Of a stretch of DNA of 64,000 bases, positions 1 through 64,000 are shown piece after piece. The first letter of the stretch is position 1. Each line of letters starts with the position of its first letter. The notes beneath the pieces are model-generated. The model had not been told where the DNA came from and ran no database searches. It saw only the letters and a program-made list of their open reading frames with translations. The DNA is from an uncultured Kiritimatiellota bacterium. GTDB taxonomy: Bacteria; Verrucomicrobiota; Kiritimatiellia; RFP12; UBA1067. The position numbers and the translations under genes were made by a program. Where the stretch lies: contig CAKUCX010000002.1 in NCBI GenBank assembly GCA_934643865.1, forward strand, positions 2,587 to 66,586, read 5' to 3'.

Positions 1-1332
1 ATGCGGCATGTCATCGACCGTGAAATCAACGCGCACGACAACATAGGCGCCCCCGGACAGCTCATGGGCGTGTATGACGCGAAGGAAGAGGAGAACATCG
101 TCGCACGCGCCTACCAGGCTGTGAAGAATGGCGCAGAGACCATTGCGGCCCTCGATTCGGCCATTGGCGAGGAGCGCGGCGGGACAGAGCCCGCCGCACA
201 GCACTCGGATGGTGAGGATAACGACTTCGACATCTTCTCTCTCGTAGGCGCTGGAGCTACGGCATTCGGCAACGATGAAAGTGTGAAGGATTCCGCGAAG
301 GCGCAGAAGAGCGAGCCGACGACGATATTCGCCTCCGAAAGCGACTATCTCGCCGCTGGCCTTGAGTTCATGCAGGGCGTGTCGCATTACAGATACGGGA
401 CGCTTCTCCGCGATGAACGCACAGGACTTCTTTCGCTCCCGATGACGGACGCTCTCAAATCATGGTGCAGACATGTCTTGCCTTACGAGCTGAGACGGCA
501 GATAGGCGACTCGAATGAGCTCAAGTTCACGACCGACGCCGTGGCGATGCAACGCGAGACACAATTTGCCCGTAGCCTGGCGGTGGCAGACTCTGATGAT
601 GAAGGCTCCGTTCCCGAAGAGGCCTGGCCGACAGTCTCCTACCTCTGGCCCCTCAATCCTGTCTCGCGCTGGATAACGGAGAACATTAACGCCACGTTTG
701 GATCGCTCTCCGCTCCTGTTCTTAGAATCGCCGGTCTCTCAAATCCCGTGTTCCTGATTTATGCGCAAGCCCCGAATGAACACGGTGAGCCCTTGGTTCA
801 GCAATGGTTTGTTGTTTCTTTCAAATGTGGCCGGACAGGGCCGGCCACACAAAACTCTTATCTGAGTGAAGTGTTGCCCGCTCCATCTGGCAACATCGCC
901 GCATTGCTTTCGCCATACGGGTTGGATACCCCTAAATTCTCCAATACCGCAGGGACGGATGAAACTCTTGGGTCAGATGAGATGGCCGTTCTCAATTCGC
1001 TGCGGCTTCCTGCAATAGAGGCGGTTAAGCCGCGTCTCGAGGAACTTGTTGCTGCATACGAAGCGGAGAATGCCCCTCGAAATGCGACACTTATGGAAAA
1101 GCTGAAGATCCGTCTCCGGGGTGCAATGGAGCAGCTGGAGTTTGTATTCGACGGCTACGATGAAGGCGTAAAGCGCATGCGCAGAAGATCGTTCGACAAC
1201 GCCAAGCGCAACAGACAGGACGCATATGACAACTTCAAGACGTGGACAGAGACGCACTGCACGCCGTCCCCGTACAGGCTATGCCAGATCATCGCAGTCC
1301 TGACGGGGAAGAAAGGAGGCGTCAATGGCTGA
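1..1332 (+). CDS. Hypothetical protein, 5'-truncated at the window edge. Its stop overlaps the start of the downstream methyltransferase (ATGGCTGA), so the two are translationally coupled. It carries an in-frame copy of the REP-like palindrome (aa segment KCGRTGPATQNSYLSEVLPAPSGNI).
   Basis: Long ORF in the supplied track running off the 5' edge. Start/stop overlap at 1325-1332. Palindrome tgtggccggacagggccggccaca at ~826-849 lies inside the ORF without breaking the frame. Confidence 0.5.
   Translation: MRHVIDREINAHDNIGAPGQLMGVYDAKEEENIVARAYQAVKNGAETIAALDSAIGEERGGTEPAAQHSDGEDNDFDIFSLVGAGATAFGNDESVKDSAKAQKSEPTTIFASESDYLAAGLEFMQGVSHYRYGTLLRDERTGLLSLPMTDALKSWCRHVLPYELRRQIGDSNELKFTTDAVAMQRETQFARSLAVADSDDEGSVPEEAWPTVSYLWPLNPVSRWITENINATFGSLSAPVLRIAGLSNPVFLIYAQAPNEHGEPLVQQWFVVSFKCGRTGPATQNSYLSEVLPAPSGNIAALLSPYGLDTPKFSNTAGTDETLGSDEMAVLNSLRLPAIEAVKPRLEELVAAYEAENAPRNATLMEKLKIRLRGAMEQLEFVFDGYDEGVKRMRRRSFDNAKRNRQDAYDNFKTWTETHCTPSPYRLCQIIAVLTGKKGGVNG
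824..895 (+). repeat. REP/MITE-like element, copy 1. Core 24-nt hairpin tgtggccggacagggccggccaca (9-bp stem, 6-nt loop), a conserved tail cacaaaactcttat, and a second module gtgttgcccgctccatctggcaaca. It sits in-frame inside the 1..1332 ORF.
   Basis: Direct sequence reading. The same core recurs at ~5754 and ~12783 in the same orientation. Confidence 0.8.
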
Positions 1333-4300
1333 GTTTATTGGCATCAGAAACGAGAACGAGTTTTACTTCGCCCATTACCTTTCGTCGCTCATGGACGACG
1401 AACTGAAGGAGATATGCTCGTCCGACGAGATGAAGGCCGCCTGCGACAAGCTCTACAAGCTCCAGCAGGAGTACCATGACTTGCAGGAGGCTCGGGAACT
1501 TGTCAAGCGTCGCCGCCCGGCTGCGTTTAGCGAGGACAGGACGGATTACTTTTCTAGACTCAGGGCGTTCCACTCCCATATTGCCGACATCCTTGGCTAT
1601 GCTGCTGACTGGATTTCACCAGGAACTCGTCTCTTCCCAGGCGCAAAGTTGACGGTCCCCGTCTCTGGCATTCTTGCCGGAAAGGATGGCAACGTACAAG
1701 CCGTCCTCATTGAATCCTGCTACGACTATGCGGCGAGCGTCCGTTTTTCAACTGAGGGCATTCTCGAGAATTTCCTGACATCGGAGCAGACAGCCGTCGA
1801 GGGCCTCCCCGAAGTCTCCAGGCAGATGCTTGCGGACAGGATATGCCTTGGCAAGTCAAAATCGGAAAAGCCGACCTGGGAGAACATCATCTCAAATGAG
1901 ATATTCTCCTCGGAAACTTCTCCCCGGTTCATAGTCGTATTGGGTGAGGATTCGATTCTGCTTGCAGATCAGAAAAAATGGCCAGAGAAGCGCACCCTCA
2001 TCTTCGAGCTGGATGAGATATATTCGCGGGGCGAACGAGCGACATTCAGGGCGATGGCAAGTCTTCTTTCCAAGACGGCTCTTGCGCCCGACGGCGCGAC
2101 GCCGCTTCCAGACAGGCTCGACGAGAACTCCCACAAGAACGCCTTTGGTGTCTCCAAGACGCTGCGCTATGCGATGCGTGAGGCGATTGAACTCCTTGGA
2201 AATGCGATATTGAGGGGAATGGGGAACGGGGAAGAGGGAGGGCGGCTGCCCTCAGCCGCCGAAGTATCGGCCCCTGCTCTTTCCAAAGAGTGCATCATTG
2301 TGATGTACCGCTTCCTGTTTGTGCTTTTCCTGGAGTCGCGCAAGGATCTCGGGTATTTCGAGACAACTCAGAATGTGGACGACATGTTCTGGAGTGCATA
2401 CGGCTTCGACCATCTTCGCGATCTCGAGACAGTGCCGCTCATGACAGACGCCGATAAAAGCGGGCACTACTTCGACCGCTCCATCAAGCAGCTGTTCGCA
2501 AAGATATGGTGGGGCATAGGAGAGAGGAAACAGGGAATAGGGAATAGGGAACAGGGGATAGCGAATGGGGAACAGGGAACTGGGAACAGGGAGGGTGTTG
2601 ATGCATTTAGAATCTTGCCATTGAAAGCACATCTCTTCGATCCAGAACGAACACCCTTGTTCAACGATGCAGAGATACCGAACGATGTTTGGCAGAGAAT
2701 CGTCTATTCGCTTTCCATTGGCGAGGCGGGAACGGGACGCCGCAAGCGCAAGGGCCGTATTTCGTATGCGCAACTCGGAATCCAACAGCTTGGCGCGGTC
2801 TATGAGGCGCTCCTGAGCTACACGGGCTTCAATGCGAAAACCGATCTCTATGAAGTCGCGGCGGCGGGTTCGGACATCTTCGACACCGGCTACTTCGTGA
2901 CAGCTGAAGACCTCAAGGACTACACGAACGAAGAAAAGGTCGCGAATTCAGACGGAACTCTCGTATGCCACCCAAGAGGGGCGTTCATCTACCGCATGGC
3001 TGGACGCGACCGCGAACGTTCGGCTTCATACTATACGCCGGAAGTCCTTACTCGCTGTCTCGTGCGTCTCGCCCTCAAGGAGCGCATCCCGGACGAAATG
3101 CCAGCGGACGAGGTGATGCAGCTTACCGTGTGCGAGCCAGCAATGGGGTCCGCCGCATTCTTGAACGAGGCAATCGACCAGCTCGCCGACATCTACCTCA
3201 AGAAGAAGCAGAAGGAGCTGAAGCGCACCATCCCCGTCGAGAGGTACGCGGCAGAAAAGGCTCGCGTAAAGATGGTGATAGCCGACAACAACGTCTTCGG
3301 CGTTGACCTGAACCCGACCGCCGCAGACCTCGCTGAAGTCTCGCTCTGGCTCGGCTCCATCGGTGGCGAGAGATTGCCGACCGGACAGGATTGCGACGAG
3401 CCGTACATCCCGTGGTTCGGCACCCAACTCAAGTGCGGCAACTCCATCATCGGATGCCGCCGTGAGGTCGTGTTCCGCGACGGAACGCGCAAGGCCGTTG
3501 GCTTCGGCGAGGATTTCCCGAAGAACGCCGTTTGGCACTTCCTCATACCCGACGAGGGCATGGCCATTAACCTTGACGCCGTCGTAAAAGGCATCGTAGG
3601 AGATGAAGTTGCCGAGCGGCTCAAGAAGTGGAAAAAGGCGTTTGCTCTCCCCGACAAAAAGCGACAGTACGAGAATTACGACAGAACCTGGAAGCGGATG
3701 AGCACGCTGTCTGAGGCGATTGACAAGATATGGAGAAGCGCGGCGGATGACATCGCCTCGCTCGACGAACGGACACGGGATGACGTGGCGTACTTTGGAC
3801 ACGAACCGAAGGCCAATGCAATCTCCGACTTGAAGACAAAAGACCGACAACTCTGGACGGAGCTTTCGCGTGACGAATACGGCAATATCGACTACTCGAA
3901 GTCGCTTGGTTCCGTATCTGACTATTTCCGCCTCAAGACGATCCTCGATCTTTGGTGTTCCCTTTGGTTTTGGCCGCTCGACAAGACGGAACGTCTGCCG
4001 ACTTGGGCTGATTTCGAGGCGGCCGTCAGGGTGCTGACAAGAAGCGACTTCGACGAGAAGGAACAGATGGAGCTGGACCTTGGCATCGGCGAGTTGCGCC
4101 TTACCACCGCCGGAACCGAGCTGGAAAAGGAATTCAAGAGGAACCCGACCCTTGGCAACCTTTACAAACTGTTCCCGTTCATCGAGACGTCCGAGGCAAT
4201 AGCCGAGCGTCATCACTTCCTGCACTGGGAGCTGGAGTTCGCGCCGGTGTTCAAGAATCGCGGCGGTTTCGACTTGATAATCGGAAACCCGCCGTGGGTG

Positions 4301-6181
4301 AATGTAGAATTTGATGAAGGTGGATTATTATCCGAATATGAGCCGAAGATCGCGGTACGCAATTATTCCGCTTCAGAAGTGGTGGCCGCAAGGAGGGGAT
4401 TGATATCAGATGAGACTGTCCATGATGGGTATTTAGACGAATATTCATGTGTTAACGGTCAACAGCATTTCCTAACATCTTCTAATAATTATCCTGATTT
4501 AGAGGGGATGAAGGCAAATCTGTTTCAGAATTTTGTCCCTTTAGCAATGAGGTTAATGAATCCTGACGCCATAACGGCATATGTCCATCCTGAAAATTTA
4601 TATTTGGATGCGAAAGGGGATAAAATTCGCCAAATGATTTATCCTAGGTTACTTTTACATGCGCAATTCAGAAATGAATTAAAGCTATTTGATATTGGGA
4701 ATACGCGTGTGTTTAGCCTCAATGTGTATGGACAGATAAAAGACCATGTCAAATTTAAGAATATCTCGACATTGTTCCACCCTTGTACGTTGGAGCAGTC
4801 TTTGAGTATGAGCGATTCAAGCGCTCCAATTCCGCTTGAGAAGACAAATGATGGTCATTGGAATTTGTGTGGTCATTGTGATAGGGTTGTAGATATTTCT
4901 AACGATGAATTGGCCTTGTTTGCAAAGTTTATTGATGGTGAAGGCGTTTCCCCATTGCAAACTAGATTACCTTCGATTTATTTGCGGCAGATAATAGGAA
5001 AGTTATTTCATGCATTTACAAATGTCCAATGCAAATTTGCTTCTAAAAACTTTGAGACTACTGAGTGTTGGGACCCTTCTGCTCACAATGAAGTTGGATT
5101 GATTGGAGGGAAAGCGACATTTCCATCAAATAGCTGTGATGAAATTTATTCTGGCCCGACCATCTTTGTCGCTAATCCAGTATATCAGACACCTCGCAAG
5201 AATTGTTCATCTCATCGCGATTATGAGATGGTTGACCTTACAGCAGTCAATGAAAGTTATCTTCCACGTTCGATTACAAATCGGAAAAGTGATTCAACTA
5301 CATATAGGGCCCATGTACCTGTTTGCCTTGGTAAGTGCATAAGTGATCAATTTAGAATTATTTGTAGATGTCGAATCGATCCCAAGGGGGAGCGAACATT
5401 GATACCGAGCATTTCCGCCAAAGAGTATTTGCATATAAATGGGATTATCTCTTATTGCTTTGACGATTTATCTGAATTGATCAATTCTTCAGGAACATGG
5501 TCTTCGATTCCATATGATTGGTTTATTCGTACGACCCAAAAAACTCATTTCCGAAAGGATATTGCACAATATCTTCCAGCCCTTCCTGACAACCCGATGA
5601 TTCGGGCACGTTCGCTTCTTTTGAATTGCGTGAACCGCGATTATGCTGATTTGTGGCGCGAGGCTTGGGATGATGCGTATTTGACTGATGGCTGGCTGTC
5701 GAGCGATCCAAGATTGACGAAGTGGGCTGATCATTTTGGGGGATGTGGCCGGACAGGGCCGGCCACACAACACTCTCATGAATGGCGGTGGGAGACGCCG
5801 CTTCGCACGCAACTCGACCGCCGTCAGGCGCTCGTTGAGCTTGATGTGATTGTGACGAAGGCACTGGGGTTGTCGCTTGATGATTTGCTGTTGATGTATC
5901 GCGTGTCGTTCCCAGTCCTGCGCAAGTACGAGGCCGACACCTACTACGATCAGAACGGACGGTGTGTGTTCTCGGCGAAGAGTGGCGAGTCGTATCTCTC
6001 GCGGCAGGAGTGGGAGTCAATCAAGGACATGAAGGAGGGCGAGTTCAAGAAGACGATCACCGAGACCGTCTTCAGCGACACGCTCACCGAGCGCACGATC
6101 ACCTACACGGCCCCGTTCTTCAAAAAGGATCGCGAGGCCGACTACAAAGAAGCCTGGGAAATGCTGGAGAAAAGGGATTGA
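1325..6181 (+). CDS. Large gamma-class N6-adenine DNA methyltransferase (PglX / Type IIG-IIL-like), 1618 aa, with a long N-terminal extension and a C-terminal TRD-like region.
   Basis: Motifs read from the translation: YTPE (motif X-like), CEPAMGSAAFL (motif I, FxGxG-like), GVDLNPTAADLAEVSLWL, CGNSIIG, HHFLHWELEFAPVF....GGFDLIIGNPPW (motif IV NPPW at nt ~4286-4297). The region after NPPW (nt ~4300-5750) is much more A+T-rich, as expected for a target-recognition domain. Confidence 0.75.
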   Translation: MAEFIGIRNENEFYFAHYLSSLMDDELKEICSSDEMKAACDKLYKLQQEYHDLQEARELVKRRRPAAFSEDRTDYFSRLRAFHSHIADILGYAADWISPGTRLFPGAKLTVPVSGILAGKDGNVQAVLIESCYDYAASVRFSTEGILENFLTSEQTAVEGLPEVSRQMLADRICLGKSKSEKPTWENIISNEIFSSETSPRFIVVLGEDSILLADQKKWPEKRTLIFELDEIYSRGERATFRAMASLLSKTALAPDGATPLPDRLDENSHKNAFGVSKTLRYAMREAIELLGNAILRGMGNGEEGGRLPSAAEVSAPALSKECIIVMYRFLFVLFLESRKDLGYFETTQNVDDMFWSAYGFDHLRDLETVPLMTDADKSGHYFDRSIKQLFAKIWWGIGERKQGIGNREQGIANGEQGTGNREGVDAFRILPLKAHLFDPERTPLFNDAEIPNDVWQRIVYSLSIGEAGTGRRKRKGRISYAQLGIQQLGAVYEALLSYTGFNAKTDLYEVAAAGSDIFDTGYFVTAEDLKDYTNEEKVANSDGTLVCHPRGAFIYRMAGRDRERSASYYTPEVLTRCLVRLALKERIPDEMPADEVMQLTVCEPAMGSAAFLNEAIDQLADIYLKKKQKELKRTIPVERYAAEKARVKMVIADNNVFGVDLNPTAADLAEVSLWLGSIGGERLPTGQDCDEPYIPWFGTQLKCGNSIIGCRREVVFRDGTRKAVGFGEDFPKNAVWHFLIPDEGMAINLDAVVKGIVGDEVAERLKKWKKAFALPDKKRQYENYDRTWKRMSTLSEAIDKIWRSAADDIASLDERTRDDVAYFGHEPKANAISDLKTKDRQLWTELSRDEYGNIDYSKSLGSVSDYFRLKTILDLWCSLWFWPLDKTERLPTWADFEAAVRVLTRSDFDEKEQMELDLGIGELRLTTAGTELEKEFKRNPTLGNLYKLFPFIETSEAIAERHHFLHWELEFAPVFKNRGGFDLIIGNPPWVNVEFDEGGLLSEYEPKIAVRNYSASEVVAARRGLISDETVHDGYLDEYSCVNGQQHFLTSSNNYPDLEGMKANLFQNFVPLAMRLMNPDAITAYVHPENLYLDAKGDKIRQMIYPRLLLHAQFRNELKLFDIGNTRVFSLNVYGQIKDHVKFKNISTLFHPCTLEQSLSMSDSSAPIPLEKTNDGHWNLCGHCDRVVDISNDELALFAKFIDGEGVSPLQTRLPSIYLRQIIGKLFHAFTNVQCKFASKNFETTECWDPSAHNEVGLIGGKATFPSNSCDEIYSGPTIFVANPVYQTPRKNCSSHRDYEMVDLTAVNESYLPRSITNRKSDSTTYRAHVPVCLGKCISDQFRIICRCRIDPKGERTLIPSISAKEYLHINGIISYCFDDLSELINSSGTWSSIPYDWFIRTTQKTHFRKDIAQYLPALPDNPMIRARSLLLNCVNRDYADLWREAWDDAYLTDGWLSSDPRLTKWADHFGGCGRTGPATQHSHEWRWETPLRTQLDRRQALVELDVIVTKALGLSLDDLLLMYRVSFPVLRKYEADTYYDQNGRCVFSAKSGESYLSRQEWESIKDMKEGEFKKTITETVFSDTLTERTITYTAPFFKKDREADYKEAWEMLEKRD
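5752..5789 (+). repeat. REP/MITE-like element, copy 2 (core hairpin plus cacaacactctcat tail only). It is in-frame inside the methyltransferase gene, at the junction between the low-GC TRD-like segment and the C-terminal region.
   Basis: atgtggccggacagggccggccacacaacactctcat read directly. It translates as GCGRTGPATQHSHE within the MTase ORF. Confidence 0.8.
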
Positions 6182-6199
6182 AACATAGGAGGTTTTTGT

Positions 6200-7435
6200 A
6201 TGTGGAATAAAGCAGAGGCTATAGACTCGTTGACGGTGTTTTACGGGACAATAGAACGCACGGTTGAAGACCCCACTACAACCACAAAGACATGGCGAAG
6301 GTTATGGATGGGCAAAGATAAGGAAATGGAGACCGTGTTCTATGCTCAAGATAAGTTAGATGTGGCTGTGGATTATCTGTTACAGAATAAGTCAATCGAT
6401 GGCAATTTTACGCGTAGTGGACTTTCAGCGTTAGTAGCAGAGCGCCTAGGTGTTGATTTTATTTCCTCTGCGAATTCTCCAAGGGAAAATGTTGAGACAT
6501 TGGTGAGTGAACTCGTCAATAAGAAACCAGAATTGATGAACGTGTACATGGTAATTCATGGTCTCGTGGTGCAACAACGGACAAGTATTGGAGAGTTTGA
6601 GTTTATCCCGGCTAAAGCCTATTCGAGCTTGGGCGTGAAATGTTTTCATCCACAGATGGAAACAAGTATCAAGGAACAGATGTGGCAGAATCAAGATCAT
6701 GTTAAGGTTCCAGTTCTAGCGTGTGAAGCAGCAAAAGCTAGGGAGAAAGCATACGCGGAATTCCAATGGCTTGAGAGCGCCGTGAGATTGTTCGTTGATT
6801 CTGACTTTTATGATATTGGAATAACGTCCTTCAACTATTCGCATGTTGAGAATTCTCTTGTTACGGCTGAAGATGGGCAGATGCGGGGAACGTCAGCCTC
6901 TCTGAAAGGATCGCCTGTGCCACTTCCGTTTGCACGGGTGTTTGCACCCGGAAATTGTCTATGCCGGGTCATCGATAGGCTGGGACGACAGGAGCGTGAT
7001 TTGTCGCAACTTCAGCAGAAAATACGACATGCTGTTTATCTTGGTGGATTATCTGTTAGGGAAACGACTCCTGGCGTGGCGTATTTTCTCTGTGTATCGG
7101 CAATGGAAGCATTGTTTCAGGCAGACACGAGTAAGTACGTTAGCCCTTCAATCGCGCAACAGATCGTTGAGGCGTTTTGTTATCTGATTGCGGACGAGGC
7201 AAAGCGTCGTGACGTGTTTGAACAAATGCGTTCTTTTTATGGTAAACGTTCCGCTTTTGCGCACGGAGGAAAGTCTGAAGTTACTGTCGAGGATGTGCAA
7301 TTGGTTCGCGCGTATCTGCGGGGTGCGATTTTAAAAATGATTGACGATCCGATTCTGTCTAAGTTAAGATCGTCTGAAGACGTGGCTACAAGAGTACGTG
7401 ATATTAAGTTTGGAGAGAAGGAGGCGGTGAAATGA
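6200..7435 (+). CDS. Hypothetical protein (411 aa) with a C-terminal HEPN-like Rx4H motif (YGKRSAFAHGG). It is the first gene of the PHP-ATPase/RT operon.
   Basis: ORF with RBS aggagg 8 nt upstream of the ATG at 6200. Its stop overlaps the start of the next gene (ATGA at 7432-7435). The motif R-S-A-F-A-H near the C-terminus matches the HEPN Rx4-6H signature (Abi_2/AbiD-F style R[SN]xxAH). Confidence 0.55.
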   Translation: MWNKAEAIDSLTVFYGTIERTVEDPTTTTKTWRRLWMGKDKEMETVFYAQDKLDVAVDYLLQNKSIDGNFTRSGLSALVAERLGVDFISSANSPRENVETLVSELVNKKPELMNVYMVIHGLVVQQRTSIGEFEFIPAKAYSSLGVKCFHPQMETSIKEQMWQNQDHVKVPVLACEAAKAREKAYAEFQWLESAVRLFVDSDFYDIGITSFNYSHVENSLVTAEDGQMRGTSASLKGSPVPLPFARVFAPGNCLCRVIDRLGRQERDLSQLQQKIRHAVYLGGLSVRETTPGVAYFLCVSAMEALFQADTSKYVSPSIAQQIVEAFCYLIADEAKRRDVFEQMRSFYGKRSAFAHGGKSEVTVEDVQLVRAYLRGAILKMIDDPILSKLRSSEDVATRVRDIKFGEKEAVK

Positions 7436-10095
7436 AGTATCCGAATGGTTCAGAATGGCGCAAATGGGATTTGCACATTCATACGACGGCTTCGGACGGG
7501 AAGGCGACGCCGTCCGACGTCGTTGAACAGGCACTTGCCGCTGGCGTGAGTGTTATTGCTATTACAGATCACCATACGGCGGCGAATGTCGATGAAGTGA
7601 AGAGTTTGGCGAAAGCCACAGGAGGGCGGCTGTCTGTAATTTCTGGAATTGAATTTCGGACGGAACTTGGTAAAAGTTCAGTTCATATGATTGGTTTGTT
7701 TCCAGATGTGTATCAGGGACAGCTATTGACGGCCTCGGCGTTACATGACCTTGTATTGTGCCCGTTGGGATTGTCGCGTACGGCGATTATTGCCGAGGGT
7801 AGAAAGTATTCGGATTCGGTTGATGAAGTACAACTCTTTAAGACCGGGATGTTTAAACTGCAGGTCAATTTCCAGACGGCTGCGGAACTTATTCGTAAGT
7901 ATGGGGGATTGGTGTCGGTTCATAATGGAACAAAGACGAACGGAATAGATGATCAGATGCGGCATGATGGTCGTGGAATAAGGGATGTGCCCTTATCGGA
8001 GAGTTTGGGACCATTGAAGGAGGAACTTTTACAAAAGTATGTTGATATTTGTGAAGTGAAAAAATCCGTTGAGGCGCCGTTTTATTTGACTGGATTTGGC
8101 CGCGCGTCAATTGTGGCTTCGGATGCTCATGAAATAAATGAGATCGGGACGAAGCCTGTTTGGATTAAAGCCGATCCTACATTTGATGGTCTACGTCAGA
8201 TTCTGTTTGAGCCTGCTGATCGGGTTCGAATTCAGGACGATATGCCAGAACAAAAAGCACCATATCAAACCCTGAGCCATGTTTGCTTGAAAGAAGCCGG
8301 TTTTTGGGATCATCCGCTTCCGCTGAATCCAAGTCTGGTTACCATTATAGGAGGACGTTCTTCCGGCAAGTCAAATCTTCTGTCGGCAATCGCTTGTAAA
8401 GTCGGTTACGCTGATTTGCAGGCTGGTTACGACAGCGAAGAATCATCCTCATTACGTTTTGTTAAAGATCATCTTTCTGCTGTGAGTGTTGCGTGGGCGG
8501 ATGGAGTTGAGGGCCCTGACAAGATGGTTGAGTATTTCCCTCAAGGATATATGATTGGTATTGCGGATAATCCTGGAAGAATTATGCCTATAGTGTGGGA
8601 CATACTTAAAGAGAATCCCGACAATCAACGATTGAGAGAAGAATTTGATCGACAGTTGAATGATTTGAAAAGCACCATTGCGACTGAGTGTTCAAATCTT
8701 TTCACTCAACGGGAAGCACTCCGAAAACTTGATGCAGAAATTAAAGAGAGAGGCGGGATTAAGAGTCATGAACTTGAAGTAAAACGGCTTAGGGATGAAA
8801 TGTCGCAACTTAAAAAACAGCATATGAATATGACTGATGATGAGTTGCGCGAATTTGAGGCTTTGCAGGAACAAGAACGCGAACTGCTGGCTAAACTGCA
8901 AGAGGTGGATGATGATCAGATAGCGTTGAAGTCAATAGAAGATATGCCTGAGATTGATTTCTTCCCAAATATTGACATACCGCTATTCTCTGCTGGTGTC
9001 CAAGATAAGATCGATAAAAAGATCAGTGAAATTAGACGGCAAGGGCTTGTCGCTTGGCAGAGGTTAGTTTCCGATGTTGGGCAGTCGTTGAAGTCGCAAC
9101 AAGACCTCTATGTTAAGAAGCTGAAGGAATTGCGTGAGGGAAACTTGTACAAGAAAGGTGCAGCACATATCGCGGAGAATAGTCAGCTTAAAGCCATTGA
9201 GCAACGTATTCGTCATGAAGAGGACTTGCTGGCGGACGTCAAGAAGATCGTTGATCGTAAACATGATTTGGCGCAACGAAATCGCACTACGATTGAAAAC
9301 TTGGCGAGTCATCACTATGAGCTTTATAAGGTTTCGTGCAAGTTTGCAGATGCTGTAAAGCTTGAGAAGAACGGGCTTTCCATAGCTGGTAGTGTTGCCA
9401 TAAGACAAGATGATTTGAGTCGGTATATCGACGGTCGTATGACGCGAGTTTCTAAGGAACAAAAAGAGTTATATGATAAGATTCTTGCGCATGACTCTTT
9501 CGATGGTGATAAGGTAAATAGCTTTTTGAATCAGACAATGCAGGGAGCAGTGCAATACAATAAAGATGTTGACGAAAAGACAGTTGTTATTGAGCTCTTG
9601 TCGACATGCTGGTTTAAAGTGAATTACGATATTGTTTATCAAAATGATCGACTATCGCAAATGTCACCAGGCAAGCGCTCCTTTGTTATTTTGCAGCTCT
9701 TGCTCGAATTTAGCAACAAGAAATGTCCTATTCTCATTGATCAACCGGAGGATAATCTTGATAACCGCGCAATCTTCAGGGACCTTGTGACATATCTACG
9801 CGCCAAGAAAAGGGAACGTCAGATCATTCTAGTGACGCACAATCCCAATGTTGTTGTTGGAGCTGATGCGGAGCAGGTGATTGTTGCTAATCAGCATGGT
9901 AACGATAGCGTTAATGCAGACAATATGCGATTTGCATATGTTTCTGGTTCGTTGGAAGCGTCGTGGCCGAAAATTTCGCCGACAGCGCCAATACTTGAGT
10001 CGCAGGGCATCCGTGAGCATGTTTGCGAGATTCTTGAAGGCGGTGAAGACGCCTTTAGAAAGAGGGAATCCAAGTATGGCTTGTGGCACAAGTGA
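7432..10095 (+). CDS. PHP-family phosphoesterase domain fused to an SbcC/SMC-like ABC ATPase with a central coiled-coil (887 aa). It resembles the single-gene 'ppl' defence protein architecture.
   Basis: N-terminus carries PHP motifs WDLHIHTTASDG, ITDHHT, GIEF, ASDAH. Walker A is GGRSSGKSNLL (aa ~300). A ~300-aa charged heptad-rich region is rich in K/E/L/Q (LRKLDAEIKERGG...ELLAKLQEVDD...). The C-terminal lobe has the signature-like SPGKRS, Walker B/D-loop ILIDQPEDNLD and H-loop ILVTHNPNV. Confidence 0.75.
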   Translation: MKYPNGSEWRKWDLHIHTTASDGKATPSDVVEQALAAGVSVIAITDHHTAANVDEVKSLAKATGGRLSVISGIEFRTELGKSSVHMIGLFPDVYQGQLLTASALHDLVLCPLGLSRTAIIAEGRKYSDSVDEVQLFKTGMFKLQVNFQTAAELIRKYGGLVSVHNGTKTNGIDDQMRHDGRGIRDVPLSESLGPLKEELLQKYVDICEVKKSVEAPFYLTGFGRASIVASDAHEINEIGTKPVWIKADPTFDGLRQILFEPADRVRIQDDMPEQKAPYQTLSHVCLKEAGFWDHPLPLNPSLVTIIGGRSSGKSNLLSAIACKVGYADLQAGYDSEESSSLRFVKDHLSAVSVAWADGVEGPDKMVEYFPQGYMIGIADNPGRIMPIVWDILKENPDNQRLREEFDRQLNDLKSTIATECSNLFTQREALRKLDAEIKERGGIKSHELEVKRLRDEMSQLKKQHMNMTDDELREFEALQEQERELLAKLQEVDDDQIALKSIEDMPEIDFFPNIDIPLFSAGVQDKIDKKISEIRRQGLVAWQRLVSDVGQSLKSQQDLYVKKLKELREGNLYKKGAAHIAENSQLKAIEQRIRHEEDLLADVKKIVDRKHDLAQRNRTTIENLASHHYELYKVSCKFADAVKLEKNGLSIAGSVAIRQDDLSRYIDGRMTRVSKEQKELYDKILAHDSFDGDKVNSFLNQTMQGAVQYNKDVDEKTVVIELLSTCWFKVNYDIVYQNDRLSQMSPGKRSFVILQLLLEFSNKKCPILIDQPEDNLDNRAIFRDLVTYLRAKKRERQIILVTHNPNVVVGADAEQVIVANQHGNDSVNADNMRFAYVSGSLEASWPKISPTAPILESQGIREHVCEILEGGEDAFRKRESKYGLWHK

Positions 10096-10110
10096 GGAAG
10101 TTTGTTGGTT

Positions 10111-11616
10111 ATGACTGTGCTTGAATTGTCAAATGAAAAGGCGTTGCAGTTCTTTATGGATCCGCAGAGTTACGGATCTACGGAGTTGCCGCCTTATTTT
10201 GATTTTTCAAGGACTTTGAATGTTGCTGAGTCATATATTGGACGCGTACGGGTTTCAAAGACACTTCTGCGCAAGGCGAGTGACGTTGAGGGGGTGAATT
10301 ATACCCTCGTGGATAATAAAGATGGCAAATATGCATGGCGACCGTTGCAATTTATTCATCCATTTCTCTATGCAAAACTTTGCCATGAGATAACTGCACC
10401 CGAAAATTGGGTCTTAATTTGTTCCAGATTCAAAGAGTTCGCTGGGATTCCGGCTATTCGATGCGCAAGTTATCCGTTGGTTAAGACTGTGAAGCCAAAA
10501 ATCAAGGCGGAACAGATCCTTGGCTGGTGGTCGAAGTTTGAGCAAGAATCGTTGGTGTCGGCGATGCGATATCGTTCCATGATTGTTACAGATGTGACAG
10601 ATTGCTATGGCTCAATTTATACGCATTCAATCGCTTGGGCATTACATGGAAAGGACGTTGCGAAGCAGAACAGGGATGGCTCTTTGCTCGGTAATACGAT
10701 AGATCGGTATATTCGTGCCATGCGATATGGCCAGACGAATGGCATCCCGCAGGGGTCAGTGTTGATGGATTTTATAGCTGAGATCGTTCTAGGAAGCATT
10801 GATGAGTGCCTCTATAAGAAACTGGAAGAGGAGAATATTCACGGATATGAGATACTGAGATATCGTGATGATTATCGCATTTTTGTCAACGATACTTCGA
10901 TCGGCGAAAAGGTCTTAAAGACATTGACGATTGTTCTTGCTGAATATGGCATGCGGCTCAATTCGGCGAAAACAAAGATGTCTGTCGATATAGTACGGGA
11001 TTCGGTTAAGGCCGATAAGGTTGCCTGGTTCTCGATTGAAAAGAATTATGAAACGTTGACAGCGGAAAAGAAGTTGTTGCTGCTATACGATCATGCGTCA
11101 CGGTTCCCCAACGCGGGCAGTGTGATGAAACCATTGGTTGATCTGCCAGAGGCGATTAAGTCTGCCTACTTTGGTGATCGGAATCAGATATCGGCCTGTA
11201 TATCAATCGCGACGGAGTTGGCCTATCGTAATCCACGTTGTTATCAATTGTGCATGGCTGTTGTGGCTCAGTTGTTGGACAGAATGGATGTTGTGACGCG
11301 CAGAGAAGTCGCAGGGGACATCTTGACTAAGTTTGGCCATTTGCCGAATACTGGTAGCTTGCAACTGTGGCTTCAGAGAATTATGATTCCATGTGGAATA
11401 TCTCTGGATTATCCTGAGGCGCTGTGTAAACGTGTTGAGAATGTGCCATGTAAGATATGGGAGAATGGATGGCTGGTAGAAGAGCCGGAGCTCGCTAATG
11501 CATTGGAAAGTGCGGAGATTGTGAACAATGAAGTTTTGCGTAACATCAATCCAACGATGTCGGATGATGAGATCAATCTCTTCATCATGCATTATCAGGA
11601 AAATTATCAGGGATAA
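10111..11616 (+). CDS. Reverse transcriptase of the defence-associated Abi/UG type (~500 aa, RT domain plus alpha-helical C-terminal region). No intron or retron RNA structure is evident.
   Basis: RBS GAGGAAG ~10 nt upstream of ATG 10111 (the track start at 10102 is a TTG). RT motifs: A = IVTDVTDCYGSIYTHSI, B' = NGIPQGSVLMDFIAEIVLG, C = ILRYRDDYRIFVN (YxDD), D = GMRLNSAKTKM. It begins 15 nt after the PHP-ATPase stop. Confidence 0.75.
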   Translation: MTVLELSNEKALQFFMDPQSYGSTELPPYFDFSRTLNVAESYIGRVRVSKTLLRKASDVEGVNYTLVDNKDGKYAWRPLQFIHPFLYAKLCHEITAPENWVLICSRFKEFAGIPAIRCASYPLVKTVKPKIKAEQILGWWSKFEQESLVSAMRYRSMIVTDVTDCYGSIYTHSIAWALHGKDVAKQNRDGSLLGNTIDRYIRAMRYGQTNGIPQGSVLMDFIAEIVLGSIDECLYKKLEEENIHGYEILRYRDDYRIFVNDTSIGEKVLKTLTIVLAEYGMRLNSAKTKMSVDIVRDSVKADKVAWFSIEKNYETLTAEKKLLLLYDHASRFPNAGSVMKPLVDLPEAIKSAYFGDRNQISACISIATELAYRNPRCYQLCMAVVAQLLDRMDVVTRREVAGDILTKFGHLPNTGSLQLWLQRIMIPCGISLDYPEALCKRVENVPCKIWENGWLVEEPELANALESAEIVNNEVLRNINPTMSDDEINLFIMHYQENYQG

Positions 11617-11634
11617 GTTTCAGAGGGGATTAAC

Positions 11635-12306
11635 ATGCGAAAATTTCGTAAAGGAATAAATCTGGAAGCGAGAATCAAATCGCTGGAGTTGACAAGGCGT
11701 TGGCTTGTGTTATGTGGTGGCTTACTGTCGTTGTTTGGTCTATCTCTTGGCGGTATGCTTTACAATGGATACTGCTTGTTGAAGGAGCGTGAAGCGGAGT
11801 TGAGGTCGGATTTTTCAAGGGTCACGATGGAATATATTTCGGCGACAAATGATTTGGCGGCGGTGCGAGCGGAGAGTCAATCTACGGCAATGACGGTCGC
11901 AAAGAAATGCGAAGAGCTGACGGGGCTGTGTTCTGAGATTGTGAGAAAAGCAGAAACAGCGAATGAGCTGGTGGAAGAGATCGGGTCGGATTGTCGTCTT
12001 GCACAAGACATGATTCGTAATCTTGATGAGTATGTTGCCAAGAGCTTAAAGACGTCTCCGCAAAGGTTTACAGTTGATGTGTCAGGGACCATGGCAAAAT
12101 GTACGCTTGTTGATGGTGTTGGCGTTCCATATTCAAGAACGGTGGCGGGGACGAGGGCAAACGCGTTGGTTGTTGTTCCTTCTGGATGTGTCTGCGTTGT
12201 GAGGCTTTCTGGGAAGATGTGTCGTGTCAGAATTCAATCTAAGATTCGCGACCGTGTTATTGTGGAGAATGGCGGTAAGATGGGTAAGGTTGAGTACTTT
12301 GATTAA
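11635..12306 (+). CDS. Small protein (223 aa) with a single N-terminal transmembrane helix (WLVLCGGLLSLFGLSLGGMLY) and a beta-rich Cys-containing C-terminal part. It is the last gene of the operon.
   Basis: ORF 18 nt downstream of the RT stop, with RBS-like gagggga. Hydrophobic stretch at aa ~22-43. Confidence 0.45.
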   Translation: MRKFRKGINLEARIKSLELTRRWLVLCGGLLSLFGLSLGGMLYNGYCLLKEREAELRSDFSRVTMEYISATNDLAAVRAESQSTAMTVAKKCEELTGLCSEIVRKAETANELVEEIGSDCRLAQDMIRNLDEYVAKSLKTSPQRFTVDVSGTMAKCTLVDGVGVPYSRTVAGTRANALVVVPSGCVCVVRLSGKMCRVRIQSKIRDRVIVENGGKMGKVEYFD

Positions 12307-12378
12307 GACAGAAAAGGCAAGCGTATGGTAATCCGCGGACATTGATAGTACTCGGGAGAAGAGAGCGGTTTAGACAAC

Positions 12379-13527
12379 ATGAAGACGCAAACGGCAACAG
12401 TAAAGATGACGAAAGCCACCATGAAGCGGCTGAAGGGCTTTGATTACAAGAAGCTCTATTTCTACATGGTGACGCTGAAACGCCGGAAAGGCCTGCGGCC
12501 ATTTTGCGAGATTACGAAGGTGAAAGAGCCGCCAAAAGACGCAAAGGGAAGACCGCGCTATCTAATCGCCAACGAGTTGACCGAGGCTTTTTCGCGTGTG
12601 ATCAGCGAGTTTCACACGAAGTGGTGGGGTATTTGGCCGATCGAATGCTTCATTATCATGCCCGATCATCTTCACCTACTGATCCACATCAAAGATACTG
12701 GCGATCAGATGGCGCTTGGGAAGTATGTTTACCAGTTGATGAAGGCGCTTGCGGTGGAATACTGGCGCTTGACGGGGCAGGATGTGGCCGGACGGGGCCG
12801 GCCACACAACACTCTTATCGAAGAGAAAGGGGGCTCTTTTAATCAGAGTGGTGTGTTGCCCGCTCCATCGTGCAACATTCCCCAGCCCGCTCCATCGGGC
12901 AACACCTTCCAGTCCGCTCCATCGGGCAACAATGCGAAGCTCGCCCCCATCTTCGAGCGCGATTGGCATGATTGGATTGTTAAGAAAGACGGGCAGCTTG
13001 CGGCCTTTACGCGCTACATTCGCGAAAACCCCGAGCGGGCTTGGCTCAGGCAACAGAACCGGCAGTATTTCGGCACGGTTCTGAAAGTTTCCTTTCTCGG
13101 GCGTGAGTGGTTCGCCTACGGCAATCTGGCGATTCTTGAGTTGCCGGTCTTGAAGGCAGTGAAGGGCCATCGCGCCACGAAGCCTGGTTCGCCCGAATGG
13201 CAGGCGCTCGTTGATGAATGTGCGCGCATCGGGCCGGGCGGCGCAGGCGTGGGCACGTTCATGAGCCCGCTGGAGAAAGAATGCGGCAACGCCATCGCCG
13301 CAGCCGGCGGCAAGTGGGTGGTCCTCTCGCCTGAGGGCTTCCATGAACGTTGGCATCCAGTGCGGCAATACGAAAAGTATTGCGCCGAAGGGCGAATGCT
13401 CTTCCTCTCGCTTTATCCGGTGATGGATCGCCAGCCGACCAAGCAGGAGCTTTACCATCGCTGCCACGAGATGGGTGATATCGCGGTGGCAGGGCTAGGT
13501 GGTAGTGACTGCGGAAATGTTGTATAA
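12379..13527 (+). CDS. IS200/IS605-family Y1 (HUH) transposase, RAYT-like, carrying an in-frame ~55-aa REP/tandem-repeat insertion between its HUH motif and its catalytic Tyr motif.
   Basis: KLYFYMVTLKRRKGL (first beta-strand, cf. YHxVWxxKYRR), IMPDHLHLLIHI (HUH) at aa ~94-104, FTRYIRENPERAW (YIxxNP Tyr motif) at aa ~210-220. HUH-to-Tyr spacing is ~114 aa, which becomes ~60 aa (canonical) once the repeat-encoded segment is removed. Confidence 0.65.
   Translation: MKTQTATVKMTKATMKRLKGFDYKKLYFYMVTLKRRKGLRPFCEITKVKEPPKDAKGRPRYLIANELTEAFSRVISEFHTKWWGIWPIECFIIMPDHLHLLIHIKDTGDQMALGKYVYQLMKALAVEYWRLTGQDVAGRGRPHNTLIEEKGGSFNQSGVLPAPSCNIPQPAPSGNTFQSAPSGNNAKLAPIFERDWHDWIVKKDGQLAAFTRYIRENPERAWLRQQNRQYFGTVLKVSFLGREWFAYGNLAILELPVLKAVKGHRATKPGSPEWQALVDECARIGPGGAGVGTFMSPLEKECGNAIAAAGGKWVVLSPEGFHERWHPVRQYEKYCAEGRMLFLSLYPVMDRQPTKQELYHRCHEMGDIAVAGLGGSDCGNVV
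12781..12934 (+). repeat. REP/MITE-like element, copy 3. The core hairpin variant tgtggccggacggggccggccaca and tail are followed by three tandem ~27-bp units (c[ca]g[ct]ccgctccatcgggcaaca-like). All of it is in-frame inside the RAYT-like transposase gene.
   Basis: Direct reading. It translates as AGRGRPHNTLIEEKGGSFNQSGVLPAPSCNIPQPAPSGNTFQSAPSGNN, which sits between the HUH motif and the catalytic Tyr motif of the transposase. Confidence 0.8.
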
Positions 13528-13544
13528 TTTTAACGGAGGCTCTT

Positions 13545-15200
13545 ATGTCATTACCAGTAAACATTGACGACCTGATCAACCACCGCAAGGTGGAGTGGGC
13601 TCGTATCGAGTACAAGGAAGGGTGGAATCCAGAGCGGATTGTCCACACGATCTGCGCTTTTGCCAATGACATCGATAACTGGGGCGGCGGATATGTCATT
13701 ATCGGCATTGCCGAGGAAAACGGGCGTCCCGTGTTCCCGGTAAAGGGGATTGGGCCGAATGAGGTGGATCATATTCAGAAGGAGTTGCTGAACGTCTGTC
13801 ATCTCATCGAGCCGGTCTATATGCCGGTCGTCGAGCCGTGCGTGTACGAGGGCAAGCATCTACTGATCGTCTGGGTGCCGGGTGGGTGTGAGCGTCCGTA
13901 TAAATGCCCAGAGCATATTGTCAAGGACGTCAAGTCGCCAAAGGCTTACTATATCCGCAAACTAGCGAGCACCGTCAAGGCGACACGTCAGGACGAGAAA
14001 GAACTCTTTGAGCTGACTGGGGATGTGCCGTTTGATGACCGCCCGAATGTTCATGCCGACATTACCGACCTCAAGATGAATCTGCTGGTCGAGTATCTAC
14101 ATGAGGTCGGAAGTGATCTCGCGAGCAATGCCGAGGACATGTCGGTCGCCGATGTAGCCCGTAACATGCAGATTGCGGCCGGACCGGCTGAATGCTTCAA
14201 GCCGAAGAATGTGGGACTTATGTTCTTCAATCCGCATCCTGAGAATTTCTTCCGTTGCGCATGGATTGATGTCGTTGACAAACCAGATCCGACCGGCGAG
14301 GGTATGGTCGAGCAAACGTTCCGGGGGCCGCTTCATGTGCAGCTCCGCTCGGCGCTTGACTACATCAGGAACCGCTTTCTGCGTGAAAAGATATTCAAAT
14401 ACGATGATCGGCCAGAGGCTGGCCGATTCTGGAACTACCCCTATCGTGCCATCGAAGAGGTGCTTGCAAACGCCGTCTATCACAAGTCGTATCGAATTGC
14501 AGAGCCTATTACCGTCGTGGTGACACCCGAGGCGATGACGATTTCAAGTCTGCCCGGGCCAGAACGGTCAATAACGGATGCCGATCTCGCTGCTTGTCGT
14601 ATGATTGGCCTCCACTATCGCAACCGTCGTATCGGAGACTTCCTCAAGGAACTCGACCTGGTTGAAGGGCGTAATACGGGCATTCCTGTTGTCGTGAATG
14701 TCATGCGTGAGAACGGGTCGCCGCCGCCAGTCTTTTCGTCTCCCGAAAATCGAGATTGGCTCACCGTCACGTTGCCGGTCAATCCTCATTTCTGTGAAAT
14801 GGAGAGTTCCATTTCACAGAGAACTGCATTGAAAACTGCATTAACTTCGCATAGAGAAACAAACAACGATAATGACGAAGAAAGTGGTGAATTGGCGGAT
14901 CATGGGCGCATTGCCGAAGTTATGACGGCTGAAGAGGAGTTGGAGCATATAAAAGTTGCGCTGAAAACTGCGCTGAAAACTGCGCTGATACACCGCCCTG
15001 CCAAGGTAGTTGAAAGAATGGGAATTTTGCTACAACAATTGCTTAGGGATAAAGATATCACGATCGTTGCGTTGGCGAGTTTTCTTGGTGCTTCCAGGAG
15101 AACTGTTCAGGAGGATATTGCCGTTTTGAAGAACCTCAAGGTTCTAAATCGCATCGGCCCAGACAATGGTGGTGAATGGGTTGTTCTTCTCCGTTTCTGA
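13545..15200 (+). CDS. AlbA_2 (Schlafen-like) domain, HATPase_c-like domain and a C-terminal winged-HTH: a putative regulator of the type common in defence islands.
   Basis: N-terminus HRKVEWARIEYKEGW (AlbA_2 E..EFK-type motif). Mid/C region LHYRNRRIGDFLKELDLVEGRNTGIPVVVNVMRENGSPPPVF (HATPase_c_4-like). ALKTALKTAL repeat, then ...ASFLGASRRTVQEDIAVLKNLKVLNRIG (wHTH). Confidence 0.6.
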   Translation: MSLPVNIDDLINHRKVEWARIEYKEGWNPERIVHTICAFANDIDNWGGGYVIIGIAEENGRPVFPVKGIGPNEVDHIQKELLNVCHLIEPVYMPVVEPCVYEGKHLLIVWVPGGCERPYKCPEHIVKDVKSPKAYYIRKLASTVKATRQDEKELFELTGDVPFDDRPNVHADITDLKMNLLVEYLHEVGSDLASNAEDMSVADVARNMQIAAGPAECFKPKNVGLMFFNPHPENFFRCAWIDVVDKPDPTGEGMVEQTFRGPLHVQLRSALDYIRNRFLREKIFKYDDRPEAGRFWNYPYRAIEEVLANAVYHKSYRIAEPITVVVTPEAMTISSLPGPERSITDADLAACRMIGLHYRNRRIGDFLKELDLVEGRNTGIPVVVNVMRENGSPPPVFSSPENRDWLTVTLPVNPHFCEMESSISQRTALKTALTSHRETNNDNDEESGELADHGRIAEVMTAEEELEHIKVALKTALKTALIHRPAKVVERMGILLQQLLRDKDITIVALASFLGASRRTVQEDIAVLKNLKVLNRIGPDNGGEWVVLLRF

Positions 15201-15210
15201 GGTGACTAAC

Positions 15211-18200
15211 ATGATGCCATCTATCGTAGGCAGAGAATTGGAAGAGCGCTTCGCGTGCCTCTTGAAGACACAGTTTTGTGTTCGGGAGGATGGTGGATTT
15301 CGCCATCTCTGGGAGGACTTTTTCTCACGTGGCGAGAAACTCATCAAGGGACCATATCTTGAGCTGCCGCTACCATACCGGAAGTCCACCGATGCCGCAG
15401 CGCTTACCCGATTTTCGCCTGCGATAGAAAAGCTGCCGTTTCCGCCATACAAACATCAGGTTCGGGCATTCGACAGGATCGGGGCCTTCAAGTCGACGCT
15501 TGTCGCGACAGGCACGGGTTCCGGCAAGACGGAATGCTTCTCGTTGCCGATCCTCGCGCACTGTGCAAAGTACGCTGGCGAGAATGGCATAAGGGCGATA
15601 TTGATCTACCCGATGAATGCGCTCGCCACAGACCAGGCAAAACGCCTCGCGGAGCTTATTTGCAAGAATGCAGGGCTTAAGGGCGTCCGAGTCGGCTTGT
15701 ATATTGGCGAGGGCAAGTCGAGACGCGGCGGGGCGCGGGCATCGCGCCCTGCCACGTGGCGCGAGGTTGGTTATGACGCAGCAACGCAGTCGTACCATGT
15801 CATCACTGACCGAGGGACTATTCTAAACGAACCGCCGCACATACTGCTTACCAACTACAAGATGCTGGACTACCTCCTTCTCCGGCCGAAGGAGAGGATA
15901 CTCTGGCGGTTCAACAAGAATCCGGACATTTTTAAGTTCCTGGCCGTCGACGAGCTTCACACATTTGACGGTGCGCAGGCCGCAGACCTTGCCTGCTTGC
16001 TGAGGCGTCTGAAGGAATACCTCAGGCTACCGGATGAGAACCTTTGCTGCATTGGAACATCCGCAACTCTCGGTTCGTCCGACAAGGCGTCCGACGGCAT
16101 AAGGAAATACGCAGAAAAAGTATTCAGCTCGTCCTTCCCGCCAGAATCGCTCGTCACGGAAGACAGATACACTTTTGACGAGATGGCCGCCGGGACCAAA
16201 GATCCGATTTTTGCCATGCCGGTGGCAAGGACGCTCTTCGGGGCACTAAAGGGTCCGTCGAAAACCCCGGACTCACTGTCGGACATCGTAGTCAAGGCGG
16301 CGGACGACGAACTCTGGGACAATGCCCCTAAGACCAAGCATGAGGCCAGCGAAATGATACTGGACTTCTGCGGCAAGCTTTCTAAGCTGCGTGCTGATAA
16401 AGGCAGGGACTACCCGGACGTCAAGTTCCAGTACTGGATTCGGGAAATGGCCAGACTCGTGGCAAACGTTCCGTACGAGTTGAGCGACGGTGGATTGCGG
16501 CCCCAGCTGCGCTTTGCCGACGACCTGGAAGACCCTGACAGGATGATAGACGGCAAGGTTCGCCACTTTCCGCTCGACAACTGCAACGTCTGCGGTGCAA
16601 CGGCATGGATCGGGCTTATCGGCCGCGACGGAGCTCATGTCGAAGGAACTCGTCGTCAGATATACAACGAGTATTTTGCGCATCACGGCGGAGAGGACGT
16701 CAGGTTCCTTTATCCGCTTGCAGGGGGCGGCGGTCACGCGGGACGCGTGACCCTACCAATCAAGAAGCTTTGCGGAAAGTGCTGCCGCCTGAACCCTGAT
16801 TCTGCCGAGAAGTGTGAATGCGGGAACGACAAGCTTATTCGCGTCGCGGTGGCCAAGAATGGCGACGCTTGCCCCTGGTGCGGTCATGACCACGGAAACA
16901 GGCTGCTCGTCGGCATGCGATCTGCAACCATGCTTTCGACATGCATATCCACGCTGACCACTTCTCCGCACAACGGCGACAAGAAGATACTGACGTTCAG
17001 CGACAATGTGCAGGACACGTCGCAACGCGCCGGATTCTTCGGAGGTCGGACGTGGGCGGCGACGTTTCGGGCGCACCTCGCGCAGTATTTCACTTCGCTT
17101 GGGGTGGAAGAAGTCGGCTACAGTAAGTTTATCGACGGCTTTTACGCCTATCTAAAGAAACGACTTTCAGACGACAGGGATATTCTTGCCGAGCTGATCC
17201 CACAGGATTTGAAATGGCTCAATGCGTGGCGCGCGCTCAAGGGGAACGATCCTCCAGTTCCCGATGCACGTACCATGAAGGCGTTGATGGCGCGCCTCAG
17301 GTGGGAGATCGCGATGGAGCTTGGCTGCGGCCAGCACCTTGGCAGAACACTTGAACGTATGGGTGTTCTGCGGCTAGAGATGGCGATCCCTGACTCTCTT
17401 GCTGAGGAGGAGCGGCGCTTTCTTGAACGGATCACCCCAGACATGGTAAAGGCTGGGGCATTTGAGGACCTGGCGTTGCTGAACTCCAAGGGCGATGCCT
17501 GGTCATCAATCCTTACGACCGCCCTGAATCGTGGCGGCATAAAGTTCATTAATGGACTTGATGCGGCTGGAATCCCCGTGTACAAGTCCAAGCGTTCCGC
17601 GGAACCTCGCGTTCCAGGCACAACCTTAGGCAAGAAGAAGTATGCCATACTGAGTGAGATAGCCGATCCGCGCGATGCAGAGATGCTTGCGCTGCTGGCG
17701 AAGAAAGGTATCGTTCGCGAGTTCACGCACACGGACGGCACTACAAAGTATTGGTATCTGTCCATAGGGTCCCTTGTCGTCCGAAAGCATCCTGATGCGT
17801 GCGCGTGCGCCGAGAATCCTTTTCACAAGCAGTATCTCAGTGGCGACATACACAGGGTTAACCCCGCTGAGCATACAGGTCTCTTGAAAAGAGAAGAACG
17901 CGAGGCCCTCGAGACCCGGTTCAAGGCAAAGGACTCGCGCAAGTGGGACCCGAACCTCATTTCCGCTACGCCGACGCTTGAGATGGGCGTGGACATCGGC
18001 GATCTTTCGAGCGTTCTTCTTTGCAGTGTCCCGCCGACGCAGTCGAAGTTCATTCAGCGTGTAGGCCGTTCCGGGCGCAGGAACGGAAGTGCGCTCAACA
18101 TCACGGTCGCGGCTTCCTCGCCGCACGACCTATACTTCTTCCGGGACCCGGCGGCGATGATCTCCGGCAGCGTGACCTCGCCTGGTGTGTTTCTTGACGC

Positions 18201-21200
18201 CAGCGCCATACTTGAGCGCCAATACCTTGCGTTCGCGCTGAGCGAATGGATGCTGGCCTCACCCGAGTGCGTGCTGCCCGATTCTATGGGCAGGATGTTC
18301 AAGGCCATTGACGACAATGGCGCATCGGCGTTTCCCAATAACTTCTTCGCCTGGTATTCCGAGGTTAAGGGAGACTTGTTTGATCGTTTCAGGGAACGGC
18401 TGGGGAACTTCAACCAGATCAAATCCCACACGCTCGATGTCCTAAACGAAGACGTCTATCACAATCCGCAGGGCAAAGCGGGTGTCTGCGGCCGGATTCA
18501 AGATGCCGTTGCCTCCGCCAAGACACTGCTAAAAAACTATGAGAACAAGAAGCGCGACCTGGCAAAGCTCAAGAAGGAAGTGTCGAAAGACCCTGGGCTT
18601 ACGGAAGAGCTCAGGAGTCAGCGAATAGAAGATGTCGACCGCGAACTGAAGGCGTATTATCAGCTGACAAGGACACTGCTTAAGAAGCCGGTCATAGAAT
18701 GGCTTTGCGACACGGCCGGGCTCCTGCCCAACTATGCGTTCCTTGAGCCGGGAGTCTCCTTGCAGACGATCCTCTGGCGCAGGGAATCGCAGGCAGGAAC
18801 CGGGAAGCTCAAGTTCGACAAGTTCGAGGTGCTGCGTCCTGCGTCATCCGGCATCACGGAACTCGTCCCCGGCTCGACATTCTACACACACGCGCACCAC
18901 ATGCTCATCGACCAGGTCGATCTTCAGAGCTACAGTGACGACGAGATTGCCGCGTGTGAATGGCGGCTATGCCCGGAATGCGACCACATCGAAAAGAACG
19001 GCACCCTCAACGCGGTCAAGTGCCCTGTCTGCGGCGCAGACTGGAGCAACAATGCTCAGGTTAGGAAACTTCTGCCCGCAAGGCAGTTCGTGACGGTCTG
19101 CCCAGACAGAAGCACCTTGAACGACGACAGCAACGATAACCGCGACAAAGAGCGCTATGAATGTCGGAAGTTCTTCGAGAGGGATGCCGGAGGTGGAAAG
19201 ATAGAGGGCTTCCGTTGCGAGGGCGAAGGGATACCGTTCGCTTTCGAGTATGTGCCGCATCTCGTTATGCGCGAGGTGAATTTCGGAAAGCGTGCCGTGA
19301 GGCGTGAGGGAGAGGTCGATGCAGTTTCCAATGGAGAACCGTTGACGGGACTCGGATTTGATGTGTGCCGAGAGTGCAACAAGGCTGTTTCCGTCGAGCC
19401 TTCAGGGGGAGCGGGCATCAGGCACGTGTCCACATGCAAGACACTGCTGTCGCCCGGCAGTGAGCCCTCGACGCCTCCGCTCAATCTGTCGTTCTATCGC
19501 GAGTACCACACGGAAGCGCTCAGGATATTCGCGCCGTTTCTCGGCGAAGACGGCGATGTGCGCATCGTGAGCTTCATGGCGGCCATACAGTTGGGACTCA
19601 AGGAGTACTTCAAGGGCGAGGTGGACCACCTCCAGATGGAGACGCAGAGCATCCCATTGCCGGGAAAGAGCATCCGCCAGCACTTCCTTATTCTCTATGA
19701 CGCTGTCCCTGGCGGCACAGGATATATCCGCCAGTTTGCAGATGGAGACCGCCCGCGACTTATCTTCGACATCTTCGAGACGGCGCTGAAGAAGCTGAAA
19801 GCGTGCTCGTGCGCTTCCGATCCAACAAAGGATGGATGCTATGAATGCCTTTACAGGTACAGGAACCAGTCGAGCCAGGGGAAGATTTCGAGGCGGGAGG
19901 CCATCAAGGTTCTTGAGGAACTTCTCCCGAGGCGAAAGCAGCTGGTCCGTGTCGCCGGTGAGGCGACCGCCGGGCTTTCAATGGCAAGCCTGATCGACAG
20001 CGAGCTTGAAAAACAGTTCGTTCTTCGGCTTGAATCTTTCTGCGCGGCAGAAACGGAGAAGGGCGCGCATATTGAAGAGGCCACCGTCAGAGGGTATGTC
20101 AAAGGCTGGCGTATGCGGCTTTCTAGAGCGTTCAGACTTGGGGCTGACCAGCAACTGCACGAGTGGGAGATCGTCCCGCAGAAAGACATGGGGCCGAGTG
20201 ACGGAGTTCTTGTCCCGTCGCGTCCTGATTTCGTGTTTTATCCGCTCGCATCGAATGGTGTCGAGAATGCGAAACCTGTGGCTGTGTTCTTGGACGGATG
20301 GGAATACCACCAGGCGACAATTGCGCTTGATGTCATAAAGCGCAAGGCGCTCATGGAGGCGGGTTATCGTGTCTGGTCGCTTGGCTGGGACGATGTGGTG
20401 GCTGCAAAGCAAGTGAAACCAGACGGGCAAGAGCCCCCTGAGTGGAGAAAGAATCTCGCTGATCCCGTTTGCCGCAAGAAGCTCGGGGCGGCTTTTTACG
20501 CAGACAGCGGGGATCGGGCTGAGGCTTGGCATGAAATCTACAACACGCCGGCGCAGGAGATGGAGAGATTCCTTGCTTATCTGGGTGTTGCGGATGACAC
20601 GCTCTTTGTTCGTCATGCGGAATTTGAGTTGGCGATGCTGCTTGTTTCGGGTGTGGACAAGTCTATGACACCGTCGATCAAAGGAATCCTTCCGCATGTC
20701 CTCTCGGCACATCTGGACGGCGACATTGAAGTCACCATAAATGAGTCCCTGTTTGCTGCGGGGGTTGGAATTGTCAAAGACGAAACGCGATTTGGGAAGA
20801 TGAAAGCGAAAATTGCGGCGGCTCTTGACGACAACGATGTCCCGGAGAAAAAGGCTTGGGAAGCGTTCGTTGGCTTCATGACGTATTTCCAGTTCTTGGA
20901 TGACGATTTGCTGGCTTTCACGTTCAAGTCACGCGACGATCAATTCTGGAGCAACCTGAAGACGGCAAAGTCCGCCGCAGGTGCCGAGTGCAATCCGGAA
21001 TGGAACGCCGCAATGGAACTGGCTGAAGGAGAGGCGCTCATAACCGGCGTTCTCCAAAAGCTCAGAGATCTATCGTTCCCTCCGCCTCTTGTGTTCGAGG
21101 ACATAACGGCGGCGGATGGGTCGGTGCTGTGCAATGCATGGCTGAAATGGCCTGACAAGAAGATAATTGTGCTTGGTGCGGATGACGCGCCTGCAGAAGT

Positions 21201-21288
21201 ATTGAAAGGCTGGCGCATCCTCCCCGTTGCCGACGGTGCGAGTCCAGAAACAGTAGCAAATCTTATCAAGGAGGCATTCAATGTCTAA
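15211..21288 (+). CDS. Giant (~2025 aa) SF2 DEAD/DEAH-type helicase (YprA/MrfA-COG1205-like) with Cys-cluster insertions, a DUF1998-like Cys region and a C-terminal DUF559/Vsr-like PD-(D/E)xK nuclease domain.
   Basis: Start taken at ATG 15211 (RBS GGTGA after the upstream stop; the track ORF begins at 15166). Motif I ATGTGSGKTECF, motif II DELHTFDG, motif III TSATLGS, RecA2 motifs ...GVDIGDLSSVLLCSVPPTQSKFIQRVGRSGRR. Cys clusters CNVCGATAW, CGKCCRLNPDSAEKCECGND, CPWCGHDHG (inserted between the RecA lobes). CPECDHIEKNGTLNAVKCPVCGADW, CRECNK...STCK, DGCYECLYRYRNQ. C-terminus PVAVFLDGWEYHQATIALDVIKRKALMEAGYRVWSLGWDDVV (DUF559 pattern VxxDGxxH...D..R..L...G..V.R....DV). Confidence 0.7.
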   Translation: MMPSIVGRELEERFACLLKTQFCVREDGGFRHLWEDFFSRGEKLIKGPYLELPLPYRKSTDAAALTRFSPAIEKLPFPPYKHQVRAFDRIGAFKSTLVATGTGSGKTECFSLPILAHCAKYAGENGIRAILIYPMNALATDQAKRLAELICKNAGLKGVRVGLYIGEGKSRRGGARASRPATWREVGYDAATQSYHVITDRGTILNEPPHILLTNYKMLDYLLLRPKERILWRFNKNPDIFKFLAVDELHTFDGAQAADLACLLRRLKEYLRLPDENLCCIGTSATLGSSDKASDGIRKYAEKVFSSSFPPESLVTEDRYTFDEMAAGTKDPIFAMPVARTLFGALKGPSKTPDSLSDIVVKAADDELWDNAPKTKHEASEMILDFCGKLSKLRADKGRDYPDVKFQYWIREMARLVANVPYELSDGGLRPQLRFADDLEDPDRMIDGKVRHFPLDNCNVCGATAWIGLIGRDGAHVEGTRRQIYNEYFAHHGGEDVRFLYPLAGGGGHAGRVTLPIKKLCGKCCRLNPDSAEKCECGNDKLIRVAVAKNGDACPWCGHDHGNRLLVGMRSATMLSTCISTLTTSPHNGDKKILTFSDNVQDTSQRAGFFGGRTWAATFRAHLAQYFTSLGVEEVGYSKFIDGFYAYLKKRLSDDRDILAELIPQDLKWLNAWRALKGNDPPVPDARTMKALMARLRWEIAMELGCGQHLGRTLERMGVLRLEMAIPDSLAEEERRFLERITPDMVKAGAFEDLALLNSKGDAWSSILTTALNRGGIKFINGLDAAGIPVYKSKRSAEPRVPGTTLGKKKYAILSEIADPRDAEMLALLAKKGIVREFTHTDGTTKYWYLSIGSLVVRKHPDACACAENPFHKQYLSGDIHRVNPAEHTGLLKREEREALETRFKAKDSRKWDPNLISATPTLEMGVDIGDLSSVLLCSVPPTQSKFIQRVGRSGRRNGSALNITVAASSPHDLYFFRDPAAMISGSVTSPGVFLDASAILERQYLAFALSEWMLASPECVLPDSMGRMFKAIDDNGASAFPNNFFAWYSEVKGDLFDRFRERLGNFNQIKSHTLDVLNEDVYHNPQGKAGVCGRIQDAVASAKTLLKNYENKKRDLAKLKKEVSKDPGLTEELRSQRIEDVDRELKAYYQLTRTLLKKPVIEWLCDTAGLLPNYAFLEPGVSLQTILWRRESQAGTGKLKFDKFEVLRPASSGITELVPGSTFYTHAHHMLIDQVDLQSYSDDEIAACEWRLCPECDHIEKNGTLNAVKCPVCGADWSNNAQVRKLLPARQFVTVCPDRSTLNDDSNDNRDKERYECRKFFERDAGGGKIEGFRCEGEGIPFAFEYVPHLVMREVNFGKRAVRREGEVDAVSNGEPLTGLGFDVCRECNKAVSVEPSGGAGIRHVSTCKTLLSPGSEPSTPPLNLSFYREYHTEALRIFAPFLGEDGDVRIVSFMAAIQLGLKEYFKGEVDHLQMETQSIPLPGKSIRQHFLILYDAVPGGTGYIRQFADGDRPRLIFDIFETALKKLKACSCASDPTKDGCYECLYRYRNQSSQGKISRREAIKVLEELLPRRKQLVRVAGEATAGLSMASLIDSELEKQFVLRLESFCAAETEKGAHIEEATVRGYVKGWRMRLSRAFRLGADQQLHEWEIVPQKDMGPSDGVLVPSRPDFVFYPLASNGVENAKPVAVFLDGWEYHQATIALDVIKRKALMEAGYRVWSLGWDDVVAAKQVKPDGQEPPEWRKNLADPVCRKKLGAAFYADSGDRAEAWHEIYNTPAQEMERFLAYLGVADDTLFVRHAEFELAMLLVSGVDKSMTPSIKGILPHVLSAHLDGDIEVTINESLFAAGVGIVKDETRFGKMKAKIAAALDDNDVPEKKAWEAFVGFMTYFQFLDDDLLAFTFKSRDDQFWSNLKTAKSAAGAECNPEWNAAMELAEGEALITGVLQKLRDLSFPPPLVFEDITAADGSVLCNAWLKWPDKKIIVLGADDAPAEVLKGWRILPVADGASPETVANLIKEAFNV

Positions 21289-23443
21289 TCAGATAATAAT
21301 CAGCCGCAAGTTCGCGGAGAAGCTCTCGGCTCTATCCCGCCCCATACAGAAGGGAGTGAACGGGATATACAGCAAGCTCGCAAAGAACGCAGACGGGGCT
21401 GGTCTAAACCTTGAGCCAATCCAAGGGGCGGCATCACCCTCGATGAAGTCCGTCAGGGTAAACGACAACTACAGGATCGTGCTTCATCAGGACTCCAAGG
21501 GAACGTTCACATTCCTGCACATCGACACGCATGACGCGGCATACGCTTGGGCGAGGCGCAACAAGTTCGAGGTGAACCCCTACACTGGCGAAGTCCAGCT
21601 TTACGTAGTTGATATCCCGGAGGTGCGGGTTGACGGATTGGCCCCAGCCACCCACGGTGAGCAGGAAGGCGCTACCACGGCAGCTGCGCCAGGCCCATTT
21701 GCGAATACGCCTTCCGATGAAGACCTCAAGCGCCTTGGCGTCCCGGAATCGCAGATTCCGCTGGTTCGCTCGCTCAAGGACGATGAAGACATCCTTGCGC
21801 ATGAAGAGGGATTCTCTCAGGGTGTGTTTGATGCTCTCTTGCTTGCGTTTGACGGGAAGAACGCAGACGAGATAATCAAGGAACTCGGCATCACTCCCAA
21901 GGGCGCGAACATCGACGACGTCGCAAAAGCCGTCGAGTCGAGCGATGCGTCCCAGGCGAACTTCGCCTTCGCGTCTTCGGAGGAGGAGCTGAACGAAATC
22001 CGCAAGGCGGCTTTGGCAAAGTGGCGAATCTTCCTTCATCCGTCGCAGCGCAAGATTGTTAAGAAAAACGCAAATGGTCCGATGAAAGTTCTCGGGGGGG
22101 CCGGAACTGGCAAGACGGTCGTCGCCATGCACAGGGCCAAGTACCTTCTTGAAAAAGTCTTTATAGCGCCTTCCGAGCGATTGCTATTCACAACCTTCAC
22201 GAAGAATCTCTGCGATGATATCGAGGCACTTCTCAAGACGATCTGCTCCGACTCCATCATGTCTCGAATTGACATACGCAATCTTGACGCATGGGCGCTG
22301 GAGTATGTACGCTCTCTTGGGATCGACGTCAATCCCCTGGTTGAGGAGAAGGATAAGACGGATCTGATGGAGGAGGCGATGGCGCTTGTTGAAGGTTCAG
22401 ATGCCTTCAAGGCCGCATTTTACCTGAGGGAACGTTCGTTGGTTATGCTTCCGAATGGAATCGACAGCATAGGTGCGTACCTCAAAGCTTCGCGTGCGGG
22501 CCTTGGCGTGCGTCTTTCGGCAGCACAGAAGCGGAATGTCTGGCAGGTGCTCGAGGCGTACAGGTCGATTTTGGCCCGCAAGGGGATGATGGATTTCGAC
22601 GAGATCGCAATCATGGCTGCCAACGAAATCAAAGCAAGGGGCAATGAGCCGTATGCTTCCGTCATAGTTGACGAAGCGCAGGACTTCAGCGCACCTGCGC
22701 TAAGACTTGTGGCGGCGCTCTCAGGCAATACGCGTGAAGCTCCCCAACCTAATTCGCTTCTTATCGTCGGAGACGCCCATCAGCGAATCTACGGCAAGAA
22801 GGCGACGCTTGGCAAATGTGGTATCAATGTCATGGGACGGTCTTCCAAGCTGAAGCTCAACTATCGTACTACGGAAAAGATTCGCAAGCGCGCAGTGGCG
22901 CTTCTTGAGGGGGTGTCTGTTGACGACCTTGACGGGGCGACAGATGACAACAAGGGATTCCGCTCGCTCGTAGTGGGCGTTGAGCCAAACGAGACGAGGT
23001 TCAAGTCGTTTGCCAAGGAGATGGACGCTGTTGTCGAAGCGATCCTCGGCTGGCAGAAATCCGACGGACGCGACTTTGCCGACTATGCGGTTCTCGTGCG
23101 CCGCAGAAATGACGTGAAGGCGGTCAAAGAGGCCCTGCGCGAACGGGGAATGAAATGCTGCGAGGTCAAGAAGGACATAACGGTGCGCGAGTCCGACAAG
23201 GACTCCGTCCGCATCGCGACCATGCATCGCTCAAAGGGCCTTGAGTTCGCGGGGGTAGTCGTGGCGGAGGTTAACGAAGGCGTGTGGCCCCTCAGACCGA
23301 AAGGCTACGACGATTTCGATCCCGTGGCAAAGAAGATAGCGGACGATTCCGAGCGTAGCCTGCTGTACGTTGCGCTCTCGCGTGCGATGAACCATGTAAT
23401 GCTTACGGGGGTTGGTACGGCACCGGCAGAGTTGGGAGCGTGA
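21281..23443 (+). CDS. UvrD/Rep-family SF1 helicase (720 aa) with an N-terminal RelE/ParE-like domain. Translationally coupled to the giant helicase (ATG at 21281 overlaps its TAA at 21286-21288).
   Basis: N-terminal ~100 aa: IIISRKFAEKLSALS...SMKSVRVNDNYRIVLHQDSKGTFTFLHIDTHDAAY (RelE/ParE fold pattern). Q-motif WRIFLHPSQRKIV, Walker A VLGGAGTGKTVVAMH, motif II VIVDEAQDFS, motif VI-like IATMHRSKGLEFAGVVV. RBS aaggagg upstream. Confidence 0.7.
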   Translation: MSNQIIISRKFAEKLSALSRPIQKGVNGIYSKLAKNADGAGLNLEPIQGAASPSMKSVRVNDNYRIVLHQDSKGTFTFLHIDTHDAAYAWARRNKFEVNPYTGEVQLYVVDIPEVRVDGLAPATHGEQEGATTAAAPGPFANTPSDEDLKRLGVPESQIPLVRSLKDDEDILAHEEGFSQGVFDALLLAFDGKNADEIIKELGITPKGANIDDVAKAVESSDASQANFAFASSEEELNEIRKAALAKWRIFLHPSQRKIVKKNANGPMKVLGGAGTGKTVVAMHRAKYLLEKVFIAPSERLLFTTFTKNLCDDIEALLKTICSDSIMSRIDIRNLDAWALEYVRSLGIDVNPLVEEKDKTDLMEEAMALVEGSDAFKAAFYLRERSLVMLPNGIDSIGAYLKASRAGLGVRLSAAQKRNVWQVLEAYRSILARKGMMDFDEIAIMAANEIKARGNEPYASVIVDEAQDFSAPALRLVAALSGNTREAPQPNSLLIVGDAHQRIYGKKATLGKCGINVMGRSSKLKLNYRTTEKIRKRAVALLEGVSVDDLDGATDDNKGFRSLVVGVEPNETRFKSFAKEMDAVVEAILGWQKSDGRDFADYAVLVRRRNDVKAVKEALRERGMKCCEVKKDITVRESDKDSVRIATMHRSKGLEFAGVVVAEVNEGVWPLRPKGYDDFDPVAKKIADDSERSLLYVALSRAMNHVMLTGVGTAPAELGA

Positions 23444-23446
23444 ATC

Positions 23447-23764
23447 ATGGCATGCCAGTCTAATCCGGAAACATACGCAATCGTGATAAGGCTCCCTCTT
23501 GAGGAGGGTGCGGCGCTGAAGTCGTTGGCTGACTCGGACGGGGTCGCGGTTAGCGCATTTGTCGCCGGAATGATTCACGAAAAGGTCAAGGGCCACAAAC
23601 TTGACGTTGCAGAACGGGCCTGGATTGCCAAGCACCTGGAGATGAATTTGATCCGCCGTGCCAAGGCCGATGCCAAGACGGCGGCCGGTTACTACAAACG
23701 CAAACGACGCGGCCGTCCGCGCAAGCCAGGTCCTAAAGGGAAGAAGCGAAAGGCAGGAAAATGA
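23447..23764 (+). CDS. Small ribbon-helix-helix (CopG/antitoxin-like) DNA-binding protein with a lysine/arginine-rich AT-hook tail (RGRPRK).
   Basis: Begins 4 nt after the helicase stop. YAIVIRLPLEEGAALKSLADSDGVAVSAFVAGMIHEKV fits the beta-strand/helix/helix RHH pattern. C-terminus KRKRRGRPRKPGPKGKKRKAGK. Confidence 0.5.
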   Translation: MACQSNPETYAIVIRLPLEEGAALKSLADSDGVAVSAFVAGMIHEKVKGHKLDVAERAWIAKHLEMNLIRRAKADAKTAAGYYKRKRRGRPRKPGPKGKKRKAGK

Positions 23765-24068
23765 ACAAGACGTTGATTCTGACAGGATGGTCGAAAACGG
23801 TCTACATGACGGCTGCTGCTGCCGCGCTTGAGGCCCTGAAGTGGGATACCGAATATTTGAAGCAGAGAAATTAGGCGTCGTGAGAATTGACTTGCGATCT
23901 TACATTGCGGAGAGGAGACAGCAGGAGGTGAATTGTGGTTGAAATTTCAGATGACGAACTTTCGCGCATTGAACGGAGAATCGTTTGGCCGTGCGAACAG
24001 GCGTTGGAAAAGAATGGTTGGGTAGTGACATGGTTCCCTGCGGATAGCGACAGGATGCTTGTCGAGAA

Positions 24069-25307
24069 GTGTTCCCCGTTTTTCTCAATGTGAATGAGCA
24101 GGATGAAGAGTTGGCACTTGTACGAGACTATCTGATAAATGTCTTTGGGATGTCGGCAGAGTGCTTGGAGTCTGCAATTACGCCATATAAAGAGAAGGTA
24201 GAAGGTGACCTTCCGTATGTCTTTGGTTTAGCAGAATGTGACGGGCGACATTTTGTCTTTGTGCACGGGTACAATGTCAACTACCGGTCTGCGCGCGGGT
24301 GGTCTGCCGAAATGTTCAAGCGTCTTTGGCAGGCGGGATCGCAGTCTATGTTTACCGCAGTCGATTGGTATGGCAACGAGTCGCAGATATGGGCAGGCGT
24401 TCCTTTCCTTGGAGGAGAATCGCTCGATTACTACATCAATGTACGCCACGCGCTTGATTCAGCGCCTAATTTCTCGCCTGCGGTAAATGCATTGCCTGGC
24501 GACAAGGTCATGCTTGCCCACTCGCTTGGCAACATGCTCGTTTCCGAGGCCGCGAAATCCTATCTGCTCAACTATACAAAATACTATATGCTGAATGCCG
24601 CCGTGCCAATTGAAGCATATGATGGAACATCTATGGCGCGAGAAATGATAGAACATGGCTGGACTGACATTTCTCCAGAAAAATGGGCCGCGAGGTGGTA
24701 CGAAAACTTCCATGACCCTGCGGACTTAAGGCGAGACCTAAAATGGAAAGGCCGTTTTGCAGGAATACATCATGCGGTAAACTGCTATTCACTTACGGAA
24801 GAAGTCCTTAATAATGCGACAACAAACGGATGGGGAGGTGTCTGGTCCGTGCAGGAGCTATTCAAGGGAACGTCCGCACTTCATTTAGCGCCGGGGAATT
24901 ATGAAGGCGGATGGGGATATAATGGCGAACGCACTAATTTGGCAGGACTTCTAACGGACTTCGCAAAGACAAACGTTTTCTCTGACACGGAATTGATTAT
25001 GAGTCCGATTTTCAGGAAGTTTGACAATGCAACGCTTCATCAGACAAATCTCATATCAATAGCTCAGACGGAGTTGAACAAGGTCATGGGAGATGGAATT
25101 CCGGCGGTAAGTTTTGCCGCTGGAGCGAATCCGATTCAGAATGTACTTGCTGGAAGTATTGAGTTATCCCCTGACGGATTGCCGTATTGGCCATCAAAAC
25201 GAATCGCCAGTCAGCGTCGTCAATGGCATCACTCTGACATTTGCAATGTTGCTTTCTTTTATGTCAATTTCATATTCAACAAAATCGTAAAAGGAGAAAA
25301 CCAATGA
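24069..25307 (+). CDS. Alpha/beta-hydrolase fold protein (lipase/esterase-like). GTG start in the track; the true start is uncertain.
   Basis: Nucleophile-elbow GxSxG variant in KVMLAHSLGNMLVSEA. FVHGYNVNYRSARGW N-terminal block typical of alpha/beta hydrolases. Lower G+C than the core. Confidence 0.55.
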   Translation: MFPVFLNVNEQDEELALVRDYLINVFGMSAECLESAITPYKEKVEGDLPYVFGLAECDGRHFVFVHGYNVNYRSARGWSAEMFKRLWQAGSQSMFTAVDWYGNESQIWAGVPFLGGESLDYYINVRHALDSAPNFSPAVNALPGDKVMLAHSLGNMLVSEAAKSYLLNYTKYYMLNAAVPIEAYDGTSMAREMIEHGWTDISPEKWAARWYENFHDPADLRRDLKWKGRFAGIHHAVNCYSLTEEVLNNATTNGWGGVWSVQELFKGTSALHLAPGNYEGGWGYNGERTNLAGLLTDFAKTNVFSDTELIMSPIFRKFDNATLHQTNLISIAQTELNKVMGDGIPAVSFAAGANPIQNVLAGSIELSPDGLPYWPSKRIASQRRQWHHSDICNVAFFYVNFIFNKIVKGENQ

Positions 25308-26356
25308 GAAAGACAATGATAATGATCGGCATCGTGCTGGTATGTTGCCTTGCAAAAGCTGACAAGGCATATCTGGGCATATGTGTCGAGGATGCCGTTA
25401 GTCATGTGCCTTTGCAGGGCGTAAAGGTGATCGCAAACTTTGAAGACGACATTGGATGGCGCGCTTGGTCGGAATCGGCTAATCCTGACATAGCAGAGGG
25501 ATTCACGGATAAACATGGTTTCTGCCGGCTTTCAGGGAAGACAAACTGCGGCAGAAGCAGTGTTTGGGTTGATAAAGCACCGAAAGGATATTACGAAGCG
25601 GCGTATGGCGGAGACGCGAAATATACGAGAAAGTCTTTGTTTGGGACTTGGCAGCCAGAGGATATTGTCGTCACGGTGGCTCTTCAACGCGTGGAGCATC
25701 CTATACCCTTATATGTTCGCCATGCCGATATAAGAGACGACAAGGGGCAGCTCGGTGGATTCGATGGCACTAATGCGGTGCTGCGGTATGATTTCGTCAA
25801 GGGGGATTGGCTTCCGCCTGTGGGAGCGGGAAGTTTTGCCGACATGACGATTCGCACACGCTATGATCTTTGGTCTGTCATTTCCAATCGCACCGATGTG
25901 CTATACTTCTATGATTTCATAAACGAGATCGAGTTTTCTGGTGAAGGTAATGGCATATATGAGGAATCATTTGCTGGCAAAAACTGCGGCATAAAGTTTC
26001 GTAACGCGCCAGAATCAGGCTATGCGCACTCAAAGACATTACGCTTCGGCAGTAAGAAGGACATATTTGGCAAGAACGGAGTGAATGTCTTTATGAAGTA
26101 CTATTCGGAAAGCGACAAGGAGCGTTGCTATTGCTTTCGCATCCGTTCAAGATATAACGACAAAAGAGAGCTGATAGAAGCGTATTATGGGAAAATATAT
26201 GGCGACATCAACTTTGAGGGTTCATTCATGACGGGATTTAAGCGAGTGAAGTTTCTGTACTACTTCAACCTCGAATCCCTTGACAGGAACCTTGAATGGG
26301 ACATGAAGAACAACCTTTGTCCGACGTCTGGCAACATAGGGCAACCGAAGCCCTGA
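25304..26356 (+). CDS. Secreted protein or lipoprotein of unknown function (start at MRKTMIMIGIVLVCCLA, with RBS aaaggag).
   Basis: In-frame ATG at 25304 preceded by aaaggagaaaacc. Hydrophobic signal-like N-terminus. The track ORF starts earlier at 25241. Confidence 0.5.
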   Translation: MRKTMIMIGIVLVCCLAKADKAYLGICVEDAVSHVPLQGVKVIANFEDDIGWRAWSESANPDIAEGFTDKHGFCRLSGKTNCGRSSVWVDKAPKGYYEAAYGGDAKYTRKSLFGTWQPEDIVVTVALQRVEHPIPLYVRHADIRDDKGQLGGFDGTNAVLRYDFVKGDWLPPVGAGSFADMTIRTRYDLWSVISNRTDVLYFYDFINEIEFSGEGNGIYEESFAGKNCGIKFRNAPESGYAHSKTLRFGSKKDIFGKNGVNVFMKYYSESDKERCYCFRIRSRYNDKRELIEAYYGKIYGDINFEGSFMTGFKRVKFLYYFNLESLDRNLEWDMKNNLCPTSGNIGQPKP

Positions 26357-26440
26357 TTGACGAAGAGGCAATACGAAGAAGGTTTCGCTATTTCAAAGAC
26401 CGACATGGAGAAGAAACAGAATGAGTCTGGCGCAGACCAG

Positions 26441-26632
26441 CGATATGACTACCCAATGCTACGATATGACTACCCAATGCTATAGGTTGAGGGCGTATGC
26501 CAACCCCGTCCGAAAACGGCCCGAAATGATAAGCACATGGGCTTCAACCCCAAGCATGGGGTATGCTTATCCCCGTCCGACAGCTCAAATCGTCAAATCG
26601 CGACCCCAACCTATAGGTTGAGGCGTATGCAA
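26441..26632. repeat. A+T-rich island-boundary segment containing a 21-bp tandem duplication (gatatgactacccaatgcta x2) and a ~24-bp direct repeat (ctataggttgagg[g]cgtatgc[c]aac) ~130 bp apart.
   Basis: Direct reading of 26441-26481 and of 26478-26502 versus 26608-26632. G+C rises sharply from ~26.7 kb onward. Confidence 0.5.
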
Positions 26633-27118
26633 ACTCGAAAAACAGAGACATCGAAAAACCATGAAAACACCGGTCGAAAACATCTCAGTCATTGTCCGCC
26701 CCCGCATAAACAGTGGGGGAAATCACCGTGTGGCGTCATAGTTTGACAGACCGCAACCTCCACCAGTCAAAAAGCGCGTTTCGCCCAGCAACGTCAAGGG
26801 GAGGCGCGCTTTTCGTTTTTCCGCATAGGACTTGGAGAGGTGGGCGGCGATTTCCGCCTCGGGCGCGGCGGGCGCAGACCTGCTGGCATGAGGGCCGTGT
26901 CGTAAGTGGCGCAGGCGAGACGCGCTGCGTCGAGCTGACGATGGCACCGCAGCTCTTCGAGCTGACAAGCGCGAGGAATGTCGTCTTCCGCGGGCTTGTG
27001 TTCGAGACCTGTCGCGCTTCAGCCATCCGCATGAAGGACTGCGCGCACTGCCTCGGCGCGTTTACGTGTTTTTGCAGTTGCGCGGTGAATCCTGTTTTGG
27101 TAAACTGTTCTCTCGTTC

Positions 27119-27193
27119 GGCGAGATAGCTCAACGGTAGAGCATCAGAATCATAATCTGCTGGTTGAGGGTTCGAATCCCCCTCTCGCCACCA
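27119..27193 (+). tRNA. tRNA with anticodon CAU (Met elongator or Ile2/lysidine type), 75 nt including the encoded CCA.
   Basis: Manual fold: acceptor GGCGAGA/TCTCGCC, D-arm GCTC-AACGGTA-GAGC, anticodon arm TCAGA-ATCATAA-TCTGC (one mismatch), T-arm GAGGG-TTCGAAT-CCCCC, discriminator A, CCA. G1-C72 is paired, so this is not a classical initiator. Confidence 0.7.
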
Positions 27194-27242
27194 TGCAATG
27201 GCCACCGCTTGTGCGGTGGCTTTTGTTCTGCGGAGCATCCCT

Positions 27243-28025
27243 ATGAACTTCGAGCCGATCGGCATCTTCCACGGCGGGGCCGCGCGCAAGTACGAGGCGC
27301 CGCGACAGGGCGCGTTCGCCGGCGGGGAAGGGCGCGTCGTGTTGGCGGCGGGCCGCAATTTCGAGACGGCGCTGAGAAACCTCGACGGCTTTGCGCGCAT
27401 CTGGCTCGTGTTCGTGTTCGACCGCAACGGCGAAGGCTGGCGGCCGACGGCGCATCCGCCCGTCACGGCGTCGGGCCTCCCCCGCGTGGGCGTCTTCGCG
27501 TCGCGCGCGCCGTACCGCCCCAACCCCATCGGGCTTTCGTGCGTGCGGCTCGTCGCCGTTCGGGGGTGCGTCGTCGAGGTCGCGGAGGCAGACCTTCTGG
27601 ACGGGACGCCGGTTCTCGACATCAAGCCGTACATCCCGGCGGCGGACGCCTTCCCCGGCGTGAAGGCGGGCTGGGTGGACGACCAGGACCACTGGCGCGT
27701 CGTCGCCACGCCGGCGTTCGCGGCGCAGGCCGCGTGCGTGCGCGCGCAGGGCGGGCAGGACCTTCTTGCAACGGCGCGCGTGCAGCTTGCGGGCGAGCCG
27801 TTTGACGCCTCCCGCAAGCGCGTCGCCCGCACCGGACCGGAGACGGGGACGTTCTCGGTGCGGATGTTCCGGCTCGATTTCGCGGTCGACGCGGCCGCGC
27901 GCACGGTGACGCTGCTTGCCGTCCGAAGCGGCTATACGGCGGCGGCGCTCGCCGCAGACGACGACCCCTACGCGGACAAGGCCGTCCATCGGGCGTTCGT
28001 CGCGGCGGGCGGGCGGCACAGCTGA
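27243..28025 (+). CDS. tsaA: TsaA/YaeB-family (UPF0066) tRNA m6t6A37 methyltransferase-like protein.
   Basis: MNFEPIGIFHGG...RPNPIGLSCVRLVAV...LLDGTPVLDIKPYIPA, the family-typical PNPIGLS and DGTP(V/L)LDIKPY blocks. Start chosen at ATG 27243 (the track ORF starts at 27198, overlapping the tRNA 3' end). Confidence 0.6.
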   Translation: MNFEPIGIFHGGAARKYEAPRQGAFAGGEGRVVLAAGRNFETALRNLDGFARIWLVFVFDRNGEGWRPTAHPPVTASGLPRVGVFASRAPYRPNPIGLSCVRLVAVRGCVVEVAEADLLDGTPVLDIKPYIPAADAFPGVKAGWVDDQDHWRVVATPAFAAQAACVRAQGGQDLLATARVQLAGEPFDASRKRVARTGPETGTFSVRMFRLDFAVDAAARTVTLLAVRSGYTAAALAADDDPYADKAVHRAFVAAGGRHS

Positions 28026-28031
28026 CGCGCG

Positions 28032-29344
<1,313 letters not shown>

Positions 29345-29359
29345 GGAACAGAGACGAAC

Positions 29360-29782
29360 ATGAACACACCGATGATCTTCGCACAGGCGGCCGCCCCTGC
29401 GGCCCCGGCCGTCCAGGCCGCCGCGCCGTCCGCCCCCGCCACGCCCGCGACGGCGACCGAGGTCCAGAGCGCCGACGCCCCGCAGGGCGCGCCGCAGCAG
29501 CCGCAGGGCAACTTCATGATGCCCGTCATGATGCTGCTCCTCCTCGCGCTCTTCTACGTGATGATGATCCGCCCGCAGCAGCGCAAGGAGAAGGAGCGCC
29601 GGAAGATGATCGACGAACTCCGCGCGGGCAAGAAGGTCGTCTTCGCGGGCGGCCTCATGGGCACGATCGTCGAGGCGAAGGAGAAGACCTTCAAGATCGA
29701 GATTGCGGGCGACGTCGTCATCGAGGTGGCGCGCGCCGCCGTGCAGGGCGTCGTCGAGGAGACGCCCGAGGCCGGCAAGTAG
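29360..29782 (+). CDS. yajC: Preprotein translocase subunit YajC.
   Basis: Single TM segment MMPVMMLLLLALFYVMMIRPQQRKEKERRKMIDELRAGKKVVFAGGLMGTIVE..., typical YajC layout. Located downstream of tgt as in many bacteria. Confidence 0.8.
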   Translation: MNTPMIFAQAAAPAAPAVQAAAPSAPATPATATEVQSADAPQGAPQQPQGNFMMPVMMLLLLALFYVMMIRPQQRKEKERRKMIDELRAGKKVVFAGGLMGTIVEAKEKTFKIEIAGDVVIEVARAAVQGVVEETPEAGK

Positions 29783-29794
29783 GGCGGGACGCGC

Positions 29795-30745
29795 ATGGGC
29801 TACGCGCGCGGACGGTTCGGGGTGGAATACCATCCCCGCGGCGACGCGGAGACGCACCGTCTCCGCTGGTTCGCGGGGATCGTCGTCCTGCTCGTCCTCG
29901 CCGCGTTCGCCTGGTATCGCTTCACGCATCGCGTCCGCGCGCCGAAGCGGGAGCGGCCGGCGCCCCGTCCGCCCGCCGCCGTGCGGGCGAAGGCCCCGCC
30001 CGCGACGCCGCCCGCCGTGCAGACGCCCGCCCGGCCGGCGCCTGCGGCGACGAACGCCCTGCGCCGCGCCGTCGTCCCCCCGCCGCCGAAGACGCGGCAG
30101 CAGCCGCAGGTGCTGCGCCTCGTCGAGACGTGGCTCGCGACGGCCTCCACGCGCACCGAGAAGGAGCAGGTGCTTCTCCAGCGCCTCGCCGAGGCCGAGC
30201 GCCAGTGCAACGTGCCGCTTGCCATCGACGCGATCCGGAAGCTCTACGAGCGTCCGACGATGGCGGACATCCGCGACCCCCTCATGCGCCGCCTCGGCGA
30301 CCTCAACGTGGCGCACCTCTTCTCCGACAAGACGACGCCCTGGACGGCCGTCGTCGAGGTGAAGCGCGGCGACAGCCTCAACCGCATCGCGCGCGAGCAC
30401 CGCTCCACGCCTGCCGTCGTCGCGAAGCTCAACCCGCGCGTCAGGTGGGAGCGGCTCAAGCCCGGCGACGCCGTCCGCGTGCTGGACTTCCCCAACGCCG
30501 TCCTCGTGATCTACAAGCAGCGCGGCTATGCGGACCTCTCGCTCAAGAACGGGCAGTTTTTCCGCCGCTACGTCCTCGCAATCGCGCCGACGACGCCCTG
30601 CTCCGTCTACCCTGTCGCCCAGGAGGCCGGCGCGACCGTCCATGCGCGCCTCCGCGAACTCGGCGTCAGGGCTTCGGCCGCCGACCGCGCGGAGCTCGAC
30701 CTCTTCCTCGCCCCCGGCTCGCGCATCACCGTCGCCGAGCAGTGA
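29795..30745 (+). CDS. Membrane-anchored protein with a C-terminal LysM domain.
   Basis: TM helix FAGIVVLLVLAAFAWY, Pro/Ala-rich linker, then KRGDSLNRIAREHRSTPAVVAKLNPRV...LKPGDAVRV (LysM pattern). Confidence 0.5.
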   Translation: MGYARGRFGVEYHPRGDAETHRLRWFAGIVVLLVLAAFAWYRFTHRVRAPKRERPAPRPPAAVRAKAPPATPPAVQTPARPAPAATNALRRAVVPPPPKTRQQPQVLRLVETWLATASTRTEKEQVLLQRLAEAERQCNVPLAIDAIRKLYERPTMADIRDPLMRRLGDLNVAHLFSDKTTPWTAVVEVKRGDSLNRIAREHRSTPAVVAKLNPRVRWERLKPGDAVRVLDFPNAVLVIYKQRGYADLSLKNGQFFRRYVLAIAPTTPCSVYPVAQEAGATVHARLRELGVRASAADRAELDLFLAPGSRITVAEQ

Positions 30746-30793
30746 CTTTTTGATATACTGGCATCACGTTTTCCAAAGGAAAGAAGCAAGAAA

Positions 30794-32095
30794 ATGATCG
30801 ACATCAAGAAGATCCGCGACGACTTCGACACGACGGCCGCGCAGCTCGCGCGCCGCGGCGTCGAGCGGGAGACGGTCGCGAAGGCGCGCGACCTCGACGC
30901 GGCGCGGCGCGCCCTCCTCGCCGAGACCGAGACCCTCAAGGCGAAGCGCAACGCCGCCTCCAGGGAGATCGGCGTGCGCGCGAAGGCCGGTGAGGACGTC
31001 TCCGCCGTCAAGGCCGAGATGCGCGCCGTGGGCGACCGCATCGCCGAGATCGACAGGGAACTCGCCCAGGTCGAGGCGGATCTGCGCGAGACGCTGCTCA
31101 TGATCCCGAACGTCCCGGCGCCCGAAATCCCCACCGGGCCCGACTCCAGCGCGAACGAGGTCATCCGCCACGTCGGCGAGTGGAAGGACCCCGCCTACCC
31201 GATTCCCGACCACATGCAGATCGGCGAGAAGCTCGGCATCTTCGACTTCCCGCGCGGCGTCAAGCTCACGGGCACGGGCTTCCCGGTCATCCTCGGGCAG
31301 GGCGCGAAGCTCCAGCGCGCGCTCATCCAGTACATGCTCGACCTCCACTGCCGGAAGCAGGGCTACACCGAGATGCTGCCGCCCTTCATGGTGAACAGCG
31401 CCTCGATGACGGGCACGGGCCAGCTCCCCAAGTTCGCCGAAGACCTCTACCACTGCAACGTGGACGACTTCTGGATGATCCCGACGGCCGAGGTGCCCGT
31501 CACGAACTTCTACCGCGACGACGTCTTCGACGGCGTGAAGCTGCCGAAGATCACGCCCGAGGCCCCCGTCAAGCTCACCGCCTACACGCCCTGCTTCCGC
31601 CGCGAGGCGGGCTCGGCCGGCAAGATGACGCGCGGCATGCTGCGCGTCCACCAGTTCGACAAGGTCGAGATGGTGAACTTCGTCCACCCCTCCACGAGCT
31701 TCCGGCAGCTTGAAACGCTCGTGAAGGAGGCGGAGGACGTCCTCACCGGCCTCGGCCTCGCCTTCCGCGTCATCCTGCTCAGCTCCGGCGACATGGGCTT
31801 CTCGGCCGCCAAGTGCTACGACCTCGAACTCTGGGCGCCGGGCGAGCGGCAGTGGTTGGAGGTGAGCTCCTGCAGCTGCTTCACCGACTACCAGGCCCGC
31901 CGCCTGAACTGCCGCTTCAAGGACGCGGACGGCAAGACGAAGCTCGTCCACACGCTCAACGGCTCGGGCGTCGCCCTGCCGCGCCTCATGGTTGCGCTCC
32001 TCGAACAGCACCTCCAGGCCGACGGCTCGGTCCTCCTCCCCGAGGCCCTCCGCCCCTACATGGGCGACGTGGACCGCCTCGTCCCCGTGAAGTAG
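30794..32095 (+). CDS. serS: Seryl-tRNA synthetase.
   Basis: N-terminal coiled-coil MIDIKKIRDDFD...; class II core with ...FRREAGSAGKMTRGMLRVHQFDKVEMV... and GSGVALPRLMVALLEQH. Confidence 0.9.
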   Translation: MIDIKKIRDDFDTTAAQLARRGVERETVAKARDLDAARRALLAETETLKAKRNAASREIGVRAKAGEDVSAVKAEMRAVGDRIAEIDRELAQVEADLRETLLMIPNVPAPEIPTGPDSSANEVIRHVGEWKDPAYPIPDHMQIGEKLGIFDFPRGVKLTGTGFPVILGQGAKLQRALIQYMLDLHCRKQGYTEMLPPFMVNSASMTGTGQLPKFAEDLYHCNVDDFWMIPTAEVPVTNFYRDDVFDGVKLPKITPEAPVKLTAYTPCFRREAGSAGKMTRGMLRVHQFDKVEMVNFVHPSTSFRQLETLVKEAEDVLTGLGLAFRVILLSSGDMGFSAAKCYDLELWAPGERQWLEVSSCSCFTDYQARRLNCRFKDADGKTKLVHTLNGSGVALPRLMVALLEQHLQADGSVLLPEALRPYMGDVDRLVPVK

Positions 32096-32180
32096 GGCGC
32101 CCCGTGCGCGGCGGCTTCAAGTGGGAAGGGCGCGCGCCCGCGCGTCCGGGCCGCCCTTCTCCTTGTCCGGAAGCGGGGGG

Positions 32181-32191
32181 TGTGCTATAAT
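32181..32191 (+). promoter_or_regulatory. Extended -10 promoter element TGTGCTATAAT ~18 nt upstream of tRNA-Met.
   Basis: Direct reading. The same TG-n-TATA(A/C)T motif recurs upstream of several + strand genes in the high-GC part. Confidence 0.45.
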
Positions 32192-32209
32192 CCGCCCTGT
32201 TTCCTTTTC

Positions 32210-32286
32210 GGACCCGTAGCTCAGTCGGTCAGAGCGGGGGACTCATAATCCCTTGGTCCTGGGTTCAAGTCCCGGCGGGTCCACCA
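32210..32286 (+). tRNA. tRNA-Met (anticodon CAU) with a GGG/CCC anticodon stem (initiator-like feature), although G1-C72 is paired. 77 nt including CCA.
   Basis: GGACCCG TA GCTC AGTCGGTCA GAGC G GGGGA CTCATAA TCCCT TGGTC CTGGG TTCAAGT CCCGG CGGGTCC A CCA. Confidence 0.8.
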
Positions 32287-32354
32287 GATCACGTCCCCGG
32301 CGTCGCGCGACCGTCCGCTGAACGTCCGGCCTGGCAAGGGATGAGAGACGATCG

Positions 32355-33314
32355 ATGGACAAAACGGATCCCTACGAATTGACGCGCGCCCTCGCGGCGC
32401 TGGACGCCTGGGAACAGGCGGCGAAGCACAACTGGGCGCTCGTGCCGCAGACGAGCGCGGAGCCTTTCGTTGTGATGTCCGTCGACGAACGCAAGAACCC
32501 CGGCCCCGTCGCCGGACGCCTCTTGATCTTTCCCGGCTTCGCGACGTTCCGCGATTTCGCGATCGCGCGGCAGGTCCGCGACTTCGGCGTCGAGACGGGG
32601 CCGGTCGACTTCCGCCACTACGAGGCGGTCGGCCTGAAGAACGGCGAGGCGGAGCTCTTCGTGTACGAACCCGGCTTCGTGCCGCTGCCGCCGACGTCGG
32701 AGCAGCGGAAGATGCTCGCGCCCCTGCTCGCGGAGTGCTACGGCTTTCTGCTGCGGCTGGAGGAGAAGCCGGACCTGCCGCTCGCCTACGCGGACAAGAA
32801 GGCGATGTTCGCGCGCAAGGAGGTCGTGGAGGGCGTATGGGTGGACGGCCCGTTCATGCTTCCGCAGGAGGAGGTCGTGCGGCAGGCCGAGCAGGTGGTT
32901 CTGACGCGGAGCGTCTGCGCGAAGGCGAAAGCGCTGCCGGTCTTCCCGAAGGAGGTCTGGGAGGTCGATTTTGCGCTTGTGCCGGCCTACCACACGCCGG
33001 GGCCGCGCCCGCGCTTCCTCTACCTTCTGGCGGCGGTGAACGCCGAGTCGGGCGAGCGGATGGCCTGGGAGCGGCTGTCGGTGGACGGACGGGAAGGGGG
33101 CCTGAAGCGCCTCTGGGAAGGGCACGCGCAGCGCCTCCTCGACGCGGTTGTCAAATGGGGGCGCGTGCCGGGCGAGATTCACGTGCGCTCCGGGCGCATG
33201 GCGCGTTTCCTGCGTCCGCTCGGGCTCCAACTGCCGTTCAAACTGGTCCAGCACGCCAAGCTCCCCGCGCTCGACGCCGTCGTCGACGTCGCCGTCCACA
33301 CGCGGAACGTCTAG
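32355..33314 (+). CDS. Hypothetical protein (319 aa).
   Basis: The + strand ORF has ordinary amino-acid composition. The overlapping minus-strand ORF 32289..33341 is Arg/Gly/Asp-rich, as expected for a GC-rich antisense artefact. Confidence 0.4.
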   Translation: MDKTDPYELTRALAALDAWEQAAKHNWALVPQTSAEPFVVMSVDERKNPGPVAGRLLIFPGFATFRDFAIARQVRDFGVETGPVDFRHYEAVGLKNGEAELFVYEPGFVPLPPTSEQRKMLAPLLAECYGFLLRLEEKPDLPLAYADKKAMFARKEVVEGVWVDGPFMLPQEEVVRQAEQVVLTRSVCAKAKALPVFPKEVWEVDFALVPAYHTPGPRPRFLYLLAAVNAESGERMAWERLSVDGREGGLKRLWEGHAQRLLDAVVKWGRVPGEIHVRSGRMARFLRPLGLQLPFKLVQHAKLPALDAVVDVAVHTRNV

Positions 33315-33345
33315 GCCGCGCCCGGCGTTCCCGCCGCCCATGATC

Positions 33346-33356
33346 TGTGCTATACT
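33346..33356 (+). promoter_or_regulatory. Extended -10-like element TGTGCTATACT ~75 nt upstream of the DapA-like gene.
   Basis: Direct reading. Confidence 0.4.
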
Positions 33357-33430
33357 CTCCGCGTGGAGGCAGAGGTGGGCGGCGCGTGCCCGTCTGCGAT
33401 GCCGCCTTCACGTGTTCAGTCAAAAGGAGA

Positions 33431-34555
33431 ATGGCGATGCAGAGACGAGACTTCCTCACGATGGGGCTTGCGGCGGCGGCGCTCGCGGGCTGCCAGGCGA
33501 CGGCGGCGAAGAAGGCGACGACGGCGGTCGTGAAGGCGCCGGGCGGCGGCGACCCGCGCATGCGCGGGCCCTTCCCGATCCTTTCGACGCCGTACCATGC
33601 GGACGGCTCGGTGGACTACGCCTCGCTCGCGCGCGGCTGCGTCTTCACGGCGGACGGCGGCTGCCCCGGCGTGATCTGGTGCCAGTCGAACGACGCCGTC
33701 GACCTGCTGACCTTCGAGGAGAAGGTGAAGGGGTACGAGGCGTGCGCGAAGGCGCTGGAGGGGCGCGACTGCGTGTGCTGCCTCGGCTGCAACGGGCCGA
33801 CGTGGGAGCAGATGATCAAGGAGGCGAAGGCCATCGAGGAGGTGGCGAAGCGCCACCCGAAGACGTTCGTCGCGATGATCTCGCGCCCGCCGGACACGGG
33901 CAAGACGCAGGCCGACATCCGCGACTACTTCGAGCGCCTCGGCGCGGTGGCGACGCGCCCCGTCATCATCCAGACGGCCGTCAACGCGACGTGCCCCGCG
34001 CCGGAGGTCAAGCTGCTGATCGACCTCGCGCGGAAGTGGCCGAAGACGTTCGGCTACATCAAGGAGGAGAGCGGCGGGGCGCAGGCGAACGAGCGCATGA
34101 AGCAGGAGAATGCCGCCAAGCCCGTCATCCACACCGTCTTCAGCGCCTGGGGCGGCTGGCAGTGGCTGCACCAGAGCCGGCGCTGCGGCAGCGAGGGGCT
34201 CGTCACGGAGCGCTGCGCCTACGCGCCGCTCCTCGGGTACATCTGGCGGCAGATGGAGGACCGCGACCCGAAGGGGACGCTCACGGCGGCCTACGCGCTC
34301 CTGCGCCTCCTCATCGACCAGCGGAACTATCCGGGCGGCCTGCGCGGCTATTCGCTCTACTACCTCAAGCGCCAGGGCGTCTTCGAGACGACCGTCTCGC
34401 GCGAGTACCTGAAGGCCGAGAAGAAGGAGCAGGGCACGGTGGCCGTGGGCGACAGCAAAAAGTGGAAGCTCGTGGACGTGACGCTGACGACCGACCAGAA
34501 GGCCGAGCTCGACGAGTGCTACGACGACATGCTCCGCTTCATCCGCACGCACTAG
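33431..34555 (+). CDS. DapA/N-acetylneuraminate-lyase-family (dihydrodipicolinate synthase-like) TIM-barrel protein with a TAT signal. A paralog of the C-terminal domain of the 59876..62344 protein.
   Basis: RBS aaggaga before ATG 33431. MQRRDFLTMGLAAAALAGC (TAT RR motif). GPFPILSTPYHADGSVDY...PVIIQTAVNAT...FGYIKEES aligns block-by-block with GPFPLLCTPWTAEGALDG...PVIIQTYNGKS...YGYVKEES of the later gene. Confidence 0.6.
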   Translation: MAMQRRDFLTMGLAAAALAGCQATAAKKATTAVVKAPGGGDPRMRGPFPILSTPYHADGSVDYASLARGCVFTADGGCPGVIWCQSNDAVDLLTFEEKVKGYEACAKALEGRDCVCCLGCNGPTWEQMIKEAKAIEEVAKRHPKTFVAMISRPPDTGKTQADIRDYFERLGAVATRPVIIQTAVNATCPAPEVKLLIDLARKWPKTFGYIKEESGGAQANERMKQENAAKPVIHTVFSAWGGWQWLHQSRRCGSEGLVTERCAYAPLLGYIWRQMEDRDPKGTLTAAYALLRLLIDQRNYPGGLRGYSLYYLKRQGVFETTVSREYLKAEKKEQGTVAVGDSKKWKLVDVTLTTDQKAELDECYDDMLRFIRTH

Positions 34556-34574
34556 GCCCGCGCGGCGCGCGCGT

Positions 34575-35774
34575 TCAGCCGAACGTCGTCGGGTCCCGGT
34601 CGGGGCCGAACGGCGAGAGGTCGCGCAGGGCCTTGATGATCGGCGGAAGCCTTTCGAGGACGTCGTCGACGTCCTCGCGCGTGTTGTAGCGCGAGAGGGA
34701 GAAGCGCACCGAGCCGTGGACGGCGATGAAGGGCACGCCCATCGCGCGGATGACGTGGGAGGGGTCGAGCGAGCCGGACGCGCAGGCGGAGCCGGTCGAG
34801 ACGCAGATGCCGGCGTCCGAGAGGCGGTAGGCGATCGCCTCGCCCTCGATGTACTCGAAGGAGACGTTGAGCGTGTTGGGGAGGCGGTGCGCGCGGTCGC
34901 CGTTCACGCGCACGTTCGGGCAGGCGGCGAGGATGCCGGCCTCCAGCCGGTCGCGGAGCGGCGCGAGCGCGCGGGCCTCGTCCGCCATGTGGGCGGCGGC
35001 GAGTTCGCAGGCCTTGGCGAGGCCGACGATGTAGGGGACGTTCTCCGTTCCGGCGCGGCGGCCGCCCTCCTGGTGGCCGCCGAGCATGAACGGCTTGACC
35101 TTCGTGCCCCGGCGCAGATAGAGGACGCCGACGCCCTTGGGGGCGTGGAACTTGTGGCCCGAAATCGCGAGCATGTCGACGGGGACCTTCTGGACGTCGA
35201 TCGGGATCTTGCCCGCCACCTGCACGGCGTCCGTGTGCATCGTCGCGCCGTATTCCTTCGCGATCTCCGCGATCTCGCGGATGGGGAAGACGACGCCCGT
35301 CTCGTTGTTCGCCCACATGGCGGAGACGAGCGCGCCCTTCGTCCCCTTGAGCGCGGCGCGCAGCGCGTCGAGGTCGATCTGGCCGACGCCGTCCACGGGC
35401 AGCTCGACGACCTCGTGCCCGAGGGCCTTGAGGCGGCGCGCGGGCTGGAGGACGGCGGGGTGCTCGACGGCGGTCGTGACGACCTTCATCGACGGGCCGT
35501 ACCAGTCGGCGGCGCCGCGGATCGCGGCATTGTCGCTCTCCGTCGCGCAGGAGGTGAAGACGACCTCGTCGGGCGCACAGTTCAGGAACGCGGCAACGTC
35601 CTCGCGCGCCTTCGCCACGTGCCGCGCAACTTGCCCGCCGAAGGCGTGCATGGAGGACGGGTTGCCGTAGAGGTCGCAGAAGAAGGGCATCATCGCCTCG
35701 CGCACCTCCGGCGCGACCTGCGTGGTGGCGTTGTTGTCGAAGTAGATCGTTCTGTTCGTCGCATTCGTGTTCAT
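34575..35774 (-). CDS. Cysteine desulfurase, NifS/IscS family (class V aminotransferase).
   Basis: MNTNATNRTIYFDNNATTQVAPEVREAMMPFFCDLYGNPSSMHAFGGQ... plus ...ISGHKFHAPKGVGVLYLRRG (PLP-Lys region) and ...STGSACASG (active-site Cys loop). Confidence 0.85.
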   Translation of the reverse strand: MNTNATNRTIYFDNNATTQVAPEVREAMMPFFCDLYGNPSSMHAFGGQVARHVAKAREDVAAFLNCAPDEVVFTSCATESDNAAIRGAADWYGPSMKVVTTAVEHPAVLQPARRLKALGHEVVELPVDGVGQIDLDALRAALKGTKGALVSAMWANNETGVVFPIREIAEIAKEYGATMHTDAVQVAGKIPIDVQKVPVDMLAISGHKFHAPKGVGVLYLRRGTKVKPFMLGGHQEGGRRAGTENVPYIVGLAKACELAAAHMADEARALAPLRDRLEAGILAACPNVRVNGDRAHRLPNTLNVSFEYIEGEAIAYRLSDAGICVSTGSACASGSLDPSHVIRAMGVPFIAVHGSVRFSLSRYNTREDVDDVLERLPPIIKALRDLSPFGPDRDPTTFG

Positions 35775-35931
35775 GGCGTCAAATCCTCAAGGCGGATAGT
35801 TTAGCATATTTGGCGCCGCCGGGCGGCGGCCTTCGCCGCACGGGAAGGAAGTGGATGGGTGCAGTGCGGTTTCGTTTCATGAAGCGGGGGAGATTTGCTA
35901 TCATGAAATCCGATTAGGAGACCCAGTGGGC

Positions 35932-37077
35932 ATGACCGACCCAAAATACCGGACGCTCGTCGAGGCGCTGAAGCGCGGCATCCTCGACGGGAAGTACGGC
36001 ATCGATGCGCCGTTCCCGAGCGAACGGGCGCTGATCCGCCGTTCCGGCCTCTCCCGCAACACCGTGCAGCATGCCCTCGCGGAGCTGGAACGGGCGGGAT
36101 TCGTCTCCCGCCAGCAGGGGCGCGGCACGTTCGTCACGAAGCGCGGGGCGTCGCGCAAGCTAGGGCTGATCGTCCACGGTTCCGGCTACTGCGAGATCTT
36201 CTCGCCCATCGCGCGCGCCATTTCCCACCTCTGCCAGACGCACGACTACACGCTCCTCTTCGCCGACGTGGGTGGGACCGACGACCGCGCGCGGGTCGAA
36301 CAGGTCATCCGCCAGGCGCGCGAATTCGCCTGGGGCGGCGTGGACGGCGTCATCTTCCAGCCCGTCGAGCTTGTGCGGGAGGCGGGGGATGTCAACCGCG
36401 AGATTGCCTCCCTCTTCGATGCGGCGGGCGTGCCGCTCGTCCTCCTCGACAGCGACATCGTCAACGCCCCGGAGCGGAGCGGCTACGACCTCGTCGCCGT
36501 CAACCACTTCGACGCCGGCCGCCGCCTCGGGGCCCATCTGCGCGCGACGGGGGCGAAGCGCATCGCCTACCTCATGCAGGCGGACCGCGCGCCCTGCGTC
36601 CAGGAACGCTACCTCGGCGTGCGGACCGCCTGCGAAGGGCTGGCCCTCGCGGGGCAGGCCCTCCTCGCCGAGCCCGACGACGCGGCCGCCGTCCGGCGCT
36701 TCCTGCGCCGGTACCGTCCGGACGCCCTCGCCTGCTACAACGACCGCCAGGCGGTCCTCCTGATGAAGACCCTTGCGGCGCTCGGCGTGCGCGTGCCGGA
36801 CGACGTGGCGGTGGCGGGGTTCGACGACGTGAACTACGCCGCGCTCGCGACGCCGCGCCTCACCACGATGCACCAGCCCTGCGAGGAGCTGGCCGCCCTC
36901 GCCTTCGAGACGCTCCTCTTCCGCATGGCCCATCCCGACGCGCCCGCGCGCGAATCGTTCCTCAACGCGCCGCTCGTCGTGCGCGAAAGCACGCGGCCCC
37001 TTCCGGCGGCGCGGCGGAAGGGCAGATCCCCATCCCAGGAGGAAGAACCCCGAAGAAAGAAACAGGAGAGACCATGA
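35932..37077 (+). CDS. Transcriptional regulator with a GntR-type N-terminal HTH and a LacI/PBP-like sugar-binding C-terminal domain.
   Basis: YRTLVEALKRGILDGKYGIDAPFPSERALIRRSGLSRNTVQHALAELERAGFVSRQQGRGTFV (GntR HTH), then a periplasmic-binding-protein-like region (...LGLIVHGSGY...VLLDSDIV...). RBS aggaga before ATG 35932. Confidence 0.65.
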   Translation: MTDPKYRTLVEALKRGILDGKYGIDAPFPSERALIRRSGLSRNTVQHALAELERAGFVSRQQGRGTFVTKRGASRKLGLIVHGSGYCEIFSPIARAISHLCQTHDYTLLFADVGGTDDRARVEQVIRQAREFAWGGVDGVIFQPVELVREAGDVNREIASLFDAAGVPLVLLDSDIVNAPERSGYDLVAVNHFDAGRRLGAHLRATGAKRIAYLMQADRAPCVQERYLGVRTACEGLALAGQALLAEPDDAAAVRRFLRRYRPDALACYNDRQAVLLMKTLAALGVRVPDDVAVAGFDDVNYAALATPRLTTMHQPCEELAALAFETLLFRMAHPDAPARESFLNAPLVVRESTRPLPAARRKGRSPSQEEEPRRKKQERP

Positions 37078-38594
37078 AGATGAACGGCATGAAGACGATG
37101 GTGGCGGGATGCGCCCTGCTCGCGGGCGCGTGGATGTCGGCGGCGGGGGCGTCCGCGCAGGGGCCGGCCTACAGGCCGGTGCCGCCGGAGCGCCTCCACA
37201 AGCAGGAGAAGCCGTCCGTCGTCTGGCGGCAGTTCTGCTGGCTTGAGAGCGGCCTCGCCCCCCTCGGGCGCCTTGCGACGCGCACCACGTTCGACATCCC
37301 CTCGTCGACCTGGTCGATCGGCTGCGAGACGATGGACCGCGACTACGCCGTCTGGGACGCCTACAAGGACTACCTGCCCTATCTCGGCGCGAAGCGCGGC
37401 CGCCTCCTCAGCGGCTGGGCGAAGACGGAGCGGGAGAAGGGCGTCTACGACTTCGCCTGGCTCGACGTGCAGGTGCGCGAGATGGCGGCGATGGGCATGA
37501 AGCCCTGGATCTGCCTCTCCTACGGCAACCCCGTGTGGGGAAGCGGGCGGCGCATCGGCCAGTCGCTGAAGCTCATCACGGACCGCCCCGAGGCGTTCGA
37601 GGCGTGGCTGCGCTACTGCGCGGCGTGCGTCGCGCGTTACAAGGACGTCGTCGACGAGTGGGAGATCTGGAACGAGCCCTTCAAGGAACCGCACGCCTAC
37701 GCCGAGCTCTTCTACCGCACCGCGAAGGCCGTCCGCGCCGTGCAGCCGCACGCGAAGTGCTACGTGACGTCGCTGGGGATGGAGGTGGCGAAGGAGGGGC
37801 AGGCGCCCGTCGAGGGCCCCTACGGGATCGTGCTCGAAAAGCTCAGGCGGGAGAACGCGCTTGACCTCGCGAGCCTCTTCATCTACCACCCCTACACGCC
37901 GAACCCCGACACGTCCTACGAGACGTTCGCGGAGCCGCTGCGCGCGCTCGTGAAGAGCTATTCGCCGGCCTTCGACATCTTCCAGGGCGAGGTGGGCTGC
38001 CCGTCGCAGCTCGAATACGATCACGCGATCCACAGCATCGGGTGGACGGAGTACTCCCAGGCGAAGTGGAACCTCCGCCGCACGGTCGGCGACGCGGTGC
38101 GCGGCATCCCGTCGAGCGTGTTCACCTGCGTCGACCTCCAGTACCCGAACATGCTCCAGAGCTTCGGCCTCCTGCGCTGCAACCTCCTCAAGAAGGTCGT
38201 CTACCGCCGCCCGAACTTCTACGCGATGCAGCACGTCTTCTCCTACTTCGACGCGGACGTCCGCCCCGTCGGCGTCTCGAAGCAGCTTGTGAACGGGAAG
38301 GAGCTGACGGTGGCGACGTTCGAGCGGCAGTCGCAGCGGGTCTACGCGCTGTGGTTCTCGGGGGCGCGTCCGGGCGACGCGATGGCCTACGAGCGCGGCG
38401 ACGTCGCGCTAGAGGGCTTCGCGGCCGCCCGGCCCGCGTGGGCGGACCTCCTCACGGGCAAGGTCTGCGCCTTCCCGAAGGGGAACGTCGCGGAGCGGCC
38501 CGGCGCGCGGACGGTGCTGAAGGACGTGCCGCTCTGGGATTCGCCCGTCCTGCTCGCCGACGGCGCGGCGATCCCGCTTGGGGGCGCCGAATGA
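37074..38594 (+). CDS. Secreted clan GH-A glycoside hydrolase (GH5/GH39-like).
   Basis: Signal peptide MKMNGMKTMVAGCALLAGAWMSAAGASA. Catalytic-type block WEIWNEPF (NEP acid/base motif). ATG overlaps the upstream stop (ATGA). Confidence 0.6.
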   Translation: MKMNGMKTMVAGCALLAGAWMSAAGASAQGPAYRPVPPERLHKQEKPSVVWRQFCWLESGLAPLGRLATRTTFDIPSSTWSIGCETMDRDYAVWDAYKDYLPYLGAKRGRLLSGWAKTEREKGVYDFAWLDVQVREMAAMGMKPWICLSYGNPVWGSGRRIGQSLKLITDRPEAFEAWLRYCAACVARYKDVVDEWEIWNEPFKEPHAYAELFYRTAKAVRAVQPHAKCYVTSLGMEVAKEGQAPVEGPYGIVLEKLRRENALDLASLFIYHPYTPNPDTSYETFAEPLRALVKSYSPAFDIFQGEVGCPSQLEYDHAIHSIGWTEYSQAKWNLRRTVGDAVRGIPSSVFTCVDLQYPNMLQSFGLLRCNLLKKVVYRRPNFYAMQHVFSYFDADVRPVGVSKQLVNGKELTVATFERQSQRVYALWFSGARPGDAMAYERGDVALEGFAAARPAWADLLTGKVCAFPKGNVAERPGARTVLKDVPLWDSPVLLADGAAIPLGGAE

Positions 38595-38625
38595 ACGCAA
38601 GGTTAAAGACGGGAAGGGTCGGCAC

Positions 38626-41457
38626 ATGAAGACGAAGGCGAAAATGGCTGCGGCGGGCCTTGCCCTGCTCGCGGGCGCGTGGGCGCGGGCGGCGACCCTG
38701 CACGTGGAGGCGGAAAGCTTCGCGACGCTCGGCGGGTGGACGGTCGAGACGCAGTCCATTCGCCAGGAGGGGTCGAGCTATCTGATGGCCCACGGGTACG
38801 GCGTGCCCGTGGCGGACGCCGAGACGACGGTGCAGATCCCGTCGGACGGCACCTACGCCGTCTGGGCGCGGACGCGCAACTGGAACGCGCCCTGGACGGG
38901 CGGCGCGGCCGGCCGCTTCCAGGTCGTCTTGCGCGGGGCGGGGACACCCGCGTGGACGAGCGCGGAACTGGGGACGGAGGGGGCGGACTGGCACTGGCAG
39001 CGCGCCGGCGAGGCGGCGCTCAAGGCGGGGGCCTGCCGCGTCGTCCTCCACGACCGCACGGGCTTCAACGGCCGCTGCGACGCGCTCTTCTTCGCCTCCG
39101 CCGGGGAGCGACCGCCCGCGCGCACGCCGCTGGGCGTCGTCCGCGACGACCCGAAGGAATGGGGCCTCGTCGTCGTGGGCGGCGGCTTCGCGGGGTGCTG
39201 CACGGCGCTCGCCGCCGCGCGCGAGGGCGTGCCGACCCTCCTGCTGCAGGACCGCGAGGTGCTGGGCGGCTGCAATTCGAGCGAGGTGCGCGTGGGCCTC
39301 GGCGGACGCATCCACGCCGGGCCCTACCCGAAGCTCGGCGAGGTCGTCGCCGAGATCCAGCCGCTCTTCGGCGGGGGGCGTCCGCTCGACAAGCGCTTCT
39401 ACGAGGACGACCGCAAGGACACGGCCTTCCTCATCCCCACGCTCTGGCGCGGCGTCGCCGGCGTCGCCCCCGCGCGCCGCTACCGCCAGCACGTCTTCGC
39501 CGTCGAGATGGACCCCGTGCAGACGAACCGCATCGCCGCCGTCCTCGCCCGCGACACGCGCTCGGGCGCGGTGACGCGCGTCAGGGCGCGCCTCTTCTGC
39601 GACGCGACGGGCGACGCCATCGTCTCGCGCCTCGCCGGCTGCGAGACGATGTACGGGCGCGAGGCGCGGGCGCGCTTCAACGAGATCAGCGCCCCCGTCG
39701 CCGCCGACCGCCGCGTGATGGGCATGAGCGTGCAGTGGCTGACCGAATGGCGGAAGGAGAAGGCGCCGTTCCCGGACATCTCGGAATGGACGCTGCCGAT
39801 CGACGAGACGACGGGCTACTACCAGACGTCCGGCTCGTGGGAACAGGAGTCCGGCTTCTATCATGACATGGCGGACGAGACGGAACGCATCCGCGACTAC
39901 GCGCTTCTCGCGATCTTCTCGAACTGGCACTGGCTCAAGAACCGTTCCGCCCGCCGCGCGAACTACGCCAACGTCGCGTTCTCGTGGATCTCCCCCATCG
40001 GCGGCAAGCGCGAGAGCCACCGCACCGTGGGCGCGTACGTCCTCAACCAGAACGACCTCGAAAACCACGTCGCCCACCCCGACGGCACGGCGGCGGTCAC
40101 GTGGGACATCGACCTCCATTTCCCCGACCCGGAGAACGCGCGGAAGTTCAAGGAGCCGTTCCGCAGCGCGGCCTACCATCGCGGCTTCGGCGCGGACTAC
40201 CCGGTGCCCTACCGCTGCCTCTACGCCCGCGACTGCCGGAACCTCTTCCTCGCCGGGCGCGACATCAGCTGCTCGCACGTCGCGTTCGCCGCCGTGCGCG
40301 TCCAGCGGACGCTCGGGATGCTGGGCGAGGTCGTGGGCCTTGCGGCGGGCATCTGCCACCGCCGCGCGTGCCTGCCGGCGGACGTCTCCGCGACGGGGCT
40401 CGACGAGCTGAAGGCCGCGATGGCGCGCGGCGTCACGCCGCTCCCGCAGTTCCACGGCTACCACAACGGCATGGGCGAGAAGTACGACTTCAACCGGCGC
40501 GGCTGGGCGCACGTCTATCCCCAGGGGCGCACGAACAACCTGCCGGACGCCCTCGCGGCGGACATCCGGGGGCTTGGCTTCATCCACCGGAACGAACACC
40601 CCGCGCTCGCGGACCGCCGCCGCCGCCTCGTCCTCGTGGACGAATCGCGCGCGCGCCTCCACTCCTACGATTCAGCCGACCCGTCCGCCGGCTTCGCCGT
40701 CCCGATCCGCAAGCCCGGCTGGGACCTGAAGGCCGTGGGCGGCACGCGCTACCGCACCGTCTGCCGGGGCGGCTTCCAGGTCACGGACCTCGCGGCGCGG
40801 AAGGTCGTGGACACCTTCGACTTCCCGATCTTCCACTCCGCCGAACCGACCGCCTGCTGCGACCTCCCGGACGGCGGGTTCGTGTTCTCGGTCAACCCCG
40901 TCGGCCCCGACAAGGGGAAGGCCATCCACTTCTGCGTCTTCTCGCCGGACCGCACGATGACCCGCATCATCCGCCTGCGCGGGTTCGTGAACGCGCGCTC
41001 CTTCGCGCCCGGACGGGACGGCGAATGGCTCGTCGCCCACGAACACGGCTTCGCGCGCGTGTACTTCCCGGACGAGGGACGGGACGTCGCGGCGGTCCTC
41101 GTGAAGGACTACCCGCAGCCGGCCGGCCGCAACTCCTTCGACGTGCGCCCCGCCGCGCACGGGACGGGCTTCTGGACGACGACGGGCTACGGCGCGGAGC
41201 TGCTGCGCGTCGCGGCGGACGGGACGGTCGTCCGGCGCATCCGCGCCGAACAGGGCGGGAAGGCGAACGTCTTCTACGCCCAGCTCACGGAGCGCGCGGA
41301 CGGCAACGTCTACGTGGCGAACTGGACGGGGCACGGGGCGCAGGACTCGTATCGCGGCTGGCAGGTCGTCGAGTTCGCGCCGTCCGGCGAGGTCGTCTGG
41401 CGGCTTGATTCGCCGGAGCGGTATGGATCCATCTCGGGCGTCCTGGAAATCGAGTGA
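38626..41457 (+). CDS. Large secreted FAD-dependent oxidoreductase-domain protein.
   Basis: Signal peptide MKTKAKMAAAGLALLAGAWARA. Dinucleotide-binding GG motif GLVVVGGGFAGCCTALAAAREGVPTLLLQD. Confidence 0.6.
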   Translation: MKTKAKMAAAGLALLAGAWARAATLHVEAESFATLGGWTVETQSIRQEGSSYLMAHGYGVPVADAETTVQIPSDGTYAVWARTRNWNAPWTGGAAGRFQVVLRGAGTPAWTSAELGTEGADWHWQRAGEAALKAGACRVVLHDRTGFNGRCDALFFASAGERPPARTPLGVVRDDPKEWGLVVVGGGFAGCCTALAAAREGVPTLLLQDREVLGGCNSSEVRVGLGGRIHAGPYPKLGEVVAEIQPLFGGGRPLDKRFYEDDRKDTAFLIPTLWRGVAGVAPARRYRQHVFAVEMDPVQTNRIAAVLARDTRSGAVTRVRARLFCDATGDAIVSRLAGCETMYGREARARFNEISAPVAADRRVMGMSVQWLTEWRKEKAPFPDISEWTLPIDETTGYYQTSGSWEQESGFYHDMADETERIRDYALLAIFSNWHWLKNRSARRANYANVAFSWISPIGGKRESHRTVGAYVLNQNDLENHVAHPDGTAAVTWDIDLHFPDPENARKFKEPFRSAAYHRGFGADYPVPYRCLYARDCRNLFLAGRDISCSHVAFAAVRVQRTLGMLGEVVGLAAGICHRRACLPADVSATGLDELKAAMARGVTPLPQFHGYHNGMGEKYDFNRRGWAHVYPQGRTNNLPDALAADIRGLGFIHRNEHPALADRRRRLVLVDESRARLHSYDSADPSAGFAVPIRKPGWDLKAVGGTRYRTVCRGGFQVTDLAARKVVDTFDFPIFHSAEPTACCDLPDGGFVFSVNPVGPDKGKAIHFCVFSPDRTMTRIIRLRGFVNARSFAPGRDGEWLVAHEHGFARVYFPDEGRDVAAVLVKDYPQPAGRNSFDVRPAAHGTGFWTTTGYGAELLRVAADGTVVRRIRAEQGGKANVFYAQLTERADGNVYVANWTGHGAQDSYRGWQVVEFAPSGEVVWRLDSPERYGSISGVLEIE

Positions 41458-41468
41458 GGGAACGAGGC

Positions 41469-42317
41469 ATGAAGAACATGATGCGGCGGGCCGTTCTGGT
41501 CCTGGGCGTCTGCGTGGCGGGCGCGGCGGCGGGAGAGGCGACGAATCTCGTCGAGCAGGTGCGCGACTGGGTGGCCGTGAGCGCCTTCGCGGACGTGGAG
41601 AGCGCCTACTGGGCGCGCGGCAAGATCGTGGACGCGCGGCCCTACTCGGCCCAGTTCGCGGACGTCGACCTCAAGCTCGGCGCGTTCGGGCGCGTGGGCG
41701 CGCAGGCGTGGAGCGTCAGCTCGCTTTCGACGGGCGGGCAGTCCGCCCGGCGCCGGAACGCCTACAACGAGGTGGACTGGAACCTCCACTACGAATACGA
41801 GTGGGCGTTCGCGGAGGACTGGTCGCTCTGGAACCGCGTGGCGCGGCAGTGGGTCACGTTGCCGGGCTACTTCCCGGACTGCAAGACGACGCTCGAATGG
41901 CACGTCGCCCAGGCGCTCCGCAACCCCTACCTGACGCCCTACTACCTGCTGCGCCACGCCACGGCGCCCGAACGGTGGAACTACTGGGAGATCGGGGCCT
42001 ACCGCACGTTTGCCCTCGCGAAGGACCTGTCGCTCACGGCCAAGCTCTTCGGCGACTGCGGCGACGCGGACCACTTCCGCTCGCAGTACGGCCCGCGCGT
42101 CGGCCGCCCGAACGCGCGCTACCACGGCGGCCTGATGGCGCTGAACCTCGTCCTGCGCCTCGACTACGCGCTCACGGAGAACTGGAGCCTCTTCACCTAC
42201 GTGCAGCAGTTCGACATCGTGGACGCCGACGCCCGCGAGGCCGTCAAGGCGTCGCCGGCCCCCGAGGCGAAGCGCGACCTCACGCTCTTCGGCGTGGGCA
42301 TGGCGCTCGCGTTCTGA
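41469..42317 (+). CDS. Outer-membrane beta-barrel (porin-like) protein.
   Basis: Signal peptide MKNMMRRAVLVLGVCVAGAAAG. Alternating amphipathic strands. C-terminal ...LTLFGVGMALAF ends in Phe, as is typical of OMPs. Confidence 0.5.
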   Translation: MKNMMRRAVLVLGVCVAGAAAGEATNLVEQVRDWVAVSAFADVESAYWARGKIVDARPYSAQFADVDLKLGAFGRVGAQAWSVSSLSTGGQSARRRNAYNEVDWNLHYEYEWAFAEDWSLWNRVARQWVTLPGYFPDCKTTLEWHVAQALRNPYLTPYYLLRHATAPERWNYWEIGAYRTFALAKDLSLTAKLFGDCGDADHFRSQYGPRVGRPNARYHGGLMALNLVLRLDYALTENWSLFTYVQQFDIVDADAREAVKASPAPEAKRDLTLFGVGMALAF

Positions 42318-42362
42318 CGCGCCCGGGAAAAGAAGCAAAAACGAAGGAGAAAGGGAAGAAGG

Positions 42363-44666
42363 ATGAATACACGGATGCATCGGCTCTTGGCGGGCCTTCT
42401 CGGCGCCGCGCTCTGCCTCGGCGGGGGCGTCGTGCCGGCGGCGGGCGCCTCGGACCCCCTGCGGGGTGTCCTGTGCGGGAAGGGCGACGCGATCCCGGAC
42501 GGCTACGTGCCGCCAATCCTCGCGAACGGCAACATCTCGATGACGCTCGACTGGATGTGCGGCATGCGCGAACACAAGCGGGTGAAGCGCGAGGGGATGG
42601 CGGGTGTCTTCCTCGCCGGGCGACGCCACTCGGCCCCCTGGTGGAACCTCTTCAACTTCGCGCGCCTCGCCTCGCCGCTCCAGGTCGACGGCGTGGAGAT
42701 GGGCTACCCCGACACGTGGGAGCAGACGCTTGACACGGCGCAGGGCCTGCAGCGCTTCGTCCACCGCTACGCGAACGGCGTGGAGGTGTCCACGGAGGCG
42801 TTCGTGATGTTTGCGCGCGACGTCGTCGTCTTCCGGCGCGAGGTGCGAAACGCGGGCGCGGCGCGGCGGCGCATCGCCGTGCGCCTCGACGTGGACGTGC
42901 CGGAGGACCCGCAGCTGCAGGGCGCGTGGCAGACGGTCGGCGGCGACGCCCAGCGGCGCGTGCGCTTCGACTACAAGTGCCTGACCGAGTGGCTGTTCGG
43001 GAGCGCCGGCGCGACGACGCTGTGGGGGCGTGCCGAGCGCGGCACGTGTACGTATGCGCACTCCAACCGCTTCGCGCGGGCCGAGGCCGCCTTCTCGCTC
43101 GGGCCGGGCGAGGCCACGCGCGTGGACGTCCTCGTCGGTTTCATGAACTGGAGCGGCACGTTCCCCTGGCAGGCGCAGAGCCGCCCGTTCCCCGCCGACA
43201 CGATCTGCACGGCCGCGAAGGCCCCGGGGCTCGCGGGCGTGGACGCCCTGCGGCGGGAACACGTGAAGGGCTGGGGCGACTACTACGCCGAGGGGTACGT
43301 GCGCGTGCCGGATCCCCGGCTTCAGCGCCTCGTGGACGTGGCGAACTACCATGTGCGCTGCGACCGCACGCACTGGAGCTTCCCCGTCGGCATCTTCCCG
43401 TCGCACTGGAACGGGCGCTACTTCGGCTTCGACGAGATGTACATCCACCAGGGCATGATCTCGGCGGGCCATCTCGCCGACGCGCGGCGCTGCCCTGACT
43501 TCCGCTTCAGGACGCTGCCCGACGCCGAGCGGCGCGTGGGTCACTACGGGCGCAACGGCGGGCGCGACGGCGCGCAGTGGATGTGGGAGTCCGTGGAGAC
43601 GGGCAACACGGAAGGCTGCCCCGTCGGCTTCTGGCAGCAGCACTACTTCCACATGGCCGCGATCTGCCGCACGGCGTGGACGCAGTACCTCTACGAGGAC
43701 GATCTCGCCTGGCTGCGGGAGCGGGGCTACCCCGTCATCACGGGCTGCGCGCGCTTCTTCTCGAAGAACATGATCTACCGCGACTCGAACGGGTCGATCT
43801 ACCTCGGGAAATGCACCGACCTGGAGCGCCTGGGGCCGTCGCGCGAGAACGCCTACATGACGACGGTCGGGGCGATGTACGCGATGCAGTCCTTCGCGGC
43901 GGCGTCCGACGTCCTGAAGACGAACGCGGTGGAGGCGGCGGAGATGCGGCGTCTCGCGGAGGGCCTGCGCGCCTCGCTGCCCGTCGACGGCGCGCGCTTC
44001 GTCGGCTACAGGGGATGCAAGGAGGAGACGGTCGCGACGCTCGCGGGCGGCTTCCCGTTCCCCGTCTTCGGCCGCCACGACGCGATGCACGCCCGCACGT
44101 GCCGCCACTTCATCACGAAGGGGACGAAGACGGGCGGGAACATGTACCCGATGGGCTCGCACGTCTGCCCGTGGTACGCGGGCAAGATGGCCCTTTCGAT
44201 GATCTGGCTCGCCGACGACGTGGAGCCCTACCGCTGGATGAAGGACGCCGCGCAGGCGATCGGGCATTTCGGCGAGACGTTCGAGATCAACGAGCCGGGG
44301 CTGCGCCACACGCCGTGGTTCACGACGGGGGCCGGCACCTGCCTGTTCGCCGTGAACCAGATGCTCCTGTGCGACGCGGAGGGCGAGCTGTGGCTTGGCA
44401 TGGGCGTGCCGAAGGACTGGACGGACTACGCCTTCCGCCTGCCGGCCTACGGCGGGCTGTGCGTGGAGGCGCGGGTCGCCGGAGGCCGTCTGACGGCGCT
44501 CGCGGTCACGCCCCGCCACCCCCGGGCGGAGCGGACGGTGCGCCTGCGCCTGCGCGAGAAGCTGCTCGGCGCGTGTCCCCTGGAGGGGCCGGGATGCCGC
44601 CTGCTGGCGCGCGCGGGCGGCGAGGCCCTGTTCGAGATCCGGCCGGAAGGCGGCTGGTCCCGCTGA
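42363..44666 (+). CDS. Large secreted protein (767 aa), possibly an (alpha/alpha)6-barrel glycoside hydrolase.
   Basis: Signal peptide MNTRMHRLLAGLLGAALCLGGG. Coherent codon usage across the ORF. The overlapping 1617-aa minus-strand ORF is an artefact. Confidence 0.45.
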   Translation: MNTRMHRLLAGLLGAALCLGGGVVPAAGASDPLRGVLCGKGDAIPDGYVPPILANGNISMTLDWMCGMREHKRVKREGMAGVFLAGRRHSAPWWNLFNFARLASPLQVDGVEMGYPDTWEQTLDTAQGLQRFVHRYANGVEVSTEAFVMFARDVVVFRREVRNAGAARRRIAVRLDVDVPEDPQLQGAWQTVGGDAQRRVRFDYKCLTEWLFGSAGATTLWGRAERGTCTYAHSNRFARAEAAFSLGPGEATRVDVLVGFMNWSGTFPWQAQSRPFPADTICTAAKAPGLAGVDALRREHVKGWGDYYAEGYVRVPDPRLQRLVDVANYHVRCDRTHWSFPVGIFPSHWNGRYFGFDEMYIHQGMISAGHLADARRCPDFRFRTLPDAERRVGHYGRNGGRDGAQWMWESVETGNTEGCPVGFWQQHYFHMAAICRTAWTQYLYEDDLAWLRERGYPVITGCARFFSKNMIYRDSNGSIYLGKCTDLERLGPSRENAYMTTVGAMYAMQSFAAASDVLKTNAVEAAEMRRLAEGLRASLPVDGARFVGYRGCKEETVATLAGGFPFPVFGRHDAMHARTCRHFITKGTKTGGNMYPMGSHVCPWYAGKMALSMIWLADDVEPYRWMKDAAQAIGHFGETFEINEPGLRHTPWFTTGAGTCLFAVNQMLLCDAEGELWLGMGVPKDWTDYAFRLPAYGGLCVEARVAGGRLTALAVTPRHPRAERTVRLRLREKLLGACPLEGPGCRLLARAGGEALFEIRPEGGWSR

Positions 44667-44774
44667 ACGCCGCCGCGTGAACAAGAACGCGAACGAGAAC
44701 AAGGAGGCGACGAGGATGGACATCAAGAAAAGGCAAGTCGGCATGGGCAGGAGTTCCAAGATGGAGGACAGAAG

Positions 44775-46439
44775 ATGATGATGCATGGACAGGCTGGCCG
44801 GACGACCCGGCGGGCGTTTCTGGGCGGATGCGCCGGTTTCGGCGGCCTTGCCGCGCTGGGCGGGTGCGCGGGGCTGCGTGCGGACCGCTGCGCCCCGTCG
44901 GCGCCGCCGAACTACTGGTGTACGTGGGCGACGCAGGCGCGCCTCGTCGACGCGAACGTGAAGAGCGGGGTGCTGACGGTGCCGGGCGACCAGGGGCTTC
45001 CCGGCGTGCGGGACAACCTGACGGAGGCGGTGCTCTTCGGCAAGGACGGCTGGGCGCATACGCAGTATCCGTCTGTGCGCGGGAACCTGTACCTTGTCCT
45101 GGACGACGGCTGGGACGTGCCGTTCGGCTGCGCCCCCGGAAAGGACATCGGCGCCTTCGCCTCCTGCGTACTCGACGCGCGGCGGTTTCCGTCCTTCACC
45201 GGCACGCCGGCCGCGCGCCTGCGCGCGCTGGACGCGCGCATCCGCGCCTGCGGCTGGCGCGGCACGGGCCTGTGGATCGCCTGCCAGGCCTTCGGGGAGA
45301 ACGGGCGGAACAAGTTCCCGGAAGAACGGCTGCGCGAGGAGCTGAAGCGCAAGCTCGCGGCGAGCGCCGAGGCGGGCGTCGCCTACTGGAAGGTCGATTG
45401 GGGCGTGCGGGGCGGCGAGATCGCCTACCGCCGGATGATGAGCGAGCTGCGCGCCGCCTATGCGCCCGGCCTCCAGATCGAGCACTGCTGCCCGCCGGAC
45501 GTTCCGCTCAACGGCGTCTCGTTCGGGAAGGGGACGTCCGTCTCCGGCACGGGCCGCCTCCTCGGCGACCCGGCGTTCGAGACGCGCCTGCGCGCGCGGA
45601 CGGAGGACGTCCTCGCGTTCAGCGACGTCTTCCGCATCTACGACACGATCACGCCGATCAACAACGCGACCGACCTCGAACGCGCCGCCGTCTACGGACA
45701 GATGGCCGAGCGCGTCGGCTCGCGCGCGTTCATCAACGTGGAGGACAACGTCTACATCGCCGCGTGCCTCGGGCACACGGCGGGCGTGATGCGCTCGCCC
45801 TCCTGGCCGAAGCCCGACGTGGAGGATCCCGTCTACCGGCGCGACCGCGCGGCGGAGGTGACGCGGGCGGTGGCGTGGCAGCGCACGGCGCCGGCCTTCA
45901 CGGCGCAGAGCGGGCTCAGGACGTTGACGTCCGAGGCCGTGCTGACGGACCGCTGGCTGTTCGCGCCCGGCTGCACGTGGTGGACGCCGGTCTTCGGGCG
46001 CACGATCGAGCAGCGCGCGCCGGCCGTCGTGGCGCGCGGCCTGCCCCTGCCGACCGTCGCGCCGCAGGGGGGCGACGTGCCCTTTGTCCTCGCTTCGCGC
46101 AATCCGAACGGCGCCCTGACGGTTGGCGCGTTGCCGCGCCTCTCGGTCGAGAAGGGCTTCCACACGCCGTTGGCCTCCGTTGCGCTCGACGCGGATCTGG
46201 CGCCGGACGTGCCGCTTGCCGTCTTCGGCACGTTCGCGTCCGTGTCCGTGCGCATCCCGCCGTCGTGTCCGCGCCGCGTCTACGCCTGCGATCTGGCGGA
46301 CGGAAGGGAGCGGGATGTCACGGGGTGCTGCCGCTTTGACGGGGGCCGCCTCGTCATCGACGGCGAGGCGTTCCGCCTGCCGCCGCGCGCGGCGGGCGAC
46401 CGGTCACTCCCCGGCGTCCGGCTGACGCTCGGCGCGTGA
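44775..46439 (+). CDS. TAT-exported glycoside-hydrolase-like protein (GH27/GH36-type DDGW block).
   Basis: TRRAFLGGCAGFGGLAALGGCAG (TAT signal). YLVLDDGWDVPFGC. Confidence 0.5.
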   Translation: MMMHGQAGRTTRRAFLGGCAGFGGLAALGGCAGLRADRCAPSAPPNYWCTWATQARLVDANVKSGVLTVPGDQGLPGVRDNLTEAVLFGKDGWAHTQYPSVRGNLYLVLDDGWDVPFGCAPGKDIGAFASCVLDARRFPSFTGTPAARLRALDARIRACGWRGTGLWIACQAFGENGRNKFPEERLREELKRKLAASAEAGVAYWKVDWGVRGGEIAYRRMMSELRAAYAPGLQIEHCCPPDVPLNGVSFGKGTSVSGTGRLLGDPAFETRLRARTEDVLAFSDVFRIYDTITPINNATDLERAAVYGQMAERVGSRAFINVEDNVYIAACLGHTAGVMRSPSWPKPDVEDPVYRRDRAAEVTRAVAWQRTAPAFTAQSGLRTLTSEAVLTDRWLFAPGCTWWTPVFGRTIEQRAPAVVARGLPLPTVAPQGGDVPFVLASRNPNGALTVGALPRLSVEKGFHTPLASVALDADLAPDVPLAVFGTFASVSVRIPPSCPRRVYACDLADGRERDVTGCCRFDGGRLVIDGEAFRLPPRAAGDRSLPGVRLTLGA

Positions 46440-46638
46440 GAGGCGCGCCGCCTCCGCCCCGGCCCGGCGCGTGCCGACCTGTCACGTTTTCTTGACGGAT
46501 TCGTGGCGCTTCTTTGCAGATCGCGCGAACGGTCACGGATTTTTGACTTTTCTAGGGCTGTTGTCCTTGCCACTCTTCTGCTATTCTTTCCATGTGGCGC
46601 GGCGTGCGCCGAAACAGAAAGGAAAGCGAGGAGAGCGG

Positions 46639-48174
<1,536 letters not shown>

Positions 48175-48176
48175 CG

Positions 48177-49715
48177 GTGCCGTTCCTGGAAGAGAAGGGG
48201 TCTTCGCTGCGCCTTGCGTGGGCGGCGGGGCTGTTCATCGCGGGCGAGGCGGCGGGCTTCGCGCTTGCGCCGCGCGGCGGTGCGGGGCTGTGGGGATGGG
48301 GGGCCTTCCTCCTTCTGGCGGGCGGCCTTGCCGCCTGCGGCTGGGGCGTCCGGCACGTCGGCTGGGCGGCGCTTTTCGCCGTTGGCGCCCTCCTTGCGCT
48401 CCGCACGGAAGCGGAGCTGAAGACGGTGCTCGACGGGAACGCGGGCCTCCTTGGCCCGCGTCCGGCCCTGTGCCTTCCCGTGGAGGATGCGGCGACGCGG
48501 CACGACGGGACGAAGGCGGGCGGCGGACGCATCGCCTTTTCTTCGCGCATCGGCCCCCTGCCGCTCAGGGTCGTCCTGCCGGCCGCTGCGGACGGACGGC
48601 TGCCGCAGGTGGGCGAGACGTGGCGGGTGGAAGGCTATCTCGCGCGGACAAAGGAGGTGGCGCGGCGCTATCGGCGGCGGGTGCTGTGGGTCCCTGCGGG
48701 CGGACGGGCGGCCTGCGTGGCCGGGCCCGGCGGTGCGCGCGCGGGCTGGGCGGCGCTCGGGGACGCGCTTGCGCGCTGTGTCGGCGCGGGGCTGTCGTGG
48801 TGCCCTGAGCTTGCAGACCTCAACCGCGCGATTCTGCTGGGGCGGCGCGGCGATCTCCCGCGCGAGCGGAAACGGCAGTTCGCGGACGCGGGGACGCTCC
48901 ATGTCTTCGCGATTTCGGGCCTCCATGTGATGGTGGTGGCCTGGCTTCTTCAGGCGGCGCTCGCGAAGTTCGGCGTCGCGGCCTCGCAGCGCGGCCTCGT
49001 CGCGCTGCCGCTCGTCTGGGCATACGTCGTTCTCACGGGCGCGCGCGCGAGCGCCCTGCGCGCGGCGCTCATGGCGACGCTCCTTCTTCTGGCGCCCGTC
49101 TTCGGGCGGCGGCCGGACGCGCTCGCGGCCTGGTCGGCGACGGCGCTCATCGTCTACGGCCTTGCGCCGGAGCGCCTGTTCGACCTCGGATGCGCGCTCT
49201 CGTTCGCCGTCATGCTCGGCATCGCGCTCTGGTGCGACTGTACGCGGCATGTCGAGCCGTGGTTCGGCGCGAAGAGCCGTTGGCGCGGCTGGGCGGGGGA
49301 CTTCGGCGTCTCCTGCGCGGCGTGGGCGGCGGGCGTGCCGATTATGGCGCATGCGTTCGGGCGCTTCACGCCGGGCGGGCTTCTCGCGAACGTGGCCGTG
49401 CTCGTCTGCGCGAAGTGGATGGTGCGCTTCGGCGTCGGCGGGCTTCTCGCCAGCTTCGTCTGCCTGCCGCTCGCGGCCCTCGTCAACAACCTCGCGGCCG
49501 CGTGTACATGGGCGATGACCGTCGTTTCGGCCGGCGTCGCCGCGCTGCCGTTCTCGAATTTCACCGTGGTGCCCTGGCCGTCCCACGTCTGCGCGCTCTG
49601 GTATCTCGGCTGCCTGCTCGCACTTCTTCTCGCGCCGCGCCTCCTCCCGCGCCGCGGCGTGCGCGCGCGCCGCTGGTGGCCGCGCCGCCGCGCCGAACAT
49701 TCTCAATTGCCGTAG
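48177..49715 (+). CDS. comEC: ComEC/Rec2-like competence membrane protein (DUF4131 plus the competence domain), with no C-terminal metallo-beta-lactamase domain in this ORF.
   Basis: GTG start immediately after the comM stop. Polytopic membrane protein. Competence-domain signature TLHVFAISGLHV. Confidence 0.55.
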   Translation: MPFLEEKGSSLRLAWAAGLFIAGEAAGFALAPRGGAGLWGWGAFLLLAGGLAACGWGVRHVGWAALFAVGALLALRTEAELKTVLDGNAGLLGPRPALCLPVEDAATRHDGTKAGGGRIAFSSRIGPLPLRVVLPAAADGRLPQVGETWRVEGYLARTKEVARRYRRRVLWVPAGGRAACVAGPGGARAGWAALGDALARCVGAGLSWCPELADLNRAILLGRRGDLPRERKRQFADAGTLHVFAISGLHVMVVAWLLQAALAKFGVAASQRGLVALPLVWAYVVLTGARASALRAALMATLLLLAPVFGRRPDALAAWSATALIVYGLAPERLFDLGCALSFAVMLGIALWCDCTRHVEPWFGAKSRWRGWAGDFGVSCAAWAAGVPIMAHAFGRFTPGGLLANVAVLVCAKWMVRFGVGGLLASFVCLPLAALVNNLAAACTWAMTVVSAGVAALPFSNFTVVPWPSHVCALWYLGCLLALLLAPRLLPRRGVRARRWWPRRRAEHSQLP

Positions 49716-49782
49716 GTTCGTAAAAACGCTATACTACGTCTTCACTTTGCCCCGGTCGGGGCGGACAAACGAAGGAACGAAC

Positions 49783-50523
49783 ATGAAGAAGACGATGATG
49801 CTCGCGCTTGGCGCGGCGATGGCGGTGGTGTGCGGTTGCGGCGAGAAGGACAACTCGCTCAAGATGATCACGGAGGCGACGTTCCCGCCCTACGAGTTCC
49901 TGCGCGGGAACGAGATCGTCGGCATCGACGTGGAGATCTGCAAGGCCGTCGCGGCGAAGCTCGGGAAGACGTTCGCCGTCGAGAATGTCGACTTCGACTC
50001 CGTCATCCCCTCGGTCATGTCGGGGAAGGCCGACATCGCGGCCGCCGGCATCACGGTCACGGAGGACCGCAAGAAGAACGTCGACTTCTCCGACGTCTAC
50101 GCGAAGACGGAGATCGTCCTCATCTACAAGAAGTCCGCGCCGGTCCTCACGGCCGAGGACTGCAAGGGCAAGCGCATCGGCGTGCAGGGCGGCAACACCG
50201 CCGAGACGATCGTGATCGAGAAGTTCAAGCAGGAGCCCGAGCGCTTCCGCTCCGCCGCCGAGGCGTGCGCCGCGCTGAAGGCGGGCCGCTGCGACGCCGT
50301 GCTCGTGGACGTGGAGCCGGCGAAGAACTGCGTCCTCGGCGAGGCCGAACTCGCAATCGCCCCCAAGCCGGTCAACCTCGAAGAGTACGCCGTCGCGATC
50401 AAGAAGGGCCGCCCCGCGCTGCTGAAGGCGATCAACGAGACGATCGCCGAGCTCAAGGCGAGCGGCAAGATGGCCGCGATCCGCGCGCAGTACACGAAGG
50501 AAGCCGACGCGCTGAAGAAGTAG
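49783..50523 (+). CDS. Amino-acid ABC transporter substrate-binding protein (family 3 SBP), lipoprotein-like.
   Basis: MKKTMMLALGAAMAVVCGC (lipobox). ITEATFPPYEF...IVGIDVEI...SGKADIAAAGITVTEDRKKNVDFS. Confidence 0.75.
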   Translation: MKKTMMLALGAAMAVVCGCGEKDNSLKMITEATFPPYEFLRGNEIVGIDVEICKAVAAKLGKTFAVENVDFDSVIPSVMSGKADIAAAGITVTEDRKKNVDFSDVYAKTEIVLIYKKSAPVLTAEDCKGKRIGVQGGNTAETIVIEKFKQEPERFRSAAEACAALKAGRCDAVLVDVEPAKNCVLGEAELAIAPKPVNLEEYAVAIKKGRPALLKAINETIAELKASGKMAAIRAQYTKEADALKK

Positions 50524-50577
50524 GTTTTAGGTTTTAGGTTTTAGGTTTCAGGTTTTAGCTGTTAGGTTTTAGGTTTT
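50521..50577 (+). repeat. Heptanucleotide tandem repeat (TAGGTTT) x ~8 (units 5-6 imperfect) in the 63-bp gap between the two paralogous SBP genes. The first unit includes the TAG stop of the upstream gene.
   Basis: taggttttaggttttaggttttaggtttcaggttttagctgttaggttttaggttttagagg read directly. Confidence 0.8.
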
Positions 50578-50586
50578 AGAGGAGAG

Positions 50587-51327
50587 GTGGACATGAGGAA
50601 ACTGATGGTTGCGCTGGCGGCGGCGGTTCTGCTTGCGGGATGCACGGAGAAGAACCCGTCCCTCAAGATGATCACGGAGGCGACGTTCCCGCCGTATGAG
50701 TTCCTGCGCGGGCAGGAGATCGTCGGCATCGACGTGGAGATCTGCCGGGCCGTCGCGGCGAAGCTCGGCCGGCCGTTCTCGGTCGAGTCGGTCAACTTCG
50801 ACTCCGTCATCCCGACGGTCATCTCCGGGAAGGCCGACCTCGCGGCCGCCGGCATCACGATCACGGAAGACCGCAAGAAGAACGTCGACTTCTCGGTCCC
50901 CTACGTGAAGACGGGCGTCATCTTCGTCTACAAGAAGGGGACTTCCTACGCGAAGGGCGCGGACGCGAAGGGCAAGAAGGTCGGCGTGCAGAGCGGCACG
51001 ACGAGCGAGGCGTTCGTGACGGAGACGCTCAAGCAGCAGCCCGAGCGCTTCGACTCGCCGGCGGCGGCCGTCGCGGCCCTCAAGGCGGGCCGGGTCGACG
51101 TCGTCATCGCCGACATCGATCCCGCGAAGAACTGCGTGAAGGGCGAGGCCGACCTCGCGCTCTCCGGCTTCATCACGTCCGAGGAGTACGCCGTCGCGAT
51201 CCGCAAGGGCCAGCCCGCGCTCCTGAAGGCGATCAACGAGACGATCGCCGAGGTGAAGGCCGACGGTCGGCTCGCGAAGTGGGTCGAGGCCTACACGGCC
51301 GAGGCGGACAGGCTGAAGGAAAAATAA
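50587..51327 (+). CDS. Amino-acid ABC transporter substrate-binding protein, tandem paralog of 49783..50523.
   Basis: ITEATFPPYEFLRGQEIVGIDVEICRAVAAKLG...SGKADLAAAGITITEDRKKNVDFS is near-identical to the upstream gene in its N-terminal half. Confidence 0.75.
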   Translation: MDMRKLMVALAAAVLLAGCTEKNPSLKMITEATFPPYEFLRGQEIVGIDVEICRAVAAKLGRPFSVESVNFDSVIPTVISGKADLAAAGITITEDRKKNVDFSVPYVKTGVIFVYKKGTSYAKGADAKGKKVGVQSGTTSEAFVTETLKQQPERFDSPAAAVAALKAGRVDVVIADIDPAKNCVKGEADLALSGFITSEEYAVAIRKGQPALLKAINETIAEVKADGRLAKWVEAYTAEADRLKEK

Positions 51328-51337
51328 TCTCCGCCGC

Positions 51338-52045
51338 ATGGTCCAGTCCTTGCTAGACGACTTCCAGCTCTGCTTCGTCAAGAACGGACGCTGGCGCTAC
51401 CTCTGGGAGGGCCTCGGCGTCACGCTGGAGGTCGCGCTGACGGCGATCGCGCTCGGTCTCGTGATCGGGTTCCTCGTCGCCATCGTCCGCTCGTCGCACG
51501 ACAAGTACGGGCGCTTCTTCGTCCTGAACGCGCTCGCGAAGGTCTATCTCACGATCATCCGCGGCACGCCGATGGTGGTGCAGCTCCTGATCTGCTACTT
51601 CATCATCATGAAGTCGCTCGACAAGGTCGCCGTCGCGATTCTCGCCTTCGGCATCAATTCGGGCGCCTACCAGGCGGAGATCCTGCGCGCGGGCATCATG
51701 TCCATCGACCCCGGGCAGATGGAGGCCGGGCGCGCACTCGGCCTCGGCTACTGGAAGACGATGCTCCGGATCGTCCTGCCGCAGGCGGTGCGCAACGTCC
51801 TGCCCGCGCTCGGCAACGAGTTCATCGTCCTCATGAAGGACACGTCCATCGTCGGCTACATCGCGCTCAGGGACCTCGCCAAGGGCGGCGACATCATCCG
51901 CTCCCAGACGTATTCCGTCTACACGCCCTACCTCACGGTCGCGGCGATCTACCTCGTTCTGGTGATGACGTTCACCTGGCTTCTCGGGAAGCTGGAGCGC
52001 CATCTCCGCAACACCGGCGCGGACGTCGTCCACAACGACTCGTAG
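51338..52045 (+). CDS. Polar amino-acid ABC transporter permease (His/Glu/Gln/Arg/opine family).
   Basis: Five TM segments. Conserved EAA-loop-like IMSIDPGQMEAGRALGLGYWKTMLRIVLPQA. Confidence 0.8.
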   Translation: MVQSLLDDFQLCFVKNGRWRYLWEGLGVTLEVALTAIALGLVIGFLVAIVRSSHDKYGRFFVLNALAKVYLTIIRGTPMVVQLLICYFIIMKSLDKVAVAILAFGINSGAYQAEILRAGIMSIDPGQMEAGRALGLGYWKTMLRIVLPQAVRNVLPALGNEFIVLMKDTSIVGYIALRDLAKGGDIIRSQTYSVYTPYLTVAAIYLVLVMTFTWLLGKLERHLRNTGADVVHNDS

Positions 52046-52188
52046 CCTGGACAGAGGTGCGGGGGCGGCCGGCGGCGCGTTTGCACGTTCTTCGGATTCG
52101 TGCTTGCGCGACGGGCAACGAGATGGTAAACTACCACGACTTTTTTGGAGTCCGAAGATCCGAAAGCTTGAAAGTGAGGTGACATGGC

Positions 52189-52389
52189 ATGGCGATTCAG
52201 CTGAAGCTGAAAAAGGGCGAAACCGTCGAGCGCGGCCTTAAGCGCTTGAAGAAGATCCTCGACAAGGAGGGCGTCATCAAGACGCTGCGCGATCAGCGCT
52301 ACTTCGAGAAGCCCTGCGTGAAGGCGCGCAAGAAATCTGCGCGCGCGCGCATCCGGGCGCGGTCCCGCCGTCGTTCGCAGGAATTCTGA
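52189..52389 (+). CDS. rpsU: 30S ribosomal protein S21.
   Basis: MAIQLKLKKGETVERGLKRLKKILDKEGVIKTLRDQRYFEKPCVKARKKSARARIR... Confidence 0.85.
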   Translation: MAIQLKLKKGETVERGLKRLKKILDKEGVIKTLRDQRYFEKPCVKARKKSARARIRARSRRRSQEF

Positions 52390-52414
52390 TTCCTGTAGGC
52401 CGACATGCCGAAAC

Positions 52415-52444
52415 GAAGCGCCGCAACGTCCGTTGCGGCGCTTC
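52415..52444. terminator. GC-rich hairpin (14-bp stem gaagcgccgcaacg / cgttgcggcgcttc, 2-nt loop) between the convergent rpsU and hpt genes, with no clear U-tract.
   Basis: Direct reading. Located 26 nt after the rpsU stop. Confidence 0.35.
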
Positions 52445-52513
52445 GTCATTAAGTCGCTTCGCTTTAAGTGGTTAAGTCGTTAAGTTCTGCCATTACACTG
52501 AAAACCACAGTTT

Positions 52514-52540
52514 CCAGAATTAGGTCAGACCTAATTCTGG
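52514..52540. repeat. 27-bp perfect palindrome CCAGAATTAGGTC-A-GACCTAATTCTGG. Its 22-bp core aggtcagacctaattctggagg is repeated directly at ~52608-52629.
   Basis: Direct reading. Both copies lie in an unusually A+T-rich ~240-bp gap in a high-GC genome. Confidence 0.7.
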
Positions 52541-52602
52541 AGGTTGGTTGATGATTTTTGCCACGATTGCCGAAACAATGACCAAACCTCCAAAATCAGG
52601 TC

Positions 52603-52629
52603 AGACCTAATTCTGGAGGTCAACTTAAT
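52603..52629. repeat. Second, slightly degenerate copy of the 27-bp palindrome (CCAAAATCAGGTC-A-GACCTAATTCTGG).
   Basis: Direct reading. 2 mismatches in the left arm relative to copy 1. Confidence 0.65.
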
Positions 52630-52636
52630 CACTTAA

Positions 52637-53200
52637 CTACTTAATCTTCATCAGCGCGGCGAGGACTTCGTCCTTCTCGGCGATTTCGGCGGGGGTGAGG
52701 CCCTCGATTTCATGGGGAAAGACAATCCAGCTTTCGAGCGTGCGCACGTGGAAGTCGGGCTTGTAGGCGGTGAGGTTCTTCTCGGGCTTCCAGTAGACGC
52801 ATGCCATGCGCATGTCGCAGCCGCAGGCGACGAGGCGCTCGTGGACGGCGACGGCCGTGCGGCCCGTGTCGAAGACGTCATCGACGACGAGCACCTTCGT
52901 GCCGGGCTTGAGCTGTGCCAAGACGCCGTCGGCATGCTCGAACGTCACCTTGGCGCAGCGTGTGCCGATGCCGGTGTAGCTGGAGCACTTGATGGGCATA
53001 TGGCGCACCGAAACGCCCTGCACCTTGAGGTATTCGTGGACGGCGACGCCGACTTCCGCGCCTCCGCGCCAGAGGGCGAGCAGCACGTCGGGCCGCCAGC
53101 CGGAGTCGAGAACCTGGCGCGCGAGGCGCCACATGTCGCGCAGGTAGTCGCGCGCGTCGAGATAGACTTTCTTTTCTTTTGGCATAGGAAGATGGAGCAT
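52637..53200 (-). CDS. hpt: Hypoxanthine/guanine phosphoribosyltransferase-like PRTase.
   Basis: PRPP-binding motif VLVVDDVFDTGRTA; overall ~185 aa, the typical Hpt size. Confidence 0.75.
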   Translation of the reverse strand: MLHLPMPKEKKVYLDARDYLRDMWRLARQVLDSGWRPDVLLALWRGGAEVGVAVHEYLKVQGVSVRHMPIKCSSYTGIGTRCAKVTFEHADGVLAQLKPGTKVLVVDDVFDTGRTAVAVHERLVACGCDMRMACVYWKPEKNLTAYKPDFHVRTLESWIVFPHEIEGLTPAEIAEKDEVLAALMKIK

Positions 53201-53277
53201 ACCATTTCCCGTCGTGCGCGTCCATGGAAAGCGATTCCCCTCCGCCGTGCGTCGCCGCCGTGTGGACGCGGCGGGGA

Positions 53278-53288
53278 TATGCTATACT
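53278..53288 (+). promoter_or_regulatory. Extended -10-like TATGCTATACT followed by GGCGGCGTGAAAACGTCAAATCGG, a near-duplicate of the promoter/leader at 55022.
   Basis: Direct comparison of 53278-53320 with 55022-55064. Confidence 0.4.
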
Positions 53289-53419
53289 GGCGGCGTGAAA
53301 ACGTCAAATCGGGCAGTCGGCGCGGGCGGCGAGACGGTGGCCTCCGTGGCCGGCCGGTCGCACGCCGGGGTGCGCGTATGCCCAACGGCCCAACGCCGCA
53401 TGAACGAAGGAAAACGGAG

Positions 53420-55021
53420 ATGACCATGAAACGGATGTTGCTCCCCCTTGTGACGCTCTTTGCCGGAACGGTTCCGGCGATGGACTTCATCAATCTGACG
53501 GCGCCCGACGCCGTGCAGGTCGACGGACAACCCGCCGGCGCGCGCGTCGTCCTGGCGGACGACGGCACGCTCACCCTGAACGGCGGGACGGCGTCGTGCG
53601 TCGAACTCGTCTGGCGGGGGCGCCTCGGGGCGGAGACGAAGGTCCTCGGCGGCATGTGGGAGCGCACCTACGGCGACAGCGCCTGGCGGCGCGTCGACGC
53701 GCCGAAGGCGCCGCGCGGCGGGGCGATGGCGTGGTATGTCCTCGCGACGGACGGCACGCGCACCGACGGCTACGGCGTGAAGGTGCAGCCGAACGCCTTT
53801 GCGTGCTGGCGGGCCTTCCCGGATCGCCTGACGCTGCGCCTCGACGTGCGGGCCGGCGCGTCGCCCGTGGCGCTGGGGGACCGCGCGCTCGCGCTCTGCA
53901 CGCTCGTCTCCCGCAAGGGCGCGGAAGGGGAGCGTCCGTTCGCGGCGGGGCGCGCGTTCTGCCGCGCGATGTGCCCCGCGCCGCGCCTCCCGTCCGCGCC
54001 GGTCTACGGCTACAACGACTGGTACTGCGCCTACGGGAAGAACACGGCGACGAACTTCCTGGCCGACGCGAAGTTCCTCGTCGAGGCAATGGACGCCCAG
54101 CCGGGCGCGCCCGTGGCGAACCGTCCGTTCGTCGTCGTGGACGACGGCTGGCAGAACGCGCTCAAGCGCGGCGGCGACCCCTCGAAGCCGGGCGGACAGT
54201 GGGGTGCGGTCAACCCGCACTGGGGCATGCCGATGGAGGAGTTCGCGCGGCGCGTGAAGGCGCTCGGCGCGCGGCCGGGCCTCTGGTACCGTCCCTTCGA
54301 CCCGGACGAGGGCAAGGAGGCCCTGCCCGTCGACCCGACCGACCCCAAGTGGGAGCGGCGCCTGCGCGCCGAGCTCGCCCGCTTCGCCGACTGGGGCATG
54401 GCGCTCGTCAAGATCGACTTCATCACCTACGACTGGGGGTTCACCTGGGGCTTCGAGCTTGAGGACTCGCCCGTGAAGAAGCCGCTCGCGGCGTGGCGTG
54501 ACCGTTCGCGGACGTCGGCGGAGGTCGTGCGCGGCCTCTACCGGGCGATGCGCGAGGCGGCGGGCGAGCGGATGCTGATCATCGGCTGCAACGCGATCGA
54601 CCATTTCGCCGCCGGGCTCTTCGAGCTGCAGCGCACGGGCGACGACACGAGCGGCCGCGAGTGGGCGCGCACGCGGAAGATGGGGCCGAACACGCTCGGC
54701 ATGCGCGCCATCCACAACGGCACGTTCTACCTGAACGACGGCGACTGCGTGGGCCTCGTGAACGCGGGCGACGTCCCGTGGCACCTGAACCGCCAGTGGC
54801 TCGACCTCGTCGCGCGCAGCGGCACGGCGCTCTTCACGAGCTGGAAGCGGAGCCTCGCGGCGGATCCCGAGGTCGCGCGCGCGCTGGGGGCGGCGTGGAA
54901 GACCGCCTCACGTCCGGCGGCGACGGGCGAACCGCTCGACTGGCTGGAGACGCCGCGTCCGCAGCGGTGGCGCTTCGGCGACGGGGACACCGTGACGTAC
55001 GATTGGGACGAGCGGCGGTGA
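53420..55021 (+). CDS. Secreted glycoside hydrolase, alpha-galactosidase-like (GH27/GH36-type).
   Basis: RBS aaggaaaacggaga. Signal peptide MTMKRMLLPLVTLFAGTVPA. FVVVDDGWQNALKRGGDP block. Confidence 0.55.
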   Translation: MTMKRMLLPLVTLFAGTVPAMDFINLTAPDAVQVDGQPAGARVVLADDGTLTLNGGTASCVELVWRGRLGAETKVLGGMWERTYGDSAWRRVDAPKAPRGGAMAWYVLATDGTRTDGYGVKVQPNAFACWRAFPDRLTLRLDVRAGASPVALGDRALALCTLVSRKGAEGERPFAAGRAFCRAMCPAPRLPSAPVYGYNDWYCAYGKNTATNFLADAKFLVEAMDAQPGAPVANRPFVVVDDGWQNALKRGGDPSKPGGQWGAVNPHWGMPMEEFARRVKALGARPGLWYRPFDPDEGKEALPVDPTDPKWERRLRAELARFADWGMALVKIDFITYDWGFTWGFELEDSPVKKPLAAWRDRSRTSAEVVRGLYRAMREAAGERMLIIGCNAIDHFAAGLFELQRTGDDTSGREWARTRKMGPNTLGMRAIHNGTFYLNDGDCVGLVNAGDVPWHLNRQWLDLVARSGTALFTSWKRSLAADPEVARALGAAWKTASRPAATGEPLDWLETPRPQRWRFGDGDTVTYDWDERR

Positions 55022-55032
55022 TGTGCTATACT
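55022..55032 (+). promoter_or_regulatory. Extended -10 promoter TGTGCTATACT with the ATG 7 nt downstream (leaderless-type start for the Gfo/Idh/MocA gene).
   Basis: Direct reading: tgtgctatactcgcggcATG. Confidence 0.45.
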
Positions 55033-55038
55033 CGCGGC

Positions 55039-56538
55039 ATGAAAACGTTGAATCGGTCGGTCAGCCGCCGCGCGTTCGTGACGGGCGGCCTCTTCGCCGC
55101 CGCCGCGTTCCCGTTCATCGGGCACGGACGGAACGCCGTCGGCAAGGCGACGCTCGCGCTCATCGGCGCGGGCAAGCAGGGGCGCGACCTCCTGCATGCG
55201 TTTCTGGGGCAGCCGAACCTCGTCGTGACGGCGGTGTGCGACTGCGACCGCGTGCGCCGCGAGGACCGTGCGCGCGTGGTGAACGACTACTACGCGGCCA
55301 ACCCGCAGCTCGGCGTGCCGGGGACGGCGTGCCGCGCGGTGGCCGACTTCCGCGCCGTCTTCGCCGACCCCTCCTTCGACATGGTGTGCATCGCGACGCC
55401 GGACCACTGGCACGCCTACATGGCCGTGGAGGCGATGAAGGCCGGGAAGGACGTCTACTGCGAGAAGCCGCTCACCCACACCGTGGAGGAGGCGAAGGCC
55501 GTGATGGCGGCGGCCGCGAAGTACGGGCGCATCCTCCAGACGGGCGCGATGCAGCGCTCGGGGATCGAGTTCCGCACGGCGTGCATGGTCGTGCGCAACG
55601 GCGGCATCGGGCGCGTCTCGCTTGTGGACGTGAACTACGGCGGGCCGTCCCGCCCCCACCGCGACTTCGAGAACCCCGCGAACGCGGCGGCGGAGGGGGC
55701 GCCGAACCCGGACGTCGACTTCGACATGTGGTGCGGCGGCGCGCCGCGCGTCAAATATTCGGACTGCCTGGCGCCGCGCGGCGTCCACGACTTCTTCCCG
55801 ATGTTCTGGCGCTTCGACGACTACTTCGGCCTCGGCATGTGCGGGGACTGGGGGGCGCACCACCTCGACATCGCCCAGTGGGGCCTGGGGCTCGACGGGA
55901 GCGGCCCCGTCAAGGTCGTCAAGTCGGCGCTCGCGTCCTCGCGCAACCCCTTCGACGGCGGACGCCGCCAGCGCGGCATGTCGTTCGTCTGCGCAGACGG
56001 CTGCGTCATCCGCCACAATCCCTACGGCGGCTCCGTCTGGGGTGTGATCTTCTACGGCACGGAGGGCGTCGTGGCGGTGAACCGCGGGCGGCTCGCCGTG
56101 TGGCGCGGCGCGGGCGTCGCGCCCGACGCGGCCCTGCAGGCGCGGCTCAACGAGGGGACCTTCGACGCGATGCCGCGCGTCGCCTTCTGGCATGCCCCGC
56201 GCGCGGGTGAACCGCCGCGCCCGGCAAACGACCGCAGTCTCCTCGACGCGGTGAACAGGGCGACGAAGGCGTTCGGGCTCAAGAAGGCGAAGGTGCAGCT
56301 CTACAAGGCGAACGGGCATCCGTCGGACTTCGTGTCCTGCGTCCAGACGCGCCGGCAGCCCTGCTCGCCGGCGGAGGTCGGCGCACGCGCGTCGATCCTC
56401 TGCAACCTCTGCAACCTGAGCTACGTCCACGACGCGGGCTTCGACTGGGATCCCGTGCGGAATGTCTTCGCGAACGGCACGGGCGACGCCGCCTGGCTCA
56501 CAAAGGCCTACCGGGCGCCGTGGGCGGTGAGGCCGTAG
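55039..56538 (+). CDS. Gfo/Idh/MocA-family NAD(P)-dependent oxidoreductase with a TAT signal peptide.
   Basis: MKTLNRSVSRRAFVTGGLFAAAAFPF (RR motif). ...LALIGAGKQGRDLL (Rossmann GxGxxG). Confidence 0.8.
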   Translation: MKTLNRSVSRRAFVTGGLFAAAAFPFIGHGRNAVGKATLALIGAGKQGRDLLHAFLGQPNLVVTAVCDCDRVRREDRARVVNDYYAANPQLGVPGTACRAVADFRAVFADPSFDMVCIATPDHWHAYMAVEAMKAGKDVYCEKPLTHTVEEAKAVMAAAAKYGRILQTGAMQRSGIEFRTACMVVRNGGIGRVSLVDVNYGGPSRPHRDFENPANAAAEGAPNPDVDFDMWCGGAPRVKYSDCLAPRGVHDFFPMFWRFDDYFGLGMCGDWGAHHLDIAQWGLGLDGSGPVKVVKSALASSRNPFDGGRRQRGMSFVCADGCVIRHNPYGGSVWGVIFYGTEGVVAVNRGRLAVWRGAGVAPDAALQARLNEGTFDAMPRVAFWHAPRAGEPPRPANDRSLLDAVNRATKAFGLKKAKVQLYKANGHPSDFVSCVQTRRQPCSPAEVGARASILCNLCNLSYVHDAGFDWDPVRNVFANGTGDAAWLTKAYRAPWAVRP

Positions 56539-56579
56539 ACTCCGAGGACCGCGAACCCCGATCATCGCGGGCGGGGGAT

Positions 56580-56590
56580 TGTGGTATAAT
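56580..56590 (+). promoter_or_regulatory. Extended -10 promoter TGTGGTATAAT, 6 nt upstream of the ATG of the AAA-ATPase gene (leaderless-type).
   Basis: Direct reading: tgtggtataatgcgggcATG. Confidence 0.45.
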
Positions 56591-56596
56591 GCGGGC

Positions 56597-58390
56597 ATGG
56601 AGAAGATGAAGCAGATCATGTACGGCGTGACGGACTTCGCGCGGATCCGCGCGGAGAACGGCTACTTCGTTGACCGCACCGCGCTCATCCGCGAGCTGGA
56701 GAAGACCTCCTACGCGATGTTCCTGCGCCCGCGCCGCTTCGGGAAGTCGCTCCTCTGCGCGATTCTCCAGGCCTACTACGACATCGACTACGCGGACCGC
56801 TTCGAGGCGTTCTTCGGCGGCCTCGACATCGGGCGCGATCCGACGGGCGAGCAGGGGAAGTACCTCTGGCTCGGCTTTAACTTCTCGGCGGTCGAGAAGC
56901 GCGCCGACCGCGTGGAGGCGAGCTTTGACGCCTACTGCCGGGACATCATCGACGAGTTTGCCGCGCGCCATGCCGCGCTGCTCCCGGAAGGCGCGGCGGA
57001 GGCGATCCGCGCCAAGCGGACGTGCCACGAGAAGCTCAACGCCCTCACGACCCGGCTGATGGGCTCGGGCGCGAGGCTCTACGTCTGCATCGACGAGTAC
57101 GACAACTTCACGAACACGATCCTCGCCGGATCGCGCGAGAGCTACGAGGCCCTCTGCCACGGCGAGGGCTTCTTCAAGCAGTTCTTCAACGAGCTCAAGC
57201 TCGCGACGACGGGCATCGGCGCGCCCATCACGCGCCTCTTCGTGACGGGCGTGACGCCCGTGACGATGGACGACGTGACGAGCGGCTTCAACATCGCGAC
57301 GAACATCTCGCTGAACCCGGCCTTCGCCGCGCTCACGGGCTTCACGCACGGCGACGTCCGCGAGATGCTCGCCTACTACCGCGCGCACGCCGGCTTCGCG
57401 TTCGACGAGGCGGCCGTCTTCGAGACGATGCGCCGGTGGTACGACAACTACCGCTTCTCGCCCGAGACGGGGCCGGACGGGAAGGAGCCGCCGCGCGTCG
57501 CGAACCCGACGCTCGTCCTCTACTACATGCAGTACTTCCTGCAGAACCACAAGCCGCAGCCGGAGCTCGTGGACCGCAACCTGCGCACCGACTACATGAA
57601 GATCCGCCACGTCATCACGGAGGGGCGGAGGATCAACGGCAACTTCCACCGGCTGGAGGACCTGCTCGCGCGCCTCGGCGCGACGGCGACGCTGCGGGAC
57701 TCCTTCCAGGCGAAGGAGCTCGGCGTCGCGGACAACTTCGTCTCGTTCCTCTTCTACAACGGGCTCGTCACGGTGACAGGGGAGGACCTCGGGCAGTCGC
57801 GGCTCGGCATCCCGAACCTGACGGTCGGGGAGTTCCTGCACGACTTCGTGCCGAAGGCGTACCAGGACCTGAACGGCATCGACCCGCGCCTCTTCGACGT
57901 CGCGAACGCGATGACGGACTTCGCGCGGCACGGCGACTGGCGCGCGCCGCTGGAGACGGCGGCCTCGGTCGTCTCGCGCTACTGGAAGGTGCGCGACGCC
58001 GTCGAGGGCGAGCGCGTCGTGCAGACGGCGCTCTGCGCGCTCCTCTACGTGGGGCACGGGCCGTACATCGTCCGCCACGAGCGGGAGTCGGCGGGCGGGT
58101 TCATCGACATCGCCTTCGAGCCGCAGCTCGCGCGCTGGCCGGAGATCGGCCACGCCGCCCTCGTCGAGCTGAAGTACCTCAAGGCGTCGGACGACGCCTC
58201 GCCCGCCGCGCTCGCGAAGATCCGCGACGCGGCGGCGGCGCAGCTCGCGCGCTACGCGGCCGACCACGACCTCGCGCGGGCCTGGAACCTGAAGGAGCAG
58301 GGCGGCACGGTCACGCTCCACCGCGTCGTCCTCGTCTTCCACGGCGGCGACGTGGCGCTCTGCGAGGCGATCGGGACTGCTGAATCGTGA
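56597..58390 (+). CDS. AAA-ATPase-like domain (PF09820-type) plus PD-(D/E)XK (DUF1703) family protein.
   Basis: N-terminus MEKMKQIMYGVTDFARIRAENGYFVDRTALIRELEKTSYAMFLRPRRFGKSLLCAI is the hallmark of this family. C-terminal ...FIDIAFEPQ...LVELKYLK (PD-(D/E)XK-like). Confidence 0.75.
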   Translation: MEKMKQIMYGVTDFARIRAENGYFVDRTALIRELEKTSYAMFLRPRRFGKSLLCAILQAYYDIDYADRFEAFFGGLDIGRDPTGEQGKYLWLGFNFSAVEKRADRVEASFDAYCRDIIDEFAARHAALLPEGAAEAIRAKRTCHEKLNALTTRLMGSGARLYVCIDEYDNFTNTILAGSRESYEALCHGEGFFKQFFNELKLATTGIGAPITRLFVTGVTPVTMDDVTSGFNIATNISLNPAFAALTGFTHGDVREMLAYYRAHAGFAFDEAAVFETMRRWYDNYRFSPETGPDGKEPPRVANPTLVLYYMQYFLQNHKPQPELVDRNLRTDYMKIRHVITEGRRINGNFHRLEDLLARLGATATLRDSFQAKELGVADNFVSFLFYNGLVTVTGEDLGQSRLGIPNLTVGEFLHDFVPKAYQDLNGIDPRLFDVANAMTDFARHGDWRAPLETAASVVSRYWKVRDAVEGERVVQTALCALLYVGHGPYIVRHERESAGGFIDIAFEPQLARWPEIGHAALVELKYLKASDDASPAALAKIRDAAAAQLARYAADHDLARAWNLKEQGGTVTLHRVVLVFHGGDVALCEAIGTAES

Positions 58391-58405
58391 ACGGCAAGGA
58401 GAACG

Positions 58406-59857
58406 ATGAAGATGAAGAGACGTGCATTTTTGAAACTCGCGGCGGGGACGGCGGCGCTGCCCCTCTTTTCCATCGGCGCGGCGGCGAACGGGCCGGGCGG
58501 CGCGCGGAAGATCCGCCTCGGCCTCATCGGCTGCGGCGGGCGCATGGGGCTCTCGACGGGCTACGGCATCCTCAACAGCATGTGCGGGCCGGACGAGGAG
58601 ATCGTCTGCCTCGCCGAGCCGGATCCCTCGCACTGGGACAAGGTGCGCGCCGTCGTCAAGGCGCACCAGCCGCAGACGGACACCTCGAAGATCCGCGCCT
58701 ACTACGACTACCGCGAGATGCTGGAGAAGGAGGCGAAGAACCTCGACGCCGTTGCGATCGCGACGCCGAACCACCACCACGCCCCGGCGGCCCTGCGCGC
58801 GATGGCGAAGGGTCTGCACGTCTACGTGGAGAAGCCGATGGCGCTCACGGTGGAGGAGGTGCGCCTCATGCACGCGATGCAGAAGCGGACGGGCATCGTC
58901 GCGCAGGTCGGGAACCACGGCCACAGCGAGGAGGGGATGCGCCGCCTCGTGGAGTACATCCGCGCGGGGACGATCGGGCAGGTGCGGGAGGTGTGGAGCT
59001 ACGACGACCGCCTCAACGCGATGCTCTACCGTCCGCCGAAGGCCGAGCCGCCGAAGGGCATGGACTGGGACAGCTGGTGCGGCCCCGCGCCGGTGTGCGA
59101 CTACTATGCGCCCACCCAGGACCACAACGGCCTCCATCCGCATGACTGGCACGACTGGATCGGCTACGGCAATGGCTCGATCGGCAACATGGGCACGCAC
59201 ATCATCGACCCCGTCTTCTGGGCGCTTGACCTGGGGACGGTGGTGCCGGAGAGCGTGGAGACGAAGCGCGCCGAGTGGGGCTGCGCGGGCAGCTGGACGT
59301 GGGCGACCGAGATCGAGTGGAAGTATCCGGCGCGCGCCGGCATGGATCCTGTGACGCTCCGCTGGTTCGACGGCGTGAAGCCGGGCGTGCCCTACGACAA
59401 GGACCATGTGGACAAGATCGGCGTCTGCCGCCAGCGCGCCTACCAGAACCTGCCGCCCGTCGTCGAGGAACTGGAGAAGAAGTACGGGCAGTCGCTCGGC
59501 TGCCTCGGCTCGATCTTCGTGGGCGAGAAGGGGATCATCCGCATCGGGCCGCACGGGGACGGCCTCGTCTTCGGCCCGAAGGACCTCTACAAGAAGCGTC
59601 CGCCGAAGCTCTTCCCGCGCGAGAAGGGGATGGACCACCCGACGGACTGGCTGCGCGCGATCCGCAACCCGGGCCGTCCCTGCGGGTGCAACTTCGACTA
59701 CTCCGCGCCGCTTGCGACGACGGTGCTGCTCGGCAACGCCGCCCCGCGCGCGGGCGTGAAGAGGCTCCTCTGGGACGGCCGGCGGTTCACGAACGACGAC
59801 GCGGCGAACCAGTATCTCCGCGCGACCTACCGTCCCGGCTGGGAACTGATGGGATAA
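58406..59857 (+). CDS. Gfo/Idh/MocA-family oxidoreductase with a TAT signal peptide (second copy).
   Basis: MKMKRRAFLKLAAGTAALPLF. LGLIGCGGRMG (GxGxxG). RBS aaggagaa. Confidence 0.8.
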   Translation: MKMKRRAFLKLAAGTAALPLFSIGAAANGPGGARKIRLGLIGCGGRMGLSTGYGILNSMCGPDEEIVCLAEPDPSHWDKVRAVVKAHQPQTDTSKIRAYYDYREMLEKEAKNLDAVAIATPNHHHAPAALRAMAKGLHVYVEKPMALTVEEVRLMHAMQKRTGIVAQVGNHGHSEEGMRRLVEYIRAGTIGQVREVWSYDDRLNAMLYRPPKAEPPKGMDWDSWCGPAPVCDYYAPTQDHNGLHPHDWHDWIGYGNGSIGNMGTHIIDPVFWALDLGTVVPESVETKRAEWGCAGSWTWATEIEWKYPARAGMDPVTLRWFDGVKPGVPYDKDHVDKIGVCRQRAYQNLPPVVEELEKKYGQSLGCLGSIFVGEKGIIRIGPHGDGLVFGPKDLYKKRPPKLFPREKGMDHPTDWLRAIRNPGRPCGCNFDYSAPLATTVLLGNAAPRAGVKRLLWDGRRFTNDDAANQYLRATYRPGWELMG

Positions 59858-59875
59858 AGGGAAAGGGAGAAGACG

Positions 59876-62344
59876 ATGCGGTATGCGCGGTTCGGAGTGG
59901 CGGCGTGCGCTGGGCTCCTGTGGGCGGCGGCGTGGGCTGGGGGCGAGAACTGGAAGCTCGGAAAGCACGCGACGCGCACGGGCGACGTCGTGACGGTGGA
60001 CATCCCGGCGGGGAAGGTGGATTCCGGCTCGGCGACGTGCGCCTACGACTTCTCGCGCCACAACGGGAAGGTCTTCCGGGCGTCGATCCGGGCGCGCGGC
60101 TTCGGCGTCTCGCGTCCTGAGCCGCGCTACCTCGGCTTCAAGTTCATGGGAACGTACCGCGACGATGCCTCGGGGGCGCTGAACTATCCCGGCGCGGCGC
60201 AGGTCGGCGGCGACTTCCCCTGGCAGACCGTCTTGTTCACCGACGGCAACGTGGGCGTCAAGCGCGCGCCGGGCACGTTCACGCTTGGTCTGCAGGACGC
60301 CTGCGGGCGCGTTGAGTTCGACCTCTCGACCTTCAAGGTGGAGGAGCTACCCCCGCTCTGGCCGGAGACGAACCAGACCCACCGCTGCGTCTACACGCCG
60401 CGCGTGAAGGACGCGCCCGCGCGGCGCGGCGTCATGCTCGGGCTCGGCCTCTCGGAGGAGGACTTCAAGGCGCTCCACCGCTGGGGCGTCACGCTCGCGC
60501 GCTTCCAGATGACGCGCCAGTGGAACACGACGGGCGGCAACCGCGACCTCGCCGACTTCGACCGCTACATCGACGGCCAGCTCGACCTCCTGGAGAAGCA
60601 CCTCGCCTGGGCGAAGAAGTACGGCATCCAGATCGTCGTCGACCTCCACGCCGCCCCCGGTGCGCGCGACGAGCGGAAGGACCTCTACATGTGCCACGAC
60701 GCGACGTACGCGGAGGCGTTCATCGTGACGTGGCGGAAGATCGCGACGCGCTTCAGGGCACGCCCGGAGATCTTCGGCTTCGACCTCGTCAACGAGCCCC
60801 AGCAGCTCGCGCCCGCGCTGCCGGGCTGCGACTACTGGTCGCTCCAGAGCCGCGCCGCCGAGGCGATCCGCGCCATCGACCCCGAGACGCCCGTCATCGT
60901 CGAGTCGAACTGCTACGACGGCCCGGCGACGTTCAGCTACCTGAAGCCGCTCGCGCTCACGAACATCATCTACCAGGTCCACATGTACGTGCCCCACGCC
61001 TTCACGCACCAGGGCGTCGGCGGCCCGACGTGGACGCGCACGAAGTACCCCGACGCCGCGAAGGGCTGGAACCGCGACTTCCTGCGGCGGACGCTGAAGC
61101 CGGTGCGCGACTTCCAGGCGCGCCACGGCGCGCGCATCTACGTGGGCGAGTTCTCGGCCATTGCCTGGGCCGAAGGCGCGGCGGACTACCTGCGCGACTG
61201 CATCGACCTCTTCGAGGAGGAGGGCTGGGACTGGACGTACCACGCCTTCCGCGAATGGACGGGGTGGAGCGTCGAGCACGAGGCGGAGAAGCCGGGCGCG
61301 CAGAGGCCCTCCTTCGACAATCCGCGCAAGCGCGCGCTCCTCGACGGCTTCCGGCGCGGCAGGCCGACGGCGCTCCGGGGACCGTTCCCGCTCCTCTGCA
61401 CGCCGTGGACGGCGGAGGGCGCGCTCGACGGCGCGGTCCTCGCGAAGGAGGCCGCGTTCGTGGGCGCGTGCGGCGCGGCGGGCGTCGTGTGGCCGACGGC
61501 GGGCGAGGTGGCGGATCTCGTGGCGGAGGGCGAATACGTGAAGGGGCTTGACGCGCTCGCGGCGCGGGCGGCGCAGCCGGACTTCACGGCGTGCCTCGTG
61601 GCGGTCTGCCCGGGGCCGACCTCGGCGGCGGCGCTCGCCCGGGCGCGCGAGGCGGCGGCGGCGTTCGCGCGCCACGGCGTGAAGAAGGCGGCGATCCTCG
61701 CGCGCCCGCCGGACGACGCGAAGACGCAGGCCGACATCGAGGCGCACTACCGCGCGCTCGCGCAGATCGCGACAGGCCCCGTCATCATCCAGACGTACAA
61801 CGGGAAGAGCCCGCAGCCCGACGTGAAGCTGCTCGTGCAGCTCGCGAAGGACTACCCGGAGGTCTACGGGTACGTGAAGGAGGAGTCCCCGGGGAGCGCG
61901 GTCAACGCGCGCATCGCGCAGCTCGTCGCGGCGAAGCCGGCGATCCGAACCGTCTTCAGCGGCTGGGGCGCGAAGGGGTGGCTCTACCAGGGACGCGCGC
62001 TCGGCACGGAGGGAATGATCACGCAGCGCCCGGCGTATGCGGACCTCCTCGCGCGGATGTGGGCGGCGGAGCAGCGGGGCGACCCGGACGGAACGCTCGC
62101 GGACCTCTACGCGAAGTTCCTCCTCATGGTCAACCTGGGCGAGAACTTCGGCGGCTCCGACGACCAGATGCGCGGCCCGCACCTCTACGTCCTCCAGCGG
62201 CGCGGCGTCTTCACGAACACCTACACGCGGCGGCGCGCGCCGAAGGGCGGCGCGCGGAAGTGGCTCGTGGACGAGGTGAAGCTCTCATCCGCCGAGAAGG
62301 CCGAGATCGACCGCCGCCTCGCCTTCTGCGGCCTCCTCCCGTAG
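59876..62344 (+). CDS. Secreted GH5-like glycoside hydrolase fused to a DapA/NAL-family lyase-like C-terminal domain (822 aa).
   Basis: Signal peptide MRYARFGVAACAGLLWAAAWAG. GH5-type FDLVNEPQ (NEP) block. The C-terminal ~330 aa are paralogous to 33431..34555. Confidence 0.6.
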   Translation: MRYARFGVAACAGLLWAAAWAGGENWKLGKHATRTGDVVTVDIPAGKVDSGSATCAYDFSRHNGKVFRASIRARGFGVSRPEPRYLGFKFMGTYRDDASGALNYPGAAQVGGDFPWQTVLFTDGNVGVKRAPGTFTLGLQDACGRVEFDLSTFKVEELPPLWPETNQTHRCVYTPRVKDAPARRGVMLGLGLSEEDFKALHRWGVTLARFQMTRQWNTTGGNRDLADFDRYIDGQLDLLEKHLAWAKKYGIQIVVDLHAAPGARDERKDLYMCHDATYAEAFIVTWRKIATRFRARPEIFGFDLVNEPQQLAPALPGCDYWSLQSRAAEAIRAIDPETPVIVESNCYDGPATFSYLKPLALTNIIYQVHMYVPHAFTHQGVGGPTWTRTKYPDAAKGWNRDFLRRTLKPVRDFQARHGARIYVGEFSAIAWAEGAADYLRDCIDLFEEEGWDWTYHAFREWTGWSVEHEAEKPGAQRPSFDNPRKRALLDGFRRGRPTALRGPFPLLCTPWTAEGALDGAVLAKEAAFVGACGAAGVVWPTAGEVADLVAEGEYVKGLDALAARAAQPDFTACLVAVCPGPTSAAALARAREAAAAFARHGVKKAAILARPPDDAKTQADIEAHYRALAQIATGPVIIQTYNGKSPQPDVKLLVQLAKDYPEVYGYVKEESPGSAVNARIAQLVAAKPAIRTVFSGWGAKGWLYQGRALGTEGMITQRPAYADLLARMWAAEQRGDPDGTLADLYAKFLLMVNLGENFGGSDDQMRGPHLYVLQRRGVFTNTYTRRRAPKGGARKWLVDEVKLSSAEKAEIDRRLAFCGLLP

Positions 62345-62382
62345 CGCCCGGAAGGGCCACGCTCCCGCGCCGACGCGCGAAA

Positions 62383-62393
62383 TGTGCTATACT
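62383..62393 (+). promoter_or_regulatory. Extended -10-like TGTGCTATACT upstream of the DUF481-like OMP gene.
   Basis: Direct reading. Confidence 0.4.
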
Positions 62394-62426
62394 GTCCGCC
62401 ATCTTTCAAGCGGAAAGGATGAACGG

Positions 62427-63449
62427 ATGATGTCGATGAGAACTGTCGCGGCGTGCGCGTGCGCGGTGGCGTGTGCGTGGGCCGTTTCGGCCGATACGGT
62501 CGTCTTCAAGAGCGGGGCCCGCCTGACGGGCGAGGTCGTGCGGATCGTGGGGGACGAGATCACGTTCAAGTCGGACGACGTGGGCGAGGTGAAGATCGCC
62601 GCCGGCAAGGTCGCGACGCTGGAGACGGCCAAGACGAACACAGTCCAGTACGTCGACCGGACGACGGCGGAGGGCGTCGTGGCCCTCAAGGACGGCGCCT
62701 ACACCCTCACGGGCCGGCCGCTTGACATGAAGCGCGTCAAGGCCGTCAACCCCGAGCCCGAGGCCTGGCACGGCGCCGTCAACTTCAGCGGCACGGCCGC
62801 GCGCGGCAACACGACGAGCGAGAAGGTCGCCCTCACGGCGGACGCGGCCCGCCGCTGGGAGAAGGACCGCTACGCGGGCAGCTTCGGCTACTACTTCGCC
62901 CAGAGCGGCACGACGCGCGACAGCAAGGAGAAGACCGAGGACCGCATCGAACTCGGCTCGCAGTTCGACCACTTCTGGGCGACCAAGGTCTACTCCTACC
63001 TGAACGGCAAGTACGAGCGCGACGGCATCAACGACCTCCAGTACCGCTACCGCCTCGGCACCGGCTTCGGCTACCAGTGGCTGGACGGCGCCGAGCACGA
63101 CCTCACGGGCAAGTGGTCCTTCAACCAGGAGGCCGGCCTCACCTACATCAAGGAGAAATACGAACACGCGAAGGACGACGACCGCTGCACGGTGCGCTAC
63201 GCCCACCACCTCTCGTGGAGTCCGCGCTGGATCGGCGGCCTCGCCTTCACCCACAACCTCGAATACCTGCCCGACGTGGGCGACTGGGCGGACGCCTACC
63301 TGATCGACGCGGACGTGGGCTTCACCTACGCCCTGTCGGCCGCCTGGCAGCTGATGGGCAAGATCGACTGGGACTACAACGCGAACCCCGGCCCGCACAC
63401 GAAGTCGAGCGACTTCCGCTACATGCTCGGCCTCGGTTACAAGTGGTAA
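62427..63449 (+). CDS. DUF481/YdiY-like outer-membrane beta-barrel protein.
   Basis: Signal peptide MMSMRTVAACACAVACAWAVSA. Repeated Y/G/F-rich beta-strands (YAGSFGYYFAQ..., YRYRLGTGFGYQW). C-terminal ...LGLGYKW. Confidence 0.55.
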   Translation: MMSMRTVAACACAVACAWAVSADTVVFKSGARLTGEVVRIVGDEITFKSDDVGEVKIAAGKVATLETAKTNTVQYVDRTTAEGVVALKDGAYTLTGRPLDMKRVKAVNPEPEAWHGAVNFSGTAARGNTTSEKVALTADAARRWEKDRYAGSFGYYFAQSGTTRDSKEKTEDRIELGSQFDHFWATKVYSYLNGKYERDGINDLQYRYRLGTGFGYQWLDGAEHDLTGKWSFNQEAGLTYIKEKYEHAKDDDRCTVRYAHHLSWSPRWIGGLAFTHNLEYLPDVGDWADAYLIDADVGFTYALSAAWQLMGKIDWDYNANPGPHTKSSDFRYMLGLGYKW

Positions 63450-63464
63450 GCGGGCCCCGGCGCC

Positions 63465-64000
63465 ATGCGCATCGCGATCTGCTATCCGCCGCTGCCGAGC
63501 GAGAAGGGCGTGCCGCTCCTCTCGCAGAACCGCCAGTTCCAGTGGTTCTCGCGCCCCACCTACATCTTCCCCGTCGTGCCCGCGACGGCGGCGACGATGC
63601 TGAAGAAGGCCGGGCACGAGGTTGCGTGGCTGGACGGCATCGCCGAGGAATGGTCGCCCGAGACGTTGAGCGACCGCCTTGCGGCCTTCGCGCCGGATGT
63701 CGTGGTGCTGGAGACGAAGACCCCCGTCGTCAAGCGCCACTGGGCGTGGATCGCCGCCTTCAAGGCGACCCATCCGGCGCGCGCCGCGAAGGTCGTCCTC
63801 GTGGGCGACCACGTGACCGCGCTCCCCGACGAGACGATGGAAAACTGCCCCGTCGACTACGTCCTCACCGGCGGCGACTGGGACTTCCTCCTCCTCAACC
63901 TCGTCTCCTCGGGCTTCGACCCCGCCCGCTTCGAGCCCGGCATCTGGTACCGGGGCGGCAACACGGGGCGCTTCCGGCTCGACCACGACCTCAAGACGAC
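63465..64000 (+). CDS. B12-binding-domain radical SAM family protein, N-terminal part (3'-truncated at the window edge).
   Basis: MRIAICYPPLPSEKGVPLLSQNRQFQW...VVVLETKTPVVK... matches the N-terminal cobalamin-binding-like domain layout. It is absent from the ORF track because no stop lies within the window. Confidence 0.45.
   Translation, partial: MRIAICYPPLPSEKGVPLLSQNRQFQWFSRPTYIFPVVPATAATMLKKAGHEVAWLDGIAEEWSPETLSDRLAAFAPDVVVLETKTPVVKRHWAWIAAFKATHPARAAKVVLVGDHVTALPDETMENCPVDYVLTGGDWDFLLLNLVSSGFDPARFEPGIWYRGGNTGRFRLDHDLKT

What the first reader, a model, noticed from the sequence alone, without database searches (positions are those of the whole stretch)
21281..23764. Toxin-antitoxin-like logic inside a helicase: RelE/ParE-fold N-terminus on a UvrD helicase, followed by an RHH (antitoxin-type) gene
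Seen in sequence: the first ~100 aa of the UvrD-like protein follow the RelE/ParE pattern (..KSVRVNDNYRIVLHQDSKGTFTFLHIDTHDAAY). The next gene (4-nt spacing) is a ribbon-helix-helix protein with an AT-hook tail. RHH is the classical antitoxin/DNA-binding partner of RelE/ParE toxins. Inference: the helicase may carry a fused mRNA-interferase or gyrase-poison-like effector domain that is kept in check or autoregulated by the RHH protein, a layout suggestive of abortive-infection control. A 37-aa ORF (23761-23874) overlaps the RHH stop and could be a further small component.
Basis: partly seen in the sequence, partly recalled or inferred. Interest (0 to 1): 0.6.

Follow-up and report, generated by a model that had tools for sequence, protein, structure and literature searches.

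The report
ArmD helicase of ARMADA defence system
The helicase with a toxin-like front end is real, but it is ArmD, the fourth protein of a recently described anti-phage system (ARMADA type II), and the small DNA-binding gene after it is a local add-on, not its antitoxin.

Summary
Residues 1-110 of the 720-aa UvrD-like protein (21281-23443) fold as RelE/ParE: AlphaFold pLDDT is 86.7, and the top Foldseek PDB hits are RelE, YoeB, YafQ, ParE and HigB. The next gene (23447-23764) is plausibly a ribbon-helix-helix protein with an AT-hook tail.

The toxin-antitoxin reading does not hold. [quoted passage not shown] All four window proteins match E. coli O157 ArmA-D end to end (ArmD 37% identity, E 1e-136).

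- In 80 genomes the RelE-UvrD gene sits directly after the ~2100-aa ArmC helicase.
- 57 non-redundant loci have no conserved downstream partner.
- RHH homologues follow ArmD only in close relatives. Elsewhere they follow unrelated operons.
- Published work shows ARMADA II needs only armABCD and is non-abortive.

Two things go beyond the paper. The domain's most conserved residues (E45, R59, R65, H84, Y88) match the YoeB catalytic set, and this domain has not been mutated experimentally. The armB-armC junction carries 9 kb of other defence genes here and variable cargo in many other genomes.

This is a new member of a known kind, of low to moderate interest.

The parts
1..1332 (+). C-terminal 443 aa of ArmA (BrxHII/Snf2-like helicase). 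The gene is cut by the window start, and its stop overlaps the armB start by 8 nt.
   Evidence: BLASTP against E. coli Sakai ArmA (ECs_5261) residues 577-952: 26% identity, E 3e-22, running to the C-terminus. No Pfam hit for this part. The helicase core lies outside the window.
1325..6181 (+). ArmB, a 1618-aa PglX/DrmMI-like N6-adenine DNA methyltransferase (NPPW at aa 988-991).
   Evidence: PADLOC REase_MTase_IIG E 6e-208 and DrmMI E 4e-43. Pfam Eco57I and N6_Mtase. 35% identity over about 1730 columns to E. coli ArmB. Homologues lie upstream of ArmC in at least 28 fetched loci.
6200..15200 (+). About 9 kb of embedded cargo that splits armB from armC; it is not part of ARMADA. Contents: a 411-aa unknown plus a Ppl-like PHP-SMC ATPase (6200-10095), an AbiP2 reverse transcriptase (10102-11616), a 223-aa coiled-coil protein, a 382-aa protein with weak Y1-transposase similarity, and a Schlafen-AlbA_2/HATPase_c_4/HTH protein (13545-15200).
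   Evidence: PADLOC AbiP2 E 1e-178 and Ppl E 2e-27. Pfam. GC is 44.6-47.2% for 6200-12306 against about 56% for armC and armD. The same junction is empty in 10 other loci and filled with different cargo in 26.
15166..21288 (+). ArmC, a 2040-aa YprA-family DEAD/DEAH helicase with an MZB (DUF1998) Zn domain and a C-terminal Vsr/PD-(D/E)xK-like region.
   Evidence: Pfam DEAD, Helicase_C and MZB. PADLOC DruE1/DruE3 E about 1e-87. 29% identity over 1770 columns to E. coli ArmC. Only a faint REase_MTES_1575 hit for the nuclease part.
21281..21610 (+). ArmD residues 1-110: a RelE/ParE-fold domain with a family-specific b5-b6 hairpin.
   Evidence: AlphaFold2 pLDDT 86.7. Foldseek hits to RelE, YoeB, YafQ and ParE. 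Profile search against PDB. Conservation in 121 sequences: E45 117, R59 121, R65 121, H84 121, Y88 106, W90 120, Q106 115.
21611..22030 (+). ArmD residues 111-250: a low-complexity linker plus a conserved helical region of unknown function.
   Evidence: Alignments in the exhaustive HMMER search span aa 1-250 in most ~700-aa family members. No Pfam family.
22031..23443 (+). ArmD residues 251-720: a GajB-like UvrD/SF1 helicase core (Walker A K278, Walker B D464).
   Evidence: Pfam UvrD-helicase E 1.7e-25 and UvrD_C. PADLOC GajB E 8e-32. The alignment to E. coli ArmD places K278 and D464 opposite K266 and D454, which were mutated in PMC12458937.
23447..23764 (+). A 105-aa ribbon-helix-helix-like protein with a third helix and a C-terminal AT-hook (RGRPRKPGP). 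It is a lineage-specific gene appended to the operon.
   Evidence: for the fold. for its varied genomic contexts. GC 56.9%, like armD.
23761..23874 (+). A 37-aa ORF overlapping the RHH stop, probably not a gene.
   Evidence: No family hit. Conserved only in near-identical loci; in L091-L093 only the first 12 codons match.

Best explanation
Shown here.
- The 720-aa protein is ArmD, the last gene of an ARMADA type II anti-phage system (armA-armB-[9 kb of inserted cargo]-armC-armD). The system sits on a lower-GC island next to a tRNA-Met gene in a ~70% GC genome, probably a Kiritimatiellae gut bacterium.
- ArmD has three parts: an N-terminal RelE/ParE-fold domain, a conserved linker region, and a GajB-like SF1 (UvrD) helicase.
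- The RelE-like domain is a fixed hallmark of the whole ArmD family. It is not a toxin paired with a separate antitoxin.
- armD is translationally coupled to armC by an 8-nt overlap here and a 4-nt overlap in E. coli.

From the literature on the E. coli orthologues.
- All four Arm proteins are needed for defence.
- The ArmD Walker A lysine is essential.
- Defence is direct and non-abortive.

Inferred.
- ArmB marks host DNA by methylation.
- ArmA and ArmC (helicase plus Vsr-type nuclease) attack unmodified phage DNA.
- ArmD uses its SF1 motor on DNA ends or ssDNA intermediates and brings the RelE-like module to them.
- The residues equivalent to the YoeB catalytic set (E45, R65, H84, Y88, plus R59) are the most conserved positions of the domain. 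I therefore think the module more likely than not (about 0.5) still binds or cleaves RNA, for example transcripts, primers or R-loop RNA on phage DNA, while held on the helicase rather than acting as a free ribosome-dependent toxin.
- The RHH/AT-hook gene is a lineage-specific DNA-binding protein that travels at the 3' ends of several different operons in related bacteria. It is most likely a small regulator or nucleoid-type protein, not an antitoxin for ArmD.
For: Identity and context.
- Each window protein matches its E. coli O157:H7 Sakai counterpart end to end: ArmD 37% identity over 720 aa (E 1e-136), with the alignment starting at residue 4 and so including the N-domain; ArmC; ArmB; ArmA C-terminus.
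- The Sakai locus has the order zorABE-druHE-armABCD, as described for EDL933 z5899-z5902 and for the validated NCTC 12900 and ATCC 8739 systems.
[quoted passage not shown] Its own evidence is an HHpred hit to 3BPQ_D at E 0.0085.
- Among the fetched genome loci that carry the N-domain and have upstream sequence, nearly all have the ~2100-aa ArmC homologue ending within -11 to +54 nt of the armD start. ArmB homologues lie upstream.

The N-domain.
- Fold evidence.
- The N-terminal 250 aa are found in 1,243 50%-identity clusters. Nearly all full-length members are ~700-aa UvrD proteins. One JGI annotation already reads "helicase/mRNA-degrading endonuclease RelE" (P0090).
- Conserved residues and the HMM alignment to YoeB, which pairs E45, R59 and R65 with YoeB E46, R59 and R65.

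No antitoxin partner.
- Downstream genes are unrelated across loci.
- RHH contexts vary.

Cargo insertion.
Against: - No biochemical activity of any ArmD RelE-like domain has been reported, and the published mutants touch only Walker A and B. The RNase role is therefore inference.
- Y88 is replaced by Met in 10 of 121 sequences and E45 is replaced in 4.
- The H84/Y88 to YoeB H83/Y84 correspondence rests on position after strand b4, not on a computed superposition.
- In EHEC the armD deletion had a milder phenotype than the armA, armB or armC deletions, so ArmD may be auxiliary.
- The ArmA helicase core is outside the window, and the ArmC nuclease domain gave only a faint Pfam hit.
- The armB-armC split by 9 kb departs from the "strict gene order" stated in the paper, and whether the split system is still co-expressed is unknown.
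- The tight spacing and matching GC of the RHH gene leave room for a local regulatory link to the operon.
Confidence: 0.85

Rival explanations
1. The N-terminal RelE/ParE domain is a toxin-type effector held in check or autoregulated by the downstream RHH protein, giving a TA-like, abortive-infection switch built into a helicase.
For: - RelE fold and YoeB-like residues.
- The RHH-like fold of the next gene, with faint RelB-antitoxin and DUF6290 hits.
- The genes are 3 nt apart and have the same GC.
- The pairing also occurs in close relatives L091-L093.
Against: - The RHH gene is absent next to ArmD in 80 other genomes and in E. coli.
- The same RHH family follows unrelated operons.
- Validated ARMADA II needs only armABCD and is non-abortive.
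- Strains that keep armD but lack other arm genes grow normally.
- In classical RelBE/YefM-YoeB modules, as established in the TA literature, the antitoxin is conserved with the toxin and usually lies upstream. Neither is true here.
Confidence: 0.04
2. The RelE-like domain is a catalytically dead scaffold. It would be a protein-protein adaptor docking ArmD onto ArmC, or a nucleic-acid-binding clamp. Its conserved residues would serve binding rather than cleavage.
For: - Strictly conserved residues outside the RelE core (W90, A91, T102, G103, Q106) and an extra b5-b6 hairpin suggest a family-specific interface.
- Translational coupling with armC.
- Y88 is Met in 10 of 121 sequences.
- Defence is non-abortive, with no sign of global translation shut-off.
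- A RelE domain tethered to a 600-aa helicase is unlikely to enter the ribosomal A site (inference).
Against: R59, R65 and H84 are invariant and E45 is 97% conserved. These are the positions that matter for catalysis in YoeB. A pure scaffold would be expected to drift at these positions, as ParE-type members of the fold do (my knowledge of the family, not tested here).
Confidence: 0.35
3. The RHH/AT-hook protein is a transcriptional regulator of this operon copy, or of the downstream hydrolase genes. It would be a local regulatory add-on rather than either an antitoxin or a pure hitch-hiker.
For: - RHH proteins are typically operator-binding repressors (established knowledge).
- It is probably co-transcribed with armD: 3-nt gap and no terminator-like site between them.
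- The family sits at the 3' end of several defence operons.
Against: - One homologue lies among flavin-reductase, nitroreductase and DXP-synthase genes.
- No operator-like repeat was identified.
- A regulator at the distal end of a ~23-kb gene array is an unusual arrangement.
- No experiment exists.
Confidence: 0.3
4. The helicase is a stand-alone Gabija-type (GajB) or housekeeping UvrD/Rep/PcrA helicase, unrelated to its neighbours.
For: The best PADLOC models are GajB (E 8e-32), and NCBIfam gives weak PcrA, Rep and UvrD hits.
Against: - All NCBIfam scores are far below the curated cut-offs (89 bits against a 911-bit cut-off for PcrA).
- There is no GajA next to it.
- The linkage to ArmC is constant.
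- It matches E. coli ArmD end to end.
Confidence: 0.01

Closest known systems
ArmD of ARMADA type II (E. coli NCTC 12900 / ATCC 8739 / O157:H7 z5902 = ECs_5264; Bell et al., bioRxiv 2025, PMC12458937)
   Same: Same three-part architecture: RelE-like N-domain, conserved linker, GajB-like UvrD core. 37% identity over the full length. It is the last gene of the system and overlaps the armC stop. It sits with ArmA, ArmB and ArmC homologues in the same order, on a tRNA-adjacent island.
   Different: It comes from a distant, high-GC host. armB and armC are separated by 9 kb of other defence genes, where the E. coli genes are contiguous. An RHH/AT-hook gene is appended that E. coli lacks. There is no co-resident Druantia III or Zorya II in the window.
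YoeB/RelE type II toxins (e.g. E. coli YoeB, T. thermophilus RelE 2khe, M. jannaschii RelE3 3bpq)
   Same: Same fold (TM 0.72-0.80 on the target). The residues corresponding to YoeB E46, R65 and H83/Y84 are conserved.
   Different: It is fused to a helicase rather than being an ~85-95-aa free protein. It has an extra b5-b6 hairpin with invariant W90, G103 and Q106. It has no conserved cognate antitoxin gene. No toxicity is evident in E. coli strains that keep armD.
GajB of Gabija
   Same: The SF1/UvrD helicase core is similar (PADLOC GajB E 8e-32; the paper reports HHpred 8IUD_A at 6e-32).
   Different: GajB has no RelE-like domain and works with the GajA OLD-family nuclease. Here the partner is a YprA-family helicase-nuclease.
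DruE of Druantia (types I-III) and DrmA/DrmB of DISARM
   Same: ArmC shares the DEAD + DUF1998/MZB architecture and scores best against the DruE models in PADLOC.
   Different: No DruH or DruA-D partners are present. The system has a PglX-like methyltransferase, a Snf2-like helicase and ArmD instead. PADLOC 2.0 (2023) predates ARMADA, so it labels ArmC as DruE.
RHH antitoxins and repressors (RelB, CopG, Arc, VapB, AtaR)
   Same: The strand-helix-helix core is predicted, and the best structural matches are Arc and VapB.
   Different: It has an additional long third helix and an AT-hook tail, and no toxin-binding C-terminal region is recognisable. It is not linked to one partner gene.

Membership tests
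ARMADA type II defence system | [quoted passage not shown] | tested here: met
   The 8-nt overlap with armC is seen.
ARMADA type II defence system | ArmC: a YprA-family DEAD/DEAH helicase with DUF1998/MZB | tested here: met
   Pfam DEAD, Helicase_C and MZB. 29% identity over 1770 columns to E. coli ArmC.
ARMADA type II defence system | ArmC C-terminal Vsr-type PD-(D/E)xK nuclease domain | tested here: inconclusive
   Only a faint REase_MTES_1575 hit (E 0.082). The region aligns with E. coli ArmC, but motifs were not verified structurally.
ARMADA type II defence system | ArmB: a PglX-like N6-adenine methyltransferase with the NPPW motif | tested here: met
   Pfam Eco57I and N6_Mtase. NPPW at aa 988-991 aligned with the E. 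coli motif containing N971.
ARMADA type II defence system | ArmA: a BrxHII/Snf2-like helicase upstream of ArmB | tested here: inconclusive
   Only the C-terminal 443 aa are in the window. They match the E. coli ArmC-terminal... ArmA C-terminus (E 3e-22), but the helicase core lies outside the window.
ARMADA type II defence system | Strict, contiguous gene order armA-armB-armC-armD | tested here: not met
   The order is kept, but armB and armC are 9 kb apart with six unrelated genes between them. The same junction is interrupted in 26 of 36 informative loci.
ARMADA type II defence system | Protection against phages that requires all four genes | not testable with these tools
   Known only for the E. 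coli systems.
RelE/ParE toxin superfamily (fold level) | Compact b1-a1-a2-b2-b3-b4 fold | tested here: met
RelE/YoeB mRNA interferases (functional family) | Catalytic residues (YoeB E46, R65, H83, Y84) | tested here: inconclusive
   E45, R59 and R65 align by HMM with YoeB E46, R59 and R65. H84 and Y88 are matched by position only. All are highly conserved. No 3D superposition or activity data.
RelE/YoeB mRNA interferases (functional family) | Ribosome-dependent mRNA cleavage and growth arrest when free | not testable with these tools
   Indirect evidence against free toxicity: arm deletion mutants that retain armD grow normally.
Type II toxin-antitoxin module | A cognate antitoxin gene conserved next to the toxin | tested here: not met
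   57 loci give 53 unrelated downstream genes. RHH homologues occur in only the 6 near-identical loci among the 88 scanned, plus the close relatives L091-L093.
Ribbon-helix-helix DNA-binding proteins | N-terminal strand followed by two helices with a G-x-S/T/N turn | tested here: inconclusive
   The model and sequence pattern fit. The best Foldseek hit is Arc at probability 0.97, but E is 0.87. Pfam and NCBIfam hits are below threshold.
AT-hook motif | R-G-R-P core flanked by basic residues | tested here: met
   KRKRRGRPRKPGPKGKKRK at aa 84-102. G89 and R92 are invariant, and R90, P91, K93, P94, G95 and P96 are at least 90% conserved across the family.
Gabija (GajA/GajB) | GajB helicase paired with a GajA OLD-family ATPase-nuclease | tested here: not met
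   There is no GajA-like gene adjacent to the helicase. The neighbours are ArmC and the RHH gene.

The most novel reading that the evidence does not exclude
The RelE-like domain of ArmD may be an active endoribonuclease that works while tethered to the SF1 helicase. It would cut RNA associated with phage DNA (transcripts, primers or R-loops) without the ribosome. The family-specific b5-b6 hairpin (invariant W90, G103, Q106) would act as a built-in gate that replaces a separate antitoxin. In that case ARMADA II would combine methylation-guided DNA attack with local RNA cleavage. The conserved E45/R59/R65/H84/Y88 set gives five directly testable positions: E48, R62, R68, H88 and Y92 in E. coli ArmD. 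A weaker add-on is that in this lineage the RHH/AT-hook protein tunes the operon.
Probability: 0.2. Interest if true: 0.6.

Novelty: new member of a known kind. Interest (0 to 1): 0.27.

Why it matters
The RelE-on-a-helicase fusion is not a new discovery.

Three points remain useful.
1. The role of the RelE-like domain has not been tested experimentally. This analysis shows it is kept in more than 1,200 protein clusters with a YoeB-like catalytic set. That turns "what does the toxin domain do in a non-abortive system?" into a simple mutagenesis experiment in the E. coli model.
2. The armB-armC junction appears to be a recurrent landing site for other defence and TA genes. This qualifies the "strict gene order" description and matters for automated detection of ARMADA.
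3. Current PADLOC models call ArmC "DruE" and ArmD "GajB", so loci like this one will be mis-annotated as Druantia plus Gabija fragments.

Tried and rejected
- Single-sequence searches of the N-domain were uninformative. Pfam gave only a faint ParE_like hit, NCBIfam gave nothing, and phmmer against PDB gave spurious acyl-CoA synthetase and kinase hits. Family profiles and structure prediction were needed.
- The word-index homology search with the N-domain alone found only 4 close fragments.
- The search for related loci with the broad alignment A1 failed because it had no conserved stretch. A narrower alignment A2 worked, but it biased the 80 loci towards Desulfobacterota-type relatives.
- EDL933 record NC_002655.2 is not in the E. 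coli collection. The Sakai genome was used instead.
- I tested whether the 37-aa ORF and the stop-ridden region 23761-24093 are remnants of the Fic-like_C gene that follows the RHH gene in L091. tblastn found nothing.
- Promoter and terminator scans around armD and the RHH gene were at background level and say nothing.
- Considered and rejected: Druantia type III (no DruH, and the upstream partner is a methyltransferase); Gabija (no GajA); DISARM (ArmC is a fused DrmA/B-like protein, there is no DrmC PLD gene, and E. coli ARMADA matches better).
- I could not examine 3D coordinates, so I could not test whether the b5-b6 hairpin covers the putative active site.
Full report
**1. What is at the coordinates.**
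The window carries a lower-GC block (about 44-57% GC) from position 1 to about 27,000. It abuts a tRNA-Met gene (27119-27193) and is followed by ~70% GC sequence. All long ORFs in the block are on the + strand. The finding covers three ORFs.
- A 720-aa ORF at 21281-23443. Its ATG overlaps the stop of a 2040-aa ORF (15166-21288) by 8 nt.
- A 105-aa ORF at 23447-23764, which begins 3 nt after the helicase stop.
- A 37-aa ORF at 23761-23874, which overlaps the 105-aa ORF's stop by 4 nt.

**2. The N-terminal domain has the RelE/ParE fold.**
Pfam places the UvrD helicase domains at residues 253-709 and leaves residues 1-250 unassigned. Alone, residues 1-120 give only a faint ParE_like hit (E 0.092), and phmmer against PDB gives noise. 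Family-level evidence is consistent.
- A full-length homology search returned 6,976 proteins. The listed ones are mostly 700-740 aa and cover 98-100% of the query down to 39% identity. One has the JGI name [quoted passage not shown].
- An exhaustive HMMER search with residues 1-250 found 1,243 clusters at E<=1e-3. In most listed hits the alignment spans the whole 250 residues, and nearly all full-length hits are ~700-aa proteins.
- Of 36 N-domains scanned one by one, 18 touch ParE_like, 10 HigB-like, 8 Gp49 and 2 YoeB.
- A profile of these 36 sequences ranks YoeB (E 0.009), archaeal RelE 1wmi (0.046), RelE3 and HigB at the top of PDB sequences.
- AlphaFold2 on that alignment gives pLDDT 86.7 and pTM 0.78. 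The order is b1(5-7), a1(9-16), a2(20-35), b2(55-59), b3(64-70), b4(76-83), a3(84-93), followed by an extra hairpin b5(94-98)/b6(105-109).
- In Foldseek against PDB, the top hits are almost exclusively RelE, YoeB, YafQ, ParE2 or HigB. The best is T. thermophilus RelE 2khe (E 5.7e-5, probability 1.00, TM 0.76 normalised to the target, rmsd 2.4 A over 87 columns).

**3. Conserved residues.**
I aligned 121 non-redundant N-domains, including E. coli ArmD. Counts out of 121 are:
- R59, R65 and H84: invariant.
- W90: 120. A87: 118. E45: 117. A91: 116. Q106: 115.
- G103: 110. D85: 109. Y88: 106, with Met in 10. T102: 106. S57: 105. Y64: 104.

An HMM of the family aligns "GlnyEkik...SvRvdqnyRaiv" with E. 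coli YoeB "GKPEPLKH...SRRITEEHRLVY". This places E45, R59 and R65 opposite YoeB E46, R59 and R65. From my knowledge of YoeB (Kamada and Hanaoka 2005), its catalytic residues are E46, R65, H83 and Y84. H84 and Y88 follow strand b4 as H83 and Y84 do in YoeB. That last correspondence is positional inference, not a computed superposition. The pattern looks like an RNase-type member of the fold rather than a ParE-type one. W90, A91, T102, G103 and Q106 belong to helix a3 and the extra hairpin, and they are specific to this helicase family.

**4. The conserved partners lie upstream, not downstream.**
- Looking up a 39%-identical homologue (P0085) showed it directly after a 2130-aa DEAD+Helicase_C+MZB protein with a 4-nt overlap, and no RHH gene after it.
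- I fetched 80 genome loci encoding the N-domain, mostly Desulfobacterota but also Chloroflexota, Synergistota, Bacteroidota-Rhodothermia, Acidobacteriota, Cyanobacteriota and an archaeal MAG. I then scanned their ORFs with the window's proteins.
- The 2040-aa protein has homologues in 79 of the 88 loci held at that point.
- Wherever upstream sequence exists, it almost always ends within -11 to +54 nt of the helicase start.
- Homologues of the window's 1618-aa methyltransferase (1325-6181) occur upstream of that gene in 28 loci.
- RHH homologues were found only in the six near-identical copies of this locus.
- In 57 non-redundant loci the gene after the helicase falls into 53 unrelated sequence clusters, and about half lie on the opposite strand.

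**5. Identification as ARMADA type II.**
A literature search led to Bell et al., bioRxiv 2025 (PMC12458937). That paper defines ARMADA type II as four genes:
- ArmA, a BrxHII/Snf2-like helicase.
- ArmB, a PglX-like methyltransferase.
- ArmC, a YprA-like DEAD/DEAH helicase with DUF1998 and a C-terminal Vsr-type nuclease.

Their evidence for the RelE assignment is an HHpred hit to RelE3 3BPQ_D at E 0.0085. They showed that all four genes are needed, and that ArmD K266A abolishes protection while D454N reduces it. They also reported that defence is direct and non-abortive. No mutation in the RelE-like domain is listed.

A second preprint maps armABCD to z5899-z5902 of E. coli EDL933. It reports normal growth of the deletion mutants without phage and a milder phenotype for the armD deletion.

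I fetched the orthologous locus of E. coli O157:H7 Sakai (zorABE, druH, druE, then ECs_5261-5264) and compared proteins.

| Window protein | E. coli Sakai match | Identity and span |
|---|---|---|
| 21281-23443 | ArmD (ECs_5264) | 37% over 720 columns, E 1e-136, starting at residue 4 |
| 15166-21288 | ArmC | 29% over 1770 columns |
| 1325-6181 | ArmB | 35% over about 1730 columns |
| 1-1332 (truncated ORF) | ArmA residues 577-952 | 26%, E 3e-22 |

The alignment puts window K278 and D464 opposite the mutated K266 and D454, and ArmB NPPW at 988-991. PADLOC 2.0 predates ARMADA and therefore labels these proteins DruE, GajB and type IIG/DrmMI.

**6. The RHH gene.**
- The 105-aa protein has the pattern expected of an RHH: Y10-AIVIR, helix, G32-x-x-V-S36, helix. 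It ends in KRKRRGRPRKPGPKGKKRK.
- Database hits are below threshold: DUF6290 at E 0.056 and RelB_antitoxin at 0.089.
- The AlphaFold model (pLDDT 82.8) has an extended N-terminal segment, two helices, a long third helix and a disordered tail.
- Its best PDB matches are Arc repressor (probability 0.97, TM 0.68), VapB, AtaR, Reg576, AvtR and MatP, all RHH proteins, but E-values are near 1.
- The family is small (54 clusters) and its contexts differ.

| Locus | Context of the RHH homologue |
|---|---|
| L091-L093 (close relatives) | After ArmD, followed by a Fic-like_C gene |
| L090 | After a 1796-aa protein next to a MAD7 gene |
| L095 | After a SEFIR/TIR...ATPase operon |
| L094 | Between nitroreductase and RibD_C genes |

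It is therefore a mobile small DNA-binding gene of this bacterial lineage, not a dedicated partner of the RelE-like domain. Its function is open. A local regulator is the most economical guess.

The 37-aa ORF has no family hit, and only its first 12 codons are conserved where the downstream gene differs. The region 23761-24093 is full of stops in all frames and does not match the Fic-like_C gene.

**7. How it most likely works.**
- Shown here: the domain architecture, family-wide conservation, gene linkage and translational coupling.
- Taken from the literature for the E. coli orthologues: the four-gene requirement, the need for ArmD ATP binding, and the non-abortive outcome.
- Inferred, step 1: ArmB provides a self mark on host DNA.
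- Inferred, step 2: ArmA and ArmC act as the helicase-nuclease machinery on unmodified DNA.
- Inferred, step 3: ArmD loads on DNA ends or ssDNA intermediates through its SF1 motor and carries the RelE-like module with it.
- Inferred, step 4: the module either cleaves or binds RNA locally, or docks ArmD to ArmC.

I put about even odds on retained nuclease or RNA-binding chemistry, given the invariant R59, R65 and H84 and the 97% conserved E45. I put about one in three on a purely structural role. A free, ribosome-dependent toxin held by an antitoxin is very unlikely. That follows from the missing partner, the normal growth of mutants that still carry armD, and the non-abortive phenotype.

**8. 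What differs from the published description.**
The paper states a strict gene order. Here the order is kept, but armB and armC are separated by about 9 kb holding six genes.
- An unknown 411-aa protein plus a Ppl-like PHP-SMC ATPase.
- An AbiP2 reverse transcriptase (PADLOC E 1e-178).
- A coiled-coil protein.
- A 382-aa protein with weak Y1-transposase similarity.
- A Schlafen-AlbA_2/HATPase_c_4/HTH protein.

The 6200-12306 part is 44.6-47.2% GC against about 56% for armA, armC and armD, which fits later insertion.

Among 36 other loci with enough upstream sequence, armB abuts armC in 10. In 15 loci, 1-3 kb of other genes intervene. In 11 loci no armB lies within about 3.5 kb. The intervening genes include:
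- PtuA/AbiL/HEC-01-type ATPases.
- Schlafen-AlbA_2 proteins.
- IrrE-HTH pairs.
- MqsRA and HicAB modules.
- DUF1016/YhcG, RloB, SocA and Fic-like_C.

The ARMADA paper does not mention this. My sample is biased by the search pattern, and independent insertion events were not counted.

**9. Verdict.**

The object is a new, distant member of a known kind (ARMADA type II ArmD). It has two local peculiarities, a cargo-split operon and an appended RHH/AT-hook gene. Interest is low to moderate. The open and now easily testable question is what the conserved RelE-like active-site residues do in a non-abortive defence system.

Noticed in passing
window 6200-15200 (between armB 1325-6181 and armC 15166-21288); also L013, L015, L020, L022, L026, L029, L031-L033, L041, L044, L066, L069, L082, L084: The armB-armC junction of ARMADA II looks like a recurrent landing site for other defence and TA genes. 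Here it holds 9 kb (Ppl-like, AbiP2 RT, Schlafen-AlbA_2 and others). In 36 other informative loci it is empty in 10, holds 1-3 kb of varied cargo in 15, and holds more than 3.5 kb in 11. The ARMADA paper speaks of a strict gene order and does not mention this.
   Followed up: partly
window 4001-6181 (3' third of armB): GC falls to about 45% in the last third of armB, against 54-58% in its first two thirds. This resembles the adjacent inserted cargo. It could reflect a swapped C-terminal (target-recognition?) region acquired together with the cargo.
   Followed up: no
window 12379-13527: A 382-aa protein has weak, sub-threshold similarity to REP-associated tyrosine (IS200/Y1) transposases (NCBIfam E 9.6e-8, 32 bits against an 80-bit cut-off; Pfam Y1_Tnp E 0.058). 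It lies inside the cargo block and might relate to how the cargo moves.
   Followed up: no
window 6200-10095: The Ppl-like PHP + SMC/AAA_21 ATPase (7432-10095) is preceded by an unannotated 411-aa ORF (6200-7435) with a 4-nt overlap. This suggests a two-gene Ppl variant.
   Followed up: no
window 10102-12306: A full-length AbiP2-type reverse transcriptase (PADLOC E 1e-178) is followed by a 223-aa coiled-coil protein with no family assignment.
   Followed up: no
window 13545-15200; L014, L047/L058-type loci: A Schlafen AlbA_2 + HATPase_c_4 + HTH protein sits immediately upstream of armC. The same domain combination recurs as cargo at this junction in at least 2-3 other loci.
   Followed up: partly
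L090 6001-6318, L094 1744-2106, L095 4040-4408: The RHH/AT-hook family (conserved M-x-C-Q-x-N-P-x-T-Y start and GYYKRKRRGRPRKPGP tail) sits at the 3' end of unrelated operons (MADS-like, SEFIR/TIR-ATPase) and among metabolic genes. It may be a lineage-specific small nucleoid or regulatory protein. An AT-hook protein on lower-GC islands of a 70% GC host could even act like a xenogeneic silencer, which is pure speculation.
   Followed up: partly
L090 6319-6684: The non-coding DNA after the RHH gene contains a repeated motif, GGGTCGGAGCT(C/T)ATTGATACAGT, twice, plus a third partial copy (ATTGATACAGT).
   Followed up: no
window 24069-26356: Two lower-GC (46-47%) genes lie between the ARMADA system and the tRNA-Met. 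One is a 412-aa alpha/beta hydrolase (Abhydrolase_6, weak DUF900). The other is a 371-aa protein with no family hit. Their start codons are uncertain, and gene callers differ between loci L001-L006.
   Followed up: no
window 27000-28200: The island boundary: GC jumps from about 50% to about 69% at tRNA-Met 27119-27193, and a tRNA-Leu lies at 28032-28113 (-). The other island end is outside the window because armA is cut at position 1.
   Followed up: no
window 15166-23443 (annotation issue): PADLOC-DB 2.0 labels ArmC as DruE1/DruE3 (E about 1e-87) and ArmD as GajB (E 8e-32). Automated annotation would therefore report fragments of Druantia and Gabija instead of ARMADA II.
   Followed up: yes
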